A DNA stretch of 64,000 bases. Origin: Candidatus Iainarchaeum sp. (GTDB taxonomy: Archaea > Iainarchaeota > Iainarchaeia > Iainarchaeales > DTGL01). The notes beneath the pieces were generated by a model, which ran no database searches, was not told the origin of the DNA, and saw only the letters and a list, made by a program, of their open reading frames with translations. The first letter of the stretch is position 1, and the number at the start of each line of letters is the position of its first letter. The position numbers and the translations under genes are program-made. Location of the stretch: contig JAPLVS010000045.1 in the NCBI GenBank assembly GCA_026396995.1, positions 31,519 through 95,518 on the forward strand. Direction: 5' to 3'. This document shows, in pieces, positions 1-64,000 of this stretch.

Positions 1-163
1 TGCGGCCTCCCTCATAGTCGCTGATTGTCGAAGAACTGACCTTCAAAAATTCCGCGAGTTCTGTCTGTGAAATGCCGAAGATTTCGCGCCATTTTTTCAT
101 GCTGCCGCCTGGGTCTTTGGATAGGGTGATTTCCCCGGCAATCGTAACCGCAAGCTTCTCCAT
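1..163 (-). CDS. Partial CDS (N-terminal part, gene continues beyond window start): helix-turn-helix XRE-family regulator
   Basis: Reverse translation from ATG at ~163 gives MEKLAVTIAGEITLSKDPGGSMKKWREIFGISQTELAEFLKVSSSTISDYEGGR, a classic HTH_3 (XRE/MBF1-like) helix-turn-helix signature; not in ORF table because truncated by window edge. Confidence 0.5.
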   Translation of the reverse strand, partial: MEKLAVTIAGEITLSKDPGGSMKKWREIFGISQTELAEFLKVSSSTISDYEGGR

Positions 164-330
164 GCTAAAAATAGGGCAAGGCAAACTTAAAAAACGTTTC
201 GTCAATCGTCCTCCCTGAAAAGATGTTTTGTCGAACCTGCCAGCGGGTTTTTTTGCCTTGTGTTTTTTTCCTTACCGAAGACTTTTTTAACAGTTAATGG
301 CAAATATAACTGTATTAACCGAGGTGTTTT

Positions 331-795
331 TTGATGGCATTTTTTAGAAGGGTTCCAAAGGGAACCACCGGGGAAAGACTTCTGATTTCAAAACGCGGAA
401 TAGTCCGCGAGCAACAGCCTGTGAAAGACAAGGAGGCCAAGAAGCCGAATTTAATCGCTTCTGCAAGGTTCGGCGAAGCCAGACGGGTGCTTGCAGCCCA
501 ATCGATTCCGGCTGAAAACATCAAGCAAATCGGCAAAACAGGAATTCTTGCCTTAAAGGACAAATCGGGAAATTTAGGGCTTGTTGTGCCTGAAGGTTCC
601 TTTGTCAGCAACAGGGAGGTTGTCGGCGTGGTTTCAAGGGTTCGGGAAACCCAAATGGTGGTAACGCCCAGGTTTGCATTAAAATATGCACGTCTGGGTA
701 AGAGATATGTGAGTTACGAAGGGAAAAAAATTACTGTTAAAGCTGACGCCAAAGGCGAAACCGGCTGGTTCCAGGTCGGCATACTGCTGAAATAA
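331..795 (+). CDS. Hypothetical protein (154 aa), basic, no recognisable motif
   Basis: ORF with TTG/ATG start, coding-like composition; overlapping antisense ORF 315..611 looks less protein-like. Confidence 0.35.
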   Translation: MMAFFRRVPKGTTGERLLISKRGIVREQQPVKDKEAKKPNLIASARFGEARRVLAAQSIPAENIKQIGKTGILALKDKSGNLGLVVPEGSFVSNREVVGVVSRVRETQMVVTPRFALKYARLGKRYVSYEGKKITVKADAKGETGWFQVGILLK

Positions 796-877
796 CAGCC
801 AAAGCCGCAATGACTTTTTTTATTGCTTAAAAGCAGTTTCTTTCTTTTTTTTCTTTTGGGCAAGTTAAGCAGTTTTT

Positions 878-958
878 CTTTCTTTTGGCCGCAGTCGTTT
901 TCTTTTCTTTCCGCAACTTACGCTTTCTTTTCTTTTCGTAAAAGAAAAGAAAGGGCAG
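878..958. repeat. A/T-rich 'aaagaaaag' palindromic element in 3' flank of tRNA-Arg(CCT)
   Basis: Hairpin ctttcttttcttttcgtaaaagaaaagaaag plus motif ttttcttttctttccgcaact, which recurs inside the tRNA-Ser(GGA) intron at ~53183..53205. Confidence 0.5.
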
Positions 959-961
959 GAG

Positions 962-1036
962 CGGGCCCGGTGGGATTTGAACCCACGACCCCCAGATTAG
1001 GAGTCTGGTGCTCTGTCCAAACTGAGCTACGGGTCC
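962..1036 (-). tRNA. tRNA-Arg (anticodon CCT)
   Basis: Reverse complement folds as cloverleaf: acceptor GGACCCG/CGGGCCC (one A-C mismatch), D arm GCTC-AGTTTGGAC-AGAGC, anticodon stem CCAGA/TCTGG with loop CTCCTAA, T arm GTGGG-TTCAAAT-CCCAC; no encoded CCA. Confidence 0.75.
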
Positions 1037-1110
1037 TTGCGGCCTTAACAGGCTTAGACTAATGATTTTCCTTGCAAAGATTTAAATAAACGGCATCTGT
1101 TATATTTGCG

Positions 1111-1890
1111 GTGTGTTTTTTTATGGGAAAAGTCGGTAAAAAGGCGGGTTTTTCTTTTTTGGTTTTTGCCCTCATTTTGTTGGGCATTGCGGTTTTTGCC
1201 GCCGTCCCCAAGTGTGCTGGGCAAACTGGTTTTGACAAGGATGACTGCATTGAGGCAAATGCCGTGACAGCGCAGGACTGCGCCGAGATTTTTTCAATTA
1301 GCCAGCAGGAAAATTGTATTTTAAGGGTGGCAAAGGAACCCAATGATTGCGAGTTAATTTCGAACGAAACAACCAAATGGCAGTGTGTCAAGGGCCTTTT
1401 TCCGGCTCTTGAATCTCTTGCAGACTGCACTAAGTTGCCCTCAAAGTATTTATCCAAATGTGAGGCGTTCGTAACTTTTCAGAACAATCCTGAGGACATT
1501 TCGGTCTGCTGGAAGTTGAAATATGATTCTCAGGAATACTGCGTTGAAGAATATGTGACGAACAGAAAAATTTCAGACCCGAATTTTTGCCTTGATGTCA
1601 AAGAGGATTTCCAAGCAAGATGTGCTTACCTTGCGACCTTGAACAAGTATGGCTTTGGCGCTGTCTTGGGCGAAACTGAAAAGGGCGCATGCGACACGTA
1701 CACAGGCAAAATCAAGGATGGCTGCGAGCAATATTTTGCTTTCAGCAGCGCTGCAAACGGAGCAATTGGCGGTTTTTTAACGGCAGGATTGATCTTCTTT
1801 GCGGCGATTGTCATTTTCGGGCTGGCGGCAATCGTAATAGTAATCTATGTTCTGACAAGGAAAAAAGGTCAACCTGAAAAGCCAAAATAA
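1111..1890 (+). CDS. Cys-rich repeat surface protein with C-terminal TM anchor (paralogue family with 14306..15202 and 60711..61436)
   Basis: N-terminal hydrophobic signal, repeated D-x3-C-x8-10-C-(Y/I) units (e.g. DPNFCLDVKEDFQARCAYLATL), C-terminal hydrophobic helix GLIFFAAIVIFGLAAIVIVIYVL followed by basic tail. Confidence 0.55.
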   Translation: MCFFMGKVGKKAGFSFLVFALILLGIAVFAAVPKCAGQTGFDKDDCIEANAVTAQDCAEIFSISQQENCILRVAKEPNDCELISNETTKWQCVKGLFPALESLADCTKLPSKYLSKCEAFVTFQNNPEDISVCWKLKYDSQEYCVEEYVTNRKISDPNFCLDVKEDFQARCAYLATLNKYGFGAVLGETEKGACDTYTGKIKDGCEQYFAFSSAANGAIGGFLTAGLIFFAAIVIFGLAAIVIVIYVLTRKKGQPEKPK

Positions 1891-1941
1891 ACCGATTTCG
1901 CTAAAGATTTAAATAAAAAGGCTTTTTGCCTTTCTTTTGGC

Positions 1942-2673
1942 ATGAAAATTGGTCTTTTGGCGCTTTTGCTTTTGCTTTTCCCTTTTTTCGCGGGCGCAGC
2001 ATATTATGCCGACATATCTGTTGATGTGGGTTCGGACGGCATTTCAACCCTTTCCGGCACCACAAACCATCCTGCGCTTGCTGCAGGGCAGAGCAGCGAG
2101 TTCACTTCCAAGGAAGGCAAGTACTGGCTTTTTTCCATTGACTTGAACGAGCAGTTTTCCGATTTTGTTTTTTCTGTGCTTTTGCCTGAGGGTGCATCAA
2201 TAAATTACGCCAAGGGCCCATCTGTCCGCATCGAGACAGAGAACGGCAGGATTGCTGTGAAAGGCGTCGGCAGCAACGGGCCTTTTTCCCTCAAAATACA
2301 GTATTCCCTTGAGGCGGACCAGAAAGAGCCCTTGATTCCATTGTGGGGTTATGTGCTGCTTTTGTTCGCGCTCTTTATTGCGGCAAGCTACCTGATTTTA
2401 AGGTACAAAAAGAAAAATTCTGAACCGATTGAAAAACCAAGGAAGAAAGGCTTGTCCGAAAAGGAAAAGGCTTCGCTCACAGAAAGGCAGCTTGCAATAA
2501 TCGGAATAGTTGAAAAAAACAAGGGCTTTGTTTCCCAGAAAAAAGTGGAAGAAGAATTGGGAATTCCCAAATCCTCGGTTTCAAGGAATGTGGAAGCGCT
2601 CGTGAAAAGAGGCTATTTGAAAAAGGAAGAGAAGGGCATGACCAACATGCTTTTCCTTGTAGAAACCAAGTAG
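1942..2673 (+). CDS. Membrane-spanning transcription regulator: extracytoplasmic domain - TM - C-terminal MarR-like winged HTH
   Basis: Signal/anchor MKIGLLALLLLLFPFFAGA, TM helix LWGYVLLLFALFIAASYLIL, then basic stretch and wHTH TERQLAIIGIVEKNKGFVSQKKVEEELGIPKSSVSRNVEALVKRGYL. Confidence 0.55.
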   Translation: MKIGLLALLLLLFPFFAGAAYYADISVDVGSDGISTLSGTTNHPALAAGQSSEFTSKEGKYWLFSIDLNEQFSDFVFSVLLPEGASINYAKGPSVRIETENGRIAVKGVGSNGPFSLKIQYSLEADQKEPLIPLWGYVLLLFALFIAASYLILRYKKKNSEPIEKPRKKGLSEKEKASLTERQLAIIGIVEKNKGFVSQKKVEEELGIPKSSVSRNVEALVKRGYLKKEEKGMTNMLFLVETK

Positions 2674-2773
2674 TTCTGGCTTGTTCCGCCTTGTTCCGCT
2701 GTTTTCCGCAAAAACCTAATTAAGCGTTCCGCCGCAATACTTCCAACAAACAAAAACCAAAGGAGGGCTGAAA

Positions 2774-3982
2774 ATGAAGAAACAATATTTTGTCCTTCTG
2801 CTTGTGCTGCTGGCGGCATTGATTTTGCCGGCAGTGTTTGCGGAAGACGAAAATGCAACGCCGGCGCCGACAGCAACGCCGGAAATTACGCCGACGCCTG
2901 AGGAAACGCCTGAACCGACCCCTTTCCCGGAAGGGATAGACCCTGAAACAGGCGAGCCTATAATGGACATGGAAACATCACTGGAAATAGAGTCCATGGG
3001 TTCAGGCATTGGGGCGCAGGTAAGGCTGCTTCAGTTGGAGAAATCCATTCTAAAGAGAGTCATTGCCGGCGAGCAAGCAATAGAATGGATAAAAGCAAAT
3101 AGGCCGGCAACCGATGTCAATAACCTTGAAGCTATCCTTGCTGAATTGAAGACTGTGAAGGACGAGGTCAAGGCCGAATATGATTCGGTCAAGGCAAACG
3201 GGGTTGACGGGAATACTGTAAAGGCTTTTGTCGACCTCAAAAATGACGCGAGGAGCCTTGTCAAGCAGTTCAGGGATGCTGGAAAGGACATCGTTGTGGA
3301 GCAAGGCTATAAGGAATTTATGAAAGCCCTGGAGGGGGATGCGGAAGTAGCGGCGCTTACTTCCGAAATCAAGGAAGCCGCACAGGAATTCAACGCCCAA
3401 AGGCTTGAGGAATTCTTTTCGAAACTGGAGGAAAGCCAGGCAGGCCTGATAGCCAAAGTCAGGAGCGGGGAAATCACCCTCAAAGAAGCCAAAGACCAGA
3501 TAAAGGAATTCCTTAAAGGGCTTGACTCCGCCCCGAAAGGAAAGGCATTCCAGTGGCTGAAAGAAGCCGGCGCAAAAAAGCGCGTTTTCGGGCAGGCCAA
3601 GGCACAGGAGGCAAAAAACCAGTTCCTTGAAAGGCGCGTAAACAGGCTCCAGGAAAGGATTGAAGACCTGAACAAAAATCCAAGAGTTGGCGAAGTTGCC
3701 CAAAACATAATGGACCGGGTAAAGGAACGCATTCAGGGCAGGATACATGATATGAACTTAGGTCCTCACGGGCAAAACCAGAGTCCCGGTGATTGGAATG
3801 CAGGCCAGAACGGCGGGCTTTGGGCTGAAGACATGAACCAGCCTGATGACCAGAACTGGCCTGATGGCCAGGGCGGGCAGCCGAACCAGAACGGCGGGCA
3901 TGGGTTGCAGGATAATCACTGGGACCAGAATGAGCCGCCTGACCAGAACAACGGCCACGACGGCGAGCCGGAGGGGTGGTGA
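2774..3982 (+). CDS. Secreted protein with Pro/Thr-rich linker, coiled-coil region and Q/N/G-rich C-terminus
   Basis: Signal peptide MKKQYFVLLLVLLAALILPAVFA; TPAPTATPEITPTPEETPEPTP linker; long helical Lys/Glu-rich core; C-terminal QN-rich low-complexity tail; RBS-like aaaggaggg upstream. Confidence 0.5.
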   Translation: MKKQYFVLLLVLLAALILPAVFAEDENATPAPTATPEITPTPEETPEPTPFPEGIDPETGEPIMDMETSLEIESMGSGIGAQVRLLQLEKSILKRVIAGEQAIEWIKANRPATDVNNLEAILAELKTVKDEVKAEYDSVKANGVDGNTVKAFVDLKNDARSLVKQFRDAGKDIVVEQGYKEFMKALEGDAEVAALTSEIKEAAQEFNAQRLEEFFSKLEESQAGLIAKVRSGEITLKEAKDQIKEFLKGLDSAPKGKAFQWLKEAGAKKRVFGQAKAQEAKNQFLERRVNRLQERIEDLNKNPRVGEVAQNIMDRVKERIQGRIHDMNLGPHGQNQSPGDWNAGQNGGLWAEDMNQPDDQNWPDGQGGQPNQNGGHGLQDNHWDQNEPPDQNNGHDGEPEGW

Positions 3983-3986
3983 AAAA

Positions 3987-4193
3987 ATGAAAGCACTCTT
4001 TGCGATCGCCGGATTGCTTTTGGTTTTTGCCTTCCTTGCGGGATGTGCACAGCAGGCAGGCCTTGGCGGGCAGACGCCCACTCCGACCGCAACACCGCAG
4101 CTTTCCGAACAGGAACAGACCCAAGCGGTCGACGAGTTCAACAACGGCCTGATAGATGCGAACCAAGAAATAGACATTGGGGAACTGACTTAG
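3987..4193 (+). CDS. Small lipoprotein-like protein (~68 aa)
   Basis: MKALFAIAGLLLVFAFLAGC lipobox-like signal followed by PT-rich stretch; starts 5 nt after previous stop. Confidence 0.4.
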   Translation: MKALFAIAGLLLVFAFLAGCAQQAGLGGQTPTPTATPQLSEQEQTQAVDEFNNGLIDANQEIDIGELT

Positions 4194-4230
4194 GTCATTC
4201 CCTTTTTTTATTTTTTTCTTTTTCTTGTTT

Positions 4231-5232
4231 TTATTTGGCTTTTTGAGTTCTTCTGGCAGGCTTGAATTGGGCTTTTGATGTCTGGAATCTCCTCCTTTGC
4301 GAGGAAGGATGCAGGTGCCATCCAGGCTTTCTGGGTTCCAATATCTTTGAAACTCTCCTCAACTCAGCCAGCGCACTATACACTCCGCTTCCTTGGGCAA
4401 ACACTCTGTATTTCTTTAAATTAGCAGCATTCATTAACAAAGCCACTCTCCTAGGAAGGTCCATGTACTCAACCCAAAGAGGATCCTCTTGCAGGACATT
4501 GTCACTTCTTCTCATGGGGTTTATAGTGGCGGTCGGAATCAAGTCTGGAGTCAAAGCGTAATTCCATTTTCCCAGCCCTGCAGTAAATCTAACACATACC
4601 CCCCTCAATGCCAGCTGGGTCCTTATTGCCTTCTTGAAATCATTTCCCAGAATGGAAAATTCAAAGCCTGGCTTGCCTTTAAAGTAGCCGGAACCCAATT
4701 CGTTTTCAAGAAGATAAACTGCATTTGCCATAAGCGGGTTTTTTTCAAGGTCTTTTCCTTTCACCCCCAATGAATTCAATGTTGTTTCTATTAGTGGAAG
4801 CGTCATTTTTATCGTTGTGACGGCCGCTATATCTTTTCCCTTTGATTGATTTGCCGCTTTGGCGGTATCCGCTAAATTTATGATATTTTTCGCTATCCCA
4901 AGTTCCGCTCTTGCCTTGTCACCGAGAAATTTTTCCTTTCCCCGCCCTACTTTTTCAAGTGCCTGCTCGAGTTTGAGGACTTCCATGGACAAACCTGGAA
5001 ACACCCTATAATTTTTGTCAAGATTAATTTCTCTGCAAAGTTCTCGGGTTTCCTTTATTGTTCTTTCTGTTTCTGGGCCAAAAGGATCTCTATTTCCAGA
5101 CGGCAATTGTCTCCAACAAAAGTTGATGCCAGTCATCACTCTTTGCACTCGGTCTTCCAATTGCAGCGCTTTTGAAGGCTCGGGCACATACCTCTGCGCT
5201 GCTTTTGAAGGTTTAGCTCTGTCACTTGCCAT
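4231..5232 (-). CDS. Hypothetical protein (333 aa)
   Basis: Long ORF with coding-like composition; no motif I can assign confidently. Confidence 0.45.
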   Translation of the reverse strand: MASDRAKPSKAAQRYVPEPSKALQLEDRVQRVMTGINFCWRQLPSGNRDPFGPETERTIKETRELCREINLDKNYRVFPGLSMEVLKLEQALEKVGRGKEKFLGDKARAELGIAKNIINLADTAKAANQSKGKDIAAVTTIKMTLPLIETTLNSLGVKGKDLEKNPLMANAVYLLENELGSGYFKGKPGFEFSILGNDFKKAIRTQLALRGVCVRFTAGLGKWNYALTPDLIPTATINPMRRSDNVLQEDPLWVEYMDLPRRVALLMNAANLKKYRVFAQGSGVYSALAELRRVSKILEPRKPGWHLHPSSQRRRFQTSKAQFKPARRTQKAK

Positions 5233-5268
5233 AATATATCCAATCCGCAGATTATTTTATTTTCTTTT

Positions 5269-6024
5269 TTATTCCCTTACTTCTATTCTTTTCACGTATT
5301 TTTCGAGGATTTTTGCCATTCCCTGGAGGACTTCAACAGGATATGGCTGTATTTCCCTGAACTTGTCATCAACCAATGGAACTTCGTTCACGAACTGCTG
5401 CAATGCGAAAAACCTTGCGCCTTTCACGAGCTCGCCTATTTTTTCTATGTCTTCAAGGCAGACAAGGGTGGGCACGACAGTTGTCCTGAACTCGTAATCC
5501 ACTTTCCCTTCTTTCAATAATTCAATGCTTTCCTTCACAGCGTCAAGGTCCACGTGCACGTTTGCTATGGCATCATACCTTTCCAGCGGCGCCTTGACAT
5601 CCATTGCGACGTAATCGACCATTTTTTCATTTATGAGCTCGCGCAGGAGCGCGGGATTCGTGCCATTCGTGTCAAGTTTCACTTTAAGGCCTAACTCTTT
5701 CACCTGCGTGATGAAGAATTTGAGGCCGCCGTGGACTGTCGGCTCGCCGCCTGAAATGCAAACGCCTTCCAGGTATTTTTTCCTGCCTTTCAAAAACTCG
5801 AGCGCTTCCTTTTCGCTTATTTCCCTTGTTTCTTTTTCCAGGACAAGCGAGGGGTTCTGGCAGAACCCGCACCTGAAATTGCATTTGTCGACAAAAAGTG
5901 TTGTGGCAATATGGGAAGGGTAATCTATAAGCGTTGTTTTCTGCAATCCCCTGAAAATCATTCCATGCACCAAAACCAGGCTGCCATCCGGCTTTCGCTT
6001 GGTCCGCAGTTCATTTGGCTTCAA
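5269..6024 (-). CDS. nrdG: Anaerobic ribonucleoside-triphosphate reductase activating protein (radical SAM)
   Basis: CNFRCGFC radical-SAM cysteine triad near N-terminus, GGEPT motif, located immediately downstream of nrdD; TTG start in table, true start may be the internal Met (MIFRGL). Confidence 0.85.
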   Translation of the reverse strand: MKPNELRTKRKPDGSLVLVHGMIFRGLQKTTLIDYPSHIATTLFVDKCNFRCGFCQNPSLVLEKETREISEKEALEFLKGRKKYLEGVCISGGEPTVHGGLKFFITQVKELGLKVKLDTNGTNPALLRELINEKMVDYVAMDVKAPLERYDAIANVHVDLDAVKESIELLKEGKVDYEFRTTVVPTLVCLEDIEKIGELVKGARFFALQQFVNEVPLVDDKFREIQPYPVEVLQGMAKILEKYVKRIEVRE

Positions 6025-6241
6025 CTGCCGGCCTTGCTTTTGCCTTTATTTTGCAGTCCTCTTCTTCTCTGTCAACTGCTTTTTTTTCTGAGAATGTCTT
6101 CCTGTCCTCAAATTCCTGCGCTTTCCCTATGTTCCATTGCTGGACAGGCCTGTAATAGCCTACAACCCTTGAATATACTTCGGTGTTTTTTCCGCATTTT
6201 GTCATTGTTTCACCTCTTTGGCCGGTTCTCCTGCCTGGCAT
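6011..6241 (-). CDS. Detached C-terminal glycyl-radical domain of class III RNR (NrdD C-terminal fragment)
   Basis: MTKCGKNTEVYSRVVGYYRPVQQWNIGKAQEFEDRK matches the NrdD C-terminal Zn-Cys / glycyl-radical loop (R-V-x-G-Y), but with V in place of the usual C; starts ~24 nt downstream of the nrdD body stop. Confidence 0.7.
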   Translation of the reverse strand: MPGRRTGQRGETMTKCGKNTEVYSRVVGYYRPVQQWNIGKAQEFEDRKTFSEKKAVDREEEDCKIKAKARPAVEAK

Positions 6242-6265
6242 TTCCCGGTGTTTTTCCGCAGCCGG

Positions 6266-8269
6266 TCATTGTTTCACTTCTGCGGCCTTGGTTTCCCTGG
6301 CTTCCTGCACTTCAACAGGGCATGCATAATGCTTTCCTGAAAGGTAGCCGTGCACAGGGCAGATGCTGAAGGTCGGCGTTATTGTAAAGTATGGGAGCTT
6401 GAAGTTATAAGCGATTGTTTTCACCAGTTTCTTGCAGGATTCACCTGAACTCATCCTTTCCCCCAAAAACCCGTGCAAGACTGTTCCCCCGGTGTACTTG
6501 CACTGCAGCTCATCCTGGTGTTCCAATGCGTCGAAAATGTCGTCTGTGAAATCCACAGGCAATTGCGTCGAATTCGTGTAATACGGCGCTTCCTTTGTGC
6601 CGGCCGTGATTATGTCCGGGTAATTGTCCCTGTCGATTCTTGCAAGCCTGTATGAAGTGCCTTCGGCCGGCGTTGCTTCAAGATTGTAAATGTTTGTTGT
6701 TTCCTCTTGGAAGTCCTTGAGCTTTCCGCGCATGAAATCCAGCACTTTCAATGAAAATTTCCTGCCTTCCTTGGACGCGATGTTTTCGCCGAGGAAATTC
6801 AGGCAGCATTCGTTCATGCCGTTAAGGCCTATGGTTGCAAAGTGGAAATCGAAAGTGCCGAGATATCTTTTTGACCATGGCAGGAGGCCGTCCTTCATGT
6901 TCTTTTCGACTTCTTTCCTCTTGATTTCGAGAGCTTCTTTTGCCAGATACATGAGATAATCGAGCCTTTCAAAGAAATCGCTTTCGTCCTTTGAGAGGTA
7001 GCCGAGCTGCGGCATGTTGATTGTCACAACTCCGATAGAGCCTGTCTTTTCCCCTGAACCGAATAGGCCGCCTGTCTTGGCTTTGAGTTCCCTCACGTCG
7101 AGCTGAAGCCTGCAGCACATGCTTCTCACGTCATGCGGCTTGAGCGATGAATTGATGAAGTTTTGGAAATAGGGCGTGCCGTATTTTGCAGTCATTTCGA
7201 ACAGGAGGTTTGAGTTCTCGCTGTTCCAATCGAAATCCCTTGTGATGTTGTATGTTGGTATGGGAAATGTGAAAATCCTTCCGTTCATGTCGCCTTTTGT
7301 CATTACTTCGATGAATGCCTTGTTTACCATGTCCATTTCATCCTGGAATTCGGAATAAGTTTCCTTTAGTTCCCCGCCGCCCCAGACCGCTGGCGTTCCC
7401 TTCATGTCTTCCGGCACAGTCCAGTCGAGCGTGATGTTTGTGAACGGAACCTGGTTGCCCCACCTTGAAGTCGCATTGATTGCGAAAACGAATTCCTGCA
7501 GGCTCTGCTTCACCCTTTCATAATCCAGGTTGTCTTTTGCTGCAAGCGGGGCAAGGTAAGTGTCGAAGGAAGAAAATGCCTGGGCTCCTGCCCATTCGTT
7601 CTGCATTGTGCCCATAAAGTTGACCATCTGGCCAAGTGCGGCGTTGAAGTGCTTTGCAGGCTTTGCTGCAATCCTTCCGGGAACGCCATTGAAGCCTTCC
7701 TCGAGAAGCTGCCTTAACGACCAGCCGGCGCAATATGCCGCAAATGTCCCAACCCCTAAATCGTGGAGATGGAATGCAGCGGTCTTGTGCATTTTCCCGA
7801 TTTCAGGGGGATAAATGTATTTGAGCGCATACTCTGAAACAATCGAATCTGAAATGTGCGCCTGCAGTCCGCTCAGGGAATAGGACGCGTTGCTGTTTTC
7901 CTTCACGCGCCATGATTTTTCCAAAACATATTCGTCTATTATGCTCGATGCCTTTTCCAAAAACGCCTTTGTGTCCCTTATCCTGTTGCGTTCGGCCCTG
8001 TAAAGTATGAAAGCCTTTGCTGTCTGGGCATGCCCGCTCTCGATCAGTTCCTTTTCCACTTCATCCTGGATTTGCTCGACTGTCGGAACTTTAGTGCCGA
8101 ATTTTTTCTTCAGCCTGTAAACAACGCGGTCGGAAAGCTTTCTTGCAGTCTCGCGGTCCTTGCCGCCAACCGCCTTTGCAGACTTAAAAATAGCTTCCTC
8201 GATTTTTTCCCGCTGGAAGGGCACGATGCGGCCGTCGCGCTTCTTGACCTTCTCTAAAAATCTCTTCAT
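6266..8269 (-). CDS. nrdD: Anaerobic ribonucleoside-triphosphate reductase (class III), catalytic body lacking its glycyl-radical tail
   Basis: N-terminal ATP-cone (MKRFLEKVKKRDGRIVPFQREKIEEAIFKSAKAV), long body with class III RNR-like conserved blocks, ends ...CPVHGYLSGKHYACPVEVQEARETKAAEVKQ just before the expected CxxC/RVCGY region. Confidence 0.9.
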   Translation of the reverse strand: MKRFLEKVKKRDGRIVPFQREKIEEAIFKSAKAVGGKDRETARKLSDRVVYRLKKKFGTKVPTVEQIQDEVEKELIESGHAQTAKAFILYRAERNRIRDTKAFLEKASSIIDEYVLEKSWRVKENSNASYSLSGLQAHISDSIVSEYALKYIYPPEIGKMHKTAAFHLHDLGVGTFAAYCAGWSLRQLLEEGFNGVPGRIAAKPAKHFNAALGQMVNFMGTMQNEWAGAQAFSSFDTYLAPLAAKDNLDYERVKQSLQEFVFAINATSRWGNQVPFTNITLDWTVPEDMKGTPAVWGGGELKETYSEFQDEMDMVNKAFIEVMTKGDMNGRIFTFPIPTYNITRDFDWNSENSNLLFEMTAKYGTPYFQNFINSSLKPHDVRSMCCRLQLDVRELKAKTGGLFGSGEKTGSIGVVTINMPQLGYLSKDESDFFERLDYLMYLAKEALEIKRKEVEKNMKDGLLPWSKRYLGTFDFHFATIGLNGMNECCLNFLGENIASKEGRKFSLKVLDFMRGKLKDFQEETTNIYNLEATPAEGTSYRLARIDRDNYPDIITAGTKEAPYYTNSTQLPVDFTDDIFDALEHQDELQCKYTGGTVLHGFLGERMSSGESCKKLVKTIAYNFKLPYFTITPTFSICPVHGYLSGKHYACPVEVQEARETKAAEVKQ

Positions 8270-8354
8270 GCCCCCACTCTCTGCGCGAAAAAATCGTGCG
8301 TATTGAATAACTCAACCAACATTTAAAAAGGTTTGCAGAAATTCGAATTTCAAA

Positions 8355-8924
8355 CTAAAAAATTATGTAGAGCACAATCCCTGCGGCAACCGGCATCGAA
8401 AAATTGTCGTCCAAAGGCAGGAGTTCTGCCGCCATTGCCACTGCTGAAACCGCAATAACCGCGGTCCAGGACGGCAGGAACAGCGCCAGGGCAAGGCAGG
8501 AAGCCGTAAAGCCTGCAAGCGTGCCCTCGACTGTTTTTCCGTTGATAATCTCGTGCTTTCCCCATCTTTTTCCGGCAATTGCCGCAATTCCGTCCCCGAA
8601 AACGAGCGGGACAAGGGCCGGGGCGATGATTTCTCCCCTTTGGAAAACAAACAATGCCAGGAACATCAGGAATGCCGCGCCTGCAAAAAACATTATTGCG
8701 CCTTTTCCAGGCATATCCCTATCATTATCCCTTTCAAACAATTCAACGAGAAGCGAGAAGACAGGGAATTCAAGGCCGTGCGCGATGAGATTGGAAACCA
8801 TTATGCCTGCGATAAGGGCAGCGCAGGTTATTGTGAAAGCGGTTTCCCCGCCAAAGCCGACTGCGCTGACTATAAAAAGCGAGCCGAAAAGGATGTGGAT
8901 TGTTTTCCGCCCTATTTCACCCAC
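8355..8924 (-). CDS. CTP-transferase-family polytopic membrane protein (CDP-archaeol synthase / polyprenol kinase-like)
   Basis: 189 aa, ~6 TM helices, C-terminal VFGDGIAAIAGKRWGKHEIINGKTVEGTLAGF resembling the CdsA/DolK/CarS family signature. Confidence 0.5.
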   Translation of the reverse strand: MGEIGRKTIHILFGSLFIVSAVGFGGETAFTITCAALIAGIMVSNLIAHGLEFPVFSLLVELFERDNDRDMPGKGAIMFFAGAAFLMFLALFVFQRGEIIAPALVPLVFGDGIAAIAGKRWGKHEIINGKTVEGTLAGFTASCLALALFLPSWTAVIAVSAVAMAAELLPLDDNFSMPVAAGIVLYIIF

Positions 8925-8992
8925 TGCCCAATCTCCCCCCTAAAGCCGAAAAGAATGCGGTTGTTTTGTTTCCTATTTCGCCCATATTTCCC

Positions 8993-9655
8993 TCACTTTT
9001 TTTCCAGCAGGCAGAACAGGTGGTCTTTCTCGAAAGGCTTCAGGTTTATTTCCTGCACTATCTTGAATTTTTCTTCAAGGATTTTTTTCTGTTCGGCGAA
9101 AACTTTTGTCGCAGGCACTGTGCTCGAAACGCTCTGCGATTTTATCGAAATCATCCCGGCTCCTCCCCTTGGCAGGAACAATTCAGCATTCTTGTTGAAT
9201 ATTTCTGCCTGGTTTTTCTGCGATACATCCTGGTAAAGCAGGCCGATTTCATAGCCTTTAAGGTGTTCGGCGTATTCCTCAGGCCTGCCGGCATCCGCCA
9301 GGAGCGGCAAAATATTTTCCCTGTCCTCGCAGACCTTCAAAAGCCTTGTCATTGTTTTCTCGCTGATATCCACGCCGAAAATGATTCCTTCTTTCCCTGT
9401 GATGTCGCTGATGTGCGAAGCCGTTGTCCCTTCGGCAATCCCCAAATACAAAACATTCGAGCCTTCCTTCAAGGGCACCTGCATAAGGCCGTTTTTTATT
9501 GCAGCGCAGAGCTTTGACCTGAACGGAATCCATTCGCGGTATTCAACGCCTTCTGATTTCAGGAGCCTTTCCCCGTAAACCTTTTTGCCAGGCACAAGGT
9601 TTTTCGTGAAAATCCTGTCGTCGCGCCCGAAAACGCCCTTAAACAGCTCTTTCAT
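8993..9655 (-). CDS. flpA: Fibrillarin-like rRNA/tRNA 2'-O-methyltransferase
   Basis: VYGERLLKSEGVEYREWIPFRSKLCAAIKNGL ... GSNVLYLGIAEGTTASHISDI ... GIIFGVD: canonical fibrillarin motifs. Confidence 0.9.
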   Translation of the reverse strand: MKELFKGVFGRDDRIFTKNLVPGKKVYGERLLKSEGVEYREWIPFRSKLCAAIKNGLMQVPLKEGSNVLYLGIAEGTTASHISDITGKEGIIFGVDISEKTMTRLLKVCEDRENILPLLADAGRPEEYAEHLKGYEIGLLYQDVSQKNQAEIFNKNAELFLPRGGAGMISIKSQSVSSTVPATKVFAEQKKILEEKFKIVQEINLKPFEKDHLFCLLEKK

Positions 9656-9697
9656 TGTAGGGATGAAAGGAAAAAGGGATTAAAAAGGGAGCGATTT

Positions 9698-10414
9698 TCA
9701 GCTCCCGTAAAGCGTTTGCAGTCCCTTTATGTCGCCTGATTCCAAGGTTCTCTTGATGGTTTCCCCTTCAGTGGAATAGCCGTACATTGTCTGGAGCGTG
9801 CAGGAAGCAGTGTAAAGGTCGGACAGCCCAAGGCCGTGCCCGATTTCATGGGTTGCAATGTTTTGCAAATCCATCAGGGCAGGATTCAATGAAGCGTTGC
9901 CCCAGGCAAAGTCTGTGTCGAACATTATGTCGAATTCTGTTATGCGCTTGTTTTTGCCTGAGAAATAGCCCCAGATGTTTGTGATTGCGATGACCCCTGA
10001 CTGCTGGTAATTGCCGAAAGAAAGCTCGTTCCTTCCATCAGGGCTTTTGTCATCCCAGTTGGCGGTGTTGTCCAGGGAGTACAACCCAAAGAGGGCTGAA
10101 TGTGTTGCATCATCCCATGATTTTGCACTGGCCTTTATTGTGTCCGATACAAATGCATTGCTCAATCCATGCCTGTTTGTCGGGTTTATCACGAGGTTTA
10201 TCGGCAACGCCTGCCATTTGAGGCCGTTTCCAATGTATTTTGTGCATGAAACAGGCTGTGCCTTTCCAGGCAATGCCTGCGATTTCTCAAAGCCTTTCTT
10301 GTAATGGATTATTGTGATTTTTTCCAATGGCTCTTTGGCCTGCACTGCAGCAAAAGCCATCGGGGCCAAAATCAAGAATGAAACCAGAATTGCAAAAGCC
10401 ATCCTTTTATCCAT
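9698..10414 (-). CDS. Secreted zinc metalloprotease, metzincin with HExxHxxGxxD (snapalysin/matrixin-like)
   Basis: Signal peptide; ATHEIGHGLGLSDLY zinc-binding motif with Asp as third ligand; Met-turn-like TMYGY downstream. Confidence 0.75.
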   Translation of the reverse strand: MDKRMAFAILVSFLILAPMAFAAVQAKEPLEKITIIHYKKGFEKSQALPGKAQPVSCTKYIGNGLKWQALPINLVINPTNRHGLSNAFVSDTIKASAKSWDDATHSALFGLYSLDNTANWDDKSPDGRNELSFGNYQQSGVIAITNIWGYFSGKNKRITEFDIMFDTDFAWGNASLNPALMDLQNIATHEIGHGLGLSDLYTASCTLQTMYGYSTEGETIKRTLESGDIKGLQTLYGS

Positions 10415-10569
10415 CTAAAAACCTCCCTCTTTGCCAATCTAATAATCCTTGAAAACGGTTTTTAACATATCGGAAAAAGGGCTTTTGGCCCTGAAATCCC
10501 AAAAAACACGCTTTTTTCCCAAAAAGAACGTTTTTAAATTATTTTAATGGACATATGTAGTACAGTTTT

Positions 10570-10785
10570 TTGTGGAGGGTGGTGGGAAACATGCCATTAT
10601 TGCCAAAATACGGTTCTTCGGAACCTAAAAAAATTCAGGTAAGGTCAAGCGACGATGATGAGGACAGAAGCCCTCTCCGTGACATGGCTGAAAGAAGCCT
10701 TGCAAGGGGTTCAAGGCCAGAGCAGAAGCCTCTGGAACAGAAAAAGAAGGGCTTTTTCGCAAGCCTTTTCGGAAAAAAAGAATGA
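10570..10785 (+). CDS. Small basic hypothetical protein
   Basis: ORF only; charged low-complexity sequence. Confidence 0.25.
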   Translation: MWRVVGNMPLLPKYGSSEPKKIQVRSSDDDEDRSPLRDMAERSLARGSRPEQKPLEQKKKGFFASLFGKKE

Positions 10786-10936
10786 ATTCTTTCAATCTTT
10801 TTCTTGCCCCCAGGGAGGTCAAAGCCTCTTTGGGCGCATTGCCTTATCCGTTCTTGCGCTGGAACGCACAGAAAGCAGCCCATAACCGCAAGAAGAAGGA
10901 TTTCCAACAGGAAACAAAAATCAGGCTGATTTGTTA

Positions 10937-11764
10937 TTATTTCAGTTCCAGCGCCCGTTTTTCGAGGCCTTCCAGCATTTTTGTGCCGATATCCTGTTTT
11001 CCGAAATAGTCTTCTTTTGCTGCAAGCGACAGCTTGTTTGCAAGCGCCCTTGCGATTTTGCCCCTGTTCTTGCGCTTTACAGCGCGCATGAGCGGGTGCT
11101 GGAAAATATAACCGTGCTTCGGCGGCTTGCTTCCTGTTTTTAAGTGCTGGAACAATGCCTTTTCCGCGCCAATGACCTGTATTGTCGAGGAAGGCATCAT
11201 TGCAAGCCTTTTAATGGAACCGGCAGCATTCATCAACTTTGCCCCAAGGAGTGCGCCTGCAATTTTTGAAAAATTCGGCATCTGAACATTCATTTCGGAT
11301 TCAATGTATGAAGCAAGGGCGTTCCTTTGCTTTTTGAGATCCACAGCCTTGTCTGCCAGTTTCTGGATGCGCAGGCAGTCCTTTTCTTCCAAGGGGGAAC
11401 CCATGCTTTTCAGGGCAGCATCAGCAATCCTTTTCGCCTGTTCCTGGTTTGAATAAACTTCAAGGATGTTTTTTTCAGTGAAATCCTTGCGGTCGCATAT
11501 TTTTGCAATCAGTTCAAGGTATGTTTCGTTGCCTTTGACCATTTTTTCGAGTTCAGGGAAATGCACAGAATACCATTCCCTTACATCCTCAAAAAGCAGG
11601 TTGAAGACAAAATCTATGTCTTCGAGCACGTTTATGGCGCGGATTATGTGCACATCGCGGCCTGTGTAATGCTCGGTTACCTGCCTTCTGGCCTTGTGAA
11701 TCAATTCCTTGCGGAGATTTGCTGTTTGCTGCATAAGAACCCTAAAGAAATGGCTGCAATTCAT
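10937..11764 (-). CDS. nop5: Nop5 (Nop56/58) C/D box snoRNP protein, short form
   Basis: NOP domain FSKIAGALLGAKLMNAAGSIKRLAMMPSSTIQVIGAEKALFQHLKTGSKPPKHGYIFQHP; only 275 aa, apparently lacking the long coiled-coil insert. Confidence 0.8.
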   Translation of the reverse strand: MNCSHFFRVLMQQTANLRKELIHKARRQVTEHYTGRDVHIIRAINVLEDIDFVFNLLFEDVREWYSVHFPELEKMVKGNETYLELIAKICDRKDFTEKNILEVYSNQEQAKRIADAALKSMGSPLEEKDCLRIQKLADKAVDLKKQRNALASYIESEMNVQMPNFSKIAGALLGAKLMNAAGSIKRLAMMPSSTIQVIGAEKALFQHLKTGSKPPKHGYIFQHPLMRAVKRKNRGKIARALANKLSLAAKEDYFGKQDIGTKMLEGLEKRALELK

Positions 11765-11803
11765 TAAAAAAGGTTTCCAGGGGAACTATCATGTAGTGAT
11801 TTT

Positions 11804-13298
11804 AATGCCGAAAGAAGAACTTTTCAACCTTGCACTGCGCAGGCAATTGTACTTTCCAGCCGCCGAAATCTATGCAGGCGCACCGGCTGGCTTCTGGGAT
11901 TTCGGGCCTGTAGGAGTAAGGATAAGGAACAAGGTCGTTGACCTTTGGAGAAAGGAATTGCTGGAAAAGGAAGGCCTGCTCGAAATAGACGGCGCTGTCC
12001 TGCTTCCGAAGCCTGTTTTCGAGGCCTCAGGCCATTTGAAGTCCTTCAATGATCCCATAGTGCAATGCACCAAATGCAGGGCATTGCACCGCGCAGACCA
12101 ATTGATAGAGGAAAAAACAAAGGAAAAAATACCTGAGGCCAAGCCTGTTGAAGAAATGGGCAAAATTATTGAAGTGAACAAAATCGTGTGCCCGAAATGC
12201 AAGGGCGCCCTCGGGGAGGTGCGCTCCTTCAACATGATGATGCGCGTTGAAATCGGCGCGACAGGCGACCAGACCTGTTTTTTAAGGCCGGAAACCTGCC
12301 AGAACATTTTTTTGGACTTCGACAGGCTTTACAAGACCGGCCGCCTTAACCTGCCTTTAGGGATAGCGCAGGCCGGAAAAAGCTTCAGGAACGAAATCGC
12401 GCCAAAGCAGACCTTGCTGAGGGAGCGCGAAATCGGGCAAATGGAAATAGAGTATTTTTTCAACCCGAAAAAAATAAATAATTTCGAGCGCTTCGAGGAA
12501 GTAAAGGATTACACATTAAACCTTCAGAGACTCGAAAAAGGATTCGAGAAAAAAACCTGCGAATCCGCTGTAAATGAAAAAATCGTTTCAGGAAAGATTG
12601 TTGCCTATTGGCTTGCGCGCACCCAGCAATTTTACTCCAAGCTCGGCATTCCGCTTGAAAAAATGCGCTTCCGCGAACTCGAAAAGGAGGCGCGCGCTTT
12701 CTATTCGGCCGAAACATGGGATTTTGAAGTGGAAACCGACCTCGGATGGATTGAATTGGTTGCCTGCAATTACCGCACTGATTATGACATTGCAGGGCAT
12801 GCGAAAGGAAGCAAGAAAGACCTTGCGGTGAAAGAAGAGGGGGAAAAATTCACCCCGCACATTTTCGAGGTTTCGGCAGGAATCGACCGCTCGATGTATG
12901 TAGCACTCGACTGCGCTTTCCGCAAGGAAAAGCGCGGGCCTGAAGAGCGCATCTATCTCAAGCTGCCGCCTGCAGTGGCGCCTTACCTTGTGGCTGTTTT
13001 TCCGCTTGTGAACAAGGACGGTGTTTTCGAGAAAGGCCGCGAAGTGTTTGAAGGAATCGAGGACAATGGCTTCAATGCGTTTTTCGACGACAAGGGTTCC
13101 ATAGGAAAAAGGTATGCGCGCGTGGACGAAATCGGAGTGCCTTTTGCGATAACCATCGATTACGACACGTTGAAGGATGCCACTGTCACTTTGAGGGAGC
13201 GCGATTCCATGGAACAGGCCAGGCTGAAAGTCGAACAGCTGCCTGAAACGCTTTGGGCGCTGTCCGCAGGCAGGAAAGCCTTCAACCAATTGAAATAA
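11804..13298 (+). CDS. glyS: Glycyl-tRNA synthetase, archaeal/eukaryotic class II type
   Basis: Class II aaRS motifs (FRNE, GxGxDR), Cys cluster CTKC...CPKC, C-terminal anticodon-binding domain; the table ORF starts at 11709, but the first Met codon (MPKEEL) is at ~11804. Confidence 0.9.
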
Positions 13299-13343
13299 AA
13301 ACATCAGCAGGGCTATTTTTAGTATAAGCCAAAGCAGCATATC

Positions 13344-13416
13344 GCCGGAGTGGCGCAACCGGTAGCGCGGCACACTCGTAATGTGCAGGTTGGGGGTTCG
13401 ATTCCCCCCTTCGGCT
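13344..13416 (+). tRNA. tRNA-Thr (anticodon CGT)
   Basis: GCCGGAG-TG-GCGC-AACCGGTA-GCGC-G-GCACA-CTCGTAA-TGTGC-AGGTT-GGGGG-TTCGATT-CCCCC-CTTCGGC-T cloverleaf, followed by a T-run terminator. Confidence 0.85.
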
Positions 13417-13484
13417 TTTTTTTGTCTTTTTTAGGGGAAAGGAACCCTTCGAGTTCTTTTAAACTCAAAAACCGATATCTTTGT

Positions 13485-14300
13485 ATGGAGAATGCGGAGA
13501 GAATTGAATTTCCAGATGCGGCAACAAGAAACGAGTTTTTCGGCTTGCTGAAAGGCTCTGTAGGGGTTAGAGCTTGGGATGAACTTTACAAGAGATTCAA
13601 TATTGGCCGGAGCCTTTTCCAAGGATATAGATGTGGCCAATTCACCCTGCCAAAAGACAAGTTTCAAACATTTTTGGAATTTTTGCCAAGCCAGGAACGA
13701 GAACGTTTCATTTCGATGATTTCAACTAAGTCGGGGAGTTGGGGAAGAAAACTCGGGGGAATTTCAACCTATTATAAATATCCAGAACTTTTTCAGCAAG
13801 GAAGAGAGAAGGCGTGGCACAGCCTTAATCATTCAGGTGGCGGAAGACGTTACTACGCTTTGAACATTCCATTACGCTCTGATTTGTGCGAGTTTATTGG
13901 TGCATTGATTGGCGATGGGTTCACTAACCAGTATGGCTCTTATTACCAGACCGGCTTCTGTGGCGATAAGAGGTTTGACAAGAATTATTACGATACTTTG
14001 ATTATTCCGATTGCAAGAGATTTGTTCGAAGCAAAGGCCCATTTTCGCTATAAGAATAACGGCATGTGGATTAATTTCGGTTCGGTGTTCATGCACAGAG
14101 TTTTAACCGAAAGATTCGGAATCCCCAAAGGCGTAAAATTCGACAAAGTCTTAATCCCGGAAGAAATCCTTAATTCAAACCAGGAATTCATTGCAGCCAC
14201 ATTGCGCGGAATCTTTGACACAGACGGAAGCATTTATTTCGACAAGCGCAAGATTTACCGGAAACCATACGTGCGAATAGAGCTGAATATGAAGATATAA
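13485..14300 (+). CDS. Free-standing LAGLIDADG-family homing endonuclease-like protein, probably 3'-truncated/degenerate
   Basis: Two LAGLIDADG-type motifs (EFIGALIGDGFT and FIAATLRGIFDTDGSIY); only ~25 aa follow the second motif (normally ~70-90) and the ORF abuts the stop of the opposite-strand gene at 14306; start trimmed to first Met after the tRNA. Confidence 0.65.
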   Translation: MENAERIEFPDAATRNEFFGLLKGSVGVRAWDELYKRFNIGRSLFQGYRCGQFTLPKDKFQTFLEFLPSQERERFISMISTKSGSWGRKLGGISTYYKYPELFQQGREKAWHSLNHSGGGRRYYALNIPLRSDLCEFIGALIGDGFTNQYGSYYQTGFCGDKRFDKNYYDTLIIPIARDLFEAKAHFRYKNNGMWINFGSVFMHRVLTERFGIPKGVKFDKVLIPEEILNSNQEFIAATLRGIFDTDGSIYFDKRKIYRKPYVRIELNMKI

Positions 14301-14305
14301 GGAGA

Positions 14306-15202
14306 TTAACCCGTTCCTGCAAGATAAATGCAGCCCTCTTTTGCCGTTTGGTTTTGGATTTTGTCGCAGATTGTTGGGTCTTGTTTGTCTACAGCAACAT
14401 TATTATAGCAAGAGTCTTTGTTAATTTGTTCCTGGATTTTGTCACAGATTGAAGGATCTTGTTTGGCTGGGGCAATCTCAAAATAACAATGGTCTTTGCC
14501 GACCTGGTCTTGGAGTTGATCACAAATTAGCGGGTCTTGTTTTGCTATTGCAATACGATAATAGCAGCCCTCTTTTGCCGTTTGGTCTTGGATTTTGTCA
14601 CAAATTGAGATATCGTTTTTGTCAGAGGCAATGCGGGTATAGCAACTGCCTTTGGTATCTTGATATTTGATGTAATCGCAGAAAGCTGGGTTTTGTGTGG
14701 CTATGGCTATCTTGGTGTAGTCCTCGTAGGGCGGCTTGCATCCCCAAGAAAAAACAAGGTACAAAACAGCCAAAACACCAACCAAAAAAACAAAAATCCA
14801 CTTGGTCTTCTTGTGGTTCTCTTCAAAAAACCACAAAATGACAAAAATGCCTAAAAAAATAACAGGCGGAGCAAACCCTGACGAGGAATTAAACTTGTCG
14901 CAGGGATTGCGTAGATCCTGCTGGAAAACCATTGGGAGAACAAGCGCTGCAATGAACGCAAGCAGAACAGTCCATAAACAGGCCGCTTTCCAGAGTTTCC
15001 TGTTCGGCTCCTTTTTTTTGACGGAAAAAAAGCAAAGGATCAGGGATAGGAAAGGCACAAAACTAACAGCATAGCCAATTACTGTGTTGCCAAGTGGCAA
15101 AGCAAAAAGCACAGAGAGGAGCAATGCCGGTGGCACCAATAGCCAAACCAAAATAGCCAGGCACCCGAACTTATTCTCTTTGAAAGATTTCAACAAATCC
15201 AT
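14306..15202 (-). CDS. Polytopic membrane protein with C-terminal tandem Cys-rich ~28-aa repeats (paralogue of 1111..1890 and 60711..61436)
   Basis: N-terminal TM helices; five tandem units of ICDKIQ(D/E/N)Q.(A/G)K(E/D).CY..(I/V)A.(A/D)KQDP.; repeat visible at DNA level 14310..14700. Confidence 0.55.
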   Translation of the reverse strand: MDLLKSFKENKFGCLAILVWLLVPPALLLSVLFALPLGNTVIGYAVSFVPFLSLILCFFSVKKKEPNRKLWKAACLWTVLLAFIAALVLPMVFQQDLRNPCDKFNSSSGFAPPVIFLGIFVILWFFEENHKKTKWIFVFLVGVLAVLYLVFSWGCKPPYEDYTKIAIATQNPAFCDYIKYQDTKGSCYTRIASDKNDISICDKIQDQTAKEGCYYRIAIAKQDPLICDQLQDQVGKDHCYFEIAPAKQDPSICDKIQEQINKDSCYNNVAVDKQDPTICDKIQNQTAKEGCIYLAGTG

Positions 15203-15249
15203 GCCAATAATAGGCGCCCGAAATATTTATTCCTTTCCTTTGATGCGGC

Positions 15250-16226
15250 GGTGTAGAAATCCTATTGGGGTACGAGGGTTAGCGTGATTTTGATTGTTCG
15301 CCCGATGTGTTCGATGTTGTAGGCTATTGCTTTGATGGTTGCTTGTTTTTGTTGGTTTGCAGCGTTTTTTGCTCTAACAAACCCTCCAAGGGTTTGTTTG
15401 ATTGCAGAATTCACTGATTCAGCTATTGCCCTTTTTTGATAAGTTTTCAGGTTAAATTTTTGCAGTGCTCTCCTGCGTTTAGCGCAATAATGTTGTTGGC
15501 CGTACTTGTCTTTTTGTGATGCGTGCTTTCTGAACGGAATATGCACGTTCAATCCATGCAACCAACAAAACTCCCTGTTCTCTAGAGAATCATAGCCTTT
15601 GTCAGCCAACACAGTCCGCAACACACTTAATAGTTCTTGCACCATAGGCCGAAACGTTGTAATCTCGTTCGAGTGGTCAGAAAAAGTTCGAACATTGAGC
15701 ACAAGTTTTGTGCTAATATCACTGATAAACACGGTTTTAGTATAGTTTGAATGGGTTACGCCGTCAACACGTTTTTCATAATAATGTGAAGGATTCGTGT
15801 TAGAAAAACCTGTTCCGTCAATCGCTGCAACACTATTCCTCACATTCAACAGTTTTGAACATGCTCGAACCATCAACTCAAACAATAGTTTTGGAGTGCG
15901 CTGCACAAACTTTTGCAGCGTACTAAAATGAGGGATGCGTTTCAAACCCAACATGTGCGCTATCTGGTTTTCTTCACAGATTTCAACAAAACGCCTATAC
16001 GAAACATTGAGTTTCTCTCTATAGACTGCGAGAAACGAGAGTTTGATGTTGCCATACATTTTTTTAGAAAACAAAGAGTTCCGGCAAGGCACTCCAGCCA
16101 ACCAACACAATCGCTCAACCAAACCATAAAAGTTATTAACCCGAACAGGATACAATCGCATTAGAGTCACCGATAAATAGGAGTGCAAACTCCTATTTAT
16201 CACTATTTAAAAAGGATTTCTACAGA
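15250..16226. mobile_element. Insertion sequence (~0.98 kb) with single DDE transposase gene and ~12-13-bp terminal inverted repeats
   Basis: tgtagaaatcct at ~15252..15263 and its reverse complement aggatttctaca at ~16213..16225 bracket the transposase ORF; internal perfect palindrome gataaataggagtgcaaactcctatttatc at ~16172..16201. Confidence 0.7.
15262..16203 (-). CDS. DDE transposase (IS4/IS5-superfamily-like)
   Basis: DGTGFS...DKGYDS...AIAESVNSAIKQTLGG motif blocks typical of PF01609-type transposases. Confidence 0.75.
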   Translation of the reverse strand: MINRSLHSYLSVTLMRLYPVRVNNFYGLVERLCWLAGVPCRNSLFSKKMYGNIKLSFLAVYREKLNVSYRRFVEICEENQIAHMLGLKRIPHFSTLQKFVQRTPKLLFELMVRACSKLLNVRNSVAAIDGTGFSNTNPSHYYEKRVDGVTHSNYTKTVFISDISTKLVLNVRTFSDHSNEITTFRPMVQELLSVLRTVLADKGYDSLENREFCWLHGLNVHIPFRKHASQKDKYGQQHYCAKRRRALQKFNLKTYQKRAIAESVNSAIKQTLGGFVRAKNAANQQKQATIKAIAYNIEHIGRTIKITLTLVPQ

Positions 16227-16273
16227 GCCGTTGGCGAAAGCACTACTTGAACAATTGCCTGTTCTGGACGTGC

Positions 16274-16762
16274 TTATTCAGGTCCAGTGTTTCCAATCGC
16301 CTTTGCCAGCCTCTTGGCGATTTCGCCTGCTTCTTTTGCGCCATTGCCCTGCGGCGGCTGTATTCCTATAAGCACCACCTTGCACCCAATGCTTTTTTCC
16401 ACGTAATCCATGAGGAATGAGGCCGAAATGCTGTGCGTTGAAAAATTGCAGCCTCTGATTTTGCCCTTGTCGATTATTTTGATTGAGCCGGGTTTTTCCG
16501 CAATTTCAGCGGCATCAACTATGATCAGGTGGGAGGGGTTCAATTTTCTGATTTTGCCTGTGAAATTTTCAGGCGCTGTCCCTGCGAGAAGGGTTTCGAT
16601 TTTCGGCAATTTCATTTTTCCAATGTTTTTCACTGCTTCGATGCCGATGCTGTCCGCGGGATTGGATTCGTCGCCTATTCCAAGCAAAAGAATCAGGCTG
16701 GAATCTTTACGCATTGCAGGCAGTTGTTCTTCCAGGGAAGGCATTTTTTTACCTTTATTCAA
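16274..16762 (-). CDS. hycI: [NiFe] hydrogenase maturation endopeptidase (HycI-like)
   Basis: [18 protein letters not shown]-terminal signature, ~160 aa, last gene of hydrogenase operon, overlaps upstream gene by 8 nt. Confidence 0.65.
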
Positions 16763-17135
16763 CTGTCACAAACATTTCCCTTTTTCCCGAGCAGCCTGAG
16801 AACTTGTTTGTGAGTTCGATTGCTTTTGTCGGGCAGGCCTCTGCGCAAAGCTCGCACCTTATGCAGACAAGCAGGTCGCACCTTGGAATCCTCTGCCTTG
16901 CCATTTTCCTGCCAGCAAAATCGACTTCGGTGTGCTTTTCGTCAGGCACCATTTCTATCGCTTTTGCAGGGCAGACAATCGAGCATTTCGAGCAGCCTAT
17001 GCATTTCTTTGAATCGAAATGAATCCTGCCCCTGAACCTTTCGGCCACAGGCACTTTTTCGAAGGGGTATTTTATCGTGGCAGGCTTTTTTGCAAGCGAT
17101 TCGAACAATTCCTTTACAATGACGCCGAGAGCCAT
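16755..17135 (-). CDS. Hydrogenase 2x[4Fe-4S] ferredoxin subunit (NuoI/MbhN-like)
   Basis: Two CxxCxxCxxxCP motifs ([12 protein letters not shown] and [12 protein letters not shown]); start taken at MALGVIV (stop/start overlap with upstream gene); the longer table ORF (16755..17429) would overlap NuoH-like gene. Confidence 0.8.
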
Positions 17136-18121
17136 CAGAACACCCCAACCATTTTCAGTATTATTGTTGCGGCTATCTGGAGGAGCGCGAGCAGGCCAAG
17201 CCATTTCCAGCCGAAAAACACCATCTGGTCGATCCTTATCCTTGCGAAAGCGCTGCGCACAACTGAAAGGATGAAAATCACGAACAATGTTTTTATCAAA
17301 AATGCAGCGAATCCCAGCAAATGCATTGCAGGCCAGCCAAGTGAAGATGTGTCGAACAAAAGGCTCGGGCCTCCAAGGAATACCACCGCTATAAGGGCAG
17401 AGCCGACAACCATTGTCATGTTGGTGCATAAGCGGAACAATGCGAGTTTTTTTCCGGAATATTCCGTGAACGGACCGCCGACTATTTCGGCTTCGGCCTC
17501 AGGCATGTCGAAAGGCACCCTCCCGAGCTTTGCCTGCAGGCACATCAATGCAACAACAAAGCCTATGGGCTGCAGGATGAAAAACCAGGGATTGGACTGC
17601 TGGTATGCCGCAAGGTCTGAAAAAGCCCAGCTGCCAGTGATAAGGACAGGGCTCAAAATGACCGCAAAGAACGCGACTTCGTACACGAAAACCATGCTCA
17701 GTTCCCTGTAAGCGCCGATCGAGGAAAATGCGTTCCCTGAATGCCATCCGCCGACGAAAAGGAGGATTGAAGGCAGGGTTTTAAGGTAAAGCACAAGAAT
17801 CATGTCACCATTGAAGCCAAGCGGCGAAGAGTTTGAGAAAATCGGGATGTAAAGGAATGCCGTAAGCAAAAACGCCAGCGACAGCACAGGCACATAATTG
17901 AAGAGCGCCTTGCTCGCCGCTTTTGGAACAATGTCTTCCTTGGAAAGCAGCTTTATGAAATCCGCAAGCGGCTGCAAAAAAGGAGGCCCTAACCTGTCCT
18001 GCATCTTCGCATACAGTTTCCTGTCGAACCATTCCATGAAAAAGCCGTAGGCAATCGCGAACAGGAAACCCGGGAAAAAGAAGATATAGAAAGCCTCGAT
18101 AAGCCAGTTCATTTCTCCCAC
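17135..18121 (-). CDS. Hydrogenase membrane subunit, NuoH/ND1/HycD-like
   Basis: 8 TM, conserved NuoH-like N-terminus [19 protein letters not shown]. Confidence 0.8.
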
Positions 18122-18158
18122 CTTTCAATGCCTGGAAAGAAAGCAAGGATAATGAAAT

Positions 18159-19349
18159 TCATTTCTCCCACCCAATGCCCCTGCCCTTGTACCATTTGAT
18201 GCTGTACGCTTCGAGCTCTTCCCATGACAGGGCGCCCAGCTTCCTGTCATTTGCGTCAACAATTGTTGTCCTTGAAGTGCAGCTCATGCACGGGTCGATT
18301 GCCGCGATAATAATCGGTATGTCGGCAATGTGCATTCCTTTCATTGCCTCGACGACAGAAAGCCAGTTTGCGAAAGTGGGCGTTCTTACATGCGCCCTTT
18401 CAATCATGTTATTGGCATTCGTCCTGATGTAATAGAACAATTCGCCTCTCGGCGCCTCATACCTGCTGACAACCTCTGCTGCCTTCACAGTATCAGGGAT
18501 CGGCGCGTATAGGTCGCCTTTGGGCAGGTTTTCCAGTGCATATCTCACCATATCGAGCGATTCCTTGAGTTCGTAAACCCTCACATAGTTCCTTCCGTAG
18601 ACATCGCATGAATCGCTTGTTATCATTTTGAACGGGATTTCGCCATAGGCTGCGTACGGGTCGTCCTTCCTGATGTCCCTTTTGACGCCTGAGCCTCTTG
18701 CTGTCGGGCCGACAGCAGCCAGCTCGAGAGCCATTTTTTTGCTTAGAATGCCTACTCCTTTCATCCTTTTCGCGAGGGTTTTTTCTGTTTTCACAAGGTT
18801 GATGTAATAGTCAGCCCTTCCCTCCAAAAATTTCAGTTCCTGCAGAACCTTTTTTGCGGTTGCGTCATCTACATCTCTTCTAACTCCGCCGAGCCTGTTC
18901 ATTGCGTGCGAAATCCTGCCGCCGGAAATTGTTTCCATGAGGTCAAGCACTGTTTCCCTGTCCCTCCAGGTGTACATGAAAAGCGTGTCGAAGCCCATGC
19001 CGTGGCCTTCAACGCCGAGCCAGAGCAGGTGGCTGTGGATTCTTTCGAGTTCAGCCATTATCACGCGGATGTACTGCGCCCTTCTCGGTATGGTCAAGTT
19101 CATTATTTCCTCGATGCCTTTGCAGAAATTCGTGGTGTGGCTGTGCGAGCATATGCCGCAAATCCTTTCCACCAGGTAAATGTTTTTCTCGAAAGTCCTC
19201 TGCTCCATTCCCTTTTCGATGCCTCTGTGATTATAGCTTATGTCAAGGTCCAGCGAGAGAATCTTTTCGCCGTCCACGTGCACCCTGAAGCTTGCCGGTT
19301 CTTTCAGTGCAGGGTGCTGCGGTCCCACAATCAGTTCAGAGCCGTGCAT
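18159..19349 (-). CDS. [NiFe] hydrogenase large subunit, group 4 (NuoD/MbhL/EchE-like)
   Basis: N-terminal RICGICSHSH and C-terminal DPCMSCTSR Ni-Fe ligating CxxC pairs, followed by a C-terminal extension expected to be removed by HycI. Confidence 0.85.
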   Translation of the reverse strand: MHGSELIVGPQHPALKEPASFRVHVDGEKILSLDLDISYNHRGIEKGMEQRTFEKNIYLVERICGICSHSHTTNFCKGIEEIMNLTIPRRAQYIRVIMAELERIHSHLLWLGVEGHGMGFDTLFMYTWRDRETVLDLMETISGGRISHAMNRLGGVRRDVDDATAKKVLQELKFLEGRADYYINLVKTEKTLAKRMKGVGILSKKMALELAAVGPTARGSGVKRDIRKDDPYAAYGEIPFKMITSDSCDVYGRNYVRVYELKESLDMVRYALENLPKGDLYAPIPDTVKAAEVVSRYEAPRGELFYYIRTNANNMIERAHVRTPTFANWLSVVEAMKGMHIADIPIIIAAIDPCMSCTSRTTIVDANDRKLGALSWEELEAYSIKWYKGRGIGWEK

Positions 19350-19881
19350 TTTTCACGCCTCCATAATATTTTTTTTCGCCCTTGGCCCAGTCCTTCCTGA
19401 GCGGGAATTCGCCTTCAGGCCAGTCCTCGTTAAGCATCAATCTCCTCAGGTCAGGATGCCCTATCGGCTCCACTCCGAATAAATCGTGGTTTTCCCTTTC
19501 AAACAGGTTCGCTGAAGGGAAAATATCTGTGACTGTTTCTATTTCAGGCTTTGCCCTTGGGATTTTTGTTTTCACTGAAATCATGGAGCCTTCTCCGCTC
19601 CACAAATGGTAGATAATGCCGAATGAATCTGTTTCATCGATGCAGCTTATCGCACTCAGGTGGGTGCAGTCCATTTTTTCTTTCAGCGCAGACAGCACTT
19701 TTTTGATGCCTTTTGCCTTGGCTTCGATAAAAATCCTTCTCGCCCTCTGCACTTCAATCCCTGAAACAGTTTCGCCAAGCAATTTTTTGATTTCTGCCGA
19801 AATTTTGGCCTCGTTTTTAAGGCTTGGGCCTTTTTTGTCTGCGGCAATTTTGCTTTCCTTTTTCACTGCAGTTTTTTTCAT
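19336..19881 (-). CDS. Hydrogenase subunit NuoC/MbhK-like (30-kDa subunit family)
   Basis: 181 aa, NuoC-like C-terminal block NEDWPEGEFPLRKDW. Confidence 0.75.
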   Translation of the reverse strand: MKKTAVKKESKIAADKKGPSLKNEAKISAEIKKLLGETVSGIEVQRARRIFIEAKAKGIKKVLSALKEKMDCTHLSAISCIDETDSFGIIYHLWSGEGSMISVKTKIPRAKPEIETVTDIFPSANLFERENHDLFGVEPIGHPDLRRLMLNEDWPEGEFPLRKDWAKGEKKYYGGVKNARL

Positions 19882-19890
19882 TCACAACAC

Positions 19891-20331
19891 CTATTTTTTA
19901 TCTTTCTTCCCATACAAAAGGTCGAGCGCGGTAAGCGCCCCGTCTATTATCTCGTCAGGCCTCGGAGGGCAGCCTGCAATGTACATTGCCACAGGCAATA
20001 CCTTGTCAATGCCTTCCTCCACATTGTACAATCCCTTGAAAACATCGCCTGTGGCAGCGCAATTGCCGACCGCTATGACCACTTTCGGTTCAGGCATCTG
20101 GTCGTAAATCCTGCGCAGCCTTTTCGCCTGCTTCAATGTCACAGGCCCTGTGGCAAGCAGGATATCCGCATGCCTTGGCGTGCCCTTGAGCAAAACTCCC
20201 ACTCTTTCCAGGTCAAGCCTTGGGGTCAGGGCCGCAACTATCTCTATGTCGCAGCCGTTGCAGCTCCCGCTGTTGAAATGCAGCACCCACGGCGATTTTT
20301 TCCTTGCCCATCCAACAATTTCTTTTATCAC
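19891..20331 (-). CDS. [NiFe] hydrogenase small subunit, NuoB/MbhJ-like
   Basis: GSCNGCDIE ... GNCAATGD ... AGCPPRP: the four Cys of the proximal [4Fe-4S] cluster of NuoB-type small subunits. Confidence 0.85.
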   Translation of the reverse strand: MIKEIVGWARKKSPWVLHFNSGSCNGCDIEIVAALTPRLDLERVGVLLKGTPRHADILLATGPVTLKQAKRLRRIYDQMPEPKVVIAVGNCAATGDVFKGLYNVEEGIDKVLPVAMYIAGCPPRPDEIIDGALTALDLLYGKKDKK

Positions 20332-20333
20332 AT

Positions 20334-20666
20334 TTATCGCCCCATAAGGACAACAATCGACACAAGCATGAAAAACGCGTAAACCAATGCAAGGCCGCCT
20401 GCGATTCCGGCGGATTCGGCCGTAATGACTATCGCACTCACATGGAATATCGTGAAAAGGACTGCAAGGTGGAAGAAATTATACGAAGGCCTGGGGTTTG
20501 TTTCAGGGAGCTCTTCGCCGCAGGCATAGCTCTTGAGCTTGTCGCCCTCGTCTTTCAGTTTCGGTGCAATCCTTGCGCCGATGGCGTAAACCAAAAAGGC
20601 AAGCGCCAGCGAAAGCAGGAACATTGTAAGCGGCGAAAATACCAGTGCTTCAATCCCCAAATCCAT
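20334..20666 (-). CDS. NuoA-like small membrane subunit
   Basis: 3 TM, YACGEE motif resembling NuoA YECGF. Confidence 0.55.
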   Translation of the reverse strand: MDLGIEALVFSPLTMFLLSLALAFLVYAIGARIAPKLKDEGDKLKSYACGEELPETNPRPSYNFFHLAVLFTIFHVSAIVITAESAGIAGGLALVYAFFMLVSIVVLMGR

Positions 20667-20762
20667 ATCAATCAGCCTTCAAAGCCGTCCTGCAATTCAG
20701 CCCGCAAATCCATATCAATCAGCCCATCCAAACCCAGGAAAACATTTCAATAAAGCCTCACA

Positions 20763-22196
20763 TCAGCCCATCAAAGCCCACGCCGCCGCCTTTACGATTC
20801 CAAAAGCCGGCACAGGATAAAACCCTATGACCACGGTTGCAATCACAAGCGATAATATTGCGGCATATTGGGCCAAACCAATATGTGATTCCTCTTGCTT
20901 AAATTTGTTTCCGTCTTCGGAGAACATGGCGGAAATTACCGGCACATAATATCCGAGTGAGACCGCAACATTCAAAATCATTATAAGCACAAGCAAAAGG
21001 CCTGTGCCGCCGAACTGCGCAATGCCTGCCCCGAGCAGGAACAATTTTCCAGGGAAACCCAAAGTGAACGGGATTCCTATAAGGCTTAAGATGAAAACTG
21101 AAAAGCAGGCTGCAAGCAATGGCTTGCTTTTTGCAATTCCCTTCAAGTCGGCGATATCCTTTATGCCGAGGCTTTCGAAAGCGCCTGCGCAGAAGAATGC
21201 ACCGCCCTTCATTATGCTGTAGGCGACAATATAGAAAAGCGCGGCAGCAAGGCCGAAGGCGGAATTATATTCGAATGCAATGGAAAGGCCCGCAATGGCA
21301 TATCCCATCTGGGCTATGCTCGAATATGCCAGCATCCTTTTCAGGTCTTTTTGTACAAGGGCAAGGAAATTGCCGAAGGTCATTGTGAGAATTGCAAAGA
21401 TGCATAAGACAAGGCCGAGGTGCGCTGAAGGGAGAATAGATTGCGGGAAGGCAAGGAGCGTCCTGGCAAGCGCCATGAAAAATCCTATTTTTGTGATGCT
21501 TGCAAGGAGCACTGTTACCGACGGCACTGAATAATAGTAAGCGCCGGGAAGCCAGGTGTGCAATGGAACAAGCCCGAGCTTGACGCCGTAGCCTGCGACC
21601 ACAAGGCAAAGCGCAATCACGAGGATCGGGCTCGGGGAAAGTGCGGAGCCTGAAATTGCAGCTATGTTAAGCGTGCCTGTGACAAGGAACACCATTGAAA
21701 GGCCGAGGAGCGCCGAAAGCGTTCCTGCAGTGCCCTGCACCAGGTATTTTATTATTGCGGAAAGCACCTTCTTTTCCTTTTTCAAATTATAGGCGACAAG
21801 GAAATAGGAGGGAATTGAGGCGAATTCGACCATCACGAAAACAGTGAAAAGGTCGCCTGCAAAGCCTATCGCCATTGTGCCTGCGACAGAAATCAGGAAA
21901 AGAGGGTAGAAATAGGCGAGATGCGTGTCCTCCTTTATTGCGCCGATCGAATAGAGGGCTGCTGCTGCGCCAAGGCCGCTTGAGACAAAGCCCAAAAGAA
22001 TCGAAAGGCCGTCTGTCCCCTCAGGCATGTTCCCTGAAAGCAGGAAATATGCGAACAACAGGAATGTTGAGCACAATGCAAGCGTCGCAAGAAGGCCTGC
22101 GAAAGGCCAGAATTTTTTGCCGCCGAACTTGACAATGGCATAGCAGGCAACGCCGGCCAGCACAAGCGCTATTGCAAGGATTTCCGAAATAATCAT
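20763..22196 (-). CDS. Antiporter-like membrane subunit (NuoN/MnhD/MbhH family)
   Basis: 477 aa, ~14 TM, Mrp/complex-I antiporter-like composition. Confidence 0.75.
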   Translation of the reverse strand: MIISEILAIALVLAGVACYAIVKFGGKKFWPFAGLLATLALCSTFLLFAYFLLSGNMPEGTDGLSILLGFVSSGLGAAAALYSIGAIKEDTHLAYFYPLFLISVAGTMAIGFAGDLFTVFVMVEFASIPSYFLVAYNLKKEKKVLSAIIKYLVQGTAGTLSALLGLSMVFLVTGTLNIAAISGSALSPSPILVIALCLVVAGYGVKLGLVPLHTWLPGAYYYSVPSVTVLLASITKIGFFMALARTLLAFPQSILPSAHLGLVLCIFAILTMTFGNFLALVQKDLKRMLAYSSIAQMGYAIAGLSIAFEYNSAFGLAAALFYIVAYSIMKGGAFFCAGAFESLGIKDIADLKGIAKSKPLLAACFSVFILSLIGIPFTLGFPGKLFLLGAGIAQFGGTGLLLVLIMILNVAVSLGYYVPVISAMFSEDGNKFKQEESHIGLAQYAAILSLVIATVVIGFYPVPAFGIVKAAAWALMG

Positions 22197-22218
22197 AGGG
22201 CGACCACCTTTTTCATGC

Positions 22219-23997
22219 TCACCATGCTGCCACCATCCACATCAATGCGAATATGAACAAAAGCATTATCGCCGAAAGCATGAGGTTCCAGTTGAGGTCC
22301 CTGTCCTCCATTTTTCCGGAAAGGCTGCCGAAAGAAAATAAAAACCTGCTCCAGCCTGAAAAAGCCGCAAAGATTCCGATAAACAATTCTTTGGTTGCAG
22401 CAGATGCCGACAGCACCCAGTTGCCGAACTTATTGTACAGCACATCGAAGTCCTTCACGCCTGTGTCGTGCGGTGCAAGGATTTTTTTCCCTATAGTGAA
22501 AAATAATATTGCCGTGGCGCCGAGGATTGCTGTTGTTTCAAGGAGATATGCCAGCGATAAAGGCTCCAAAGCCTCCTGCACCGGCAGTATTCCGAGAACC
22601 AGTGCCGGATATAATCCAATGACAACGCATGCGATTGCGATTGCCGCCTGGGCGAAAAGCATTGTTTTCGGCGCCTCTTCAACTTTCAAATCCTTTCCTT
22701 TCCTGAGGAAAACGAAATAGCCCAGTTTCAGGAATGAAAGGAAAGTGCCGATTGAAGCAATTTCCAGCAGCAGCCATAAAACTGTGAAGTCTTCCGAGGC
22801 AGTTATGACCATGCCTTTGCTCAGGTATCCGTTGAGGCCTGGAATGCCTGCGATTGCGAGCGCAGCAATAAAGAAGGTTATTGCGGTAATCGGCATTTTT
22901 TTCCATAACCCCCCGAGCTGCGAAATCTTTTCAAAGCCTGTTCTGTAAATAACAGCGCCGACGCACATGAAAAGAAGTGTCTTGTAAAGGAGGTTGTTGA
23001 AAAGATGGAACATGCCGCCGTTCAATCCGATGGCTGTGCCAAGGCCTATGCCTGCAACCATGTATCCGACCTGGCTTAGTATGTGATAGGAAAGAAGCTT
23101 TCTCATGTTGTTTTGAATCAGCGCAAAAGACACTCCGTATATTGCCATGATCCCGCCAAGGATTGCAATAATTCCGCCGACAAGCGGCATTGCTCCCAGC
23201 ACTGCAAAGCTTGGAGCCATCCTTGCAAGGAAATATACCGCGGTCTTTGTGGTGTAAACGCTCAGGAAAACGCTTGAGGCAATGTGCGGTTTCGGGTAAG
23301 TGTCAGGCAGCCATGTGTGCAAGGGAATAATTCCGAGGTTGATGCCTACTGCCAGTGTCATCAGCAGCAGTGCCCAGGGATTCATTACCGAGGCGCCGAT
23401 AAGCAGGCTTCCTGTTGAAAAATACTGGATTGCAATGCTGCCAAGCAGCAGGCTTCCGCCAAGCAAATGGAAAAGCAGGTAACGGAATGCAGCCGATGCC
23501 GCTTCGCCGCCGTGAATCCATACAAGGGCAGTGGAACTGATTGCCATCAACTCCCAGAAAATTATGAGCGTGATGAAATCGCCGGCAAAGACAGCGCCGA
23601 GCGAAGTGCCGGCGTAAAGGATTGCAAAGAAATAAATCCATGTCTTGTCAAAGTGGGAGGCGTAAAGGATTGCGCAGAAAGTGATTATCACAAAAATATA
23701 GCCTGTGAACAGTGAAAGGCTGTCAACGTTCAGCATCACCAAATTGAAATTCATGAAATCAAGGGAATAATATGAACCCGGCTGGAGCGAGAAAGTAACA
23801 AGCACTGCGAGCGCAGCCAAAAGCACCACTGCCGCCCTGCGCAGGTTTCCTTTCAGCAAAAGGAGCGGCAATCCAAGGAAAAAGATGAATGCCGGGTGGA
23901 AAATAAAAGTCATGGAAGCACGCCCCCTGAAAGGAAAACCTGCAGGAAAATAAAAGTCATGGCAGCACGCTCCCAGGCAGAACTGCCTTTGTGACAA
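22219..23997 (-). CDS. Antiporter-like membrane subunit (NuoL/MnhA family)
   Basis: 592 aa polytopic, NuoL-like; overlaps next gene by ~40 nt. Confidence 0.75.
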   Translation of the reverse strand: MSQRQFCLGACCHDFYFPAGFPFRGRASMTFIFHPAFIFFLGLPLLLLKGNLRRAAVVLLAALAVLVTFSLQPGSYYSLDFMNFNLVMLNVDSLSLFTGYIFVIITFCAILYASHFDKTWIYFFAILYAGTSLGAVFAGDFITLIIFWELMAISSTALVWIHGGEAASAAFRYLLFHLLGGSLLLGSIAIQYFSTGSLLIGASVMNPWALLLMTLAVGINLGIIPLHTWLPDTYPKPHIASSVFLSVYTTKTAVYFLARMAPSFAVLGAMPLVGGIIAILGGIMAIYGVSFALIQNNMRKLLSYHILSQVGYMVAGIGLGTAIGLNGGMFHLFNNLLYKTLLFMCVGAVIYRTGFEKISQLGGLWKKMPITAITFFIAALAIAGIPGLNGYLSKGMVITASEDFTVLWLLLEIASIGTFLSFLKLGYFVFLRKGKDLKVEEAPKTMLFAQAAIAIACVVIGLYPALVLGILPVQEALEPLSLAYLLETTAILGATAILFFTIGKKILAPHDTGVKDFDVLYNKFGNWVLSASAATKELFIGIFAAFSGWSRFLFSFGSLSGKMEDRDLNWNLMLSAIMLLFIFALMWMVAAW

Positions 23998-25483
23998 ATT
24001 CCGCTATCTTGAACGGGCCGTCAGGCATTGAGGTCCACAGGCCCAGTATGATTGCACATATTATAGTGATTAATATAGGCAGCACCATCGCATAATGCGC
24101 CTCTTCAATCCTTGACTTGGCGCCTGATTTTTCCGGATCGCCTGAGAATGCGGTGAAGATTATCGGGAAGAAATATGCTGCGTTGAGGATTGAGGAAATT
24201 ACTAGCACAAAGATTACAATAAGCTGGTTTGCGTCCCATGCGCCTGCGCTCAGGTAAAATTTGCTGATGAAGCCAGGCATCAAAGGAAGGCCGACCATGC
24301 TGAGCGCAGCCAGGGTGAATGCCAGCATTGTCAACGGCATTTTCTTTCCTATTCCTGCAAGCTCGCTGATTTTTGTTTTGCCTGTTTTTACCCTTACAGC
24401 GCCTGCAACAAAGAACATAGTGAGCTTTGCGAAAGCGTGCGCCGCAATCTGGAAAAGCGCACCCATGACGCCCATTGAGGTAAGGAGCGCTGCGCCAAGA
24501 ATAATGTATGAAAGCTGGCTTATTGTTGAATAGGCAAGCCTGCGCTTGAAATCGTCCTGGGCTAACGCGATAAACGACCCGACCAATATTGTGATGCTTG
24601 CAAAGAGGATCAGCCAGAACTGGAGACCGAGTGATAATATCATTGAAGGGCCGACAATGAAGAAAATCACTCTGAGGACGCCGAAAACGCCTGCTTTCAC
24701 TACTGCAACTGCGTGCAGGAAGCCGCTTACTGGTGTTGGGGCAACCATTGCGGATGGCAGCCATGGATGCAATGGCATTATGCTTGCCTTTACCCCAAAG
24801 CCTGCAATCAGCAGGAAGAATATCAGCCTTACAACGTCAGGGCTTGCCATGCTCTGGCCAAGCATGCCGCCTGCAGCAAAATCAGTCGTGCCTGCGACAG
24901 AATAAACAAGCACTAAGCCTGCAAGGATTGCAAGGCCGCCGCCAAGCGTGAAGAAAAGGTATTTTTTGCCTGCCTTCAATGCCTCATCTGTTTCCTTGTG
25001 GATTACAAGAGGATATACTGAAATTGTGAGGATTTCATAGAAAATGAAAAGCGTGAAAAGGTTTGCTGAAAGCGCTATGCCGAGTGTTGCGCCCATTGCG
25101 ACAGCAAAACAGCAATAATATCTTGTCTGGGCGTGCTCTTTCAGGCCGCGCATATAGCCGACAGAATAAATTGTGGTGAGAATCCAGAGGAATGAGGAAA
25201 TCGCTGCAAAGAGGATGCCGAGGCCATCTCCCCCAATCTTAAAATCAAGGTTCGGGAGGATTGAAAAAAGCGAAAACTGGGAAGTGCCGCCTGCAAGAAT
25301 GCCGGGCACCGCGGATGCGATAAGCAGGAAAGTGATTATCGATGTGATAATGCTTATTGCTTCCCTCGGGTTAGGCCATTTCGATAAAAGTATTATGAGC
25401 AGCGAACCGATGAAAGGCGCAAGGATTGCGCCGAGGACCGCTGTCATTTTTCCCTCACCGCGTTCCAAATCAGCCGATGGCAA
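23957..25483 (-). CDS. Antiporter-like membrane subunit (NuoM/MnhD family)
   Basis: 508 aa polytopic, NuoM-like. Confidence 0.75.
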   Translation of the reverse strand: MPSADLERGEGKMTAVLGAILAPFIGSLLIILLSKWPNPREAISIITSIITFLLIASAVPGILAGGTSQFSLFSILPNLDFKIGGDGLGILFAAISSFLWILTTIYSVGYMRGLKEHAQTRYYCCFAVAMGATLGIALSANLFTLFIFYEILTISVYPLVIHKETDEALKAGKKYLFFTLGGGLAILAGLVLVYSVAGTTDFAAGGMLGQSMASPDVVRLIFFLLIAGFGVKASIMPLHPWLPSAMVAPTPVSGFLHAVAVVKAGVFGVLRVIFFIVGPSMILSLGLQFWLILFASITILVGSFIALAQDDFKRRLAYSTISQLSYIILGAALLTSMGVMGALFQIAAHAFAKLTMFFVAGAVRVKTGKTKISELAGIGKKMPLTMLAFTLAALSMVGLPLMPGFISKFYLSAGAWDANQLIVIFVLVISSILNAAYFFPIIFTAFSGDPEKSGAKSRIEEAHYAMVLPILITIICAIILGLWTSMPDGPFKIAEFVTKAVLPGSVLP

Positions 25484-25490
25484 TATGCAG

Positions 25491-25832
25491 TCATTTTGCT
25501 TTCACCGCTTCCTCTGCCTTTTCCCTCACAGTTTTCTCGATTCTTATCGAGCCGTGGGTTCTTTTATTCATTATCGCCAGCGCCAGCGCCATTGCAGCCA
25601 CAAGAACTTCTATCACTATTATAGTGAAAACTATTGCCTGTGCCTGGCCTGTCTCGCCGTTGGCAAATCCCCCGAGGATAAAGCAAAGTGTTGTCGACTT
25701 GCCGATAAGCTCCAGTGCTATGATGATTTTTGTCAGGTTCGCTTTTGAAATCAGGGCATAGAGGCCGATGCAGAAAAAGCACGCAACCCCGGCCAGATTT
25801 GCAAGCACCACAAAGTCACTCATTGTGTTCAT
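25491..25832 (-). CDS. NuoK/MnhC-like small membrane subunit
   Basis: 113 aa, 3 TM, conserved Glu in TM (ALELIGK...IVIEVLV). Confidence 0.6.
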   Translation of the reverse strand: MNTMSDFVVLANLAGVACFFCIGLYALISKANLTKIIIALELIGKSTTLCFILGGFANGETGQAQAIVFTIIVIEVLVAAMALALAIMNKRTHGSIRIEKTVREKAEEAVKAK

Positions 25833-26043
25833 CCCTTACAAGCATTACAATCCCAAAAACAGCCGCAAGAATCAGCATCGACTGGCTTATTGTCTCGAAG
25901 CTCCTGTACTTCCAGAGGGCATCGCCTATCCACATGGATTCGCCCTCTTCAGCCGGCACAGGGTAGGAGCTTTTCAAAAAAGCCATGAGGAAAAAAAGCA
26001 GAAGGCAGGCGCAGACAAGGAATGCGAGTAGTTTATGCAGCAT
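25816..26043 (-). CDS. MnhB-domain-like small membrane subunit
   Basis: 75 aa, 2 TM, operon position between NuoK-like and first gene. Confidence 0.45.
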   Translation of the reverse strand: MLHKLLAFLVCACLLLFFLMAFLKSSYPVPAEEGESMWIGDALWKYRSFETISQSMLILAAVFGIVMLVRDEHNE

Positions 26044-26053
26044 TTCGCCCCAC

Positions 26054-26320
26054 CTATTCGTCCCTCTTTTCTTTTTCGTCTGTCAGGGACAGGGCGACAA
26101 GCAATATCACGGTTATAAGACCTGCGCAGACTGTAAGCTCCAGTACCGCGGCAAAAGGCGAATTGAGGAGGTAAAAAACAGCCGCAATGCAGGCGCTTGC
26201 AAGCGCAAAGAACAGGGCTGCCTTAACCAAGTCCCTGGCGCGAACCGCCAGGAAAGCGAAAATTACACCAAAAGCAATTGCCGCTATATTTACTGCAAGG
26301 CTGAGTTCATTGAAAGGCAT
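26054..26320 (-). CDS. MnhB-domain-like small membrane subunit (first gene of hydrogenase operon)
   Basis: 88 aa, 3 TM; followed upstream by non-coding promoter region. Confidence 0.45.
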   Translation of the reverse strand: MPFNELSLAVNIAAIAFGVIFAFLAVRARDLVKAALFFALASACIAAVFYLLNSPFAAVLELTVCAGLITVILLVALSLTDEKEKRDE

Positions 26321-26349
26321 TTCAATCCCTGTAGATATAAGAAGCGGTG

Positions 26350-26375
26350 TATACTTTTTAAATAACTATAGAATA
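26350..26375 (-). promoter_or_regulatory. Candidate archaeal TATA/BRE promoter for hydrogenase operon
   Basis: Reverse strand reads ctatagTTATTTAAAAagt ~35-55 nt upstream of start at 26320, in a 200-nt non-coding gap. Confidence 0.35.
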
Positions 26376-26448
26376 CTTGCCTGCAGGCAAAGCGCTCGGC
26401 TGTATTCTTCTCCCTGCAGCCCCTCTGTTTTCCTGCGGAAAAGGCTTT

Positions 26449-26470
26449 CCCTTATATATATTTAAAGGTT
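26449..26470 (+). promoter_or_regulatory. Candidate archaeal TATA box for A-type ATP synthase operon
   Basis: cccTTATATATATTTAAAGg ~60-70 nt upstream of atpH start; divergent from hydrogenase promoter. Confidence 0.35.
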
Positions 26471-26527
26471 TTTATCGGTTAAACTTACGCACGGAATGCA
26501 CTGATTAGCGTGTTTTGGCCGGGTTGA

Positions 26528-26845
26528 GTGGGCAACATGGAAATCCTTAGGGAAATAAGGCTGCTTGAAAGCGAGGGCCGCGCGGCAGTGGAAAAGGCGG
26601 AAAGGGAGCGCGAGAAAAAACAGCAGGCGGCAGTGGAAAAGGCAGCACTCCTCAAAAAAGAAACCATTGAAAAAGCAGGCGCGGAAGCCGAAGCGATCAT
26701 CGAGGAAGGCCGCAAAAAAGGCCGCGAGGAAGCGAAGAAAATAACAGAGAGAATTGAAAAGGAAAAAGAGAAAATAAGGGCGAATGCTGCCAAAAAATCC
26801 GCGGCCGCGAAAAAAATCATTTTCCGGGGGCTGCTCGATGTTTAA
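26528..26845 (+). CDS. atpH: A-type ATP synthase subunit H
   Basis: ~100-aa Glu/Lys/Ala-rich helical protein, first gene of ahaHIKECFABD; real start may be MEIL at ~26537. Confidence 0.7.
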   Translation: MGNMEILREIRLLESEGRAAVEKAEREREKKQQAAVEKAALLKKETIEKAGAEAEAIIEEGRKKGREEAKKITERIEKEKEKIRANAAKKSAAAKKIIFRGLLDV

Positions 26846-28805
26846 GCCTGCCAGAGTGAGGAAGTATTCTGTTGCCGTGCTCCAGAAGGACGCTGAAAAA
26901 GTGCTTTCCGGGCTGCACGAAGAAGGCATAGTGGAAACAAGGAATGTTGACCTGAAGGCGAAAAAGCTCGAGGCATTCGAGGCCGGCGAAAGGGAAAAAT
27001 TCGCCGCATTCAGCCTCACAAAAATCAAGAGGGCTTTCGCAATCCTTTCGCCTTTCGAGCCGAAGAAAAGCCTGCCTGAAAAAGCGAAGGAATTCCTGTT
27101 TGTGGAAAAAATCGAGAAAAGGAGGCCGGCTGAAACATTCCAGGAATTGAAGAAACTTGTTTTGGAAAAAGCAGACCCTGTCCTCAAAAAAGCCGAGGAA
27201 ATCGAGGAAAAAAACCGCGAATTGCATGAAAGGGAGTCCTCGCTCAGGGAGGAAACGGCGGTGCTTGAAAGCCTCAAGGATTTGGACATGGAACTGCAGA
27301 CATTCAGGGGCTTCGAGAACATTGAGGTGATAATCGGCAGGATTTCGCCTGAATTCATGGAAAGCGCCCAGGGAGAGATAAGCAGGGCGGAGAACGCCAG
27401 CCTTTTGAAAGCGCTCGGCAAAAACAAAAAGGAAAAAATAATCATTGTGGCAGCCGGCACAGATGAAAGCGATGCGCTTTTGAAGAACCTGAAAAAAACA
27501 GATTTCTCGCAGATAACATTGCCTGAACTGGAAGGCAAGCCTGCAGTTCTCCTGAAAAAAACAGCCGCTGAGCTGGAAAAAACCGAAAAGGAAAAAAAGC
27601 GCGTTGCTGAGCAGGCTGCAAAACTGCTTTTGGAAAACCGGGGGGAATTGCTCGCAATAGGGGAAATGCTCGAAATAGACAAATCTGTTTTCAGCGCTTT
27701 TGCAGGCGCAGGCAAAACCGAAACAACGGCTTCCTTTGATGTCTTTGTGCCTGAAAAAAAGGCAGAGGCAATGCTTTCAATCCTGGAAAAAAGCTCTTCA
27801 GGCAGGTTTTACGCCGAGCAGGTGAAATTCGAGGAAAAAGAGGCGCCAATACTGCTTGAAAACCCTGGCTTCATCAAAAACTTCGAGTTTTTGCTTAAAT
27901 TGTACGGTTTGCCGGAATACAATGCAATCGACCCGACGCCTTTCATGGCTTTTGTTTTCCCAGTGTTTTACGGCCTTGCATTGGCAGACATAGGTTATGG
28001 CGCCATCCTTGCAGCCTTAATGGCTTTCCTGCACTTCACCTGGGGCAGGAAATCGGATTCCATAAGGCAGCTAACAAACATAATTTTTGTAGGAAGCATA
28101 ATGGCTGTCCTGTTCGGCATTGTTTTCGGCTCGTTTTTCGGGGACGCAGGCGGCGAGGCAGTCAAGGCAATGATAATCATAGACCCGCTCGGCAAAACTT
28201 TCATGGGAGTCAATGCAACGCTTTTCTTTTTCGGCATCATCCTTTCGATAGCGTTATTGCACATAAACCTCGGGATTGTTTTCGGCATTCTCGAGGAGCT
28301 CAGGAAAAAAAACATCAAGGGCGCGATTACCGACAAGTTCGCGAACATTGTCCTTGAAGCAGGGGCGCTTTTCTGCGTGCTCGGCCAGCTTCTGGGATTC
28401 GGCGCGGTTTTCCTTTACGCAGGCCTTGCATTGCTTGCGCTGGCCCTCGTGCTTTTTACGATATCAGGAGGCCTGCTCGGCTTCATGAGGATGACCGGCC
28501 TTTTGGGCAACTGGCTTTCGTACATAAGACTTGCGGCGCTCGGCATGAGCACTACAATTATCGCGATGGCAGTCAACAGGATTGCGATTCTCGCTTTCAC
28601 TGCGCCGTTCGTCGGCTTTATTGCAGCCGGCTTGATTCTCCTGCTCGGCCACACTGTAAATTTCCTGTTCGGGATGCTGAGCTCTTTCACTCATCCGTTA
28701 AGGCTGCACTTTGTCGAGTTCTTCGGCTTTTTTTACGAGGGCTCGGGAAAGGAATTCAGGCCTTACACAATAAAAAGAAAATTCACAAAAAAGGAGGTAG
28801 AATGA
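26838..28805 (+). CDS. atpI: A-type ATP synthase subunit I (a subunit)
   Basis: N-terminal soluble helical half plus C-terminal 7-8 TM with conserved LSYIRLAALGMS arginine helix; start MFKPARV chosen over longer table ORF. Confidence 0.85.
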   Translation: MFKPARVRKYSVAVLQKDAEKVLSGLHEEGIVETRNVDLKAKKLEAFEAGEREKFAAFSLTKIKRAFAILSPFEPKKSLPEKAKEFLFVEKIEKRRPAETFQELKKLVLEKADPVLKKAEEIEEKNRELHERESSLREETAVLESLKDLDMELQTFRGFENIEVIIGRISPEFMESAQGEISRAENASLLKALGKNKKEKIIIVAAGTDESDALLKNLKKTDFSQITLPELEGKPAVLLKKTAAELEKTEKEKKRVAEQAAKLLLENRGELLAIGEMLEIDKSVFSAFAGAGKTETTASFDVFVPEKKAEAMLSILEKSSSGRFYAEQVKFEEKEAPILLENPGFIKNFEFLLKLYGLPEYNAIDPTPFMAFVFPVFYGLALADIGYGAILAALMAFLHFTWGRKSDSIRQLTNIIFVGSIMAVLFGIVFGSFFGDAGGEAVKAMIIIDPLGKTFMGVNATLFFFGIILSIALLHINLGIVFGILEELRKKNIKGAITDKFANIVLEAGALFCVLGQLLGFGAVFLYAGLALLALALVLFTISGGLLGFMRMTGLLGNWLSYIRLAALGMSTTIIAMAVNRIAILAFTAPFVGFIAAGLILLLGHTVNFLFGMLSSFTHPLRLHFVEFFGFFYEGSGKEFRPYTIKRKFTKKEVE

Positions 28806-28806
28806 A

Positions 28807-29070
28807 ATGATAGACCCGGATCTTGCATTCGGCCTGGGATTGATGGCCATAGGCGCAGGCATCGGCGTTGGGGTGGCGGCAGGCCTTTCGGCGATAGGCC
28901 AGGGAATGACGACAGCCGCAGCGGTCGGTGCGGTCACAGAAAAAGACGACTACAGCTTCGGCAAAATGGTCGTATTGTCGGCAATCACGGAAACCCAGGC
29001 AATCTACGGCTTTGTCACGGCAATGATGATAATCTTTGTCCTGGCGTTGGGCTCAGGCTTTTTCACCTGA
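28807..29070 (+). CDS. atpK: A-type ATP synthase subunit K (proteolipid c)
   Basis: 87 aa two-helix hairpin, GAGIGVG and proton-binding Glu in AITETQAIYG. Confidence 0.85.
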   Translation: MIDPDLAFGLGLMAIGAGIGVGVAAGLSAIGQGMTTAAAVGAVTEKDDYSFGKMVVLSAITETQAIYGFVTAMMIIFVLALGSGFFT

Positions 29071-29094
29071 ACCTGCTGCCTGGAATGGGATTGA

Positions 29095-29673
29095 ATGGAA
29101 AGCCTTTTGAAAAAAATAAAGCTGGACGCGGACCAGAAGACCGATGCGGTCAGGAGAGCCTCGGCTGAAGAGGAGCGAAGAATCCTTGAAGAGGCGGAAA
29201 CCGAAGCGCAGGCCGAAGCGAAACGCGCAATCGATGCCGCAGGGAAAAGGGCGGAACTGGAAAGCGCAAGGATTGCTTCTTCGGCAAGCCTTGAGGCAAA
29301 AAAAAGCCTTGCGGCATGCAGGGATGCAATCCTCGAGAAATGGATAGCCGATGCTGCGGGAAAGCTCGATGAGCTCCGCTCCGAAAAACAATACCGCAAA
29401 TCGCTTGCAGCTTTGGTCAACCGCGCGGTATCAGAAATCCCATCGCAAAGCATCATCATTGAAGCGGCTAAAGAAGATGAAAGGGAAATCAGGGCGATTG
29501 CAGGGAAAAGGAAAAATGTTTCAGTGAAAGCGACGCCTTCGATAAAGGCAGGCGCGATAGTGCGCGCAGGCGACGGCAGCATAGAAATAGATGCGACCTT
29601 TGAAAGGCTGCTTGAAACAAGAAAACCGGCAATAAAGAAGGGATTGTCTGCGCTTTTGGAGGCAGAAAAATGA
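29095..29673 (+). CDS. atpE: A-type ATP synthase subunit E
   Basis: 192 aa, helical N-terminus, operon position. Confidence 0.8.
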   Translation: MESLLKKIKLDADQKTDAVRRASAEEERRILEEAETEAQAEAKRAIDAAGKRAELESARIASSASLEAKKSLAACRDAILEKWIADAAGKLDELRSEKQYRKSLAALVNRAVSEIPSQSIIIEAAKEDEREIRAIAGKRKNVSVKATPSIKAGAIVRAGDGSIEIDATFERLLETRKPAIKKGLSALLEAEK

Positions 29674-30896
29674 ACCCGGTGATTGCGGGGAAAATTATTT
29701 TCCTTGCAGCGGAGGCTGCGGCAAAGGCCGCAGGCACAGCGGCACAGGCTTCAGGCGCGGTGGCACAGGCGTCAGGCCCTGAATTGATTGCCTTCTGGGT
29801 TGTTGCTGGCGCAATTCTCGGCGTGCTGGCGCTTGTGGCCGTGACTGTAAAAAAAATTCTCCCAATAATGGCCTTTGCCTATCCTGTGACAAGGGTCAGG
29901 GCGATGGGGAGCAGGATGGTCAAGGAACGGAAGCTCAGGGAACTGGCTGAAAGCTATTCCCACAGGGACGTGATTGCGGCATTCGAGGGCACTGCATACG
30001 AGCCCAATGTTTCAGGCAAAAAGGAAATAGAGGAAATCGAAAAAGGCCTTGCATTGAACCTGGCAAAGGACTATGAAAGGATAGTGAAGATGACGCCGAA
30101 AAGCGCCTCAGAATTCTTCAGGCTTGTGAGTTACAGGTACGAAATCGAAAACGTGAAAAGAATCCTTGAATCAAAGGCCACAGGCGAGCCGATAACAATG
30201 CTTTACCCTAGCCCGCTCTCCGAATCATTCATTGAAAGGCTCAAGGAATCTGAGGGAATGGAGGAAACCCTTGGCCTGCTGAAACAGACGAATTTGAAGG
30301 ACGCAATAGAAGGGCTGAAGGCCGACTCAAGCGTCGAAGAAATCGAAAAAGCGCTTGACAGGCACTTGTATGAAAAAGTCTTCGAAAAGAAAAAAATGGC
30401 GGAAGTCGCAAAAAAGGCAGGGGTGCTAGACGACAAAAACAGGCTTTTGGAAATCTACGGCACACAGGTCGACATGATGAACATAAAAATAGCGCTGCGC
30501 GGGATTGCCGGCAGGCTCGGGGAAAGGGAAATCAAGGAAATAATGATTCACAACCATTACTTCCTGCCTGAAAAAAACGCAAACGCGATGGCAGAAGCCA
30601 AAGACATCCAGTCCGCAATCGCCTGCCTTGAAGGCACACGGTATTATGAAACGCTTGCCGAGGCCTCAAGGGAAACCGGCAAAGGCAGGGGCCTGAGCTC
30701 TGTGGAAAAAGCGCTCGACCAATATTATCATAAAAGCCTCAAGACAACCGCATTCAGCCAGCCTTTCGGGCTGACGCCGATAGCCGGATATCTTGCGCTC
30801 AAGGAAAGCGAAATAAGAACGCTCACAGCAATATTGAACGGAATAGCGGAAGGCGTCCCGAAGGAAAGAATCACGGAAATGTTTATTGCGGAATGA
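29670..30896 (+). CDS. atpC: A-type ATP synthase subunit C (d), with unusual ~66-aa N-terminal hydrophobic extension
   Basis: From MAFAYPVTRVRAMGSRMVKERKLREL onward matches AtpC; ATGA overlap with atpE stop supports start at 29670. Confidence 0.8.
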   Translation: MNPVIAGKIIFLAAEAAAKAAGTAAQASGAVAQASGPELIAFWVVAGAILGVLALVAVTVKKILPIMAFAYPVTRVRAMGSRMVKERKLRELAESYSHRDVIAAFEGTAYEPNVSGKKEIEEIEKGLALNLAKDYERIVKMTPKSASEFFRLVSYRYEIENVKRILESKATGEPITMLYPSPLSESFIERLKESEGMEETLGLLKQTNLKDAIEGLKADSSVEEIEKALDRHLYEKVFEKKKMAEVAKKAGVLDDKNRLLEIYGTQVDMMNIKIALRGIAGRLGEREIKEIMIHNHYFLPEKNANAMAEAKDIQSAIACLEGTRYYETLAEASRETGKGRGLSSVEKALDQYYHKSLKTTAFSQPFGLTPIAGYLALKESEIRTLTAILNGIAEGVPKERITEMFIAE

Positions 30897-30917
30897 AAAA
30901 ATGCGGGATATGGAAAA

Positions 30918-31220
30918 ATGAAGATTGCTGTGCTCGGAAGCCATGAAACAGTGCTTGCTTTCAGGCTTGCCGGAGTGAGAAAAGGGGTGAGGGCAGAGGA
31001 AAGCCGCGAGGCATTGCTAGGGCAATTCGAAAAGCTCGCAGGCGAGGAAGGAATCGGTCTGATAATTGCCGATGATTCGTGCTCGCAGATAAGGGATGAA
31101 ATCACGACATTCATCGAACTGAACCAGAAGCCGCTCATAATAGAAATTCCAGGAAGGAACGAAAAAATAACAGGCGGGGTAGCGGAAATGATAATCAAAA
31201 AAGCCACAGGAGCAAAATAG
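30918..31220 (+). CDS. atpF: A-type ATP synthase subunit F
   Basis: 100 aa, MKIAVLGSHETVLAFRLAGV typical AtpF. Confidence 0.8.
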   Translation: MKIAVLGSHETVLAFRLAGVRKGVRAEESREALLGQFEKLAGEEGIGLIIADDSCSQIRDEITTFIELNQKPLIIEIPGRNEKITGGVAEMIIKKATGAK

Positions 31221-31282
31221 AGGGGAGAATGGAAAGGGCTGTTATCTAAAACAAACAGGAGCGAAATAGAGAGGGGACACAA

Positions 31283-33052
31283 ATGGAAAATGGGAGAATT
31301 GCCAGGATTTCAGGGCCTGTCATTGAAGCGAGAGGAATGCTTGGCGCAAGCATCAACGAGGTTGTGAGAGTCGGCAGGGAAGGCCTTATCGGGGAAGTGA
31401 TAAGGCTCAACAAGGACATGGCCACAATACAGGTATACGAGGAAACATCAGGCCTGATGCCTGGCGAGCCGGTGGAAGGGACAGGAAAGCCTTTGAGCCT
31501 TGAGCTTGGGCCGGGGCTTTTGGGAAGCGTTTATGACGGGATACAGAGGCCGCTTGAAACCGTGAGGCAGAAATCAGGCGATTTCATTGCGCGCGGGACA
31601 GAGGCTCCTGCGCTTGACAGGAAAAAGAAATGGCGCTTCAAGCCTCTGGCCAAAAACGGAGAACAGGTGAAAGCAGGCCAGATAATCGGCACTGTGCAGG
31701 AATCGAAGGAGATAAGCCACAAAATCCTTGTGCCCCCGCACACTGAAGGAAAAATTTCCGATTTGAAGGAAGGCGATTTTTCTGTCGAGGAAACAATCGC
31801 AAAAATCGACGGCAAGCCGATAAAACTCATGCAGGAATGGCCTGTCAAAAAAAAGCGCCCCTATCTTGAAAAACTCCCGCCATCAGAACTTCTCACTACA
31901 GGGCAAAGGGTCATAGATTTCCTTTTCCCTGTCCCGAAAGGCGGCACTGCAAGCATTCCCGGGCCGTTCGGTTCTGGAAAAACAGTGGTGCAGCAGCAGC
32001 TTGCAAAATGGGCCGATGCTGAAATAATAGTTTATGTGGGATGCGGGGAGCGCGGGAACGAAATGACCGAGGTGCTCACCCAATTCCCGAAACTCGTGGA
32101 CCCGAAAACAGGCAGGCCGTTAATGGAAAGGACTGTATTGATAGCGAACACTTCTAATATGCCTGTTGCCGCAAGGGAAGCATCGATTTACACAGGAATC
32201 ACTATTGCGGAATATTACCGCGACCAGGGCTTCAATGTCGCGCTTATGGCGGATTCCACTTCAAGATGGGCAGAGGCATTGAGGGAAGTGTCCTCGCGCC
32301 TTGAAGAAATGCCTGGCGAGGAAGGATATCCTGCTTATCTTGGCACAAGGCTTGCGGAATTCTATGAAAGGGCCGGAAGGGTGAAAGCATTGAGCGGAAA
32401 AATAGGGTCGGTGAGCGCAATCGGCGCTGTTTCGCCGCCTGGCGGGGATTTTTCAGAACCGGTGACACAAAACACCCTTAGGACCGTGAAGGTTTTCTGG
32501 GGCTTGGACAGTTCTCTCAGCGAAAGAAGGCATTTCCCTTCAATAAACTGGCTTTCATCATATTCGCTTTATATCGAGCAGACAGGGAAATGGCTTGCTG
32601 AGCATGTCTCAAAGGGCTGGCCTAAGGCAAGGGAGAAAACAATGGCGCTGCTGAAAAAAGAAGCGGAATTGCTTGAAGTAGTGCAAATAATCGGGCCTGA
32701 CGCCTTGCCGCCGAAAGAAAGGGTTGCGCTTGAAATCGCGAGAATGGTAAGGGAAGACTTTTTGCAGCAAAGCGCCTACCATGAAGTCGACACTTTCTGC
32801 CCTCTCGAAAAACAATTGGGGATGATTGAAACAATATTGTTCTTGGAAGAGCAGGCCTCAACACTTGAATTCCCTGACGCGAAAAGAATCAGCGAGCTCG
32901 AATCAGTGCAGAGGATTTCGAGGATGAAAGCCCTGCCGATTGGGGAATTCAAAAAGGAAATGAAATCTGTAAGGGACAGGATTGAAATAGAGTTTGCGGA
33001 GCTGAAGAAAAGGGAATTGCTTGCAAAGAAGGGCGGGGGTGTGGCGAAATGA
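31283..33052 (+). CDS. atpA: A-type ATP synthase catalytic subunit A
   Basis: Walker [21 protein letters not shown], full-length 589 aa. Confidence 0.95.
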
Positions 33053-34470
33053 TAAAGGAATACAACACGATTGAAAGGATTGCCGGCCCGCTTGTTTTCG
33101 TGAAAAACACTAAAAACGTGATGTACCAGGAAACAGTGCAGGTGAAAATGCCTGACTCGTCCATAAAAAACGGCCAGGTCCTTGAGGTCACAGAGGATAC
33201 CGCGGTGATACAGGTTTTCGAGGGCACAAGCGGAATCGACGTGAAAAAATCGAAGGTCAGATTCCTTGAGGAAACACTGAAGCTCAGAGTGAGCGAGGAA
33301 ATGCTCGGCAGGGTTTTCAGCGGCTTGGGAAAGCCGATTGACGGCGGCCCTGAAATAATCGGCGAAAAAGAACTCGACATAAACGGTTCTCCCATAAATC
33401 CCACAAGCAGGGACAATCCCGGTGACTTTATCCAGACAGGCATAAGCGCAATAGACGGAATGGACACGCTGGTGAGAGGGCAAAAACTGCCGATATTCTC
33501 GGGCGCAGGGCTGCCGCACAACAGGCTTGCAGCGCAAATCGCAAGGCAGGCCACTGTTTTGGGCGAAAAGGAAAAATTCGCAATAGTGTTCGCAGCAATG
33601 GGCGTCACCCACGAAGAGGCGAACTTTTTCCGCGAGGAATTCGAAAAAACAGGCGCGCTCGAAAAAGTCGTGATGTTTTTGAACTATGCCGACGACCCTG
33701 CAATCGAAAGGATTATCACGCCGAGAATCGCCCTGACAGCCGCGGAATTCCTTGCGTTCGACAAGGACATGCAGGTGCTTGTTATTCTCACAGACATGAC
33801 AAACTACTGCGAGGCGCTGAGAGAAATAAGCTCTGCAAGGGAAGAAGTGCCTGGAAGGAGAGGTTATCCCGGTTATATGTACACTAACCTTGCCACAATC
33901 TATGAAAGGGCAGGAAGGATAAAAGGCAAAAAAGGCTCAATTACCCAGCTGCCGATTCTTTCGATGCCGGATGATGATAAAACTCATCCAATACCTGACA
34001 ACACAGGTTACATCACTGAAGGGCAGATTGTTTTGAGCAGGCCGATGCACATGGCTGGAATTTACCCGCCGATAGATGTGAGGCCTTCGCTTAGCAGGCT
34101 CATGAACCACGGCATCGGGCCTGAAAAAACAAGGGAAGACCATGCAGGCGTATCAAACCAGCTTTATGCGGCCTATGCCGAAGGAATGGACAAAAAGGAC
34201 TTGGTTGCGGTGGTCGGCGAAGAGGCGCTCACTGAAAGGGACAGGCAATATTTGAAATTCGCGGACCTCTTCGAAAAAAACTTTGTCAACCAGGGATACG
34301 AGGAAAACCGCCCCATACACGAAACCCTTGACATAGCATGGGGGCTATTCAAAACAATTCCGGAAAGGGAGCTGAAAAGGATTGATGAAAAGCACATAAG
34401 GAAATACCTGAAAGGCGAAAAAACCGCCGAAAAGGAAAAGCAGGCCAAGGCCAAAAAACCAAGAAAGTGA
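33049..34470 (+). CDS. atpB: A-type ATP synthase subunit B
   Basis: 473 aa, conserved B-subunit blocks ([16 protein letters not shown]). Confidence 0.95.
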
Positions 34471-34474
34471 TTGA

Positions 34475-35134
34475 ATGATAAGGAACGTAAAGCCGACAAG
34501 GATGGAATTGCTCAGGACAAGGAAAAAGATAGAACTGGCAAGGAAAGGCCACCGCCTCCTGAAGGAAAAAAGGGACGCATTGTTCAACGAATACTTCAGG
34601 GAAACAAGGCCTGCGAAAGAGGCGCGCATTGAACTCGAGGAAGGCCTTTCAAAGGCATTCGATTCGCTTGCAATCGCAATGGCCCAGCTCGGAAGGGTCA
34701 CAGTAGCTGAAAACGCGCTTGCGGCTTCAAGGAATGATTCTGTCGAAATCGAGGCAGGCGAGAGAAACCTGATGGGCGCAAAAATTCCCTCTTTGAAGGC
34801 TGGAAAGATTTCAAGGACGCTTTCAGAGCGAGGCTACAGCATAACAGAAACATCTTCGGCTGTCGACGATGCCTCAGGCAGGTTCGAGGAATCCCTTGAA
34901 AAAATAGTTTCGCTTGCAGAAAAGGAGGCGATGCTTGAAAGGCTTTCCTTTGAAATCAGCCGCACGAAAAGAAAGGTGAACTCGCTTGAAAAGGTCACAA
35001 TCCCAAGGCTTGAGGAAACACTGCGCTACATAGACCAGAGGCTTGAGGAAAGGGAAAGGGAAGCATTCTATTCCATGAAAAAAGTGAAATCCAAAAAAGA
35101 GGCGAAGCTTGCGGCCAGCCGGAGCGCATTCTGA
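34475..35134 (+). CDS. atpD: A-type ATP synthase subunit D
   Basis: 219 aa coiled-coil central stalk, MIRNVKPTRMELLRTRKKIELARKGHRLLKEKRDAL. Confidence 0.85.
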   Translation: MIRNVKPTRMELLRTRKKIELARKGHRLLKEKRDALFNEYFRETRPAKEARIELEEGLSKAFDSLAIAMAQLGRVTVAENALAASRNDSVEIEAGERNLMGAKIPSLKAGKISRTLSERGYSITETSSAVDDASGRFEESLEKIVSLAEKEAMLERLSFEISRTKRKVNSLEKVTIPRLEETLRYIDQRLEEREREAFYSMKKVKSKKEAKLAASRSAF

Positions 35135-35201
35135 TTTTGTACTAAAAAACCGGCGAACAAAAACAAAAAACTATTAAACTTTTCCAAGTTTCTTCAATTA
35201 T

Positions 35202-35963
35202 ATGACTTCAAGACTCCAGCTGTTCCTTTTCACACTCCTTGTCCTGACGACAGGCGTGATAATCGGCCTGCTGGTTTACCCGTACTTTGAAGGAGGGCAG
35301 CCTGCTGCAGTCCAGCAGGAGCAGAAAGCCCAGCTCTCAGAGGGAACTTATTCCTCGAAAGTGAACATCCTGGCTGTTTCAAGCAACGGCACAGGGGTAA
35401 TGAGCCAGGCTGAAGTGGAGATAACGGATGGAAAGGGAAGAGTGCTTTTTAGTGTGAATCCCTTCGTCGAACCCGACACCCAATACTCTGCGGAAACAGC
35501 AAAAAAAGTGGCCGAGGACTTCACAGGCAAAAGCCTTGAAAACAGGGATGTCATTTACACGATCACCGCAGGCGAATCGAATCTTGTAGGCGGGCCGAGC
35601 GCAGGCGCCGCACTGACCCTGGCAACCATTGCTGCAATCGAAAAAAAGCCGATCAGGGAGGATTTCGCGATGACAGGCACAATACAGGAAAACGGTACAA
35701 TAGGCCAGATAGGCGGAGTTATAGAGAAAGGCACCGCGGCAGCGCAGAACGGCATCAAATTGTTCCTTGTGCCTGAAGGCCAGTCCAAGGGAATTGTTTA
35801 TGAAAGGAAAACCGCTGAAAAAAAAGGCCGCGGATTCGTGCTCCAGCGGGTTTATTACGAGCCTGTGGAATTTGATTTGAACAAAGCGCTGTTCGAGGAA
35901 TACGGCATGCAGGTAATCGAGGTTTCCAATATAAAGGAAGCCGCAGAACTGGCCTTCAAATAA
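35202..35963 (+). CDS. Membrane-anchored Lon-type (S16) protease domain protein
   Basis: N-terminal TM; proteolytic domain with GGPSAGAALTLATIAAIE (Ser) and downstream Lys dyad; no AAA+ module. Confidence 0.7.
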   Translation: MTSRLQLFLFTLLVLTTGVIIGLLVYPYFEGGQPAAVQQEQKAQLSEGTYSSKVNILAVSSNGTGVMSQAEVEITDGKGRVLFSVNPFVEPDTQYSAETAKKVAEDFTGKSLENRDVIYTITAGESNLVGGPSAGAALTLATIAAIEKKPIREDFAMTGTIQENGTIGQIGGVIEKGTAAAQNGIKLFLVPEGQSKGIVYERKTAEKKGRGFVLQRVYYEPVEFDLNKALFEEYGMQVIEVSNIKEAAELAFK

Positions 35964-35994
35964 ATATATAAATAAGAAAGCCCTTATTGTTACC

Positions 35995-36708
35995 ATGCTT
36001 GAGGACTCCAGGTTAAGGGAAAACCTTTCGCTGGTTTTCCTGCTTTTCATGCTGGTGCTGGTTTTTGCCGTAATATACTTTCTTTTCGGCAAGGGCATAC
36101 TGATAGATATCCTGTTGCTGACCGCATACTTCATTTCATTTTCAGTCCTCGGCATTGTAATAATTTACGGCATCTGGTCCAATCCCCCGGCAAAAAAACT
36201 GCAGGATGAAATGCAAATCCTCAAGTCAGACATAAGGACGGTGGAGCAGAAATTCCTGAAAAGGGAAATAGACGAGGAAATATTCCTCAAGCTCTTAAGC
36301 GAAAAGCACCACAGGCTCATAAAAATCGAGGCAAAAATCTACAAGAAAACCTCGCCATTGCACCTTGCCGGAATAAGGGCAAGCCTCCTGAAAAGGCGCG
36401 AAAGGTCTGCACTGAAAAGGCTCATGGATGAAAAGGCAGAGCTTTTGAGCCAGAGAAGGATTGCCGCATGCAAAATGTACCGCAGGGAGCTTGACAGGGG
36501 CGGATTCCAGAAATTCATAGAGGAAAACGACGGCAATCTCGTGAAAGTCGAATCGCTCATAAACATCCTGTTTGCAAAGGCAGCCACAGTGCCGGAGCAG
36601 AAAGAGCAAAGGCAGAAGATTATAGTCGAAATCGTGAAAGACAAAAACATAGACGCCTCGGACATCGACCGCATGGCAAAGGAAATAGCCGAACAGCACA
36701 AAAAATAA
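35995..36708 (+). CDS. Membrane protein with cytoplasmic coiled-coil domain, hypothetical
   Basis: Two N-terminal TM helices then Lys/Glu-rich helical region. Confidence 0.4.
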   Translation: MLEDSRLRENLSLVFLLFMLVLVFAVIYFLFGKGILIDILLLTAYFISFSVLGIVIIYGIWSNPPAKKLQDEMQILKSDIRTVEQKFLKREIDEEIFLKLLSEKHHRLIKIEAKIYKKTSPLHLAGIRASLLKRRERSALKRLMDEKAELLSQRRIAACKMYRRELDRGGFQKFIEENDGNLVKVESLINILFAKAATVPEQKEQRQKIIVEIVKDKNIDASDIDRMAKEIAEQHKK

Positions 36709-36720
36709 GACCGCAAACCC

Positions 36721-37149
36721 CTACTTCTTTCTCACAGGCAACGGGTAAAGGTCCGCAAGCCTTGCCTTTTTTGCTTTGGAGATTGCAATCCAGGGATTGC
36801 CGAATTCTCCGATTATGTGCCTGCAGGCCCCGCAGGGCTGGAGCACTTCCCATTTGCCGCTTTTGCGGTCAGGCATGTGCACTGCTGCAATGAATTTTAT
36901 TCTCCGCTCCCCTGCCGCAAACATCGAGGCGATTGCGGCGGTTTCTGCGCAAATCGAAGTGGGCGAAGAGGAAAGGTTCTTGATGTTTGCCCCGGCATAA
37001 ATCCTGCCGCTGCCTGCCAGGAGCGCGCACCCGACAGAGGAGGAAATCGCCTTTGTGTCCACGCGGTTCAGCATTACCGCGCCAAGCGCGATTTTAACGA
37101 TTTCATTTTCAGATTTGGAGAGCTTTTGAGTTTTCATAACAATCACCAA
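36721..37149 (-). CDS. cdd: Cytidine deaminase
   Basis: Zinc-binding CAE(TAAI) and PCGACRH motifs, ~140 aa. Confidence 0.75.
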   Translation of the reverse strand: MVIVMKTQKLSKSENEIVKIALGAVMLNRVDTKAISSSVGCALLAGSGRIYAGANIKNLSSSPTSICAETAAIASMFAAGERRIKFIAAVHMPDRKSGKWEVLQPCGACRHIIGEFGNPWIAISKAKKARLADLYPLPVRKK

Positions 37150-37193
37150 CTTTTCTTTCTTTTAACCGACTCAGAATTTTCTTTTATCCATCA

Positions 37194-37246
37194 GGTCTTT
37201 TCTTTTGGCCAACCTAGGCTTTTCTTTTTTAAAAAGAAAAGCCCGG
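37194..37246. repeat. A/T-rich palindromic element in 3' flank of tRNA-Arg(TCT); near-identical copy inside tRNA-Ser(TGA) intron
   Basis: ggtcttttcttttggccaacctaggcttttcttttttaaaaagaaaagcccgg vs 61591..61646 ggtcttttctttttggcaaacctaggctttttcttttataaaaagaaaaaggctgg (~90% identity); contains hairpin cttttcttttt/aaaaagaaaag. Confidence 0.6.
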
Positions 37247-37249
37247 AAA

Positions 37250-37322
37250 CGAGCCCGGAGGGATTCGAACCCTCGACCTACTGCTTAGAAGGCAGCCGCG
37301 CTATCCACTGCGCTACGGGCCC
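37250..37322 (-). tRNA. tRNA-Arg (anticodon TCT)
   Basis: GGGCCCG-TA-GCGC-AGTGGATA-GCGC-G-GCTGC-CTTCTAA-GCAGT-AGGTC-GAGGG-TTCGAAT-CCCTC-CGGGCTC-G cloverleaf. Confidence 0.85.
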
Positions 37323-37380
37323 TGCACCGCCCTTTATTATACTATAATAAATGCCTCCTCTGCCAATAAATAGTTTTTCC

Positions 37381-37860
37381 TTATCTCGCAACATTAAAGA
37401 TTTCGGCAAAAGCGCCCTTTTCAGTGAATTGCCCTCTTGTGGCGTCCAGGAGCCAAACCATGATTTCATCCGGCCTGAAATCAGCTGGGAAAAACTTCGG
37501 CCTTGCCCTGCAAGGCAGGCCGTGCTTCTGGGTTTTCCTGTAAAGGCCCAGGCAGTTCGAGGACAGCACGAAAACAAACAGGTCAACGCTGCCCTTGTAC
37601 CTGAGCTTTTCCTTGAGCTTTCCTTTTGTCGGCCTGGTCATTACCTCAATGCCGATTAAGCCTTTCCCTGATTCCACCAGAAAATCATAGGAGCCTTTGC
37701 GTTCAAGCGGGAGCATTGTGCGCTTTTCCTCTTCAATGCTGCCTATAACCAAGTCTTTTTCCCTGCCCATCCTTTCCAGTTCCTTCAGGGTGAGCCGGTG
37801 CATCCTTTTCGTGAGATTATTGCCTGTCAGCTCGCAAGGCGTCAAAAAACCCCCTTTCAA
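37381..37860 (-). CDS. Hypothetical protein (possible PD-(D/E)xK nuclease-like fold, weak)
   Basis: ORF; YDFLVESGKGLIGIEVMTRPTKGK resembles D-x-E-x-K core; low confidence. Confidence 0.35.
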   Translation of the reverse strand: MKGGFLTPCELTGNNLTKRMHRLTLKELERMGREKDLVIGSIEEEKRTMLPLERKGSYDFLVESGKGLIGIEVMTRPTKGKLKEKLRYKGSVDLFVFVLSSNCLGLYRKTQKHGLPCRARPKFFPADFRPDEIMVWLLDATRGQFTEKGAFAEIFNVAR

Positions 37861-37913
37861 CGCCTAAAAAAAAGACAGAAAAGAATTTATTTGTAGAAGG
37901 CTTCATTGTATAC

Positions 37914-38852
37914 ATGAAAAGGGGTTCGGTGGAAAGGCATAAATCGAATGCAGGCAAATACATTGTTGCAGTGCTGATACTTGCAATCGCAGCATTCCTT
38001 GTATACAATTTCTTTAAGCCAGGCGAGCCGGAAATAGTGCCCTCTGATGAAACCACGACAATTTCCGACGAGCCTTCTTGGGACCACCCGGTTTCGACCT
38101 CTTATTTTTACATCGGCGACTTCTTTTTTGGGGGCAGCGATGACGAAGTCCATAACCTGTCATATTTTTATTTCAGCGATTTCAACGAGGGGGCCGCAGT
38201 GGTCGGCGTTGACACGAACGATTTCTATTTCGTGCTTGACCCTGATTCAGACCGGTTCGGAGTCGTAAGCGACTGGGAAGCTGATTTGGGGATATATTCT
38301 TTCACGCCTGGAAAAATTTCAACAGAAACGATTTCTTTCGGGCAATATCCTGTAAGATACAATTATTATGTTTCTTCGGACCGCGAAAGGCTTTTCCTGT
38401 TTTTGAGCGCGCAGGATTTCCCGATGCAGTTCAGCAAAACAATGTGGTTCAAGGGAACAGACTCCACTGATTCCGGTTCGCCTGGCCTGCCCTATTTCCT
38501 GCCATCGCTGGACGAATTCGGCTATGTGAAAGGCCAGAAGCCTGGCACCGCAATCTTTTCCTTTGATGAGGACGAGGACGGCAAAGAGGACATCTTTTAC
38601 TACATGGATACCTTGTACTGGGCACCGATAGAGCCAGGCTCAAGGGATTCCTACCAGTGGCAGGTTGTTTTCCCGCACAACGGGAGAAAACTTGGCTTCA
38701 ACCTCTTGGAAGGAAACGAAATGAAAATTGATTCTTACGGTTCGCTCATGCGCAGGGGCCTCAATGTGTTCTATGTCACAATGCCTGCCAAGAACCTGCC
38801 TTTGCCGTCGCCGACAGAAGAAGACTGGATTCCAGAAGAAGAAACCGCTTAA
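37914..38852 (+). CDS. Membrane-anchored acidic extracellular protein, hypothetical
   Basis: N-terminal TM anchor IVAVLILAIAAFLVYNFF, D/E/S-rich ectodomain. Confidence 0.45.
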   Translation: MKRGSVERHKSNAGKYIVAVLILAIAAFLVYNFFKPGEPEIVPSDETTTISDEPSWDHPVSTSYFYIGDFFFGGSDDEVHNLSYFYFSDFNEGAAVVGVDTNDFYFVLDPDSDRFGVVSDWEADLGIYSFTPGKISTETISFGQYPVRYNYYVSSDRERLFLFLSAQDFPMQFSKTMWFKGTDSTDSGSPGLPYFLPSLDEFGYVKGQKPGTAIFSFDEDEDGKEDIFYYMDTLYWAPIEPGSRDSYQWQVVFPHNGRKLGFNLLEGNEMKIDSYGSLMRRGLNVFYVTMPAKNLPLPSPTEEDWIPEEETA

Positions 38853-38965
38853 CTCTCTTGCACAGCATGGGAATTACATCGCGACAGCAGGGAAAGAAGA
38901 AACCGCTTAACCCTCAGGCACAGCCAATGGAAGGCACCGCGATGCGGCTGATAATAGAAAATGGC

Positions 38966-39475
38966 TTAGTCCTCTGCCGCAGGGGACAATGCCTCAACCG
39001 CAAGGTTTTTCGCAAACTCTTTCGCGAAAGCCAGCTTTTTCTCGTCAAGCTCGAAAATCGACCTTAAGACAAGCGAGTCAGCGACCTTTGCAGCCTTTGT
39101 GGTGAGAATACTGGACATTGTTTTTATTGTTGTGCCAGGAAAGCCGACACATGTGACAAAAAGAGCGAAATTCTTGCCCTTGGTGTTCTGCATTTCCCTC
39201 AAAAAAGTCGTCATTAAAGGCGTGGGCTTATAGGTCCAGACAGGCGTGCCGACAACAACCAAATCGAATTTCTTTGCGTCCATCTGGCCTTCCTTCAACT
39301 CTATTTTTTTCTTTTTCCTGAACTCTTTCATGTGATGGAACCATTTCTTTGATTTTTTTGCAAGGACAGGGTGCACTTCTGTCTGCCAGCCCATTTTCTC
39401 GAATTCCTGCCTTAACGTGCCGGCAACCTTTGCATTCGACCTGCTTTCAGCCTGGAAAGCAATCAGGACCCGCAT
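38966..39475 (-). CDS. Flavodoxin-like fold protein
   Basis: MRVLIAF...DLVVVGTPVWTYKPTPLMTTF: flavodoxin-like FMN loop pattern. Confidence 0.5.
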   Translation of the reverse strand: MRVLIAFQAESRSNAKVAGTLRQEFEKMGWQTEVHPVLAKKSKKWFHHMKEFRKKKKIELKEGQMDAKKFDLVVVGTPVWTYKPTPLMTTFLREMQNTKGKNFALFVTCVGFPGTTIKTMSSILTTKAAKVADSLVLRSIFELDEKKLAFAKEFAKNLAVEALSPAAED

Positions 39476-39503
39476 TCCACCACCGCAAAAAACATCAAAT
39501 CGC

Positions 39504-39602
39504 CCTAATAAAATGCATTCAGGAAGTTAAAAACATTTTCCCTGCCCCAAAAATGCCCAAAGCATCAGTTAAATGCCTTAAGGAAGTTAAAAACGTTTTC
39601 CC
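39504..39602. repeat. Two ~35-bp direct repeats (duplication of the 3' end of the deacetylase gene)
   Basis: aatgcattcaggaagttaaaaacattttccctgcccc / aatgccttaaggaagttaaaaacgttttccccgagcgc, 63 bp apart. Confidence 0.5.
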
Positions 39603-40452
39603 CGAGCGCATTAAGGTCATATCCGCCCTCCAGAACCCCAAAAGACGGCTTTCCTATCTCCCTCAATGTTTTCCCTATTTCAAAAAAAGTCTGCGGCTTC
39701 ATTATCCTCAAATCGGTGCCGACCACCAAATCAGTGTAAAAAATATCAAAGCCTGCTGAAATCGCCACCATGTCCGGCCTGAAGGATTTCGCCACGACCA
39801 GGGTTTCCTGCTTGAAGATGTGCAGGAAGTCCTCGTCGCTTGCCCCTGGCATCAAATCCACTTTTTTGGTGGTATCGCTCTCCATGCCGAGATTCTTCCA
39901 TGGATAAATCGTATTGGGATTCTGGTGGAAAGACAAATAGAAAACGCTGTCATCGTGCTCGAATATTTCAAGCGTGCCCTGCCCAAGGTGCACATCGAAA
40001 TCAACAATAAGCACTTTTTTCGCAAGGCCTTCCTTTTGCGCCTTCCTCACGGCAAAAGCGATGTTGTTCAGATAGCAGAATCCCCCGAAAGTCCTTATGC
40101 CTGCATGGTGGCCGGGGGGTCTTCCAAGCGAAAAAGCGAATTCCTTTTCGCAGGCCCTTGCCGCATCCAATGCAGCGCCCGCACTGAGAAGGGACAATTC
40201 ATAAGTGTTTTCATTGAATGGATTATCCGGAACTGAAAGCAGGCGCTTGGAGCGCAGTTTCAGTTCGTCCAAAAGGCATTGCTCGTGCACTAACAGCATG
40301 TCTTTTTCGAGAGCCGGCTTCGGTTCAATGAAATCCTTTTCATTGAAGCCCTTTTTTTTCAGGAAACCAGTGATTGCGGTTAGCCTTCCAGGGCATTCGG
40401 GGTTCCTGAAAGTAAGGTGTTCCAAAAACTTTTTCGAATAAAAAAGCTTCAT
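39565..40452 (-). CDS. Histone deacetylase-family (arginase/deacetylase superfamily) hydrolase
   Basis: GFCYLNNIAFAV, DFDVHLGQGT, HHAG blocks typical of HDAC/AcuC. Confidence 0.8.
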   Translation of the reverse strand: MKLFYSKKFLEHLTFRNPECPGRLTAITGFLKKKGFNEKDFIEPKPALEKDMLLVHEQCLLDELKLRSKRLLSVPDNPFNENTYELSLLSAGAALDAARACEKEFAFSLGRPPGHHAGIRTFGGFCYLNNIAFAVRKAQKEGLAKKVLIVDFDVHLGQGTLEIFEHDDSVFYLSFHQNPNTIYPWKNLGMESDTTKKVDLMPGASDEDFLHIFKQETLVVAKSFRPDMVAISAGFDIFYTDLVVGTDLRIMKPQTFFEIGKTLREIGKPSFGVLEGGYDLNALGENVFNFLKAFN

Positions 40453-40741
40453 TTTTGCAACTCCGGGTTGTTTACGACCACTTTAAATTGATTATTTTGG
40501 GTAATATTATTATGGCTTTCGAAAACCTTCTTGTGCTCGGGATAGGCTTTCTCCTCACAATAGGCATTGTCAAGGCAAGCGCGCAAATGGCCTACAAGAG
40601 GGAAGTAAGGTGGGGCGAGGCCTTCATGCAATGGCTTTTGCTGTTGGTGTTCGCATTCGTGGTCGGCATGGTGCTTGGCATCCTCAACGTTGGCATCAGC
40701 GTTTCCAGCATCCTTGGAGCGCTGGGCTGAAAATCAAGGTC

Positions 40742-41635
40742 ATGGTCGCCATGATTCAGCGGGATGTTTTGCAGAAAAAATTCAAGGTTTTCATTGCACT
40801 GTCCGCATTCATCCTATTTCTGGAAGTCGCAGGCGGCATTTTTACGAACAGCCTGGCGCTGTTGAGCGATGCAGGCCATGTCCTTGTAGATTTGTCGGCT
40901 TTTATGCTGGCTTATTATGCAATACGGCTCTCGATGAAAGAACCGACAAAAAAGTTCACATTCGGGTATTACAGGGCTGAGATTTTATCTGCCGCAGTCA
41001 ACGGCCTCATACTGGTTTTCGTTACCTTGTATATCTTTTACGAGGCATACAGGCGCTTCTTTTCCCCGTTGCAGATAAAAGGGCCTGAAATGCTTGCAAT
41101 TTCGGTTATCGGATTAATTGCCAATTTATATGTTGTAATAAAAATGCACAGCCATGAAAAAGAAAACTTGAATATCAGGGCCGCATACCTTCATGCTTTG
41201 ACAGACACTTTGTCCTCTGCCGGCGTTGTCATTGCAGGCGTGCTGATAATATTCACAGGCAATCCTGTTTTTGACAGCATAACCAGCGCAATAATCGGAT
41301 TGCTGATACTGATAGGTTCGCTGAGATTACTGGCAGAATCTGCGCATGTGCTTATGGAAGCGGCCCCAAAAAACATTAACCTGGAGCACGTGATGGCGGA
41401 CATCCAAAAAATGGATGGGGTGAGGGGCGTGCATGATTTGCACATATGGTGCATAACCTCTGACGTTTATGCCCTCAGCTCCCATATCCTGATTGACGCG
41501 AAAAACGCAAAGGCAATGAATAAAATAATCTCCGGCATAAACAAAATGCTCAAATCAAAATACAATATAACGCACACAACAATCCAATCCGAATGCCAGT
41601 GCTGCGCAGACGGAAAAAACAAGCACAGCCATTAA
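40742..41635 (+). CDS. Cation diffusion facilitator (CDF) metal efflux transporter
   Basis: LAYYAIRLS...HxxxD pattern in TM2/TM5 (SDAGHVLVD, HALTDT), 6 TM + cytoplasmic C-domain; start trimmed to MVAMIQ. Confidence 0.8.
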   Translation: MVAMIQRDVLQKKFKVFIALSAFILFLEVAGGIFTNSLALLSDAGHVLVDLSAFMLAYYAIRLSMKEPTKKFTFGYYRAEILSAAVNGLILVFVTLYIFYEAYRRFFSPLQIKGPEMLAISVIGLIANLYVVIKMHSHEKENLNIRAAYLHALTDTLSSAGVVIAGVLIIFTGNPVFDSITSAIIGLLILIGSLRLLAESAHVLMEAAPKNINLEHVMADIQKMDGVRGVHDLHIWCITSDVYALSSHILIDAKNAKAMNKIISGINKMLKSKYNITHTTIQSECQCCADGKNKHSH

Positions 41636-41720
41636 GCCTTTTTGCAGGAATGGCTCCAAAAAAAACAGAAGTGCGGAGCAGCGACTTTTTGGTAGCGTTC
41701 TATTTCAGCGTGTTTCAGAA

Positions 41721-42554
41721 TCATTTCGATTTTTGCCTTGCCATGCGCCTCAATGCAAGGGCTGTCTTTCTTGGAATGCGCCCTTTCACGGTTGTGCCTG
41801 CCTTTGACCTGCCCCCATAGGCTCCAACCTTTGCCCCTGCTCTTTCTTGGGGCCACTCAGCTTCAGCCGCGAACTCCTCTCCATTCCGCAATGCTACGTC
41901 CCTGTATTCCCCTATTGCCTGTTTTGTCCCTTGCCTGCCCCTATGACGTTGCGCTTGACCGGATCTTTTTGTTCCAGTAATCCCGCGACCGCTTATTCCC
42001 TCAATTTTGCCAATATTTGTCAAATCGCCCCTCAACTTCAAAATCTTGGGATTCAAGAGTTCTCTAATTCTTAGAGCCTCTATGCTGCGTTTATCGTATC
42101 GCACTTCAGTGTCATGAATTTGGTTTCTTAATTTGAAAATTTCATCCAGTTTCCTTGAAGCAGGGTCAATCCTTCTTTTCCTTCTCTGAGGCCTTCCCTT
42201 TGACGGCTCATGGGCAGCCAAGTCACGGTTGTCAACGCCAACCATCCTGCTCCTAATAACGCCATCATACAATTCGACTGGTTTCCTGCTCTTGCCATCC
42301 CGATCATAAACAGTAACTGACTTTTCAATCCTTCGCACTGTGCTCTGGGAAATGTGAACAGTAGAACTCCTTTTTCCTGCATTGGCAATCTCGCCCTTTT
42401 CCCCTTTGAACGAACCGCCGGCTATGCGAACCTTTTCTCCTTTAGTGAAAGGAACACTTGCAGGCTTCCTGGTTTCCCGCCTGCGAGCTGGCTGTCTCCT
42501 CGAAAAGCTTTGTTGGCGCATCATTAAAATAAGGAGGGAAAAAATTAATAACAC
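41721..42554 (-). CDS. Basic KOW-motif protein, hypothetical
   Basis: KGEKVRIAGGSFKGEKGEIAN KOW-like motif; extremely Arg/Lys-rich. Confidence 0.35.
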   Translation of the reverse strand: MLLIFSLLILMMRQQSFSRRQPARRRETRKPASVPFTKGEKVRIAGGSFKGEKGEIANAGKRSSTVHISQSTVRRIEKSVTVYDRDGKSRKPVELYDGVIRSRMVGVDNRDLAAHEPSKGRPQRRKRRIDPASRKLDEIFKLRNQIHDTEVRYDKRSIEALRIRELLNPKILKLRGDLTNIGKIEGISGRGITGTKRSGQAQRHRGRQGTKQAIGEYRDVALRNGEEFAAEAEWPQERAGAKVGAYGGRSKAGTTVKGRIPRKTALALRRMARQKSK

Positions 42555-42582
42555 ACCACAAAAACCAGAGGGAACAAAATGA

Positions 42583-42616
42583 TGCGGAGCAGCAGATTCG
42601 AACTGCTGAAGGCGCT
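42583..42616 (-). repeat. 34-bp partial copy of tRNA-Leu 3' end (att-like direct repeat)
   Basis: tgcggagcagcagattcgaactgctgaaggcgct vs 43879..43912 tgcggagtagcagattcgaactgctgaaggcact (32/34). Confidence 0.6.
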
Positions 42617-42685
42617 ATTCGGGCATATTTAAGGGGTTACGTTATAGCGTAACCCTTTATATACTCTTAGGCGCATTATTTTTTC

Positions 42686-43888
42686 ATGCTTTCAGGCGAT
42701 TACAAGGGGTTGTTGGATAAATGGGTTTTGAGGGAAAAAACCCATAAACGGGACGTCGAGGACGAAATTCTGCCTTTTATAAGCCGCAAAAACGTGGTTT
42801 TTTTGTTCGGGCCGAGGCGCGCCGGAAAATCCGTTGTTGCCAGGAGGCTCCTGGAGAGGATGCCGAAAGGCTCAAATACAAGGTACGTCAACTTGGAAGA
42901 CCCAAAACTAATAAATTCCCTGAACACTGATCTGATGGAGTCTTTTGCGGAAGGGCTTGAGGCAGACGACACGATTGTTTTTGACGAGGTTCAGCTTATC
43001 CCGGGCTGGGAAAAATGGGCAAGGAAAGCGGTCGATACAAGGCAATGCCAGATAATAGTGACAGGTTCATCGGCAAAGCTTTTGAGCGGCGAGTTTGCCT
43101 CTTCCCTTGGCGGGAGGGACATTGGCTTTCAGATACTGCCTTTTTCTTTCGCCGAATTCCGCAGGATAACCAAAAAAGGGCTGGATGAATACCTGAAAAC
43201 TGGCGGTTATCCGGAGGTTGTCCTGAATCCGGAGAAAAAAGAAAAACTGCTGGAATCATATTTCGAGCTTGCGCTTATAAAAGACATTGTGACACGATAT
43301 CAGGTAAGGGATTCGGCCGCACTAAGGAATATGGCTTTTTACTTGCTGACCAATTCCGGAAAACAGGTAAGCCTTAAAGGGATAAGAAGCGTTCTCGGGC
43401 TGTCATATGACACGATAAAGCAATTCCTGGATTACCTGGAATCGGCTTTTCTTGTGTTCCAAGTGCCGTTCTTTTCTTACTCGATGAAAGAATCCCTCAC
43501 AAGAGCCAGGAAAGTCTATGCCTTTGACCTCGGAATGCAGCAATATGCATCCAGGTCTTTCACCGAGGACAAGGGAAGGCTGGCCGAAGCGGCAGCCGCA
43601 ATAGAGCTAAAACGCAGGCAATTTGAAATCTTTTACTGGAAAAACTCAAAAGAAACCGACCTTGTGGCAAAAAAGAAAACCAAGGTGATGCCAATAAACG
43701 TCTGTTTCGCGGAAACAATCCCCGCAAGGGAAAAAGACGGGCTCATTGAATTCTGCAAAAAAAACAGGGCAAAAAAAGCGACAATACTGTACGCCGGAAA
43801 AACAGCGAAAACCAGCCAGGAAAACATCGAAATAGAAACAAAAAACCTGCAGGAATGGCTCCTGGAAAAAAATAGCAGTGCGGAGTAG
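42686..43888 (+). CDS. AAA_14/DUF4143-type ATPase
   Basis: Walker A GPRRAGKS, Walker B IVFDEVQ, C-terminal DUF4143-like region; sits between the tRNA-Leu and its partial direct repeat. Confidence 0.75.
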   Translation: MLSGDYKGLLDKWVLREKTHKRDVEDEILPFISRKNVVFLFGPRRAGKSVVARRLLERMPKGSNTRYVNLEDPKLINSLNTDLMESFAEGLEADDTIVFDEVQLIPGWEKWARKAVDTRQCQIIVTGSSAKLLSGEFASSLGGRDIGFQILPFSFAEFRRITKKGLDEYLKTGGYPEVVLNPEKKEKLLESYFELALIKDIVTRYQVRDSAALRNMAFYLLTNSGKQVSLKGIRSVLGLSYDTIKQFLDYLESAFLVFQVPFFSYSMKESLTRARKVYAFDLGMQQYASRSFTEDKGRLAEAAAAIELKRRQFEIFYWKNSKETDLVAKKKTKVMPINVCFAETIPAREKDGLIEFCKKNRAKKATILYAGKTAKTSQENIEIETKNLQEWLLEKNSSAE

Positions 43889-43962
43889 CAGATTCGAACT
43901 GCTGAAGGCACTAAGCCACAAGGCCCTCAACCTTGCCGGTTAGACCGCTCCCGTAACTCCGC
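43879..43962 (-). tRNA. tRNA-Leu (anticodon GAG)
   Basis: GCGGAGT-TA-CGG-GAGCGGTCTAA-CCG-G-CAAGG-TTGAGGG-CCTTG-long variable arm TGGCTTAGTGCCTTC-AGCAG-TTCGAAT-CTGCT-ACTCCGC-A. Confidence 0.8.
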
Positions 43963-44031
43963 AGTATAAGAATATTGGAAACCATGGCTTTTAAGCCTTT
44001 CCAAAAGCCGGTTTTTCGCCTGATTGTTTTG

Positions 44032-44445
44032 TCACTTGAATGCTTTCGAAATCTTTTTCCTGTACAGGTCAATTTCGCCTTCTTCGTAGGCGCGCTTCGG
44101 CCACCTGAAGCCTGCCGCGTCGCCTTCATAGCGCGGAATCACGTGCAGGTGGAAGTGCATTACGACCTGGCCTGCTGCGCGGCCGTTGGACTGCAAAATG
44201 TTGATTCCTTCAGGCTTCAGGGATTTTTGGAGTGCCGCGGCGACCTTTTTTGCAGCCGCAGCGACAGCCTTCAGTTCAGTTTCAGGGATATCGGAAATGT
44301 TCGAATAATGCTTTTTCGGTATCACCAAAGCGTGGCCTTTATTCACCGGCGCAATATCAAGGAATGCCAAAACCTTTTTGCCCTCGTAGATTTTTGCGCT
44401 CGGGATTTTGCCTTCGGCTATCCTGCAGAAAATGCAGTCCTTCAA
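44032..44445 (-). CDS. HIT-family (histidine triad) nucleotide hydrolase
   Basis: HFHLHVIPR histidine triad, IFCRIAEGKIP N-terminus. Confidence 0.85.
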   Translation of the reverse strand: MKDCIFCRIAEGKIPSAKIYEGKKVLAFLDIAPVNKGHALVIPKKHYSNISDIPETELKAVAAAAKKVAAALQKSLKPEGINILQSNGRAAGQVVMHFHLHVIPRYEGDAAGFRWPKRAYEEGEIDLYRKKISKAFK

Positions 44446-44463
44446 TCTGTCACTTCCCTGAAT

Positions 44464-44835
44464 TCACGCGATTCTTATCTGGGCCATGTTCACTTTCCTG
44501 AAGGTCAGCGAAACCGGGCCGGCTGCGACAGCGTCCTTGAGGGTGCCGTGCACAGGGCCTGTCCCGTTGCCCCTAACTATAATGGACAAATCCCAAAGGA
44601 AGCCGTCAGTCAAAGCGTGGATTTTCCCGCTCATTGAGCCGATCTCGTAAGACCTGCCGGTCATATCCCTTTGCAGGCTGCAGGTTTTGCCTATCACCGA
44701 AATCGCGAAATTCTTTATGCTGCCCGAAGCCTCTACCGGCACAAACAGCCTGATGTCCTTTTCGGTCATTACTTTCTGCACTGCCTGCATTACGTTCTCG
44801 TTGTCGTTGACTTTAACCTCTACCAACTCTTGCAT
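44464..44835 (-). CDS. Hypothetical protein
   Basis: ORF; start trimmed to MQELVEV; no confident motif. Confidence 0.35.
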   Translation of the reverse strand: MQELVEVKVNDNENVMQAVQKVMTEKDIRLFVPVEASGSIKNFAISVIGKTCSLQRDMTGRSYEIGSMSGKIHALTDGFLWDLSIIVRGNGTGPVHGTLKDAVAAGPVSLTFRKVNMAQIRIA

Positions 44836-44893
44836 TGCTCTATCACCCCAAGAAGACAATTGAAAAAACGAATATAACAAAGGGAAAGAATCA

Positions 44894-45070
44894 TTTAAAA
44901 CCTTTTGCAGGGCTGTTTTCAGCCTGCCTGAACGCCAAGACAAATCAATGGCTTAAAACTTTGCGCAGGCTGTTTTCGCCATGCCAGAATCCGCCAAGGC
45001 AAATCAACGGTTTAAAACCTTTTGGAAGCCGATTCGGGCTTTCCCGAACGTTCCCGCAAGTGCTTTAAAA
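44894..45070. repeat. Three imperfect ~58-bp tandem repeats immediately upstream of the A2M-like gene
   Basis: Units begin ttaaaac(c)ttt...gctgttttc.gcc.tgcc.gaa..gccaag.caaatcaa.gg; copies 1-2 ~80% identical, copy 3 more diverged; each carries a TATA-like tttaaaa. Confidence 0.6.
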
Positions 45071-45088
45071 ACCCCAGCGTTATATTGA

Positions 45089-48000
45089 TTGGGTGATTCT
45101 ATGAAAAAAACGCTTTCGTTACTGGTATTTTTGGCAATAATTTTGGTTCCCGCAACCGCAGCTGCAATGATGCAGACTGGAACGGCTGCAGCCGTACCTG
45201 TTGCAAACACAGGCGTGCAGGCCGAGGAAGGGAAAGGCGGAGTGGCCCCTGACTATTACAACCGCTATTTTTACATCAGCATAAGCGACAAGTTCATGCT
45301 CGGCGACAAGGTCGAAGCGCAGTTGTGCGGTTCAGGCCTTGCGACAGTTGAACTCTACAGGTTCGAGGACTTTTCAGCAATCTTCGACAGGTACAATTAC
45401 GGCATGAATGACACAAGCGATTTCATGAAAGGCGAAAAGCCCTTCAAAACCCTCACTGTACAGCTTGGAAACGGCCAGGACTGCCAGAAAGCGGATTTGC
45501 AGATAGAACAGGCAGGATTGTATTTCATAAAAGGCTATTCAACCGAATCGGACCAAAAGCCCACAGCGTTTTTTTCAGTCGAAGAAATCGCCTTCATGGC
45601 AAAAGAATCACCTGAAAAAATAGTATTCTATGCGGTTGATATCAAGACAGGAAAGCCGATTTCAGGCGCGGAAATAAAACTGCTCCAGCAGAAAACACCC
45701 ACGACACCGGAACAAAAGCCGGAAGCAACAGAAACAAGCCTTGGCTTCACCAATGATTTGGGATTATTCGAATGGCAGCAGGAAAAGCCTGCTTCAACAG
45801 ATTATTACCAGAGGCTCTTCATTGCAAAAAAAGACAATTCTTTCGCATATGTGCAAAGCTATTATTATGGCGGGGAAAGCGCCGAAAGGAAACAGGTTTA
45901 CCTTTTCACTGACCGCCCTATTTACAGGCCGAACCAGGAAGTGCACTTCAAGGGCATAGTCTGGGAAACAAGCACAGGCAAAAATGCCGCAGTTGCAAGC
46001 AAAACGCTTTCGGTTACGATAAGGGATTCGAAATGGAACGAGGTATTCAAGTCAGATTTTACAACCAATGAATTCGGCTCATTCGAAGGCTCTTTCAATC
46101 TCGCGGACGAGCCGCCTCTCGGGCAGTATTATATTGACGCAGCAATAAGCAAACCAGGGGAAGCCGAAGCCGGCTATTATTCAACCTCGGCTTCTTTCCA
46201 GGTGCAGGAATACCTGAAGCCTGAATTTGAAGTGACAGTGAACCCTTCCAAGGATGTTTTCATAGGCGGGGAAAAGGCGCGCGTCGAGATAAAGGCGGAA
46301 TACTTGTTCAAGGCGCCTGTGCAGGATGCGAAAGTGATGTACAGGGTTTATTCCTCATACTACCAGAGCCCGTGCTACGGCTACTGGAAATGCGTTTACT
46401 ACGACGAAGTGGCGGTTTCGCCTTACTCTTCTTACAGGTCTTACCCGTATTATGGCGGGCAAGAGCTTGTGACCGAAGGGGAAACAACCACTGACAGCGA
46501 GGGCAAGGCATTCCTAGAATTCGACACGAATGCAGACAGGGAAAAGCGCTACCAGATTGAAGCGACTGTTGTTGATGAAAGCAACCGCGAAGTGAAAGGC
46601 ACAGGCCAAATCACTGTTGCACCAGCAATGTTCAGGCTCACTGTAATGCCTGACAAGTGGTGGTACGCTGAAAACGAGGAGGTTGTGCTGAAAATCACAG
46701 CCGCAGACTTCGAGGGCGCAGCAGCGGAAACAAGCGCAACAGTGAAGGTTTTCTCGCTTAACTGGAACAGCACTTCAAGCGATTACGAACACACCCTGGT
46801 GAAAGAGGAAACAGCAAGCACAAGCGAAGGGAAAGCCGAAATAAGGCTCTCGCTCCCAACCGGAAATTATGCGGTGGAAGCATCAGCGCAGGATTCGAAA
46901 GGAAACACCGTGAAAGCCGAGAATTCATTCAGCGTCAGCTCTTATGAAAGCGAAAGCAAGGTGAAAGAAATAGAGGCAGCGCTTGACCGCGATTTCTATC
47001 TCCCAGGCGAACAGGCTGTGCTCACAATAACAATGCCTGAACCAGGATTCTACGCATTGATTTCGGTGGAAGGCAGGGGCATGTACCAGTACGAGGCGGT
47101 GTATTCTGCAGAAAACAGGCTTTCATACATCATTCCGGTTTCCACAGACTATGAGCCTAACGCCTTTGTTTCTGTGACAGGCGTGCAGGGCGGAAAGGTC
47201 TTCAACAAACAGCTTTCATTGAACGTGCCGCCGAAGGAAAAGAAAATAGATTTGAGCATCGAAACAGACGCGGAATATTACAGGCCAGGCGACAAGGCGC
47301 ACTATATAGTCAAAGCAACATCCGACGGCCAGCCTGTGGAAGCGGAATTCGCAGTAATGCTCGTTGATGAGGCAATCTACCAGCTCGCACAGGACAACAA
47401 GGAAGATATCTTCAAATTCTTCTTTGCGCCGGAATACAACAGAGTGAATACCCAGTGGAGCATAGGCGGGTATTATGGAGGCTATTACGGCATTAATGAA
47501 ATGGCTAAGGGCGGCGGAGGGGCCGTGCCAATGGCCACACCGACAACCCAAGCTGACAACGCAGCAAGGGACGGCGGAACAGCGTATGCCGCCGCAGAAA
47601 TAAGAAAGACCTTTTCTGACACGGCATTCTGGAAGGCATTCCTGAAAACGGATTCCACGGGAACTGCGGAATTCGATGTGGATTTGCCTGACAACCTCAC
47701 AACCTGGCGCGCTACAGTGATTGCGAATTCCGAAACAAAGGCAGGCGCACAGGAAGGCAAAATTGCAGTGACAAAAGATTTGCTTGCAAGGCTTATCCTT
47801 CCAAGGTTTGCTGTGAAAGGCGACGAATTTACTGTCACTGCAATCGTGCACAACAGTTTGCCTGAAATGAAAAACGTCCTGGTGAAAATCGAATCTGACA
47901 ACCTTGAATTCCCGGACGGGAACACAATAGAAATTACTGTTGCAAGCGGGAAAAGCGAAAAAGCTGAATTCAAGGCAATAGCGAAAAAATGCTGCTCTGC

Positions 48001-50989
48001 AACAATAAAACTGGAAGCGCTGACAGATGTCGAATCTGACGCGCTCGAAATAATAATGCCGGTATTCCCCTGGGGCATAAAGGAATTCGAGACGGTTTCA
48101 GGGGAAATAAGCGGTGCAACAAAAGAAATAACGATAGAGATTCCTGAGGAAACAGACAGGGAAGCCGACAAGCTGATAATAAAATTGAGCCCTACACTCG
48201 CGGCATCTGTTGTCGATTCATTGGATTACCTTACAGGCTACCCTTACGGCTGCGTCGAACAGACAATGTCAAAGTTTTTGCCTGACGTAGTTGTTTCGGA
48301 AACATTGGGCGAATTGAACCTTGACAACGAAAAAATTTCAAAGGATTTGCCTGACATGGTCGACAAGGGGCTGCAAAGGCTTTATTCTTTCCAGCACGCG
48401 GACGGCGGCTGGGGCTGGTGGGAAAACGATGAATCACAGCCTTTCATGACCGCTTACGCGATGTACGGCCTCACGCTGGCAAAAAAAGCAGGATTTAACG
48501 TAGAGGAAAGCGTGATTGAAAAAGGCCTCCAGGCAATGAGGGACAAATTCCATTCGGCAGGCACAAAAGGCTATGCCGACGAATACGATTCGCAGGCAGA
48601 AAAAGACTTGGAAGTGCAGGCATTCATGTCCTATGTGCTTTACCTCAACGGCGACAGCAAATTCGTGGGAGAGATTGAGGGCAAGGCAGGCGAAATGAGC
48701 GATTACGGCCTTGCGCTTCTCGCGCTCCAGGCAGAATCGAAAGAAGAGGCGCAGCCTTTCCTTGACTCGCTCGGCAAGAATGCAGCCTGCGACGCAACAT
48801 TCTGCTCCTGGCAGGGCAAAAGCTGGAGGCACTATTGGAGCGAAAGGGACATGGAGTCAACAGCGATGGTGCTGAAGGCGTTCGTGAAATGGCAGCCTGA
48901 AAGCGAACAGGCAAGGAAGGCAGTCGCATGGCTCATGAGCCAAAAGCAGTACAACCACTGGAATTCAACGCAGGACACTGCGACCGCAATAATGGCAATA
49001 ACAGATTACCTGAAATATTCAGGGGAATTGGACCCTGACTTCACAGCCAAAGTATACATAAACAACGAACTCAAAAAGGAATTCTCTGTCACAAAAGAAA
49101 ACCTGATGAGCACAGACGGAGACCTGACAATAGAGGTTCCGGAAAAGCAGAGCAACATCAGGATTGAAATGACAGGAAAAGGAAAGCTCTATTATTCGAT
49201 AACAAAAGAATACTTCGCGAAACAGGAAAAAATCGAAGCGAAAAGCAACGGCATCAAAATCACAAGGGAAGTGAAAAATGCCCTTGACATAGGCGAAGAG
49301 GCAACAGTGAAACTGACAATAGATGCGGACAAGGAATACGACTATGTCATTGTGGAGGACTTCCTGCCTGCCGGCGTTTCAATCGTTGATACCTGGCAGC
49401 GCAACACCTACGGGCACTATTACTGGGACTGGATGCCGTACTGGTATTCGAGGCTTGAAGCGCGCGACGAAAAGGCAGTGTTTTTCTTCGACAGCCTGCA
49501 GCAAGGCAAAACCGAACTCGAATACACGATAAGGGGCGAGGTTTCAGGCGCATTCAGGCACCTGCCTGCGCAGGCCTATTCCATGTACAATCCTGAAATC
49601 AACGGCCATTCTGAAGGAGGCAATTTCACTGTCACAACAGAAAAATCTTTCTCGCTGCCGAAACTCGAAGTGCACGACGACTACATATGGATTTACCCGA
49701 GACCGATTCCGATGGGTGCTGAAGTCAAGGCAACAGTCCTTGATGCTTCAGGCAAAGCCGTTGCATCGGCTTCAGGCCAGGCAAGCGAAGGAAAAATAGC
49801 GATTCCTTTGTCCGCAGGCCTCGCAAACGGAACCTATTCTGTCAGCGTTTCAACAGGGAGCGGAACTGCCACAAAGGACTTCCAGGTCGGCACTGTGGAA
49901 ATAAAGAAAGCAGAGCTTGCCTCGGCAACCTACACAAACGATCTCCTGGAAAGGACTGCACAGTCAGCATTCTCAAATCCCGCACAGGCAATGTGCACCT
50001 CGACAGGCGGCTCATGGAACGGCCGGTGCTCGTGCCCTTCAGGCTCGTACTGGCTTTTCGGCATAGGATGCCTTGCAAAAGGCGCCGGCATCGGGGGAAC
50101 GGCAGTTGAAAGCCTTTACCTTATTGCCTGCGCATTCCTATACTCCTTGCAGCCGATTTTCATCAAGGCGGCGCTCCCTTTTCTGACCCAATTCCAGATG
50201 TACGCTTTCCGCTGCGTTGGAACCCTGTTTGTGTTCCTTCCGCTCGCATTCCATTACAGGGAAAAGGTGCGCTCCGAGCTCAGGCAGTGGAAAAAATTCA
50301 TTGTTCCAGTAATAACAATCACCGGGGCAATGATGCTGTTTGTGGCAGGGATTTATCTTGCGGAAAACGCGACAGTCATGGCCCTGATAGCAAAATCCAA
50401 CCTTGTGTTCACGGCAATCCTGACAGTAATATTCTTTGCAGAGGAAAGGAGGGTGCTTTCCTCCAAAAGATTCATTGCCGGCGTCCTTTTGGCTTCAATC
50501 GGGGTAATCGGGGTCATCACGGCAGGGAAAGACTTGCCGCTCACATTCGGGATTGGCGCAATACTCATCCTGGTATCGCAGGTCTTCTGGAGCGCTTACT
50601 CGGTTTCACTGAAAGGATTGATAAAAAACAACAGCAGGCTTGAGGCATTGTGCGTGATTGTGCCGATGGCATTCCTTGTATCCGTGCCGTTTGCAGGCTA
50701 TGAAATCGCTGCCACAAACCCGCAAATAAACCCAATCTTTCTCCTGATACCGGTTGCAGCAGGAATGGCGCTCGGCCTTGCAAATATCTTTGAATTCAAG
50801 TCAATAGAAACCAAGGGCCTGATGATAACATACGCTTTCACGCTTATCAACCCGCTCCTCACAGGCTTAATCGCCTTCTTCATATTTCAGGAAACAATAT
50901 CAATCGCGCAGGCGGCCTTTGCTGCAGTCCTGATTGCAGGCGCACTGCTGATACTTAAATGCGAATGCATCGAAACCGAGGGCGACTGA
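45089..50989 (+). CDS. Alpha-2-macroglobulin-family thioester-containing protein fused to C-terminal EamA/DMT-type 10-TM transporter-like domain (1966 aa)
   Basis: Signal peptide MKKTLSLLVFLAIILVPATAAA; thioester motif LTGYPYGCVEQTMSKFLPD at nt ~48251..48262, followed by the W-rich block HADGGWGWWEND; beta-rich N-terminal 1000 aa consistent with MG domains; residues ~1680..1966 form ~10 TM helices in two EamA-like halves. Confidence 0.8.
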   Translation: MGDSMKKTLSLLVFLAIILVPATAAAMMQTGTAAAVPVANTGVQAEEGKGGVAPDYYNRYFYISISDKFMLGDKVEAQLCGSGLATVELYRFEDFSAIFDRYNYGMNDTSDFMKGEKPFKTLTVQLGNGQDCQKADLQIEQAGLYFIKGYSTESDQKPTAFFSVEEIAFMAKESPEKIVFYAVDIKTGKPISGAEIKLLQQKTPTTPEQKPEATETSLGFTNDLGLFEWQQEKPASTDYYQRLFIAKKDNSFAYVQSYYYGGESAERKQVYLFTDRPIYRPNQEVHFKGIVWETSTGKNAAVASKTLSVTIRDSKWNEVFKSDFTTNEFGSFEGSFNLADEPPLGQYYIDAAISKPGEAEAGYYSTSASFQVQEYLKPEFEVTVNPSKDVFIGGEKARVEIKAEYLFKAPVQDAKVMYRVYSSYYQSPCYGYWKCVYYDEVAVSPYSSYRSYPYYGGQELVTEGETTTDSEGKAFLEFDTNADREKRYQIEATVVDESNREVKGTGQITVAPAMFRLTVMPDKWWYAENEEVVLKITAADFEGAAAETSATVKVFSLNWNSTSSDYEHTLVKEETASTSEGKAEIRLSLPTGNYAVEASAQDSKGNTVKAENSFSVSSYESESKVKEIEAALDRDFYLPGEQAVLTITMPEPGFYALISVEGRGMYQYEAVYSAENRLSYIIPVSTDYEPNAFVSVTGVQGGKVFNKQLSLNVPPKEKKIDLSIETDAEYYRPGDKAHYIVKATSDGQPVEAEFAVMLVDEAIYQLAQDNKEDIFKFFFAPEYNRVNTQWSIGGYYGGYYGINEMAKGGGGAVPMATPTTQADNAARDGGTAYAAAEIRKTFSDTAFWKAFLKTDSTGTAEFDVDLPDNLTTWRATVIANSETKAGAQEGKIAVTKDLLARLILPRFAVKGDEFTVTAIVHNSLPEMKNVLVKIESDNLEFPDGNTIEITVASGKSEKAEFKAIAKKCCSATIKLEALTDVESDALEIIMPVFPWGIKEFETVSGEISGATKEITIEIPEETDREADKLIIKLSPTLAASVVDSLDYLTGYPYGCVEQTMSKFLPDVVVSETLGELNLDNEKISKDLPDMVDKGLQRLYSFQHADGGWGWWENDESQPFMTAYAMYGLTLAKKAGFNVEESVIEKGLQAMRDKFHSAGTKGYADEYDSQAEKDLEVQAFMSYVLYLNGDSKFVGEIEGKAGEMSDYGLALLALQAESKEEAQPFLDSLGKNAACDATFCSWQGKSWRHYWSERDMESTAMVLKAFVKWQPESEQARKAVAWLMSQKQYNHWNSTQDTATAIMAITDYLKYSGELDPDFTAKVYINNELKKEFSVTKENLMSTDGDLTIEVPEKQSNIRIEMTGKGKLYYSITKEYFAKQEKIEAKSNGIKITREVKNALDIGEEATVKLTIDADKEYDYVIVEDFLPAGVSIVDTWQRNTYGHYYWDWMPYWYSRLEARDEKAVFFFDSLQQGKTELEYTIRGEVSGAFRHLPAQAYSMYNPEINGHSEGGNFTVTTEKSFSLPKLEVHDDYIWIYPRPIPMGAEVKATVLDASGKAVASASGQASEGKIAIPLSAGLANGTYSVSVSTGSGTATKDFQVGTVEIKKAELASATYTNDLLERTAQSAFSNPAQAMCTSTGGSWNGRCSCPSGSYWLFGIGCLAKGAGIGGTAVESLYLIACAFLYSLQPIFIKAALPFLTQFQMYAFRCVGTLFVFLPLAFHYREKVRSELRQWKKFIVPVITITGAMMLFVAGIYLAENATVMALIAKSNLVFTAILTVIFFAEERRVLSSKRFIAGVLLASIGVIGVITAGKDLPLTFGIGAILILVSQVFWSAYSVSLKGLIKNNSRLEALCVIVPMAFLVSVPFAGYEIAATNPQINPIFLLIPVAAGMALGLANIFEFKSIETKGLMITYAFTLINPLLTGLIAFFIFQETISIAQAAFAAVLIAGALLILKCECIETEGD

Positions 50990-51058
50990 ACCCCCGGACC
51001 AAAAAGCATTTAAACAATAATGCCTATTTATTAATAATAATTATCACTAAGTGATTGG

Positions 51059-51445
51059 ATGAACAGGGCAAGGAACACAGTGCAATTGCAGAAAATCCGC
51101 GAATACCTCTCCGGGGTAAAATCGCACCCGAATGCGGAAACAGTGTTCAATGCCGTGAAGAAAGGAATCCCTTCGGTGACGCTTGCAACAGTTTACAGGA
51201 ACCTCAACAAGCTCGCGGACAGCGGGGAAATACTGCGCCTGGAAGTGAACGGCGAATATCGGTTCGATGCAGACAAAAGCATGCACCAGCACGCGGTTTG
51301 CACCGAATGCGGCGGCATCCTCGACTTTATGGATGTGAAACTAGGCGAAGAGATGCTGAAAAAATTCAAGTCAAAGGAATTCATGGCAGAAAAAGTGAAG
51401 ATTTTCTACGAGGGGAAATGCAGGAAATGCAGTTCAAAAAAATAG
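51059..51445 (+). CDS. Fur-family metalloregulator (PerR/Zur-like)
   Basis: wHTH N-terminus, HQHAVCTECGG and C-terminal CRKC metal sites. Confidence 0.8.
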   Translation: MNRARNTVQLQKIREYLSGVKSHPNAETVFNAVKKGIPSVTLATVYRNLNKLADSGEILRLEVNGEYRFDADKSMHQHAVCTECGGILDFMDVKLGEEMLKKFKSKEFMAEKVKIFYEGKCRKCSSKK

Positions 51446-51457
51446 GGGGTTGTTTTT

Positions 51458-51982
51458 ATGGAAGCGAAATTGTGGGTTTGTGAAATTTGCGGCGACCCGT
51501 ACATAGGCTATGCGCCGCCGACAGCTTGCCCTTTCTGCGGGGCGAGAGGCCGCTATATCAAGGAATTCAGGGACGCAAAGGTTGAATTTGATGTGAAACT
51601 CAACGAAAAGGACAGGGCGAATGCCGAGCACGCGCTCCAGGTCGAAGTCAGCAATTCCACGTTTTATTTCTGCGCTGCCGAAAAGACGCCTGATGCGGAA
51701 GCAAAAAAATTGTTCAAGGCATTGGGGAAAGTCGAGGCAGAGCACGCAGTGATCTGGAAAAAACTGCTCAAATTGAAGGAAATCCCGAAAGGCACAGATG
51801 AATGCGCCGAAAATTACATGAAAAATTTGCAGGACTCACACGCAAGGGAAACCCGCGCAATAGAATTTTACCGCAGCGCGGCAAAGGAAGCCGCGAATGC
51901 GCGCGTTAAGCAGGTTTTCGAGGCTTTGGTCGAAGTGGAAACAGACCACCTGCAGCTGTCTGAAGCGAGGGGAGCCAAATGA
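51458..51982 (+). CDS. Rubrerythrin with N-terminal rubredoxin-like domain (reverse rubrerythrin)
   Basis: N-terminal CEICG...CPFCG rubredoxin-like Cys4, then ferritin-like ExxH diiron helices (AEHALQ, EAEHAVI, ETDHLQ). Confidence 0.85.
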   Translation: MEAKLWVCEICGDPYIGYAPPTACPFCGARGRYIKEFRDAKVEFDVKLNEKDRANAEHALQVEVSNSTFYFCAAEKTPDAEAKKLFKALGKVEAEHAVIWKKLLKLKEIPKGTDECAENYMKNLQDSHARETRAIEFYRSAAKEAANARVKQVFEALVEVETDHLQLSEARGAK

Positions 51983-52128
51983 AGGGAAAATGCGAAAAGA
52001 AGACTGAAGTGTATTCCAGGGTATGCGGCTATTTCAGGCCGGTGGATAATTGGAATACAGGCAAGAGGCAGGAATTCAGCGACAGGAAGGAATATAATGA
52101 AGAAAAGGCGCTGAAAAAAGCGAGTTAA
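51979..52128 (+). CDS. Stand-alone 49-aa glycyl-radical peptide homologous to NrdD C-terminus (putative spare glycyl radical cofactor)
   Basis: MKGKCEKKTEVYSRVCGYFRPVDNWNTGKRQEFSDRKEYNEEKALKKAS; canonical RVCGY glycyl-radical loop; ATGA overlap with rubrerythrin stop and GGGGGG RBS before next gene; not in ORF table because <60 aa. Confidence 0.6.
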   Translation: MKGKCEKKTEVYSRVCGYFRPVDNWNTGKRQEFSDRKEYNEEKALKKAS

Positions 52129-52134
52129 GGGGGG

Positions 52135-52665
52135 ATGCCAATGACCGGAAAAAACAAAAACTGCGGAATTTCAATCACCAAGGACGGCCCTTATCTTGTT
52201 TCGGGAAGCCCGCCAATGAAAAAAGAAATCATTACAATTGGAAAGGAAGGCGAACCTGAAACATGGAAGAGCGGTGAAAAATTCGAAAAAAAGGAATCCT
52301 GCGCGCTCTGCAGGTGCGGCTCCTCTAACAGCAAGCCTTACTGCGACGGCACCCATGCCGGCGTGGGATTTGACGGCACTGAAATCGCAAGCAGAAAAAA
52401 ATATCTCGAACACGCCTCAAAATTTTCAGGCCCAGGCCTTGGTCTTACTGATGTGCAGGAATTGTGCGCTGCTGCAAGGTTCTGCCACCGCGGGGGCGGA
52501 ACATGGAAATTGGTTGAAAGGTCAGCGGACCCTAAACTGAAAAAGATTGCTGTTGAATCGGCCTGCAATTGCCCTTCGGGAAGGCTTGTGGCTTGGGACA
52601 AGAAAACAGGGAAGCCTATAGAGCATAAGTTTGAGCCTTCCATTGGGATGGCGACAAAAGCCTGA
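52135..52665 (+). CDS. CDGSH iron-sulfur domain protein
   Basis: CALCRCGSSNSKPYCDGTHAGV matches CxC-x-S-x3-P-x-CDG-(S/T)-H; second degenerate copy CNCPSGRL. Confidence 0.7.
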   Translation: MPMTGKNKNCGISITKDGPYLVSGSPPMKKEIITIGKEGEPETWKSGEKFEKKESCALCRCGSSNSKPYCDGTHAGVGFDGTEIASRKKYLEHASKFSGPGLGLTDVQELCAAARFCHRGGGTWKLVERSADPKLKKIAVESACNCPSGRLVAWDKKTGKPIEHKFEPSIGMATKA

Positions 52666-52749
52666 AGAAATGAGTAATGCTTTCGCTGCCTGAAGAAAGG
52701 AATACTAATACGGAAAGCCTAATTATTACAGCCTTATAATTATTGGGAA

Positions 52750-53085
52750 GTGGGAAAAATGGGCGGAAAGAATGCTCCGGGAACTAGGACAAACAAGAAA
52801 TACAATTCGCCTCAAAAAAAACTATTTTTGAGGAAGGGGAGGCCCAAGCGACCTGTACAGGTTTATGCCCCTCCAAAAAGGCGCAAGATTAAAATTGCGG
52901 GCGGAGCCATAATCAGGGTCGGCCCTGGTGAACTCGAAAGGCAGAGAATGGCAGAAAAAAGGGTAACCTCCAAGTATGAGCCAATAGTATCCCCCTATAG
53001 GCTCACGTCAGCGCAAATCAGCAGGGCAAATCAACTTGTTGCTGGTCATGCCAAGGCCGTACCGAGACCTAGACGGCCAAGGTAA
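52750..53085 (+). CDS. Small very basic hypothetical protein
   Basis: ORF; Lys/Arg/Pro-rich; ends adjacent to tRNA-Ser. Confidence 0.3.
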   Translation: MGKMGGKNAPGTRTNKKYNSPQKKLFLRKGRPKRPVQVYAPPKRRKIKIAGGAIIRVGPGELERQRMAEKRVTSKYEPIVSPYRLTSAQISRANQLVAGHAKAVPRPRRPR

Positions 53086-53095
53086 AAATAGGAAG

Positions 53096-53273
53096 CGCCG
53101 AGAGAGGGATTCGAACCCCCGCATGCTTGCGCATACCAGCTCTTTGGCCAGCTGCAGAGAAGTGACTGATATATTAATCAAACTTTTTCTTTTCTTTCCG
53201 CAACTCCCTGTTCAAGCTTGGCTTGAACAGGAGGATTCCAGACTGGCGCGTTAGACCGCTCCGCCATCTCGGC
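53096..53273 (-). tRNA. tRNA-Ser (anticodon GGA) interrupted by ~94-nt intron
   Basis: 5' exon GCCGAGATGGCGGAGCGGTCTAACGCGCCAGTCTGGAA (~53236..53273), 3' exon AGCTGG-TATGCGCAAGCATGC-GGGGGTTCGAATCCCTC-TCTCGGC-G (~53096..53141); acceptor stems fully complementary; Ser-type long D loop and variable hairpin; intron contains perfect 11-bp-stem hairpin cctgttcaagc-caa-gcttgaacagg. Confidence 0.7.
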
Positions 53274-53319
53274 TTACAATATTAATTAGTTTGGGGAGGG
53301 AATTTAAATTTGTTGCCTG

Positions 53320-53949
53320 CTAGAATTCCAGCAATTCAAGGGCCTTCCCGAGGTCCTTCTGGCTTACCACAAAAATCGTGTCAGTCCAGCACGAAGTGGT
53401 TTCAACAATGTTAATGCCGCGCTCCGCAAACAAGGAGTAAAGGAATGCCACAACGCCAGGCACGCTCTCAATCTCTTTCGGGCTTTTCAATGTGATTTCC
53501 ACCAATCCTTTCTGGCTTTTCACAATGAACGGCTTCAACGACGAAAGGCCTCCGAAGAATTCCTCGGAAGTGATGACTGTGAAGGTCGAAGTGCCCTTGA
53601 TGAGATGAAATGGTTCCCCGGCATCCTGGGCTTCCTTTTGCGACTGGAGCAAAACCTTCAGCGGCACAAGCGAGGAAAAAACCGCAGCATTCACCCGGCT
53701 TTTGATTTCAACCCTGCTTTTTTTCAGGAGCGCAAGGATTTCTTTCTTATCTGCCCCGCAGCCCTTAATCTTCTCTACATAACGCCGTGCCGCTACAATA
53801 AGCGCGTCATCGCTCGATTTGCTCCCTGTTTCGGATTTTATGAGGCGCGCGAGCGCGGAGTAATTCACAAGGCCTTTTTTCACTGCCGCTTTGACATAAG
53901 GCCTTTCTTCGATGAATTTTTCGGTTTCCTTCGAGGCGTTCATATGCAA
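53320..53949 (-). CDS. ACT-domain-containing protein (hypothetical regulatory)
   Basis: C-terminal VEITLKSPKEIESVPGVVAFLYSLFAERGINIVETTS ACT-like ligand-binding fold. Confidence 0.45.
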   Translation of the reverse strand: MHMNASKETEKFIEERPYVKAAVKKGLVNYSALARLIKSETGSKSSDDALIVAARRYVEKIKGCGADKKEILALLKKSRVEIKSRVNAAVFSSLVPLKVLLQSQKEAQDAGEPFHLIKGTSTFTVITSEEFFGGLSSLKPFIVKSQKGLVEITLKSPKEIESVPGVVAFLYSLFAERGINIVETTSCWTDTIFVVSQKDLGKALELLEF

Positions 53950-54073
53950 GATAATGGCAGGAAATGCTTAAATGTCTTATTTCGGACATTGCTTGTCTTT
54001 TTTGTCGGATTTCGGGCGTCAGGCTTTTATATTTCGTGCGATGCAGGTATTGAAAAGCGTTTTTGGTGGTCGC

Positions 54074-55324
54074 ATGGAATGGTTTGAAAAAACAAAAGAA
54101 GGAAACAGCGCTTCATATGAAGCCGACAGCCCGGAAAAGGTTCTGCTGCTATACTCGGGAGGTCTTGACACATCGGTGCTCCTGAAATTTATTCAGGAGG
54201 GGTACGATGCCGAGCTTTTCACGCTGACTGTTGATTTGGGGCAAAGCATTAATCTGGAAAAGATTAGGGCAAAAGCCCTGGCGCTCGGCGCAAAAAAGGC
54301 TTTTGTAGCCGACGCAAAAAAGGAATTTGCGGAGCAGCATATTTCTAAGGCGGTAAAGGCTAACGCGCTTTACCAGGGCAAATATCCTTTGAGCACAGCA
54401 ATCGGGCGGCCTTTGATTGCAAAACTCGCAGTGGAGATTGCGAAAAAGGAAGGGATTGACACGATTGCGCACGGCTGCACTGGCAAGGGCAACGACCAGG
54501 TGAGAATCGAAGCAGGCATCATTTCTTTGGCTCCAAAAATGAAAATTCTTGCGCCGGTGAGAGACTGGAACATGGCAAGAAACAAGGAACTGGAGTATGC
54601 GAAGGCCAAAGGCATTCCGGTAGCTGAAACCAAGGCAAAGCCTTATTCGACTGACGAAAACATGTGGGGCAAAAGCAGCGAGTGCGGTGCGCTCGAAGAC
54701 ACTTTCACCGAACCGCCGGAAAATGTTTTCGGCTTTTGCACCCTTCCTGAAAAGGCGCCTGACAAGCCTGAAATTGTGGAAATCGGTTTTGCCGAAGGGA
54801 TTCCTGTTTCGCTCAATGGGAAGGAACTGCCTTTGCAGGAACTTGTGATGGAATTGAATGGCATTGCAGGAAAGCACGGCGTTGGCATAATCGACCACAT
54901 GGAGGACAGAGTGGTGGGATTGAAGAGCCGCGAGGTGTACGAGTGCCCTGCAGCCACAGTGATTATAGAGGCGCACAAGGATTTGGAGAAAATGGCGAGC
55001 ACAGTGCACGAGAACCAGTTCAAGGAAATTGTTGACCAGAAATGGGCTTATCTTGTCTATCAGGGGCTTTGGTTCGACCCTTTGATGGATTCGCTGAATG
55101 CGTTCATTGAGGCGCAGAACAAAAAGGTGTGCGGAGCAGTGAAAGTGAAGCTTTACAAAGGCCACGCGCTTGTTGTCGGCAGGAAATCGCCTTTCGCGCT
55201 GTATGACAAGAGCCTTGCAACATATGATATCGGCCATACATTCAACCAGAAGGCTTCCTCCGGCTTCATCGAATTGTGGAGCCTGCAGTCGAAGATGGCA
55301 ATGCAGTTGAAGAAGGTGAAGTGA
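54074..55324 (+). CDS. argG: Argininosuccinate synthase
   Basis: PP-loop LLYSGGLDTS, conserved ArgG blocks; start trimmed to MEWFEK. Confidence 0.9.
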   Translation: MEWFEKTKEGNSASYEADSPEKVLLLYSGGLDTSVLLKFIQEGYDAELFTLTVDLGQSINLEKIRAKALALGAKKAFVADAKKEFAEQHISKAVKANALYQGKYPLSTAIGRPLIAKLAVEIAKKEGIDTIAHGCTGKGNDQVRIEAGIISLAPKMKILAPVRDWNMARNKELEYAKAKGIPVAETKAKPYSTDENMWGKSSECGALEDTFTEPPENVFGFCTLPEKAPDKPEIVEIGFAEGIPVSLNGKELPLQELVMELNGIAGKHGVGIIDHMEDRVVGLKSREVYECPAATVIIEAHKDLEKMASTVHENQFKEIVDQKWAYLVYQGLWFDPLMDSLNAFIEAQNKKVCGAVKVKLYKGHALVVGRKSPFALYDKSLATYDIGHTFNQKASSGFIELWSLQSKMAMQLKKVK

Positions 55325-56500
55325 ATGCAGAAACTATGGGGAAAACATGGGAAAAAGCTTGATGCCCAAGTGGAGGCTTTCACTGTCGGAAAAGATTTCC
55401 TTTTGGACATGGAATTGCTTGACGAGGACTGCGCGGTGAATGAAGCGCATGCCAAGGCGCTTGCTAAAGCCAAGATTATTTCATGGCATGAATTCGAGGA
55501 AATAAAAAAAGCCCTGGGCGAATTGAAAGCAAAGGGGAAGGAAGGAAAATTTGCCATAAAGCCGGAACAGGAAGATATCCATACTGCCGTTGAAAACTTC
55601 CTTACCGAAAAGCTCGGCGCTGCAGGGAAAAAAATCCACGTAGGGAAATCGAGAAACGACCAGGCTGCCGCTGACCTGCTGCTTTACTCGAAGAAAAAGC
55701 TCTCTGAATTGCAGGAAAAAACAGCGGCGCTTGCAGTGGAACTCGAAAAATTCGCTGAAAAAAATTCACATATAAAAATGCCAGGCTATACGCATTCACG
55801 GAAGGCAATGCCTTCAACTGCCAGGATATGGGCGGGGAGTTTCGTTGAATCATTGAAGGACGACATCGAATTGATGGAAAGCGTGAAGGCATTGACTAAC
55901 AAGAGCCCATTGGGCGCAGCAGCAGGCTATGGCACAAGCCTTGCGCTGGACAAGGGAATGGTTGCAAAGGAACTTGGATTTGCAAAAGTGCATGAAAACC
56001 CGCTTTACGCCATAAATTCCAGAGACAAATACGAAAGCGCTGTGCTTTTTTCAATGTGCGAGCTGATGCTGACCCTCAACAAGCTTGCAACCGACATAAT
56101 TATTTTTTCAGGCGAGCATTTCTGTTTTTTGGAACTGCCTGAAGAAATCTGCACAGGCTCATCGATAATGCCGCACAAGAAAAACCCGGATGTTTTTGAA
56201 ATTCTCCGCGCAAAAAACGCGGAAATGCAGTCATATCTTTTCAATTCGCTTGTGAACCAGAATTCATTGCCCTCCGGATACAACCGGGACATGCAATTGG
56301 GAAAAGAACCGTTAATCAGGGGATTTGCCCTCGCAGGCGAATGCGTCGGAATCGCATTGCATGTGCTCCCAAAAATAAAAGTGAATGAGGAAAACTGCCT
56401 GGCTGCGGTTTCCGAAGAAATGCTTTCAGCGGAAAAGGCGATTGCAATGGCAAAAAAAGGGGTTCCTTTCAGGGAGGCGTACAAACTGCAGAAAACATGA
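55325..56500 (+). CDS. argH: Argininosuccinate lyase
   Basis: GKSRNDQ, SSIMPHKKNPD fumarase/ASL signatures; ATG overlaps argG stop (TGAATG). Confidence 0.85.
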   Translation: MQKLWGKHGKKLDAQVEAFTVGKDFLLDMELLDEDCAVNEAHAKALAKAKIISWHEFEEIKKALGELKAKGKEGKFAIKPEQEDIHTAVENFLTEKLGAAGKKIHVGKSRNDQAAADLLLYSKKKLSELQEKTAALAVELEKFAEKNSHIKMPGYTHSRKAMPSTARIWAGSFVESLKDDIELMESVKALTNKSPLGAAAGYGTSLALDKGMVAKELGFAKVHENPLYAINSRDKYESAVLFSMCELMLTLNKLATDIIIFSGEHFCFLELPEEICTGSSIMPHKKNPDVFEILRAKNAEMQSYLFNSLVNQNSLPSGYNRDMQLGKEPLIRGFALAGECVGIALHVLPKIKVNEENCLAAVSEEMLSAEKAIAMAKKGVPFREAYKLQKT

Positions 56501-56690
56501 AGAAAAAATGGAAAAAAAAGTTGCGGGGCAACCGGGAAACTTGGCTGGTGCCATTGGGAATGGCTCAAGAACCAGTTGAAACCCCGCAATAATTATTTAA
56601 CCGAAATAGATTAATAAAGGTTTTGGATGGCTATTTTCGGGCCTTAAAGCGCAGGGAAAGGTTTTTATTTCAGGAAAGCATTATTTTTGC

Positions 56691-58025
56691 ATGCATAAAA
56701 AACTCCTGGCTGCAGCGCTGCTGTTGCTGTCCTTTTCCTGCGCTTTCGGTTGCACAAGCATCGGGCTGCACCCTAACCTGACAGAAAAAGACGGCAAGAT
56801 TTTCGGCTCGGTGCTTGTAGAGTGCGACTGGAACGCCCTTGCAGGGGTAAAGGTGGCGGTCACAGTGCCCAGCGGCGAAACCCAAACTCTTGTCACCTCT
56901 GAAACAGGCGACATTTACATTGAGGGAGGCGAAAAGGGCGCATACTTTTTCTCAGTGGAAGTTGCAGAAGGGAACAGCAACGAGGCAAAGGTCGTGCTCC
57001 GCGGGAAAGCCGGAATCACTGTCATCAGGGACGAAAACACTTATTTTGTCTGCGGCGAAGCGAACCAGGTTGAAATAATCGACAACGGAACGCTCTACAT
57101 TGTGCCGGCCAAAGGGGGCTGCGGAACCTACACAACCAAAAGCGATTCGTTTACAGTGCGCGCAGGCGGAACAGAAAAAAAGGCAGGAAAAATGCTGTTC
57201 ATCGAGGCTCCTGCCGAGGCAATTGCAGGAACCCAGTTTACAGTGAGGGTGCTTGACAACTCGAGGCCTGTTGCAGGCGCAACAGCAAAAATCCTGGAAA
57301 CCGAAAAAACAACAGATGCCTTGGGCTTGGCTGTTTTTTCTGTTGAAAAAGCCGGCAGCTTCGAAATCAGCGCAGAACTCGGAGGCATGGCTGCTGAAAA
57401 GAAAACAATAACAGTTCTCGAAAAAAAGAAAGAATTCGATGTGTCGTTCCCGGAAGAGGTTTTCCCTGGGGAAGTTTTCATTGTGAATGTTTCATGTGCT
57501 GGAGAGCCGGTGCAGGGCGCTGTTGTGGAATTCAGGAAGCAGTCAAAGCCAACCAACAGTGAAGGGGATGCTTTCTTTTCGGCTCAGGCAAAAGGAGCTT
57601 TTGAGGTTTTCGTGCAAAAGGAAAACTTTGAGCAGTTCAGTTCAACAGTCGAATGTGTTGCGCTTGAACAACCGGCGCTTGAACTCATGTTCCCATCTGA
57701 AATAACCGAAGGCGATGCATTGGAAGCGCTTGTGCTGTCAGGCGGGGAGCCGGTAGAGGGCGCAAAAGTGTCTTTCAACGGCCTGGAAAAAGAAACAGAC
57801 AGTTCAGGAAAAGCCGTCTTCATTGCACCGCAGGCAGGCAGCTACAATGTGGTTGCGCAAAAGGAAGGGTTTGCCTCTGGTGAAAAAACAGCCAGTGTGA
57901 ACAAGCCGGCTTCAGAGCCGCTGACCAATGAAGCGATACTGTTCCTTTCACTGCTTGTCTTTGTGTTTTTCATCTGCCTTGGCGGGGCAATACATTTTTT
58001 CAGGAAATGGAGGAGTTTAAGGTGA
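56691..58025 (+). CDS. Surface lipoprotein-like protein with Ig-like/carboxypeptidase-regulatory-like repeats and C-terminal TM anchor
   Basis: Signal with lipobox-like SFSCAFGC; repeated beta-rich ~80-aa units; C-terminal hydrophobic helix + RKWRSLR. Confidence 0.5.
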   Translation: MHKKLLAAALLLLSFSCAFGCTSIGLHPNLTEKDGKIFGSVLVECDWNALAGVKVAVTVPSGETQTLVTSETGDIYIEGGEKGAYFFSVEVAEGNSNEAKVVLRGKAGITVIRDENTYFVCGEANQVEIIDNGTLYIVPAKGGCGTYTTKSDSFTVRAGGTEKKAGKMLFIEAPAEAIAGTQFTVRVLDNSRPVAGATAKILETEKTTDALGLAVFSVEKAGSFEISAELGGMAAEKKTITVLEKKKEFDVSFPEEVFPGEVFIVNVSCAGEPVQGAVVEFRKQSKPTNSEGDAFFSAQAKGAFEVFVQKENFEQFSSTVECVALEQPALELMFPSEITEGDALEALVLSGGEPVEGAKVSFNGLEKETDSSGKAVFIAPQAGSYNVVAQKEGFASGEKTASVNKPASEPLTNEAILFLSLLVFVFFICLGGAIHFFRKWRSLR

Positions 58026-60085
58026 AAAAGAAAGCGCTGGCACTGGCATTTTTCCTGCTCCTTGCAGGCAGCATTGTTTGGGCTGCGGAAAAAGATGTCA
58101 TACTCCAGATAAACGGCGAGGATGCGGACATAGACGCGAACGCAGTCGAGGTGATTGGGCCAGGCGAATTCCATCTCACAGGCATGGTTAAAAACAACCT
58201 CCTGGCAGAGGACACCCATAAGAACCTGGATTTGGTTTTCATTCTCGACGCAAGCGGCAGCATGCAGGGCGAAATCGACGCTGTGAGGGACTCAATCAAT
58301 GAAATAATCGCTTACGTGAACACGGAATGCCCGGGATGCATGAGGGTCAGCATTTACGTGTTCGAAGCCATCCCGGCAAGTACTGGAGGCGGAGGAACGC
58401 CGCCGCCATGCCACGGGAAAGCCTGCCTGGAACCCAGTTCACCGGAAACAGAAAACACAGAAACCGCTTATTTCGGCTGTTTTTCCAAGAAAGGCTATTG
58501 TGCCGGCGACAATGACAAGGGCCTAATCCCCTTCACCACAAACGCCGACACATTAAAAGAATGCCTTGCCTTGGTTGTGGCAAACGGCTCTGTGGAGCCA
58601 TGGGCAAGGCTCACCTACGAAATACTCAACGACAACAGCTTCGGCTGGAGAAGTGACGCAGTAAAAGCCATGGTTGTGATTACAGATGAGCCGGCAGACC
58701 CATGCAGCTCATGTGATAAAGCCAGCTGCCACAGCCATTACTGCTCCCAGGCGGCAAACACGCTTCTAAGCAAGGACGCCTATTTTTTCGGGATTTACGG
58801 CATATACGGTGGCGCCCCAGGAGTCGACTTGGACATGCAGAAAATCCTTGATGCAGGCGTCAAGGGTGACATGTATTCTTATGACAACACCAGCGAAATA
58901 AAGGAAAAAATCCTGCAGGCAATAGGGACGATTATCGGAAGCGACGACTTTGTGGTGACAAAGGAGCTTGGCCCTGACTGGGAAAGCAACATTGGCGCGA
59001 CCGGCTTTTCAGTGCCGCAGGTCGTAAGGCGCGACCCGAACTGGAGGGAATTCCAGATAGACCTGAAAACCCCGGACACATACGACCAGGATTTCGCCAT
59101 GTTCGAGTACAAGATTGCGATGGTCGACGACCCTTCAAAGTACGATGTCGCCTGGCTGAAAGTGATAATGGGGGAGAACAAGCTGCCGACAGTTTCGCTT
59201 TCACACGAACCTGAAGAGCCGTTGCCGGGGGAAGAAGTTGTTTTCACTGCAGACGCCTTGGATGAGGACGGGACGATTGTGGCATACAGGTGGAATTTCG
59301 GCGACGGTGAAACAAAGGAATGCGCTGACTGCGCCGTCGTTTCCCACACTTATGCCGCAAAGGGCGAATACCTTGTTTCGGTCGAAGTCGAGGACGACCG
59401 CGGCGGAAAAGCAGCTGCTACTGAAAACCTGAAAATAAAGAACAGGCCGCCTAACAAGCCTGTAGTGACAATAAGTCCCACAAGCGGCTTTGCCCCGCTT
59501 GAAACAACAATGAACGCAACCGCCACAGACCCCGACAATGACCCAATCGTGCAATGGCAATGGGATTATGACGATTACACCCCGATGGACACATGCGACT
59601 GCAGTTCAAGAAACCATACTTATACAAGCGACGGAAGTTTCAGCGCAATGGCGAGGGCGTCCGACGGCGAAGACTGGTCTGAATGGAGCGACCCGATTGT
59701 GACAGTTTCAATCAAGAATGTGCTGACAGCTTTCAGGGTGCAGGACACGAATGTCGGGAAGAAGACATTAATGCTTGTTTCATGCACTGACCAAACTCTG
59801 ACCGCTCTTGTGGAAATAATGGACTCCGAGGGCACGCTTTTGAAAACCGTAGAGCGCGAATGCAACGGGCTTTGGTCCGAACCGGATTATGTTTTTGGCG
59901 AAAGCGGGATTTACATGGCAAGGGCTTCCATTAAGGGCAAACAATGCTCGAACTGCCCTAAAACAATATACTTCCGCGCAATCGCGCCCTTCCCTGAAAT
60001 TAAAACGCCTGATGCAAGCCCGCTCTCGGCAGCCGCAGTTCTTGCAGCAGTGCTTATCCTGACAGGAAGGAAAAAGAAAAAATAA
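58007..60085 (+). CDS. Surface protein with vWA (MIDAS) domain, PKD domains and C-terminal TM anchor
   Basis: Signal peptide; LDLVFILDASGSMQGEIDAV MIDAS; PKD-like WNFGDGE...HTY; C-terminal PLSAAAVLAAVLILTGRKKKK. Confidence 0.7.
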   Translation: MEEFKVKKKALALAFFLLLAGSIVWAAEKDVILQINGEDADIDANAVEVIGPGEFHLTGMVKNNLLAEDTHKNLDLVFILDASGSMQGEIDAVRDSINEIIAYVNTECPGCMRVSIYVFEAIPASTGGGGTPPPCHGKACLEPSSPETENTETAYFGCFSKKGYCAGDNDKGLIPFTTNADTLKECLALVVANGSVEPWARLTYEILNDNSFGWRSDAVKAMVVITDEPADPCSSCDKASCHSHYCSQAANTLLSKDAYFFGIYGIYGGAPGVDLDMQKILDAGVKGDMYSYDNTSEIKEKILQAIGTIIGSDDFVVTKELGPDWESNIGATGFSVPQVVRRDPNWREFQIDLKTPDTYDQDFAMFEYKIAMVDDPSKYDVAWLKVIMGENKLPTVSLSHEPEEPLPGEEVVFTADALDEDGTIVAYRWNFGDGETKECADCAVVSHTYAAKGEYLVSVEVEDDRGGKAAATENLKIKNRPPNKPVVTISPTSGFAPLETTMNATATDPDNDPIVQWQWDYDDYTPMDTCDCSSRNHTYTSDGSFSAMARASDGEDWSEWSDPIVTVSIKNVLTAFRVQDTNVGKKTLMLVSCTDQTLTALVEIMDSEGTLLKTVERECNGLWSEPDYVFGESGIYMARASIKGKQCSNCPKTIYFRAIAPFPEIKTPDASPLSAAAVLAAVLILTGRKKKK

Positions 60086-60087
60086 GG

Positions 60088-60657
60088 CTATTTTTTTGGG
60101 AAAGCCAAAAACTCCTTTTTAGCCTTCAAAAAAAGCTTCGTCCCTGTTTCTGTCTTTAATTCCCTTTCTGTTTTCCTGAAAAAATCGCCCATGTCCGCAT
60201 TCACGCGGCCTTTTTTCTGGTAGTATAAGACCTGCAGGCACATTTCAACCATGTCCAAATCCTTCACAAAAACAGATTCCTTCGAACGCTGTTCAAGGAA
60301 TTCCAATGCAAGCGAATCAAGCACTTTCCTTTTCCCCACAGGCGCAAATTTAGAAAATTCTCTTATCGCTTTTTCCTCGGCTTTTTTCTTTTCGGCATTC
60401 GTCATTTCCTGCTCGTGCTCGAATTCGCGCGAGCAGATGTCGCCGCAGACAGTTTCGTGCAAATCGTGGGCGAGAGCAAGGCGGACGCATTTCAATTCGT
60501 CAAGGCCCTCTTCTTTTGCATAAAGGCTGCAGAGCAGTGCAAGGACAAAAGAATGGTCGGCAACGCTCTCCGGCTTTTTCACTTTCCTCACAAGCCAGCC
60601 TGTGCGCTCGATGTCTTTCAGTTCGAGCGCCTTGAGGGCGAATTCAATAAAAGCCAT
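60088..60657 (-). CDS. HD-domain phosphohydrolase
   Basis: H...HD...H...D metal ligands (VADHSF, LAHDLHE, D near C-terminus). Confidence 0.75.
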   Translation of the reverse strand: MAFIEFALKALELKDIERTGWLVRKVKKPESVADHSFVLALLCSLYAKEEGLDELKCVRLALAHDLHETVCGDICSREFEHEQEMTNAEKKKAEEKAIREFSKFAPVGKRKVLDSLALEFLEQRSKESVFVKDLDMVEMCLQVLYYQKKGRVNADMGDFFRKTERELKTETGTKLFLKAKKEFLAFPKK

Positions 60658-60710
60658 AAAAATAAGGAAAACAGAAAGCTTGAAAATAGGATGGTCGGAT
60701 TTTGGAAAAT

Positions 60711-61436
60711 TCAGCTCGGGACTGGTTTTGCGCTTTGGGGCTTCATGTTCTGGTTGCAGTTGTCTTTAATGCTTTGGCTGGAAATCTTGTCGCAGTAGGA
60801 CGAGTCGCCGAACCGCTGGGCCATCTGGAGATAGCAGTTGTCTTTCTGCGATGACACCATCACTTTATCGCAGAGCGCAGGGTCGCCGACCATGTTCGCA
60901 ATATTGGTGTAGCAGTTGTCCCTCATATAGCTTTCCTTGATTTTGGCGCAGACTGTGCTGTCCTTTTCGTTCCTTGCATAGGCCTCATAGCACTGGTCTG
61001 CCTGGGTGCCGGCCTGCTCGCACAATGCCGGGTCTTCGGCCACTTGTGCCACAAGCGAAAAGCAGTCGACGCGCCTGTCTTTTCCAACCCTCTTGCAAAG
61101 CGAGCTGTCCTTGTGCTTTCCAGCAAGCCCCATGATGCAAATGTCTTCCATCGACTGGCCCTGCAATTCAGGCATTCCTGAGCACACCAAAAGCTCTTCC
61201 TCAAGGGTGAGTTCGCGCACAGGGGCGGGCGTCGCTGAAGACACAGCAGGGCACAAGGCCTTGTCGGTTACAGTGGTGCCGTCAGCGCACACATACTGGA
61301 TTGTTGAAACAGCCGCAGCGCACAGCGCTTTGTCCGCAACAGTGCGGCCGTCAGAGCAAACATATTGGGCCTGCTGGCTGCAGCCTAAAAGAAGGATTAC
61401 AAATCCCAATGAAAGTGCCAGCCAGGACTTATTCAT
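60711..61436 (-). CDS. Cys-rich repeat lipoprotein (paralogue family with 1111..1890 and 14306..15202)
   Basis: Lipobox LLLGC; duplicated QYVC(S/A)DG(R/T)TV(A/T)DKALC unit then five C-x9-11-CY..(I/M)A repeats; start trimmed to MNKSW because the longer table ORF runs into the tRNA-Ser gene. Confidence 0.55.
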   Translation of the reverse strand: MNKSWLALSLGFVILLLGCSQQAQYVCSDGRTVADKALCAAAVSTIQYVCADGTTVTDKALCPAVSSATPAPVRELTLEEELLVCSGMPELQGQSMEDICIMGLAGKHKDSSLCKRVGKDRRVDCFSLVAQVAEDPALCEQAGTQADQCYEAYARNEKDSTVCAKIKESYMRDNCYTNIANMVGDPALCDKVMVSSQKDNCYLQMAQRFGDSSYCDKISSQSIKDNCNQNMKPQSAKPVPS

Positions 61437-61512
61437 AACCGATGTATTAAATGCTGACCTTGTTAATAAATTTTTCCTTTTTGGGCTTTTTGGCATTCCC
61501 CGGCCTTTAAAG

Positions 61513-61685
61513 CGCCGAGAGAGGGATTTGAACCCCCGCATGCCAGAGGCATACCAGCTTACTCGCCGCAATATTTTGCTTTTGCCATGAGGTCTTTTCT
61601 TTTTGGCAAACCTAGGCTTTTTCTTTTATAAAAAGAAAAAGGCTGGGCTCAAGGCTGGCGCGTTAGACCACTCCGCCATCTCGGC
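61513..61685 (-). tRNA. tRNA-Ser (anticodon TGA) interrupted by ~89-nt intron
   Basis: 5' exon GCCGAGATGGCGGAGTGGTCTAACGCGCCAGCCTTGAG (~61648..61685), 3' exon A-GCTGG-TATGCCTCTGGCATGC-GGGGGTTCAAATCCCTC-TCTCGGC-G (~61513..61558); anticodon stem CCAGC/GCTGG; intron carries the aaagaaaag palindromic element. Confidence 0.7.
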
Positions 61686-61748
61686 AGCGCTTCAACAGTA
61701 ATAATAAGCCTGTTGAATGTTTTAATTCTTTCCTGTGGTTTAGCTTTG

Positions 61749-62216
61749 TTAATCCGAAGCCGGCTTTAGGCTTTTTGGAAGGCGCTTTGATTGCCAGTCT
61801 TGCCATCTTTGCCTCAGGTTTTTTGGAAGGTGCCGTGTCTGCCAATCAAGTTCCCTGGCGATTTCAGCCTCGGCATCGGCAGAATCGGCGGCAATTTTGA
61901 GTGCATAATAGGCAGCGCCGAAGGCGTGCTGGGGAACATGCGCAGTTGCCACTGCCTGGCCTGCTGCACGCGCGGCAAAACAGGCCGCGTTATTTTCTTT
62001 CGCTTCGCGGGCTGCAGCGTGGGCTGCGAGCGAAGCCTTGCGTATATCGGCCATCTTAAACACGCCAGTGCTGGCCCAGGCCCGGCATGCCTCTATGGCT
62101 TTTCTGGGTCGGTCGTCCATGGAGGATGCCTTTTCAAAAAATGGAAGCACCCGTTCGGCGCAGTCCGCGGCCCAGATTGCAAGCAGTCTCTGGTCCTGTT
62201 TGCTGTATTTCTCCAT
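61749..62216 (-). CDS. Ala/Trp-rich helical hypothetical protein, compositionally atypical
   Basis: ORF with markedly higher GC and Ala content than neighbours. Confidence 0.4.
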   Translation of the reverse strand: MEKYSKQDQRLLAIWAADCAERVLPFFEKASSMDDRPRKAIEACRAWASTGVFKMADIRKASLAAHAAAREAKENNAACFAARAAGQAVATAHVPQHAFGAAYYALKIAADSADAEAEIARELDWQTRHLPKNLRQRWQDWQSKRLPKSLKPASD

Positions 62217-62388
62217 AAATTAGTTTATTAATTTCCAATTTATAATATAATGGAAGGCATTCAAAAAGCACGATTTAAGGGCAAAACCGCAATTAGTTTT
62301 GGTTTTCGTGCAAAAAAACACAAAAAATTAATATTTTTAACATTTTTGCCACAAATAGTTGCCTTTTTAAACTTTTTCAGTCAGATAA

Positions 62389-62736
62389 ATGTATTTCATG
62401 GCAGCAAGCCTGTTTTTGGGTGAAGGAAGCCTTAAAGGCGATTCGTCGATAAAAAGCCTGGTTGTAAGGATTCTGTGCGACGAATGGCCTTTGAGCGTCA
62501 GGGAAATGCACGAGCGCATCAAGAGAACGCACGGCATTTCGTGCTCTTACCAGGCAGTGTTCAAGCAGGTCAAGGAGTTGCTGGAAAACAATGTCGTGCT
62601 TTCTGAAGGCCGTTATTACAAAATCAACCGCGAATGGCTGGAACAGATGAATTCCCATATCGAGAGCCTGCTTGAATTCCAGGAAATGCACCCGGAAGGC
62701 ATCCTCGGCCCGCGCGATTTAAATCCCTATTTTTAA
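62389..62736 (+). CDS. Small hypothetical protein, possible winged-helix
   Basis: ORF only. Confidence 0.3.
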   Translation: MYFMAASLFLGEGSLKGDSSIKSLVVRILCDEWPLSVREMHERIKRTHGISCSYQAVFKQVKELLENNVVLSEGRYYKINREWLEQMNSHIESLLEFQEMHPEGILGPRDLNPYF

Positions 62737-62761
62737 AAAACCGAACGAGCCCAATTGTTGC

Positions 62762-63928
62762 ATGGGCGGCCAGGCGGAAAATGGCGAAAGCACTTCAAAG
62801 TTCTTTGAACTCGAGAAAAAAATCTTCGACATAACCGACACGCTTGAAACAGATGTTTTGAAGTTTGTGGAGCCGATAAATTCTGTTGCCCAGAAAGAAA
62901 GGTTTTTTGACGCACTGGCAAAAGGCTGCGCGATAAACCCGCGGTTCGCTTACCTCCCGAAAAACCCGATTTTCAGCCATTTCAGCATGGCACCGGAGTA
63001 CGTGCGGATAAGGAAAGAGCTTGCCGCAATAGAAATAGAGGATTCAGGCATCGGACGACTCCTTAACAAGAAGAAAAACGAATCGCTGGCAAGGCTTGAG
63101 CTTGTGAGAAGCATCGGCTCAGCGGAATTCGCAGAAAAAGCCGAAGGCTTTTATGGAATACCAGGCAAAAAAACAGTGGAACTCGCATTCGAAACCATCG
63201 AATCCGCCAGGGGCGAAAACCGCAATAAAACAGTTTCAAGCCGGAAAGCCGCGGCTGCGCTTTCCTTTGAACTTTCAAAAAAAGGGATTGCCTGGAGTGT
63301 TATCATTGATGAAAACATTTCGCCCAATGCTGTCGTGCTTTCGCACAGTGGGATTTTGAAAATCCGCAGCGGCGCATTTTTTTCAGAAATGGACATAAAG
63401 AGGCTTGCATTGCACGAAATCAGGACACATATCTTCAGGCACCTTAACGGCCAACTGCAGCCCTTCAGGCTTTTTATAGAAGGACCGGGAATCGGATGGC
63501 TGAAAACAGAGGAAGGCCTTGCAGTGATAAACGAATCCATTTTCGGCTTGCTTGGCGCTGAGCAGATGAAAAACTATGCAGGCAGGGTGCTTGCGGTTGA
63601 TTTTGCCGGAAAGAATTCTTTTGTGGAAACATTCAAATTCCTCTGCGGTTTCTTTCCGCAGGAACAGGCTTACAGATTGGCACAGCGCGCAAAGCGCGGC
63701 ATGAACGACACTTCCCTGCCGGGCGCATTCACCAAAGACTATTTCTATTTCGAGGGCGCGCTCGAAGTCATGGACTTCCTGCAAAAAGGCGGGGAAATCG
63801 AAAAACTTTATTACGGGAAGATTTCCCTGGACGACGTGCCTGAATTGGAGGGCATTCCGATGCTTTCAAAGCCGAAATTCCTGCCCAAATACCCGAAAAA
63901 CATAAAGGAAAAGGCGAAATTTCCGTAA
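62762..63928 (+). CDS. DUF1704-like protein with HExxH and (Q)EGLA motifs (putative metallocarboxypeptidase-like)
   Basis: ALHEIRTHIFRH zinc-type HExxH, TEEGLAVINES matching the QEGLA-motif family. Confidence 0.5.
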   Translation: MGGQAENGESTSKFFELEKKIFDITDTLETDVLKFVEPINSVAQKERFFDALAKGCAINPRFAYLPKNPIFSHFSMAPEYVRIRKELAAIEIEDSGIGRLLNKKKNESLARLELVRSIGSAEFAEKAEGFYGIPGKKTVELAFETIESARGENRNKTVSSRKAAAALSFELSKKGIAWSVIIDENISPNAVVLSHSGILKIRSGAFFSEMDIKRLALHEIRTHIFRHLNGQLQPFRLFIEGPGIGWLKTEEGLAVINESIFGLLGAEQMKNYAGRVLAVDFAGKNSFVETFKFLCGFFPQEQAYRLAQRAKRGMNDTSLPGAFTKDYFYFEGALEVMDFLQKGGEIEKLYYGKISLDDVPELEGIPMLSKPKFLPKYPKNIKEKAKFP

Positions 63929-64000
63929 TCAAAGGGAAAATTTTTATTTTTTCCTTCTGGAATAGAGCAGGTAGGCAAGGTAAGCCCATGAGGCGACGAT

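Follow-up and report, generated by a model that had tools for sequence, protein, structure and literature searches.

Three genes scattered over the 64-kb window analysed here (the whole stretch of 64,000 nucleotides from Candidatus Iainarchaeum sp., a tiny DPANN archaeon) raise the question of whether a single Cys-rich repeat has been placed on three differently anchored membrane proteins, and of what kind of protein unit such a repeat would be. The initial annotation had described gene A (1111..1890, plus strand), gene B (14306..15202, minus strand) and gene C (60711..61436, minus strand) as three paralogues built from tandem units of about 28 amino acids. The three open reading frames (ORFs) are present at these coordinates, and the anchors that had been proposed can be seen in the sequence: a C-terminal transmembrane (TM) helix in A, as in a type-I membrane protein, a polytopic anchor of N-terminal TM helices in B, and a lipobox in C.

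The repeat in genes B and C

Gene B encodes a protein of 298 amino acids, in which five N-terminal TM helices are followed by a C-terminal repeat array, and is 100% identical to one protein (P0001) among the matches of a word-indexed search. The polytopic anchor (14744..15163, minus strand), read from the sequence, comprises about five TM helices and would be oriented N-in/C-out by the positive-inside rule. Weak matches to Wzy_C and TctB fell below the cut-off and were confined to this TM region, which is not conserved among other family members, and both identities were rejected. The array itself (14309..14692, minus strand) consists of five tandem 26-aa units (14615-14692, 14537-14614, 14459-14536, 14381-14458 and 14309-14380), which run head to tail through residues 171-298 as NPAFCDYIKYQDTKGSCYTRIASDKN, DISICDKIQDQTAKEGCYYRIAIAKQ, DPLICDQLQDQVGKDHCYFEIAPAKQ, DPSICDKIQEQINKDSCYNNVAVDKQ and DPTICDKIQNQTAKEGCIYLAGTG and follow the pattern D-P-x-I-C-D-K-I-Q-x-Q-x-x-K-[DE]-x-C-Y-x-x-[IV]-A-x-x-K-Q. 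Since the gaps between successive Cys alternate strictly between 12 and 14, the period is 26 amino acids and not about 28. The description of the array as five near-identical tandem units at the DNA level was likewise overstated: pairwise identity between units is 29-62% for protein and 51-74% for DNA, and TRF found 1.8 copies of a 78-nt period with a 75% match (14355-14498).

Gene C encodes a predicted lipoprotein of 241 amino acids from an ATG at 61436; a longer ORF, starting with a TTG (61571), is conceivable but improbable. The signal peptide (61380..61436, minus strand, read from the sequence) ends in the lipobox LLLGC, and in the N-terminus MNKSWLALSLGFVILLLGC residues 16-19 read LLGC, which was scored as a lipobox under the criterion [LVI][ASTVI][GAS]C and predicts lipidation. 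Downstream (61251..61367, minus strand) are two 16-aa copies of QYVCxDGxTVxDKALC (61320-61367 and 61251-61298), a duplication that had been noticed earlier and is real; it forms a separate small two-Cys module that is absent in 178 family members. The repeat region (60735..61196, minus strand), delimited by Cys spacing, BLASTP and a hidden Markov model (HMM) of the unit, opens with a degenerate cap; five units of the B type, 24-26 aa in length, come after it. C therefore has 5-6 units, with Cys spacings of 10-15/14, and the unit HMM recovered three strong and three weak ones.

The consensus unit, D-x-S-I-C-D-K-I-x-D-Q-x-x-K-D-x-C-Y-x-x-V-A-x-x-K-x, is 26 amino acids long and has two invariant Cys, giving a C-x11-C-x13-C rhythm along the array. 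BLASTP aligned B with C at 2e-18. An HMM was trained on 1,053 canonical units drawn from 178 family proteins; the units of B are among them but none from C or A, so that the scores of C and A, unlike that of B, are independent ones. Applied to the 899 ORFs found in the six frames of the window, it gave E-values of 1e-38 for B, 9e-19 for C and 2.6e-4 for A, and the next ORF scored 1.7. By these scores there are exactly three candidates in the window, with A a weak one; no further paralogues were found there, and other ORFs that seemed Cys-rich were wrong-frame artefacts. Judged from their sequences, B and C are clearly homologous and belong to one family of 26-aa Cys-pair repeats.

The suggestion that the unit has no named domain was borne out. 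Searches of Pfam-A (2025), NCBIfam (2026) and PHROGs returned nothing on the repeat of A, B or C, and in 155 further members of the family no Pfam match covered the repeat (145 of them searched at E<=1e-3 and 10 at E<=0.01). A sequence-profile search of the PDB with the family profile gave no match even at E<=10, and literature searches found no description of the repeat.

Gene A as a possible distant relative

Gene A is a 259-aa ORF for a type-I-like membrane protein with 14 ectodomain Cys; the NCBI start is the ATG at 1123, giving a product of 255 amino acids that a database search showed to be identical to 'hypothetical protein NT067_03585 [Candidatus Diapherotrites archaeon]'. Reading of the sequence places a signal-like hydrophobic segment, MGKVGKKAGFSFLVFALILLGIAVFAAVPKCAGQ, at the N-terminus (1123..1224, plus strand). 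At the C-terminus (1765..1854, plus strand) it shows a TM helix that leads into the basic tail TRKKGQPEKPK, and AF2 likewise predicts a helix there. Between these two segments, seven Cys-pair units (C-x10/11-C) with linkers of variable length were recognised from Cys spacing, the unit HMM and the AF2 model (1201..1743, plus strand). The unit consensus quoted in the initial annotation fits A only loosely. All seven alternate gaps between Cys are 11-12, while at least six such gaps occurred in none of 10^6 random placements of 14 Cys; this permutation test, together with the E-values, ruled out chance or low complexity as the source of the repeats. The AF2 model of A has an overall pLDDT of 59.5, with values of 74-89 for residues 31-121 and poor values elsewhere. 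In units 1-4 (1201..1488) long and short helices are predicted to alternate, with one Cys in each.

These features may be read in two ways. A could lie outside the B/C family altogether, as an independent Cys-rich helical ectodomain that shares the C-x11-C habit, leaving two paralogues in the window and not three. An HMM made from the units of B and C only was blind to A (E 3.8, no detection), and hhalign compared the three-sequence family of A with the repeat profile at a probability of only 13.6% (E 0.002). Two database searches yielded just two close orthologues of A (60-65% identity), and a profile search with the A alignment returned these two alone, with no sequences bridging A to the B/C family. 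The gap between pairs, fixed at 14 in the family, ranges from 11 to 23 residues in A, and the C-terminal half of its AF2 model is unreliable. On the other side, the 1,053-unit HMM ranks A third of the 899 ORFs, four orders of magnitude above noise; A is reached by BLASTP (2e-4 and 5e-4), and its Cys are in register with positions 5 and 17 of the unit (C5 and C17) in both the BLASTP and the hhalign alignments; and within residues 31-121 of the model, as in B, the C5-type Cys lie in short helices and the C17-type Cys in long ones. We consider an unrelated A a real possibility, if on balance a doubtful one. The preferred reading is that A is, at best, a remote or degenerate relative of the B/C family, so that of the proposed three paralogues the pairing of B with C stands and the equal standing of A does not. 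The window would then encode two membrane-anchored proteins with the repeat, B and C, and probably a third in A.

Predicted fold, location and cysteine pairing

AF2 modelling of units 1-4 of B with a 16-sequence alignment of four units (A1) gave a mean pLDDT of 96.4 and a pTM of 0.84. In the model each unit has a short helix (positions 2-7, with Cys5), a variable loop of 3-5 residues and a 15-residue helix (positions 11-25, with Cys17), as had been guessed when helical hairpins were proposed, and the B array is predicted to be an alpha-solenoid of stacked short-helix/long-helix hairpins. Taken together, the unit logo and the model place Asp, Asn or Ser at positions 1 and 10 at helix N-caps, and Ile4, Ile8, Tyr18, Val21 and Ala22 in the core; K/R14 and D15 are conserved as well. 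Positions 9, 11-13, 16, 19, 20, 23 and 24 vary and are presumed to lie at the surface. Foldseek gave no significant match to the PDB, where the best matches (E 0.43, TM<=0.55) were generic PPR, TPR, HEAT and designed repeats, and its matches to BFVD were generic solenoids, none of them significant. By this model the fold class would be a generic alpha-solenoid, with an unusually short and asymmetric unit.

The closest precedent for the repeat is found in Hcp (HcpB/HcpC) and COA7, which have Cys-containing Sel1-like repeats (PF08238). In Helicobacter, the secreted Hcp proteins fold as alpha/alpha Sel1-like solenoids, to which disulfides lend stability (PMC3851747). They share with the present family extracytoplasmic alpha/alpha hairpins in a superhelix, a regularly spaced Cys pair in each repeat (disulfide-bonded in Hcp, by inference here) and an occurrence as multi-paralogue families in host-associated microbes, but a Sel1-like unit spans 36-44 amino acids with two comparable helices, whereas the unit described here has 26, with one helix of 4-6 residues and one of 15. 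The Cys of Hcp form a closely spaced pair that flanks a short inter-repeat loop, in contrast to the 12/14 spacing seen here. PF08238 matched none of A, B and C at E<=10 and none of the 155 other members, no Hcp chain was among the best 50 Foldseek matches in the PDB, and a Sel1-like identity was rejected.

TPR, PPR, HEAT and designed repeats resemble the array in their stacked helix-turn-helix arrangement (TM 0.45-0.55 for the PPR of PRORP1, the TPR of LGN, the HEAT of VPS35 and designed repeats), although these matches are non-significant (E>=0.43) and unaccompanied by sequence or profile similarity, and such repeats are 34-47 amino acids long, cytoplasmic and Cys-free, unlike a 26-aa extracytoplasmic Cys-pair unit. 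Membership of the TPR clan was rejected in view of the lack of a Pfam match, Foldseek values of E>1 and TM<=0.5 for TPR matches, and a TPR unit of 34 amino acids. The PBS-lyase HEAT-like repeat (PF03130), a short helical hairpin of about 27 amino acids, comes near in period (26-27). It is cytoplasmic and has no conserved Cys, unlike the repeat described here, and its Pfam model matched none of the three window proteins at a cut-off as loose as E<=10. Although the repeat would work much as a disulfide-stapled Sel1-like repeat does, it is most suitably treated as a sequence family of its own, new and uncurated, whose geometry is a new variation within the alpha-solenoid class.

The predicted topology supports the earlier placement of the arrays on the extracytoplasmic side of membrane-anchored proteins. 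In B, the positively charged loops KKKEPNRK and HKKTK would be cytoplasmic by the positive-inside rule, which puts the array outside the cell. Other members have the array attached to a signal peptide or to some unrelated polytopic anchor, and this variety of anchors suggests that it is a mobile extracytoplasmic module.

Several features bear on how the Cys are paired. Of the 1,268 units detected by the HMM, 1,188 are fully aligned, and none of these lacks either Cys, so a test of co-loss was uninformative, as was the parity of total Cys in family proteins. The arrays open with C5 in 160 of 178 proteins and close with C17 in 168; the C5-C17 interval accepts insertions of 9-27 residues, while the gap from C17 to the next C5 is fixed at 14; and in A the conserved spacing is that between C5 and C17. 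The invariance of the Cys, the ends of the arrays, the tolerance of insertions and the spacing in A together argue for one intra-unit disulfide, Cys5-Cys17, in each hairpin, and this pairing is the one we infer.

Distribution and possible role in CPR and DPANN

The family extends well beyond the window. A word-indexed search with B returned 33 proteins, all annotated as 'hypothetical', the named ones coming from Altiarchaeales, Parcubacteria and Nealsonbacteria. When the A1 profile was run with HMMER over 1.84 billion cluster representatives (50% identity), 10,106 matched at E<=1e-3, 4,600 at E<=1e-10 and 844 at E<=1e-30. The family is shared by many CPR phyla and several DPANN phyla, so the first suggestion of a lineage-specific repeat does not hold in its narrow sense. 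Among the 178 members that were analysed, there are a median of 10 and a maximum of 30 units per protein, repeats cover a median of 72% of protein length, and many members consist of a signal peptide and repeats only. A single hydrophobic segment, mostly N-terminal, is present in 138. The array is followed by a median of 8-9 residues (20 or fewer in 121 proteins), and more than 120 non-repeat residues precede it in 56. Accessory Pfam domains are sporadic and of extracellular or adhesin types (TSP3_bac, Lcl_C, SdrD_B, PG_binding_1 and Fib_succ_major); N-terminal zinc ribbons also occur.

With each GTDB species represented by a single genome, a scan with the B array as query, seeded by pattern and so favouring consensus-like copies, found 26 loci, 24 of which carried an informative label. 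All 24 belong to CPR/Patescibacteria (Lipton-, Parcu-, Pacei-, Nealson- and Saccharibacteria) or to DPANN/uncultured archaea (Altiarchaeales, Aenigmatarchaeota and Woesearchaeota). The other two are an unclassified 'bacterium' and a metagenome-assembled genome labelled Mollicutes (L007). That label is probably a misassignment, since the two repeat proteins of L007 score essentially as those of a Paceibacterota locus (L006) do: L007_1161_2324 and L006_3449_4612 each gave E=5.5e-42, 132.4 bits and 8 domains. The repeat thus appears to be confined to CPR and DPANN, across the divide between bacteria and archaea. Tandem paralogues are present in five of the 26 loci. No neighbouring gene was common to more than two of them, so that no partner or pathway is indicated, and IMG/VR viral contigs held no relatives.

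As to function, the reading that we favour, with slightly more than even confidence, is that B, C and probably a degenerate A display a disulfide-stapled extracytoplasmic binding scaffold. The 26-residue repeat would be presented at the outer side of the cytoplasmic membrane, its units stacking into a rod-like alpha-solenoid in which one Cys5-Cys17 disulfide per hairpin would staple a thin, core-poor structure and keep it stable outside the cell. With the variable positions lining its surface, the array would be a modular binding scaffold, and in ultra-small episymbiotic CPR and DPANN organisms it could serve surface contacts with the host cell, the organism's own envelope or partner proteins. 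A role in binding or adhesion is suggested, with moderate confidence, by the variable surface, tandem gene amplification, fusions to adhesin-type domains and the restriction to episymbiotic lineages, by analogy with Sel1, TPR, LRR and ankyrin effectors.

Two other roles for the array were weighed against a stapled binding scaffold. The paired Cys might be ligands or redox centres, holding a metal (Zn, Fe, Cu or another thiophilic one) between helices or acting as an extracellular thiol buffer or electron relay. Absolute invariance of both Cys would fit this, as would the conserved Asp at positions 1, 6, 10 and 15, which could be additional ligands, and the largely anaerobic habit of the organisms, in which extracellular disulfides are less favoured; nor does the 64-kb window contain a clear Trx/VKOR gene for a thiol oxidoreductase. 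However, a unit with two Cys at a distance of 12 residues, on helices packed against each other, corresponds to no known metal-site signature, a conserved His is absent, the D/N/S residues at positions 1 and 10 fall exactly at helix N-caps in the model, and an odd number of units, such as the five of B, would leave a four-Cys site incomplete. Disulfide machinery is, moreover, at hand in the wider group, as an MdbA-like thiol-disulfide oxidoreductase, often adjoining VKOR, is reported to be widespread among CPR bacteria (bioRxiv 10.1101/335083). We regard a metal-binding or redox role as quite improbable.

It is also unlikely, though a little less so, that the array is mainly an envelope anchor, tethering variable N-terminal passengers non-covalently to the cell wall or S-layer in the manner of the C-terminal cell-wall-binding repeats of Gram-positive surface proteins. 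The C-terminal position of the array in most members, with the short tails and the long N-terminal regions counted above, and occasional passenger domains such as Lcl_C, TSP3_bac and PG_binding_1 are what such an anchor would predict. Yet the repeats make up most of the typical protein, with many members having no passenger beyond a signal peptide, the proteins of the window are already anchored by lipid or TM helices, and the presence of the family in both peptidoglycan-bearing CPR and peptidoglycan-free DPANN makes a common wall ligand unlikely.

The binding scaffold may be extended into a bolder and distinctly tentative proposal, which we think rather unlikely to hold in full: that the repeat defines a new extracellular alpha-solenoid class, with 26-residue units and one staple per hairpin, that has spread, probably by inter-domain transfer, specifically among CPR and DPANN as a fast-diversifying, tandemly amplified module for host attachment or recognition. 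The array would then be the counterpart of the LRR, ankyrin or Sel1 effectors of other symbionts.

CPR and DPANN organisms make up a large share of microbial diversity and live attached to other cells, and their surface and attachment molecules are almost all 'hypothetical'. Here more than 10,000 sequence clusters make up a family that combines a very confidently predicted fold and an apparent restriction to CPR and DPANN with the lack of a Pfam, NCBIfam or PDB counterpart, and a family definition would allow thousands of dark-matter proteins to be annotated as extracytoplasmic solenoids. A compact repeat scaffold, disulfide-stapled if the proposed pairing is correct, is of interest for protein design. 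The family also supplies candidates for studies of contact between episymbionts and their hosts and for tests of inter-domain gene sharing between CPR and DPANN, and although its structural class is familiar, it is relevant to the surface biology of episymbionts.

Gene C and its neighbours

The predicted lipoprotein encoded by gene C begins, in its mature form, with a duplicated 16-aa unit, QYVCxDGxTVxDKALC (window 61251..61367, minus strand). This is a two-Cys mini-module separate from the 26-aa repeat: it was found in none of the 178 repeat-family proteins examined and nowhere else in the window, and it had no Pfam match. Three other genes surround gene C. These encode a 692-aa Cys-rich surface protein (58007..60085, plus strand) that carries a vWA-like domain and two PKD domains and is anchored by a TM segment at its C-terminus; an HD_3 phosphohydrolase (60088..60657, minus strand); and an Imm5-like putative immunity protein (61749..62216, minus strand; E 3e-40). 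The last is unexpected for a DPANN archaeon and could point to a setting of polymorphic toxins or immunity.

Genes flanking gene B

An insertion sequence (IS) element (15246..16230) lies 44 nt upstream of the start codon of gene B, the membrane protein with five 26-aa units, and in the same orientation (minus strand). Its ends are 21-nt imperfect inverted repeats (15246-15266 and 16210-16230), between which lies a transposase matching DDE_Tnp_1 (15262..16203; E 6e-19). The native promoter of gene B may have been displaced or replaced by this element. Beyond it is a HycI-type hydrogenase maturation protease (16274..16762, minus strand; E 4e-15), so this Diapherotrites genome should also encode a [NiFe] hydrogenase. 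On the other side, a 316-aa ORF (13350..14300, plus strand) abuts the gene B stop codon. The 5' end of this ORF is overlapped by tRNA-Thr(CGT) (13344..13416, plus strand), and its true start is probably further downstream, at MENAERIEF.... The ORF had no Pfam match; its C-terminal half may resemble a LAGLIDADG-type endonuclease.

A long ORF and a probably mislabelled contig

Giant surface proteins are typical of DPANN and CPR genomes, and a very long ORF of about 1,966 aa with 18 Cys (45089..50986, plus strand) is possibly one of them. Outside the window, a two-gene repeat-protein locus (L007) was found in a metagenome-assembled genome labelled 'Mollicutes bacterium' (JAAYPA010000072). The locus and its neighbours match the Paceibacterota contig JAQVJR010000001 (locus L006); JAAYPA010000072 is probably a CPR contig that was mis-binned or mislabelled.

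Gene A and a membrane-tethered regulator

The gene for a membrane-tethered winged-helix regulator (1942..2673, plus strand) lies 51 nt downstream of gene A, which encodes a Cys-rich membrane protein. The regulator combines a signal/ectodomain and a TM helix with an HTH of the MarR_2/DUF7343 type (E 1e-9) on the cytoplasmic side, and is followed by a secreted Pro/Thr-rich coiled protein (2774..3982, plus strand). The same order of three genes was found in the metagenome contig L027, with the counterparts of the regulator and third gene at 933..1676 and 1781..2707. The regulators of the window and of L027 share 83% identity, against only 60% for gene A and its orthologue and likewise for the third gene; both surface proteins are thus diverging more rapidly than the regulator. 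The trio may form an operon in which a surface protein and a transmembrane transcription factor are linked.

What the first reader, a model, noticed from the sequence alone, without database searches (positions are those of the whole stretch)
42583..43962. Integration footprint at tRNA-Leu(GAG): 34-bp direct repeat of the tRNA 3' end brackets a single AAA_14/DUF4143 ATPase gene
The complete tRNA-Leu (43879..43962, minus strand) is followed ~1.3 kb downstream by a partial copy of its last 34 nt (42583..42616, 32/34 identical). This is the classic attL/attR signature of site-specific integration into a tRNA 3' end. The only cargo between the repeats is a 400-aa Walker A/B ATPase of the archaeal AAA_14/DUF4143 family. 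No integrase is present, so this looks like a decayed integrated element or a minimal gene cassette. The adjacent KOW-motif basic protein (41721..42554) may be additional cargo lying outside the repeat.
Basis: seen in the sequence. Interest (0 to 1): 0.55.

Follow-up and report, generated by a model that had tools for sequence, protein, structure and literature searches.

The report
Single-gene defence cassette beside tRNA-Leu
A 1.26-kb one-gene cassette (an ATPase-nuclease of a candidate antiviral family, with its own promoter and operator) sits exactly between two copies of the end of a tRNA-Leu gene in a DPANN archaeon. The same cassette turns up at many unrelated places in related genomes with no integrase beside it, so it looks like an insertion of the kind already described for restriction-modification genes in bacteria.

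Summary
tRNA-Leu(GAG) lies at 43878-43962(-), and its last 35 nt recur at 42583-42617 (33/35; 0 expected by chance).

I found a third junction copy at 41643-41682: 15 nt of the ATPase 3' end, an oligo-A run, and 11 nt of the tRNA end. The KOW-like gene therefore also lies between repeats.

- **The cargo is a complete unit, not debris.** DNA homology to 13 related loci always falls inside 42618-43877, which is exactly the interval between the repeats. The unit consists of a 20-bp palindrome, a TATA box and an AAA_14/DUF4143 gene (PADLOC PDC-S01, 3e-90).
- **It moves between unrelated sites.** Flanking genes differ at every locus examined. None of the others is next to a tRNA, and none has an integrase inside the repeats.
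- **Flanking repeats are a recurrent feature.** 6 of 14 loci carry direct repeats of local host sequence (21-770 bp) against 0 of 48 control windows. In one locus the two copies diverged under purifying selection, so one copy was imported with the cassette.
- **Best reading (0.5):** integrase-independent insertion with long target duplication, repeated at this tRNA.
- **Main rival (0.3):** classical integrase-mediated integration, with the integrase lost or acting in trans.

This is a new member of a known kind and is moderately interesting.

The parts
43878..43962 (-). Intact tRNA-Leu(GAG). Its last 35 nt (43879-43913) are the right-hand repeat copy.
   Evidence: ARAGORN. Rfam RF00005 47.2 bits. 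Orthologous tRNA-Leu(GAG) genes in L003, L004, L005 and L009.
42583..42617 (.). Left-hand repeat copy: a 35-nt fragment of the tRNA-Leu 3' end, 33/35 identical, running from the variable-arm loop to the discriminator. It differs at acceptor position 66 (G where the tRNA has A) and in the variable loop.
   Evidence: No pseudo-tRNA is detected here.
42618..43877 (+). The mobile cassette: an upstream A/T-rich box, a palindromic operator, a TATA box and the ATPase ORF up to its conserved ...EWL end. The last codons and the stop codon are supplied by the flank.
   Evidence: blastn of the window against 13 cassette loci: all homology lies inside 42618-43877. Boundary alignments. L030 against L038 and L024 is 89-90% identical over 1245 nt with unrelated flanks.
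42635..42654 (.). 20-bp palindrome GGTTACGTTA|TAGCGTAACC, an operator-like site directly 5' of the TATA-like box TTTATATA (42656-42663), which ends 23 nt before the ATG.
   Evidence: Present upstream of the ATPase gene in all 14 loci that have upstream DNA. Occurs once in the window, 0.02 expected. Binding by the ATPase's winged-helix part is inferred, not shown.
42686..43888 (+). AAA_14/DUF4143 ATPase-nuclease gene (400 aa), PADLOC PDC-S01. The stop codon lies inside the tRNA acceptor stem.
   Evidence: Pfam. PADLOC PDLC04787 3.1e-90. 42-sequence alignment with invariant Walker A/B residues and C-terminal D281, E301, E323, D325. AF2 pLDDT 91, with Foldseek matches to Apaf-1, Orc1/Cdc6 and Avs AAA+/winged-helix modules.
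43866..43872 (-). Oligo-T run (T7 on the tRNA strand) directly after the tRNA, probably the tRNA terminator. On the + strand it supplies the codons EKN of the ATPase tail.
   Evidence: Read from the sequence. A-rich runs also precede the other two copies of the tRNA end and the tRNA ends in L005 and L009. The terminator function is inferred from general knowledge of archaeal transcription.
41643..41682 (.). Third junction copy. It holds the last 15 nt of the conserved cassette end (TGCAGGAATGGCTCC, 41643-41657), A8 plus CAGAAG (41658-41671), and the first 11 nt of the tRNA 3' end (TGCGGAGCAGC, 41672-41682). The tRNA part carries the same variant base as the 35-nt fragment.
   Evidence: 36/42 identical to 43848-43889 (D14/D16, 9, 13). 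It starts 8 nt after the cation-efflux gene stop at 41633-41635.
41721..42524 (-). ORF for a very basic 267-aa protein with a weak N-terminal KOW-like motif. It is bracketed by the third junction copy and the 35-nt fragment, whose first 11 nt are identical.
   Evidence: Only itself in the 5.8-billion word-indexed search. Five weak relatives by full HMMER. One relative sits in a chromosomal context. Weak KOW hits. It is not a decayed ATPase copy. The AF2 model is poor, pLDDT 53.

Best explanation
The 35-bp repeat marks the insertion of a self-contained 1.26-kb single-gene cassette immediately after tRNA-Leu(GAG). The cassette consists of a palindromic operator, a promoter and a PDC-S01-type AAA+/winged-helix/PD-(D/E)xK gene.

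The cassette itself is the unit that moves. It is not the remnant of a larger element. It carries no recombinase.

It travels with a piece of its previous neighbour, here the last 35 nt of a slightly different tRNA-Leu. It enters by recombination in that homologous piece, as a Campbell-type single crossover of a circular form using host recombination functions. This duplicates the target on both sides. That is the 'insertion with long target duplication' pattern described for restriction-modification genes.

The locus records further events:
- An earlier or tandemly amplified cassette copy, of which only the last 15 nt plus the tRNA junction survive (41643-41682).
- An insertion of the KOW-like gene into the older tRNA fragment, with an 11-bp duplication (TGCGGAGCAGC).

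**Shown:** the repeats, the cassette boundaries, its occurrence at unrelated loci, the excess of flanking repeats, and the foreign origin of one repeat copy in L015.

**Inferred:** the circular intermediate, the use of host recombination, the order of events, the defence function, and operator binding.
For: 1. The repeats are real and non-random.
2. Homology to 13 other cassette loci is confined to 42618-43877, the exact gap between the fragment end (42617) and the tRNA end (43878).
3. The cassette is a discrete transferable unit. L030 against L038 and L024 is 89-90% identical over about 1245 nt (from -70 of the ATG to about 15 nt before the stop) with unrelated flanks. L024 and L038 are 97% identical through the upstream flank and the cassette, and diverge right after the EWL codons.
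4. The neighbours differ at every locus. They are mostly housekeeping genes: ABCE1/glycosyltransferase, ThrRS/deoxyhypusine synthase, Na_Ca_ex, aminotransferase and others.
5. No other copy is next to a tRNA, and no tRNA-like sequence occurs in those loci.
6. Direct repeats of local sequence flank 6 of 14 cassettes against 0 of 48 shifted control windows, Fisher p=5e-5. Lengths are 35 bp (window), at least 34 and about 100 bp (L015), about 770 bp (L010), 175 bp (L037), 24 bp (L023) and 21 bp (L029).
7. In L015 the two copies of the Na_Ca_ex 3' end differ at 33/102 nt, 21 of them at third codon positions. None of 20000 random mutants was as conservative. The copies therefore diverged as working genes in different lineages, and one came in with the cassette.
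8. Repeats that include the cassette's own 3' end occur in both the window (41643-41682) and L037. L009 has a 29/32 scar of it near the same tRNA. This fits tandem amplification or re-insertion followed by loss.
9. Both tRNA fragments carry C where the working tRNA and all relatives carry T (position 43886). The fragments therefore share a source different from the resident tRNA.
10. The published analogue is Furuta et al. 2010, PMC2853133.
Against: - The target is the 3' end of a tRNA, the textbook site of tyrosine-integrase elements. Furuta et al. themselves warn that tRNA-like repeats may be site-specific events.
- 8 of 14 cassette loci show no flanking repeat.
- No circular form, empty-site read or strain lacking the cassette was observed. 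The nearest 'empty' sites (L005, L009) are from other species (HIT protein 63% identical).
- How the cassette first reaches a new locus is not explained by homologous recombination alone.
- One locus (L017) has a Phage_integrase gene 3.2 kb downstream, outside the repeats. Integrases acting in trans therefore exist in these organisms.
- The sample is 14 loci, mostly from metagenome contigs.
Confidence: 0.5

Rival explanations
1. Classical site-specific integration. A tRNA-Leu-targeting integrative element or island, driven by a tyrosine integrase, integrated one or more times. The fragments are attR-type copies. The integrase and other genes were later deleted, or the small cassette is mobilised in trans by an integrase encoded elsewhere (a CIME-like or satellite arrangement).
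For: - An intact tRNA plus a direct repeat of its 3' part is the standard attL/attR signature.
- Three nested copies resemble tandem accretion at a tRNA hotspot.
- Content downstream of this tRNA varies among relatives, and one MAG has two contigs ending in the tRNA 3' part.
- Defence genes are common island cargo. An integrase lies near one cassette copy (L017).
Against: - There is no integrase between the repeats, none among the 10 unassigned ORFs I scanned, and none within the repeat-bounded segments of other loci. The other ORFs of the window were judged by eye only.
- Deletion would have had to trim the element on both sides exactly to the boundaries of a cassette that exists independently elsewhere.
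- Other copies are flanked by unrelated sequences of very different length rather than one att core.
- The tRNA's present 3' end matches its own 5' half (U7-A66) and the relatives' tRNAs, while the displaced fragments carry the odd bases. For a crossover at the 5' edge of the identity block one expects the reverse.
- The identity block starts in the variable loop rather than the anticodon loop or T loop (my recollection of Williams 2002, not checked here).
- The tRNA 22-mer and the ATPase are absent from IMG/VR.
Confidence: 0.3
2. Purely local rearrangement with no horizontal insertion. The ATPase gene has long been next to tRNA-Leu. Local tandem duplication of the gene-tRNA junction, followed by deletions and an unrelated insertion of the KOW-like gene, produced the fragments.
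For: - L009, a different species, has a scar of the same ATPase 3' end downstream of its tRNA-Leu (29/32 nt). The association may therefore be old.
- The third copy repeats the cassette/tRNA junction itself, as a tandem duplication would.
- GC content of the cassette (46%) is close to that of the window (48%).
Against: - The cassette is plainly transferable: 89-90% identity with unrelated flanks.
- ATPase identity to other DPANN lineages is 76-81%. This exceeds the 63% identity of the neighbouring HIT protein to the closest genome found in the one genome-collection scan.
- The fragments share a base that differs from the resident tRNA.
- In L015 the duplicated flank was clearly imported.
- In L009 the scar lies about 300 nt from the tRNA, not at the same junction.
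Confidence: 0.12
3. The repeat is a chance match or an assembly artefact.
For: The source is a metagenome-assembled genome. Short Logan contigs break near the repeats (L001 starts at 42553, L002 ends at 43877).
Against: - 0 of 100 shuffles give a second match.
- An independent assembly from another run (L001) reproduces 42553-44056 at 100%, including both repeat copies and the cassette.
Confidence: 0.02

Closest known systems
Insertion with long target duplication of restriction-modification gene units (Nobusato et al. 2000; Furuta, Abe and Kobayashi 2010, PMC2853133)
   Same: - A small defence-type gene unit with no transposase or integrase.
- It is flanked by direct repeats of the target that are long (over 30 bp) and differ in length from site to site, often overlapping the 3' end of a neighbouring gene.
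- There are traces compatible with the proposed 'insert, amplify via the repeats, release' cycle: repeats that include the unit's own end in the window and in L037.
   Different: - The cargo is a single ATPase-nuclease gene, not an R plus M pair.
- The hosts are DPANN archaea. That survey retained no archaeal case.
- The repeat copies here are often strongly diverged (7-30%), and in L015 demonstrably from different lineages.
- The unit has sharply conserved ends, a conserved operator, and no stop codon of its own.
- The mechanism is unknown in both cases.
tRNA-gene integrative elements and genomic islands, and their integrase-less derivatives (CIME-type cis-mobilisable elements)
   Same: An intact tRNA plus a displaced copy of its 3' part. 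Nested copies suggest repeated use of the site. Defence-type cargo.
   Different: - No integrase and no other mobility or replication gene.
- The insert is one gene that exactly fills the interval.
- The same insert elsewhere is not at tRNA genes and is flanked by unrelated repeats.
PDC-S01 (PADLOC putative defence candidate) = AAA_14 + DUF4143, COG1373
   Same: Full-length match to PDLC04787 (3.1e-90). An ATPase fused to a PD-(D/E)xK-superfamily domain, as described for PDC-S01 (PMC12988326; PMC3424549). [quoted passage not shown]
   Different: The papers I read treat it as a gene family found in defence islands. I found in them no description of a fixed promoter/operator cassette, of its boundaries or of flanking target duplications. 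Its antiviral activity is still untested according to PMC12988326.
Integron gene cassettes
   Same: A single-ORF mobile unit that needs functions supplied in trans.
   Different: Integron cassettes are usually promoterless, end in an attC site, and insert at attI next to an integron integrase. This cassette has its own promoter and operator, no attC-like element was seen, it inserts at many unrelated sites, and no integron integrase is nearby. This comparison rests on my own knowledge of integrons.

Membership tests
tRNA-targeted integrative element (integrase att footprint) | Intact tRNA gene plus a direct repeat of its 3' portion bounding the insert | tested here: met
   43879-43913 against 42583-42617, 33/35. 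The tRNA is intact.
tRNA-targeted integrative element (integrase att footprint) | Integrase (tyrosine or serine recombinase) gene inside the repeat-bounded segment | tested here: not met
   The only ORFs between the repeats are the ATPase (AAA_14/DUF4143) and, in the outer interval, the KOW-like ORF with no recombinase hit. 10 further unassigned ORFs of the window held no integrase.
tRNA-targeted integrative element (integrase att footprint) | One conserved att core shared by all copies of the element | tested here: not met
   13 other cassette loci have no tRNA or tRNA-like sequence. Their flanking repeats are unrelated host sequences of 21-770 bp.
tRNA-targeted integrative element (integrase att footprint) | Empty site in related genomes | tested here: inconclusive
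   L005 and L009 have tRNA-Leu(GAG) followed by a shared A-rich spacer and no cassette. They are different species, and L009 carries a cassette scar. No same-species empty site was available.
Insertion with long target duplication (criteria of Furuta et al. 2010) | Insert under 20 kb carrying defence-type genes and no other mobility genes | tested here: met
   A 1.26-kb insert with a single PDC-S01 gene. It is not an R plus M pair, so the original criterion (i) is met only by analogy.
Insertion with long target duplication (criteria of Furuta et al. 2010) | Direct duplication of the target longer than 30 bp, variable between sites | tested here: met
   35 bp in the window. At least 34 and about 100 bp in L015, 175 bp in L037, about 770 bp in L010. 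6/14 loci against 0/48 controls.
Insertion with long target duplication (criteria of Furuta et al. 2010) | Comparison genome of the same species with a single, uninterrupted target | not testable with these tools
   No second genome of this species was found.
PDC-S01 / AAA_14-DUF4143 (COG1373) | Full-length profile match | tested here: met
   PDLC04787 3.1e-90 over residues 15-395. PF13173 7e-31 and PF13635 4e-21, both above the gathering scores.
PDC-S01 / AAA_14-DUF4143 (COG1373) | Intact P-loop ATPase motifs | tested here: met
   G42, G47, K48 (Walker A) and D100, E101 (Walker B) are invariant in 42 homologues. The AF2 model has pLDDT 91 with an AAA+/STAND-like fold.
PDC-S01 / AAA_14-DUF4143 (COG1373) | Active PD-(D/E)xK nuclease site | tested here: inconclusive
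   D281, E301, E323 and D325 are invariant, and there is a weak YraN-like match at 288-343. I could not assign a canonical (D/E)xK lysine, and Foldseek top hits cover only the ATPase and winged-helix part.
PDC-S01 / AAA_14-DUF4143 (COG1373) | Protection against viruses | not testable with these tools
   Described as still awaiting experimental validation (PMC12988326).

The most novel reading that the evidence does not exclude
The ATPase-nuclease is not passive cargo. It drives its own spread as a recombinase-free selfish gene. Its winged-helix part would bind the conserved palindrome at the cassette's left end, and its PD-(D/E)xK domain would make breaks at or near the cassette ends. Repair of those breaks would copy or insert the cassette, with long and variable duplications of whatever lies next to it. 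That would be a new class of mobile element in DPANN archaea. It could also explain why PDC-S01 genes are so abundant whether or not they defend against viruses.
Probability: 0.1. Interest if true: 0.8.

Novelty: new member of a known kind. Interest (0 to 1): 0.45.

Why it matters

This locus and 13 related ones show three things:
- At least one DPANN clade of the family travels as a sharply bounded promoter-operator-gene cassette.
- The cassette lands between housekeeping genes without an adjacent recombinase.
- It is often flanked by long duplications of the target. That signature had been described only for restriction-modification genes in bacteria.

The work yields concrete objects to test: a 20-bp operator, cassette ends defined to a few bases, and a predicted circular junction. 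It also bears on annotation. A tRNA 3'-end repeat around a single gene need not be the wreck of an integrase-bearing element.

Tried and rejected
- **KOW region as a decayed ATPase copy.** Rejected: no DNA or translated similarity, and Smith-Waterman scores no better than shuffles.
- **KOW-like protein as a recombinase.** No family hit beyond a weak KOW motif. Five weak relatives only. One relative is in a chromosomal context next to pilus/T2SS genes. The single-sequence AF2 model is too poor to search with.
- **Cassette as a tRNA-seeking element.** Rejected: 0 of 13 other loci have a tRNA beside the gene or any tRNA-Leu-like sequence.
- **Viral or proviral origin.** The tRNA 22-mer and the ATPase are absent from IMG/VR. 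My first scan for the palindrome used the wrong spacing (N5 instead of N6). The corrected scan found one unrelated tailed-phage contig with no ATPase.
- **Source contig and strain variants.** Only two short Logan contigs were found. The KOW protein is not indexed. L002 ends 1 nt past the tRNA 3' end, which could reflect population heterogeneity there, but short contigs break for many reasons, so I drew no conclusion.
- **Rfam.** Runs on the whole window and on 3.6 kb missed tRNA-Leu because of speed filters. A 161-nt run found it.
- **Solved structures.** There is no sequence relative of the ATPase in the PDB.
- **Weak repeats.** The flanking repeats in L013, L019, L030 and L039 were not counted as support.
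Full report
**1. Source and observation**

The window comes from a DPANN archaeon. The KOW-like ORF is identical to a protein of a 'Candidatus Diapherotrites archaeon' MAG, and the closest tRNA-Leu loci are from Candidatus Iainarchaeum MAGs.

ARAGORN finds tRNA-Leu(GAG) at 43878-43962 on the minus strand with a regular cloverleaf. Rfam RF00005 gives 47.2 bits on a short stretch.

Its last 35 nt (43879-43913) recur at 42583-42617 with 33/35 identity. A 30-mer pattern with up to 3 mismatches hits only these two places in 64 kb, and none in 100 shuffles. The repeat starts in the loop of the variable arm, runs to the discriminator base, and ends sharply. No pseudo-tRNA is detectable around the fragment.

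Between the copies lies one ORF (42686-43888, 400 aa) with AAA_14 and DUF4143 domains. Its TAG stop lies inside the tRNA acceptor stem. An independent Logan assembly reproduces 42553-44056 at 100%.

**2. A third copy**

The stretch 41643-41682 matches 43848-43889 at 36/42. It contains three parts:
- the last 15 nt of the conserved ATPase end (TGCAGGAATGGCTCC);
- an oligo-A run, which is oligo-T on the tRNA strand and probably the tRNA terminator;
- the first 11 nt of the tRNA 3' end.

It starts 8 nt after the stop of the cation-efflux gene. Its 11 tRNA bases are identical to those of the 35-nt fragment. Both carry C where the working tRNA has T at 43886, and where all relatives' tRNAs have T at the equivalent position.

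The KOW-like ORF (41721-42524) is therefore bracketed by two copies of TGCGGAGCAGC. That ORF is not a decayed ATPase. It has only five weak relatives among 1.8 billion representatives, one of them in an ordinary chromosomal context. It shows no recombinase signature.

**3. What the cargo is**

The protein matches PADLOC's PDC-S01 model over its full length (3.1e-90). According to PMC12988326, PDC-S01 is an ATPase fused to a PD-(D/E)xK-superfamily domain. [quoted passage not shown] DUF4143/COG1373 is listed in the PD-(D/E)XK superfamily (PMC3424549).

In 42 homologues the Walker A and B residues and several C-terminal acidic residues are invariant. An AlphaFold model (pLDDT 91) resembles the AAA+/winged-helix modules of Apaf-1, Orc1/Cdc6, Avs proteins, RuvB and RFC. 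No PDB entry is related by sequence.

**4. The cargo is a discrete cassette**

About 45 proteins from DPANN MAGs and metagenomes are 60-81% identical to it. I fetched 13 distinct loci.

- **Upstream region.** Every locus with upstream DNA has the same arrangement: an A/T-rich box, the 20-bp palindrome GGTTACGTTA|TAACGTAACC, and a TATA-like box about 23 nt before the ATG. The window has it once, at 42635-42654.
- **Extent of homology.** blastn of window 41000-45000 against the 13 loci gives homology only inside 42618-43877. That is the exact interval between the end of the 35-nt fragment (42617) and the end of the tRNA (43878).
- **Boundaries seen in other pairs.** L030 shares 89-90% identity over about 1245 nt with L038 and L024, from 70 nt upstream of the ATG to about 15 nt before the stop, with unrelated flanks. 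L024 and L038 are 97% identical through the upstream flank and the cassette, and diverge right after the codons for ...EWL.
- **No stop codon of its own.** The last few codons and the stop are supplied by whatever follows. This explains why the window's ORF ends inside the tRNA.
- **Neighbours.** They differ at every locus and are mostly housekeeping genes.
- **tRNA and viruses.** No other copy is beside a tRNA, and no tRNA-Leu-like sequence is present in those loci. Neither the cassette nor the tRNA 22-mer occurs in IMG/VR.

**5. Flanking repeats are a recurrent feature**

I used the same blastn test on 1-kb flanks for every locus. 6 of 14 cassettes have direct repeats at E<1e-4, against 0 of 48 windows of the same size shifted by 2.5-5 kb (Fisher p=5e-5). 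The repeats are pieces of local host sequence:

| Locus | Repeat | What is duplicated |
|---|---|---|
| window | 35 bp | tRNA-Leu 3' end |
| L015 | 34 bp at 91%, extending to about 100 bp | Last 34 codons of a Na/Ca-exchanger gene; the right copy starts at the ATPase stop |
| L010 | about 770 bp | A whole gene of 264/233 aa on both sides; the right copy starts at the ATPase stop |
| L037 | 175 bp at 93% | Starts 29 nt before the ATPase stop, so it includes the cassette's own end as in the window's third copy; the upstream copy is fused to the end of an fn3-domain gene |
| L023 | 24 bp | Weak |
| L029 | 21 bp | Weak |

In L015 the two copies differ at 33 of 102 nt, 21 of them at third codon positions and 3 at second positions. 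None of 20000 random mutants with 33 changes was as conservative. The copies therefore diverged as parts of working genes in different lineages, which means one of them arrived with the cassette.

**6. Relatives of the tRNA-Leu site**

- L009 (HIT protein 63% identical) keeps the o159-HIT-tRNA-Leu order. It has no cassette, but about 300 nt from the tRNA it carries a 32-nt scar (29/32) of the ATPase end, directly after the stop of a membrane-protein gene.
- L005 shares L009's A-rich spacer and has no scar.
- L003 and L004 have another gene at that position.
- L006 has a Fic gene between the HDAC gene and the tRNA end. L006 and L008, from one MAG, both break inside the tRNA 3' part.

The site is variable, and the cassette has been near this tRNA in more than one lineage.

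**7. Interpretation**

The 'decayed element' reading is not supported, because the insert is an intact unit that fits the interval to within a few bases.

A single integrase with a single att site does not explain repeats of unrelated sequence and very different length at other loci. It also does not explain the absence of any recombinase within the repeats.

The pattern matches 'insertion with long target duplication' described for restriction-modification units (Furuta et al. 2010, PMC2853133). Those authors propose a cycle of insertion with a long duplication, amplification through the repeats, and release. They caution that tRNA-like repeats may be site-specific events. No archaeal case survived their selection.

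I therefore favour (0.5) the following. The cassette moves as a small circle that carries a piece of its former neighbour and recombines in the homologous sequence of the recipient. At this locus a second round (tandem amplification or re-insertion) was followed by loss of one body, leaving 41643-41682. The KOW-like gene then inserted with an 11-bp duplication. The circle, the use of host recombination and the order of events are inferences.

Rival readings:
- Classical integration with a lost or trans-acting integrase: 0.3.
- Purely local duplication: 0.12.
- Chance or assembly artefact: 0.02.

**8. Novelty and interest**

A tRNA-end repeat is ordinary, and PDC-S01 is a catalogued family. In the papers I read I found none of the following described:
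- the sharply bounded operator-promoter-gene cassette;
- its lack of a stop codon of its own;
- its scatter among housekeeping genes of DPANN archaea;
- the significant excess of long, variable and partly foreign target duplications.

I rate it a new member of a known kind, with interest 0.45. The most novel reading still open is that the ATPase-nuclease mobilises its own gene (probability about 0.1).

Noticed in passing
window 42626-42663, and upstream of the ATPase gene in L010, L013, L015, L019, L023, L024, L027, L029, L030, L037, L038, L039, L041: A 20-bp perfect or near-perfect palindrome (GGTTACGTTA|TAACGTAACC), flanked on both sides by TATA-like A/T boxes, is conserved at the DNA level in front of every gene of this ATPase clade. 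It looks like an autoregulatory operator on the promoter. It was not seen upstream of the distant homologues in L032 and L033, or of the second AAA_14 gene in L039.
   Followed up: partly
window 53096-53273(-) and 61513-61685(-): Rfam calls two long tRNA matches (41 and 45 bits, about 175 nt), probably intron-containing tRNA genes. ARAGORN run without the intron option did not report them.
   Followed up: no
window 15262-16161(-): A 299-aa ORF with a DDE_Tnp_1 transposase domain (5.5e-19). It is the only clear mobility gene found in the window, about 27 kb from the finding and about 1.9 kb from tRNA-Thr (13344-13416).
   Followed up: no
window 44898-45048: Two to three diverged tandem copies of a 57-59-nt unit (about 72% identical) lie in the spacer between the 159-aa ORF and the 1962-aa ORF. 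The Logan contig L002 from another run does not align across part of this stretch (L002 63-168), so the array may vary in the population.
   Followed up: no
L007 7000-7530: In another archaeal MAG the tRNA-Leu(GAG) homologue appears to carry a long intron after the anticodon, and ARAGORN without the intron option missed it. It is immediately preceded by an ORF ending with a LAGLIDADG-like motif (GLFDTDG). Here the HIT gene is convergent with the tRNA rather than upstream of it.
   Followed up: no
L013 7290-7380: An inverted repeat of about 17 nt resembling a tRNA T-arm (TTAGGATTTGAACTTTTG ... CAAAGTTCAAATCCTAA) lies downstream of the cassette. It could be a hairpin terminator, a miniature element or tRNA debris. 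A HIT gene also lies 1.3 kb upstream of this cassette copy.
   Followed up: no
L019 6001-10081, L017 5526-8315, L039 2662-5188: Some cassette copies sit in defence or toxin-antitoxin neighbourhoods. In L019 the neighbours are Fic, MazE/PemK and HATPase_c_4. In L017 a Phage_integrase and AbiEii lie 3 kb downstream. In L039 a second, different AAA_14 ATPase gene is directly upstream.
   Followed up: no
L024 2985 / L038 5183: Two genomes that are 97% identical through 2.2 kb of upstream flank plus the cassette become unrelated within a few bases after the EWL codons. The right end of the cassette is therefore a rearrangement or insertion breakpoint between close relatives.
   Followed up: partly
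L002 (SRR20698648) end = window 43877; L001 (SRR20698647) start = window 42553: Short Logan contigs from two runs of the same study break 1 nt past the tRNA 3' end and 30 nt before the 35-nt fragment (k-1 for k=31; that Logan assembles with k=31 is my assumption and was not given by any tool output). This is compatible with sequence heterogeneity exactly at the repeat boundaries but does not prove it.
   Followed up: partly

Follow-up and report, generated by a model that had tools for sequence, protein, structure and literature searches.

We found, in a 64,000-nucleotide stretch of a Candidatus Iainarchaeum sp. contig (the window), one long reading frame, 45089..50989 (+), that joins an exported alpha-2-macroglobulin (A2M) to an EamA/DMT transporter domain. 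The explanation that we favor, with a little better than even confidence, is a genuine and recent in-frame fusion of two adjacent genes, private to one lineage of Iainarchaeum-like archaea (Diapherotrites, DPANN) and produced by a deletion of about 199 nt.

As read from the sequence, the frame is unbroken, with no stop and no frameshift; this includes the domain junction, in agreement with the sequence-only reading, which had described the two parts as continuous. The mechanical start of the frame is TTG 45089, whose use is unlikely; ATG 45101, in register with the orthologue starts in the alignment, is probably the true start and yields a 1962-aa product identical to NCBI MCX6802225.1 (from a ‘Candidatus Diapherotrites’ metagenome-assembled genome, MAG). 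The upstream segment 45063..45097 (+) contains two putative signals recognized as motifs, a promoter-like TTTAAAAA box (45063-45071) and a GGTGAT Shine-Dalgarno-like site (45092-45097) that precedes this ATG, and both also occur 5′ of the A2M genes of the related loci L001, L002 and L004. The predicted Sec-type signal peptide MKKTLSLLVFLAIILVPATAAAMM (45101..45175 (+)) combines a KK n-region with hydropathy that peaks over residues 5-23 (KD 2.47); a Cys was sought in it and none was found, so that it is without a lipobox. An Rfam scan of the window gave five tRNAs only and no match at the A2M-EamA locus.

Residues 1-1670 form an A2M of bacterial type with its domains in canonical order, and every Pfam match given here, including that to EamA, is above the gathering score. 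MG2 (residues 265-368; PF01835, 95.4 bits) and MG3 (370-410; PF17791, 26.7 bits) occupy 45893..46330 (+), and are followed by the bait-region domain A2M_BRD (residues 626-762, 46976..47386 (+); PF07703, 65.1 bits), the A2M family domain (841-929, 47621..47887 (+); PF00207, 72.5 bits), TED_complement, the best-matching stretch of the TED (1037-1147, 48209..48541 (+); PF07678, 83.4 bits), and bMG10 (1365-1499, 49193..49597 (+); PF17973, 92.6 bits). The thioester motif GCVEQ lies within PYGCVEQTMSKFLP (Cys1051, nt 48251-48262 (+)), and the HADGGWGWWEND block (residues 1099-1110, nt 48395-48430 (+)) also falls within the TED; both are kept in relatives, where the motif reads CVEQ or CIEQ (P0001-P0005). 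The earlier assignment to the A2M family with an intact CxEQ is therefore borne out: the motif is complete, and the bond may form. Matches in the PDB by sequence include TEP1, human A2M, ECAM/YfhM and Salmonella A2M, over residues 564-1429, as well as CD109 and C4. Because dN/dS relative to L001 is 0.13, a value averaged over the whole divergence from L001, the A2M is under purifying selection.

Two further elements lie between bMG10 and the membrane. One is an extra Ig-like beta-sandwich ‘stalk’ (residues 1541-1594, 49721..49882 (+)), for which profile matches are weak: in Pfam, Por_Secre_tail at 23.8 bits and FlgD_ig at 21.4 bits fall below their cut-offs of 27, and an NCBIfam scan returned a borderline Por_Secre_tail (TIGR04183, 23.2 bits against a cut-off of 23), a sub-threshold SCO2321 and nothing else. 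The alignment shows this region to be kept in relatives. The other is a juxtamembrane four-Cys motif, C-x11-C-x-C-x11-C (residues 1632-1657, 49994..50071 (+)), in which the first spacer is x11 in the window versus x12 in five relatives; the pattern C, GG, W, C, C-P, W, G, G, C is invariant in all six aligned sequences. The motif marks residues 1632-1657 as extracytoplasmic.

Set against the bacterial A2Ms ECAM/YfhM and Salmonella SaA2M (PDB 4ziq, 5a42, 4rtd, 4u48), the window A2M is alike in size (both about 1650 aa, monomer-sized) and shares the MG domains, bait-region domain, CxEQ TED, bacterial MG10 and a membrane tether outside the cytoplasm. The similarity is distant, with phmmer E-values of about 1e-20, and environmental bacterial homologues are about 30% identical. 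Unlike the ECAM/YfhM type, it has no N-terminal lipobox or lipoprotein anchor and no pbpC-like neighbor, and it is tethered at the C-terminus, by EamA helices in the window and by one TM helix in relatives; the archaeal host, the Ig-like stalk and the four-Cys motif set it further apart. No PBP1C (pbpC) partner, transglycosylase or transpeptidase was found within about 5.5 kb upstream or 4.3 kb downstream. The sequence-only reading was right about an archaeal host but overstated the rarity of archaeal A2Ms, since Makarova et al. (2021; PMC8416519) had already reported CxEQ A2M/TED proteins from 24 genomes of archaea. Those homologues of A2M/TEP, from Halobacteria, Methanomicrobia and others, have the signal peptide, TED and intact CxEQ seen in the window; some are described as clearly derived from bacteria by horizontal transfer, and the passages of that paper on archaeal A2Ms do not mention a DMT fusion.

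Residues 1671-1962 and the stop codon (50111..50989 (+)) constitute a complete 10-TM EamA/DMT domain by Pfam, AlphaFold2 and Foldseek, as the earlier reading had proposed. The Pfam model PF00892 aligns in two segments, best at 1818-1952, with 58.4 bits where the cut-off is 28.2, and the AlphaFold2 model of the C-terminal 293 aa has 10 long helices and pLDDT 91.7. Foldseek aligned the model to 5i20, 7paf (LicB), 9i20, 5y78 and 6xbo with probability 1.0 and TM-scores of 0.65-0.81, and the structures matched (5i20, LicB, SLC35B1, TPT, CST) are of the DMT fold; a PDB sequence search with this part gave only a chance capsid match. With stand-alone EamA/DMT proteins (YddG 5i20 and LicB 7paf; orthologues P0122, L002 and L021) the domain shares two EamA repeats, a 10-helix fold, the distribution of charge over the loops and the invariant residues, but unlike these the window copy bears 1670 exported residues on an N-terminus expected to be cytoplasmic.

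The fused EamA bears no mark of decay. It retains 73 of 81 family-invariant columns (90%, versus 81-95% in stand-alone proteins), and a test against a stand-alone sister detected no rate acceleration of the kind expected from decay; this undecayed state fits a very recent event and retained function equally well. What the fused copy lacks is its own ATG, the first four codons and a TTAAAAA box, all of which are present in the EamA genes of L001, L002, L004 and L021, where the box sits 22-30 nt 5′ of the ATG. Stand-alone EamA proteins begin MDKG, MDRG, MEKG or MNNG, then S/N-L/M-Y. Independent initiation of EamA inside the frame was considered and rejected: one in-frame ATG alone, 49991 within the Cys motif, would leave helix 1 whole, and a start at the next one, at about 50197, would remove it. 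No AT-rich TATA-like element was found in the roughly 400 nt 5′ of the junction.

The relatives show how the join may have arisen. The closest are Iainarchaeota (Diapherotrites) ‘MG2 domain-containing proteins’ (P0001-P0005 and L026), orthologues that are 46-93% identical, lie at the same locus with a PCC gene upstream, and share the domain order, CVEQ/CIEQ, Ig-like stalk and Cys motif. P0001-P0005 (86-46% identity, about 85% query coverage) have no EamA Pfam domain, and at their C-termini the Cys motif is followed by a linker, then by one TM helix and finally by a K-rich tail; L026, 93% identical over residues 1086-1481, likewise has a normal anchor and stop. Thus all six close relatives are unfused: in each, one TM helix and a Lys-rich tail lead up to the A2M stop codon. 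In the window the absence of about 199 nt lets the protein run on into EamA. DNA alignment with L001 places the junction at 50108..50113 (+): the part derived from A2M closes with Glu1670 (GAA), and next comes Ser1671 (AGC), which corresponds to about the fifth codon of EamA; the blastn match between window and L001 stops at 50110. The missing stretch held the end of A2M (anchor helix, Lys-rich tail and stop), the TATA-like box between the genes, and the ATG and four codons of EamA. By the L001 coordinates EamA reads in frame +1 with respect to A2M, and loss of 199 nt therefore brings it in frame. Its helix 1 now lies 13 residues past the last ectodomain Cys, at the place of the old anchor.

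We examined the neighborhood of the locus. A separate EamA gene starts 35 nt past the A2M stop in L001 and 40 nt past it in L004, while in L002 an OTCase gene intervenes and EamA is about 1.35 kb downstream, and L021 has EamA at the same locus with A2M absent. Judged from L002 and L021, adjacency of A2M and EamA is not obligatory, and A2M is dispensable at the locus in at least one relative (L021). The conserved left neighbor is a PCC-domain gene (44464..44943 (-), PF03479; also in L002, L004, L021 and L023), and those to the right, identified by Pfam, are a Fur-family regulator (51059-51445 (+)) and rubrerythrin (51458-51982 (+)); the order EamA, Fur, rubrerythrin recurs in L022 and L025. Further genes in the 5.5 kb upstream encode a histone deacetylase, a cation-efflux protein and an AAA_14/DUF4143 ATPase, along with two ORFs without Pfam match, and in the 4.3 kb downstream CDGSH and ArgG.

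The fusion appears confined to one MAG and is not a conserved architecture. PF00892 was sought in A2M homologues and occurs in none of the 120 matches listed, which accords with the earlier remark that no described A2M is known with this architecture; databased A2Ms lack it too. The best 150 EamA relatives among 1.84 billion representatives are all of 63-411 aa, with no long fusion, and a further EamA search gave stand-alone or partial EamA matches only. The exact junction 30-mer had no hit in genome and metagenome contig collections, meaning that there is no second copy there (the source contig is apparently outside both). The fusion is a single observation, read from the assembly of one MAG.

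The most serious competitor, though we consider it unlikely, is an artefact of assembly or sequencing, or else a deletion carried by a minority of a population whose dominant genome has two separate genes, like the relatives. The fusion is a singleton and its product topologically implausible, and EamA is a hot spot of heterogeneity: contigs of both related MAG assemblies break inside it (L001/L025; L004/L022), and EamA alone is 51% identical to the MAG GCA_043809265.1, against 78-89% for flanking genes. The EamA allele around the junction appears to have been replaced in one lineage or another, an event that may have created the junction. The two edges of the deleted segment, however, share only about 4 nt in L001, so no repeat of k-mer length exists there through which an assembler might have lost 199 nt. 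The join is moreover exact, in frame and annotated by NCBI as an intact CDS, and GC content is even across it. Both flanks come from the same lineage with synteny kept, being 84-85% identical in nucleotide sequence to GCA_043809265.1, which is nearer than GCA_038736825.1 for all four flanking genes. A large-scale chimeric contig was rejected, since both flanks match the same MAG and are syntenic with relatives on either side.

The fusion may instead be real but inactivating, the product being misfolded or degraded, the functions of both A2M and EamA lost, and the gene at an early stage of pseudogenisation in a reduced DPANN genome; we regard this as decidedly unlikely. One argument for it is topological. 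Lys and Arg residues at the N-terminus, in loops 2/4/6/8 and at the C-terminus outnumber those in loops 1/3/5/7/9 by 16:1 in the fused EamA, as in its stand-alone orthologues (18:2, 20:1 and 21:1), and by the positive-inside rule its N-terminus is predicted to be cytoplasmic; DMT N- and C-termini are reported to face the cytoplasm (PMC6508934). An exported A2M ectodomain preceding an N-in EamA would therefore make the join topologically frustrated, with native topology out of reach unless a helix is displaced, and an inverted domain would have 16 positive charges facing the ‘wrong’ side. A further TM helix, able to correct the topology, was sought by hydropathy in the stretch from the Cys motif to helix 1 of EamA and rejected, as none is seen. 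Inactivation is further suggested by EamA, which no longer has a promoter box or start codon of its own, and by L021, where A2M is missing. Against it, the 1962 codons contain no stop, frameshift or surplus of substitutions, the A2M retains its low dN/dS (with the averaging noted above), and membrane proteins with one displaced helix still frequently insert.

That the fusion is an adaptive bifunctional protein, in which the DMT part either transports or serves as a purpose-built polytopic anchor and is functionally coupled to protease trapping, is highly doubtful: A2M and EamA do adjoin in several relatives, the EamA part is intact, confidently folded and retains its family-invariant residues, and the spacing from ectodomain to first helix resembles that of the native anchor, but the adjacency is dispensable, the searches listed above gave no second fusion, the nearest relatives (86% and 93% identity) are unfused, and the predicted N-in topology clashes with the join, with no correcting helix. 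The earlier suggestion that the fusion could couple trapping to export is accordingly not supported, given a single MAG, unfused relatives, about 199 missing nt and an EamA predicted to be N-in, and the fusion is most likely recent rather than an evolved functional coupling. Of the anchor proposed with it a weak form stands, namely that EamA helix 1 occupies the place of the lost single-pass anchor, and nothing stronger survives. It is likewise very improbable that the fusion is real, fixed in this lineage and functional, an archaeal surface thioester protease trap having traded one membrane-spanning anchor for a polytopic DMT module still capable of insertion; helix 1 would then be an N-out anchor followed by a 9-helix remnant, or the whole an inverted DMT exploiting pseudo-symmetry. 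Were this so, a new membrane-protein architecture, possibly a topology inversion, would have been caught being born from a 200-bp deletion.

Under the favored explanation, a recent deletion fusion, the ancestor would have had two genes, as the relatives still do. The first would encode a Sec-exported, bacterial-type thioester A2M on the cell surface, tethered at its C-terminus by one TM helix whose cytoplasmic tail is rich in Lys, and the second a separate EamA/DMT transporter of 295 aa with its own TATA-like box and ATG. Deletion or illegitimate recombination would have taken out the roughly 199 nt between them. The fused A2M ectodomain would presumably still be exported and still be able to trap proteases by bait and thioester, tethered now through EamA-derived helices. 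As an EamA N-terminus normally faces the cytoplasm, helix 1 would either insert upside-down or stay outside the membrane, and transport by the fused EamA is probably impaired.

A fusion seen once, in a MAG, is no ground for linking A2M and DMT transporters in function, and no new defence or transport mechanism is revealed by it. If real, it would be a dated and mechanistically transparent birth of a gene fusion in a reduced DPANN genome, in which a type-I anchored A2M and the adjacent transporter became one polypeptide, and a natural experiment in topology frustration. Apart from the fusion, Iainarchaeota are shown to carry bacterial-type, thioester-intact A2Ms whose tether is a helix at the C-terminus and not a lipid. 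Such C-terminally tethered A2Ms may bear on how episymbiotic archaea shield their surface from proteases.

We found a single, uninterrupted reading frame at 45089..50989 (+), without a stop or frameshift, in line with the sequence-only reading. Translation probably does not begin at the mechanical TTG start. ATG 45101 matches the start of all orthologues; upstream are GGTGAT and a TTTAAAAA box, the latter conserved 5′ of the orthologous genes. The 1962-aa product from this ATG is identical to the deposited MCX6802225.1, annotated as 'MG2 domain-containing protein' on a 102,797-bp contig in the MAG of a 'Candidatus Diapherotrites archaeon', and the closest loci are from Candidatus Iainarchaeum. 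The latter, together with intron-containing tRNAs in the window, supports assignment to the archaea (DPANN).

The protein has an N-terminal Sec-type signal without lipobox, then MG2, MG3, A2M_BRD, A2M, TED_complement and bMG10 in canonical order, then two EamA repeats; all these Pfam domains exceed gathering cut-offs. The protein contains the GCVEQ thioester box (Cys1051) and the HADGGWGWWEND block, both kept in relatives. PDB sequence matches include TEP1, human A2M, CD109, C4, E. coli YfhM/ECAM and Salmonella A2M. An Ig-like domain C-terminal to bMG10 has weak similarity to Por_Secre_tail/FlgD_ig. It is followed by a Gly/Trp-rich juxtamembrane motif with four Cys (49994-50071; C-x3-GG-x-W-x3/4-C-x-CP-x4-W-x2-G-x-GC), which has no Pfam match, is invariant in six Iainarchaeota A2Ms (alignment A2 columns 246-273) and could form a small stalk module knotted by disulfides. 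The predicted structure of the last 293 residues has 10 long helices (pLDDT 91.7, pTM 0.88) and superposes on the DMT structures 5i20, LicB 7paf, SLC35B1, TPT and CST. The earlier description, of an A2M with intact thioester joined to an EamA/DMT-type domain, is thus confirmed for the ORF and both families.

The relatives are unfused. We found no EamA domain in any of the five closest A2M homologues (86, 64, 63, 61, and 46% identity; 1655–1721 aa; ~85% query coverage). All five end in the Cys motif, a short linker, one hydrophobic helix and a Lys/Arg-rich tail, the last two forming a predicted type-I membrane anchor with A2M outside. A separate EamA gene begins 35 nt 3′ of the A2M stop in L001 (a contig of MAG GCA_043809265.1) and 40 nt 3′ of it in L004 (MAG GCA_038736825.1), while a 32-aa ORF and an OTCase gene intervene in the related locus L002. 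The L021 locus (Ga0190313_1005150, 1880-3740) has the same HIT(-) and PCC(-) neighbours, with a stand-alone EamA directly beside them; A2M is absent between PCC and EamA there, making the A2M gene an optional insert at this locus. The JGI fragment L026 (93% identity over residues 1086–1481) has a normal anchor, tail and stop; its A2M is called as two ORFs (25-1215, 1252-1953), the break near residue 1481 probably being a sequencing error or frameshift. Between PCC and A2M, L001 (135-850) carries ~715 bp absent from the window (44905-45037), with a 202-aa ORF that has no Pfam match.

No second instance of the fusion was found. None of at least 120 A2M homologues listed has an EamA domain, and a junction-plus-EamA query had only two matches, to stand-alone or partial EamA proteins. 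A phmmer search of 1.84 billion representatives yielded 311 matches, of which the best 150 were all 63–411 aa. The junction 30-mer was absent from genome and metagenome DNA collections. CxEQ-bearing A2M/TED proteins are already on record from 24 archaeal genomes, and some of them are of bacterial origin (PMC8416519). Among the matches listed, the nearest named A2M relatives outside Iainarchaeota are bacterial (e.g., Bacteroidota, Bryobacteraceae), sharing ~30% identity along the full protein; for the C-terminal region, Armatimonadota loci reach 38–40%. These bacterial relationships are consistent with horizontal transfer.

The fusion joins Glu1670 (50108-50110) to Ser1671 (50111-50113) on the forward strand, and the blastn match to L001 (84% over 5.1 kb) ends exactly at 50110. 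Relative to L001, ~199 nt are absent: the anchor helix, K-rich tail, stop, 35-nt spacer, EamA ATG and first four EamA codons. In L001, EamA reads in the +1 frame with respect to A2M, and so this loss gives an in-frame fusion. In four stand-alone EamA genes, a TTAAAAA(G) box stands 22–30 nt 5′ of the ATG; with both box and ATG lost in the window, the EamA part can be produced only as a fusion. An assembly artefact or minor variant is an unlikely explanation. In L001 the deletion edges have only a few bases in common, which argues against assembler collapse of a repeat and is in keeping with an illegitimate or a microhomology-mediated deletion. With both flanks matching GCA_043809265.1 equally well (84–85% nt), a large-scale chimera of two populations is ruled out.

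The window is nearer to GCA_043809265.1 than to GCA_038736825.1 in four flanking genes, namely A2M (86 vs. 63% aa identity), Fur (51059-51445; 78 vs. 59%), rubrerythrin (51458-51982; 88 vs. 71%) and ArgG (89 vs. 81%), yet for EamA alone (50111-50989) the order is reversed (51 vs. 54–68%). dS is 0.67 in A2M and saturated in EamA, and between GCA_043809265.1 and L002 the EamA identity is 79%. Contigs of both related MAGs break within EamA (L001 6115-6542/L025 1-457; L004 15162-15351/L022 1-641), which suggests strain-level heterogeneity there in those communities. EamA looks like a hot spot of allele replacement, whichever lineage was the recipient, its left boundary coinciding with the fusion junction; such a recombination may have produced the fusion as its imprecise left end. 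CarboxypepD_reg-like, VWA/PKD-like surface-protein and HD-domain genes lie 3′ of EamA in L002 (17754-21978); ORFs of similar size and order in the window (56691-60657) are farther from EamA, beyond Fur, rubrerythrin, CDGSH and ArgG/ArgH, suggesting local rearrangement between lineages. Two tRNA matches in the window contain introns (53096-53273 (-), 61513-61685 (-); span 173–178 nt), as is typical of archaea, and three lack them (962-1036, 13344-13416, 37250-37322).

We detected no decay of the fused EamA by invariant columns or by branch length against its stand-alone sister. It keeps 73 of 81 columns invariant in four stand-alone orthologues (90%; leave-one-out controls 81–95%), with 19–21 unique changes vs. 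25–34 in the sister. A2M dN/dS vs. L001 is 0.13, indicative of purifying selection. These values fit a very recent fusion; retained function is also compatible. That the fusion is inactivating seems quite improbable.

The positive-inside rule predicts a cytoplasmic EamA N-terminus, the K+R ratio (N-terminus, loops 2/4/6/8 and C-terminus vs. loops 1/3/5/7/9) being 16:1 here and 18:2, 20:1, and 21:1 in three stand-alone orthologues; a cytoplasmic N-terminus is reported for 10-TM DMT proteins (PMC6508934). The signal peptide and the disulfide-type Cys motif, which lies 13 residues N-terminal of EamA helix 1, place the A2M part outside the cell, and the fusion protein has no extra helix to reconcile the two. 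Helix 1 might insert N-out, frustrating the remaining helices, or might stay out of the membrane, helix 2 then serving as anchor. Because helix 1 is part of the substrate-site lining in DMT structures (PMC6508934), transport by the fused EamA is probably impaired. The purposeful architecture proposed earlier, a trapping protein coupled to export, finds no support given unfused relatives, no second fusion and this topology conflict, and an adaptive bifunctional A2M-transporter protein is very doubtful. We lean, at somewhat better than even, toward a real, recent and lineage-private fusion in which A2M would still be tethered to the cell and the transporter would likely be crippled.

Follow-up and report, generated by a model that had tools for sequence, protein, structure and literature searches.

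A stand-alone NrdD glycyl-radical tail gene in a putative archaeal oxidative-stress operon, and its possible role as a spare part for a split anaerobic ribonucleotide reductase

We found that a conserved 49-residue gene of a Candidatus Iainarchaeum archaeon encodes only the radical-bearing tail of NrdD, the oxygen-sensitive anaerobic (class III) ribonucleotide reductase (RNR), and that it lies in what we infer to be an oxidative-stress operon. The same archaeon already encodes NrdD in two pieces, so the small gene is best read as a second copy of a detachable subunit and probably as a replacement part, although this function is inferred from sequence and context alone. The gene lies in a 64,000-nucleotide stretch of contig JAPLVS010000045.1 (assembly GCA_026396995.1), which we call the window. 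An earlier sequence-only reading had proposed a free-standing NrdD-type glycyl-radical peptide at this site, coupled to rubrerythrin and analogous to the GrcA/YfiD protein that repairs pyruvate formate-lyase. What it observed in the sequence is confirmed by our analysis; its interpretation is only partly supported, because NrdD in this organism is not a one-piece enzyme. The relevant features of the window are:

51009..51051 (+), putative promoter/operator, with a TTTAAA box (51009-51014) followed by a Fur-box-like palindrome (about 51027-51051)
51059..51445 (+), Fur-family regulator, PerR-like, first gene of the operon
51458..51982 (+), 174-aa rubrerythrin-like di-iron protein with an N-terminal rubredoxin-like domain ('reverse' rubrerythrin layout)
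51979..52128 (+), 49-aa free-standing NrdD-type glycyl-radical tail
52135..52665 (+), CDGSH iron-sulfur protein with a Fer4_19 domain, last gene of the operon; the start is more likely 52141
5269..6024 (-), nrdG, the radical-SAM activase of class III RNR
6011..6205 (-), cognate tail gene of the split nrdD operon (64 aa)
6187..6287 (no strand assigned), 37-nt direct repeat, spaced 64 nt apart (81% identity), duplicating the nrdD-large stop / tail start junction
6266..8269 (-), nrdD-large, ATP-cone plus catalytic barrel, without the glycyl-radical tail

The 49-aa ORF begins with ATG, ends with TAA and encodes MKGKCEKKTEVYSRVCGYFRPVDNWNTGKRQEFSDRKEYNEEKALKKAS. Its ATG overlaps the TGA stop codon of the rubrerythrin-like gene as ATGA, and a GGGGGG run separates it from the CDGSH/Fer4_19 gene. 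Its similarity to NrdD is far beyond chance: it matches Pfam NRDD (PF13597) with 43.8 bits against a gathering score of 26.2 (E = 1.9e-11), aligned to model positions 526-562 of 562, which are the last 37 positions, and it matches only the C-terminal ends of five NCBIfam NrdD models at E <= 0.013 (best E = 1.3e-10). Identity to the ORF at 6011..6241 is 28/42 or 67% (E = 9e-21), where the sequence-only reading had given about 70%, and the contrast that it drew between RVCGY here and RVVGY in the other ORF is correct. Cys5 corresponds to the last zinc-ribbon cysteine and Gly17, in RVCGY, to the radical glycine. The radical glycine motif RVxGY followed by RPV..WN.GK is present (RVCGYFRPVDNWNTGK), and all 20 columns that are invariant among seven free tails are kept. 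The peptide is a subunit-sized fragment and not the enzyme: it has neither the ten-stranded barrel with its cysteine finger loop nor more than the last of the four zinc ligands, and full-length NCBIfam NrdD models score 40 bits against cut-offs of 326-585. Two points of the earlier reading need correction. The ORF is not unannotated in this genome, because NCBI lists it as 'hypothetical protein NT067_03880 [Candidatus Diapherotrites archaeon]', although the homologous ORF is uncalled in four related NCBI assemblies. And the 'detached tail' at 6011..6241 is not an oddity but the normal small gene of a split nrdD operon.

To assess whether the ORF is a real gene, we searched for homologs of the rubrerythrin-like protein (which are called ferritin or rubrerythrin) and read the DNA downstream of the closest ones. 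The same small ORF, with the same ATGA overlap, follows the rubrerythrin-like gene and a Fur/PerR-like gene in six independent Diapherotrites assemblies: the window and the loci that we label L001, L255, L256/L257, L258 and L259. Across these loci the rubrerythrin proteins are 71-100% identical and the Fur-family proteins 54-81% identical, whereas the downstream genes differ, being CDGSH in some, 1-Cys peroxiredoxin followed by a MopE-like protein and CDGSH in others, and an unknown protein in another. In L001 the CDGSH gene call starts 12 nt after the stop codon of the tail. Between the window and L001 there are 11 synonymous and 4 non-synonymous codon changes in the small ORF, and none of the non-synonymous changes falls in residues 4-33. 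By the Nei-Gojobori method, dN/dS over the 36-codon core is 0.02-0.14 wherever dS is not saturated, and dN never exceeds 0.19 when dS is saturated. The coupling to rubrerythrin was found only in Diapherotrites, and it is absent from one related locus (L260) and from a Woesearchaeota locus (L261). A scan of metagenomes with the peptide, limited in its number of hits, found no further rubrerythrin-coupled copies; those described above were found through the rubrerythrin homologs. Lack of conservation in related genomes and an origin as a pseudogenised piece of a second nrdD had been named beforehand as results that would overturn the proposal, and neither was seen: there is no NrdD-like sequence upstream in any frame, and the ORF is under purifying selection.

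The neighborhood points to oxidative stress, which is a reasonable inference rather than a demonstrated fact. The first gene matches Pfam FUR (E = 7e-23), and its best NCBIfam models are PerR (82.7 and 76.6 bits) ahead of Fur (54.7 bits), but all of these scores are below the curated cut-offs. The rubrerythrin-like protein matches Pfam Rubrerythrin with 38.1 bits and RUBY_RBDX at residues 6-30, and the last gene matches zf-CDGSH (E = 1.6e-15) and Fer4_19 (E = 5e-8). Neighbors in the various loci are 1-Cys peroxiredoxin, CDGSH proteins and MsrA/MsrB. Upstream of the Fur-family gene all six loci share the TTTAAA box followed by the Fur-box-like palindrome, which in L001 reads ATTGATAGCAATTATCAAT and whose operator function is inferred. 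Within the window this motif occurs only at 51027..51051, where it matches on both strands, and we found none elsewhere, for example at nrdD. In L255 and L259 an EamA gene alone precedes the Fur-family gene, while in the window the preceding ORF (45089..50989, +; 1966 aa) joins a bacterial-type alpha-2-macroglobulin (MG2, bait region, TED and bMG10 domains) to a C-terminal EamA transporter domain. Downstream of the operon, at 52750..53085 (+), is a 111-aa lysine/arginine-rich ORF with no Pfam match. Two tRNA genes of 173-178 nt, presumably with long introns, at 53096..53273 (-) and 61513..61685 (-), are found by Rfam but missed by ARAGORN.

The resident NrdD is natively split into nrdD-large, a tail gene and nrdG. 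NrdD-large matches NCBIfam NF006126 with 1047 bits over positions 3-649 of 684 and ends 16 residues after the third zinc ligand (..YACP VEVQEARETKAAEVKQ, then stop). The next ORF carries KCGKNTEVYSRVVGYYRPV..., and nrdG follows (NCBIfam TIGR02495, NrdG2, 208 bits against a cut-off of 131). A virtual fusion of ACP to KCG restores a gap-free alignment to 'CPVCGK' of Thermotoga maritima NrdD, so the break lies inside the second, last zinc knuckle, between CP and xC: the large protein keeps three ligands and the tail brings the fourth cysteine together with the RVxGY loop. In the window the tail ORF is in frame with nrdD-large behind a single TGA, and the direct repeat duplicates the 'stop/ATGA start' junction and leaves a 19-codon decoy ORF (MTGCGKTPGNARQENRPKR). 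The tail most probably starts at Met13 of the 6011..6241 ORF (position 6205; MTKCGKNTEVYSRVVGYYRPV...), 5 nt downstream of a GAGGTGA Shine-Dalgarno sequence. We reject recoding or an intron at this junction, and do not think that the TGA is an error, because the Shine-Dalgarno sequence precedes Met13 of the tail, because a 96%-identical homolog (P0304) ends at the same ...AAEVKQ, because in about 70 other split operons examined NrdD-large always stops 0-16 residues after the same CP, using all three stop codons and all relative frames, and because Rfam finds no intron or other RNA there. The 49-aa copy does not lie between nrdD-large and nrdG, a position held by the cognate copy, but about 44 kb away.

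The split is widespread, with about 78 other loci from bacteria and DPANN archaea lacking a fused tail in the same way. We classified the 80 best loci from each of three sources. Among species-representative genomes, 61 are fused, 17 are split operons, 1 is an orphan tail and 1 has a tail and nrdG only. Among metagenome contigs the corresponding numbers are 0, 60, 19 and 1, and among IMG/VR viral contigs they are 9, 0, 70 and 1. The split operons have the order nrdD-large / tail / nrdG, and in the genome set they come from Desulfuromonadales relatives, Lentisphaeria/Victivallaceae, Verrucomicrobia, Thermoguttaceae, Micrarchaeota and Ca. Iainarchaeum. Of the 120 closest homologs of the window's NrdD-large (65-96% identity), 102 lack the tail and the other 18 are fused through a short linker such as 'CPVEVGGGEKMAKCNK'. 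NrdD-large identities do not separate split from fused forms, and so do not distinguish a single from a multiple origin of the split. Free tails form a large family of at least 150 clusters. A profile built from seven tails found 5,053 cluster representatives at E <= 1e-3, of which the best 150 are almost all stand-alone proteins of 48-234 aa beginning M-x-KC; public databases name them, if at all, 'anaerobic ribonucleoside-triphosphate reductase' or 'hypothetical'. The genome that gave L259 also carries a split nrdD operon (L072), so two of the two genomes that could be checked have both copies. Desulfuromonadales-type NrdD-large proteins (L013, L017, L021, L023 and many metagenome loci) end in a histidine-rich 'CPHHHEGxAA', and their tails use RVCGFF rather than GY; the histidines might substitute for a zinc ligand.

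Extra and orphan tails occur elsewhere. In a Lentisphaeria chromosome (CP091727; L028, 5990..6546) three identical tail genes lie in tandem between nrdD-large and nrdG (206-nt period, 98% matches), and related human-gut contigs (L224, L226, L251) have one or two, so copy number varies between strains. One fused NrdD of 752 aa (P0327), seen on a single contig, has two complete tails in tandem in the same polypeptide (...KKCEKNTEIFSRVVGYY...ESCGKDSEVFSRVVGYY...). In the 70 viral loci with orphan tails (among L093-L172) there is no nrdD-large or nrdG within 8 kb, though for 16 of them the contig supplies less flank than that. Their neighbors include AAA_24, DUF669, RusA, PDDEXK and DUF3799 genes, a replication/recombination module, and some orphan tails (among L006-L012) are in Mu-like phages. 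Viral tails come in the same sequence flavors as the tails of split-NrdD hosts, and one (L156) is identical to the window's cognate tail at 34 of 36 core residues. In a collection of cultured phages we found only seven hits, of which five look like full-length NrdD by annotation alone, one (H1) proved to be a full-length NrdD, and one, in the archaeal virus ANMV-1 (KP703175; L253, 2677..3111), is a 144-aa protein consisting of an NrdD C-terminal domain with a complete zinc ribbon (CHDCG...CPKCF) plus the glycine loop, with no nrdD barrel gene nearby; this is a larger, GrcA-like autonomous version. A recurrent fusion (P0016, P0032, P0040, P0057, P0084, P0086, P0089, P0102; L119, L247) joins an NrdD tail (residues 1-40), a hydrophobic helix with a lipobox-like L-x-G-C, and a domain of roughly 110 aa with no Pfam match, and P0088 instead fuses a tail to a 3D domain. 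We have no explanation for a membrane-anchored radical tail.

The reading that we favor, with only moderate confidence, is that the 49-aa ORF encodes a second, differently regulated copy of the exchangeable radical-bearing subunit of a two-piece class III RNR. The sequences themselves establish that NrdD is split in this organism, that the extra tail is a conserved and selected gene that keeps every residue invariant in free tails, and that it is translationally coupled to the gene for a rubrerythrin-like peroxide/oxygen detoxifier. Oxygen destroys glycyl radicals by cutting the backbone at the glycine. The rest is inference, including expression of the peptide, its binding to NrdD-large, its activation by NrdG and the repair itself. 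In this view, damage in a split enzyme would be confined to the roughly 5-kDa tail, oxidative stress would derepress the operon so that new tails are made together with rubrerythrin, and a new tail would dock on NrdD-large, complete the zinc site through Cys5 and be activated by NrdG, restoring dNTP synthesis once anoxia returns. Timing matters, because a tail made while oxygen is present cannot hold a radical, and the link to stress rests on gene neighborhood. Docking is not supported structurally: an AlphaFold2 model of a 90%-identical fused relative (P0305, 43-row alignment) had a mean pLDDT of 75.8, but the glycine loop (670-696) and the cysteine finger loop (386-406) were below 50, so that the model is uninformative on this point. 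The tandem tails, the viral orphans and the two-tailed NrdD are consistent with a demand for extra tails elsewhere.

Other readings are less likely but are not excluded. The peptide could be an ordinary paralog or dosage copy, if the enzyme simply needs more tail than large subunit and the position behind rubrerythrin has no link to oxygen damage. Tail copy number does vary in Lentisphaeria without any stress genes nearby, and the peptide keeps all invariant residues, but we consider this unlikely because the exact ATGA coupling is kept in six assemblies while the downstream genes change, and the neighbors are consistently oxidative-stress genes. It is less likely still that the peptide is a protective or regulatory decoy, which when unactivated would occupy NrdD-large or titrate NrdG and so park the reductase in a radical-free, oxygen-insensitive state. 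This would suit co-expression with defense genes at a time when a glycyl radical could not survive, but the glycine and the whole activase-recognition loop are under the same constraint as in cognate tails, which a pure blocker would not need, and the idea overlaps with the spare-part reading once anoxia returns.

We regard as very unlikely the possibility that the ORF is a functionless remnant of a mobile or viral tail gene that landed behind rubrerythrin. Orphan tails are common on viral contigs, and viral tails (L094, L096) are among the most similar sequences, with 29-30 identical residues of 36 compared to 25 of 36 for the window's own cognate tail. However, purifying selection and positional conservation hold across the six diverged loci, and no phage genes are nearby. 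Identity matrices could not tell whether the extra copy came from the resident tail or from a virus, because the sequence is too short. A remote possibility is that the peptide works with the di-iron protein itself, for example through an oxidant-dependent route that makes or protects its radical, which would be a bridge between class III and ferritin-dependent class I reductases. Only the tight, conserved translational coupling to a ferritin-fold protein speaks for this; no precedent exists, glycyl radicals are oxygen-labile, nrdG is present in the genome, and close rubrerythrin homologs occur without the peptide.

The closest system in proposed function is GrcA/YfiD of Escherichia coli, a small free-standing protein that carries only the glycyl-radical loop of a large enzyme, is thought to replace its oxygen-cleaved part, and also has phage-borne versions (PMC13450708). 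Phage T4 has a homolog, Y06I. Our peptide is likewise an independent ORF consisting of the radical loop of a larger enzyme, but it is not a member of that family: GrcA is homologous to the C-terminus of pyruvate formate-lyase (Pfam Gly_radical), whereas a Pfam scan of our peptide at E <= 1 returns NRDD only. GrcA has 127 aa and rescues a normally one-piece enzyme, while the peptide has 49 aa, brings one zinc ligand and belongs to an enzyme that is already two-piece, so the analogy to repair of a covalently intact enzyme, as the sequence-only reading framed it, is not the right one. One-piece NrdD (phage T4; T. maritima, PDB 4COI/4U3E) has the same C-terminal motif, CxxC...EVYSRVxGYxRPV..WN.GK, and the same activase, but there the tail is not a separate gene product. 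In the split class II reductase NrdJa/NrdJb (Pseudomonas aeruginosa, Thermus phage) a C-terminal functional module including a zinc finger is also a separate polypeptide (PMC9669993), but that enzyme uses AdoCbl, the separate piece carries the reducing cysteines and not the radical, and no extra stress-regulated copy is known. Phage nrdD genes in pieces (T4 intron I-TevII, inteins, phiAS4 fragments; PMC3653736) are interrupted by introns, inteins or decay at other positions, whereas here the break point is fixed, without an intervening element, and the arrangement is stable across phyla.

The claim of the sequence-only reading that such a device is undescribed agrees with a June 2026 review, which says that spare-part proteins are known only for formate lyases and that their existence for other glycyl radical enzymes is undetermined (PMC13450708). 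Surveys of RNR architecture describe split class II but no split class III enzymes (PMC9669993), and our searches for a split NrdD or an NrdD spare part found none in a literature collection that omits most subscription journals.

Glycyl radical enzymes are killed irreversibly by oxygen, and GrcA/YfiD, for pyruvate formate-lyase, is the only known remedy. A broader hypothesis, which the evidence allows but which we hold only tentatively, is that in many anaerobes class III RNR is a two-component enzyme whose radical sits on a disposable, exchangeable 'cartridge' of roughly 5 kDa. Cells would keep extra cartridges, either in a peroxide-regulated copy behind rubrerythrin or in tandem arrays, and phages would carry them to re-arm the host's NrdD-large after oxygen damage or to raise dNTP supply. 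This would be the first spare-part system for a glycyl radical enzyme other than pyruvate formate-lyase, and the locus and the large family behind it make the question directly testable for the enzyme that supplies DNA precursors in anaerobes. It would also revise the textbook picture of NrdD as a single polypeptide, could explain how small-genome archaea survive oxygen pulses, and would add a new kind of phage auxiliary gene.
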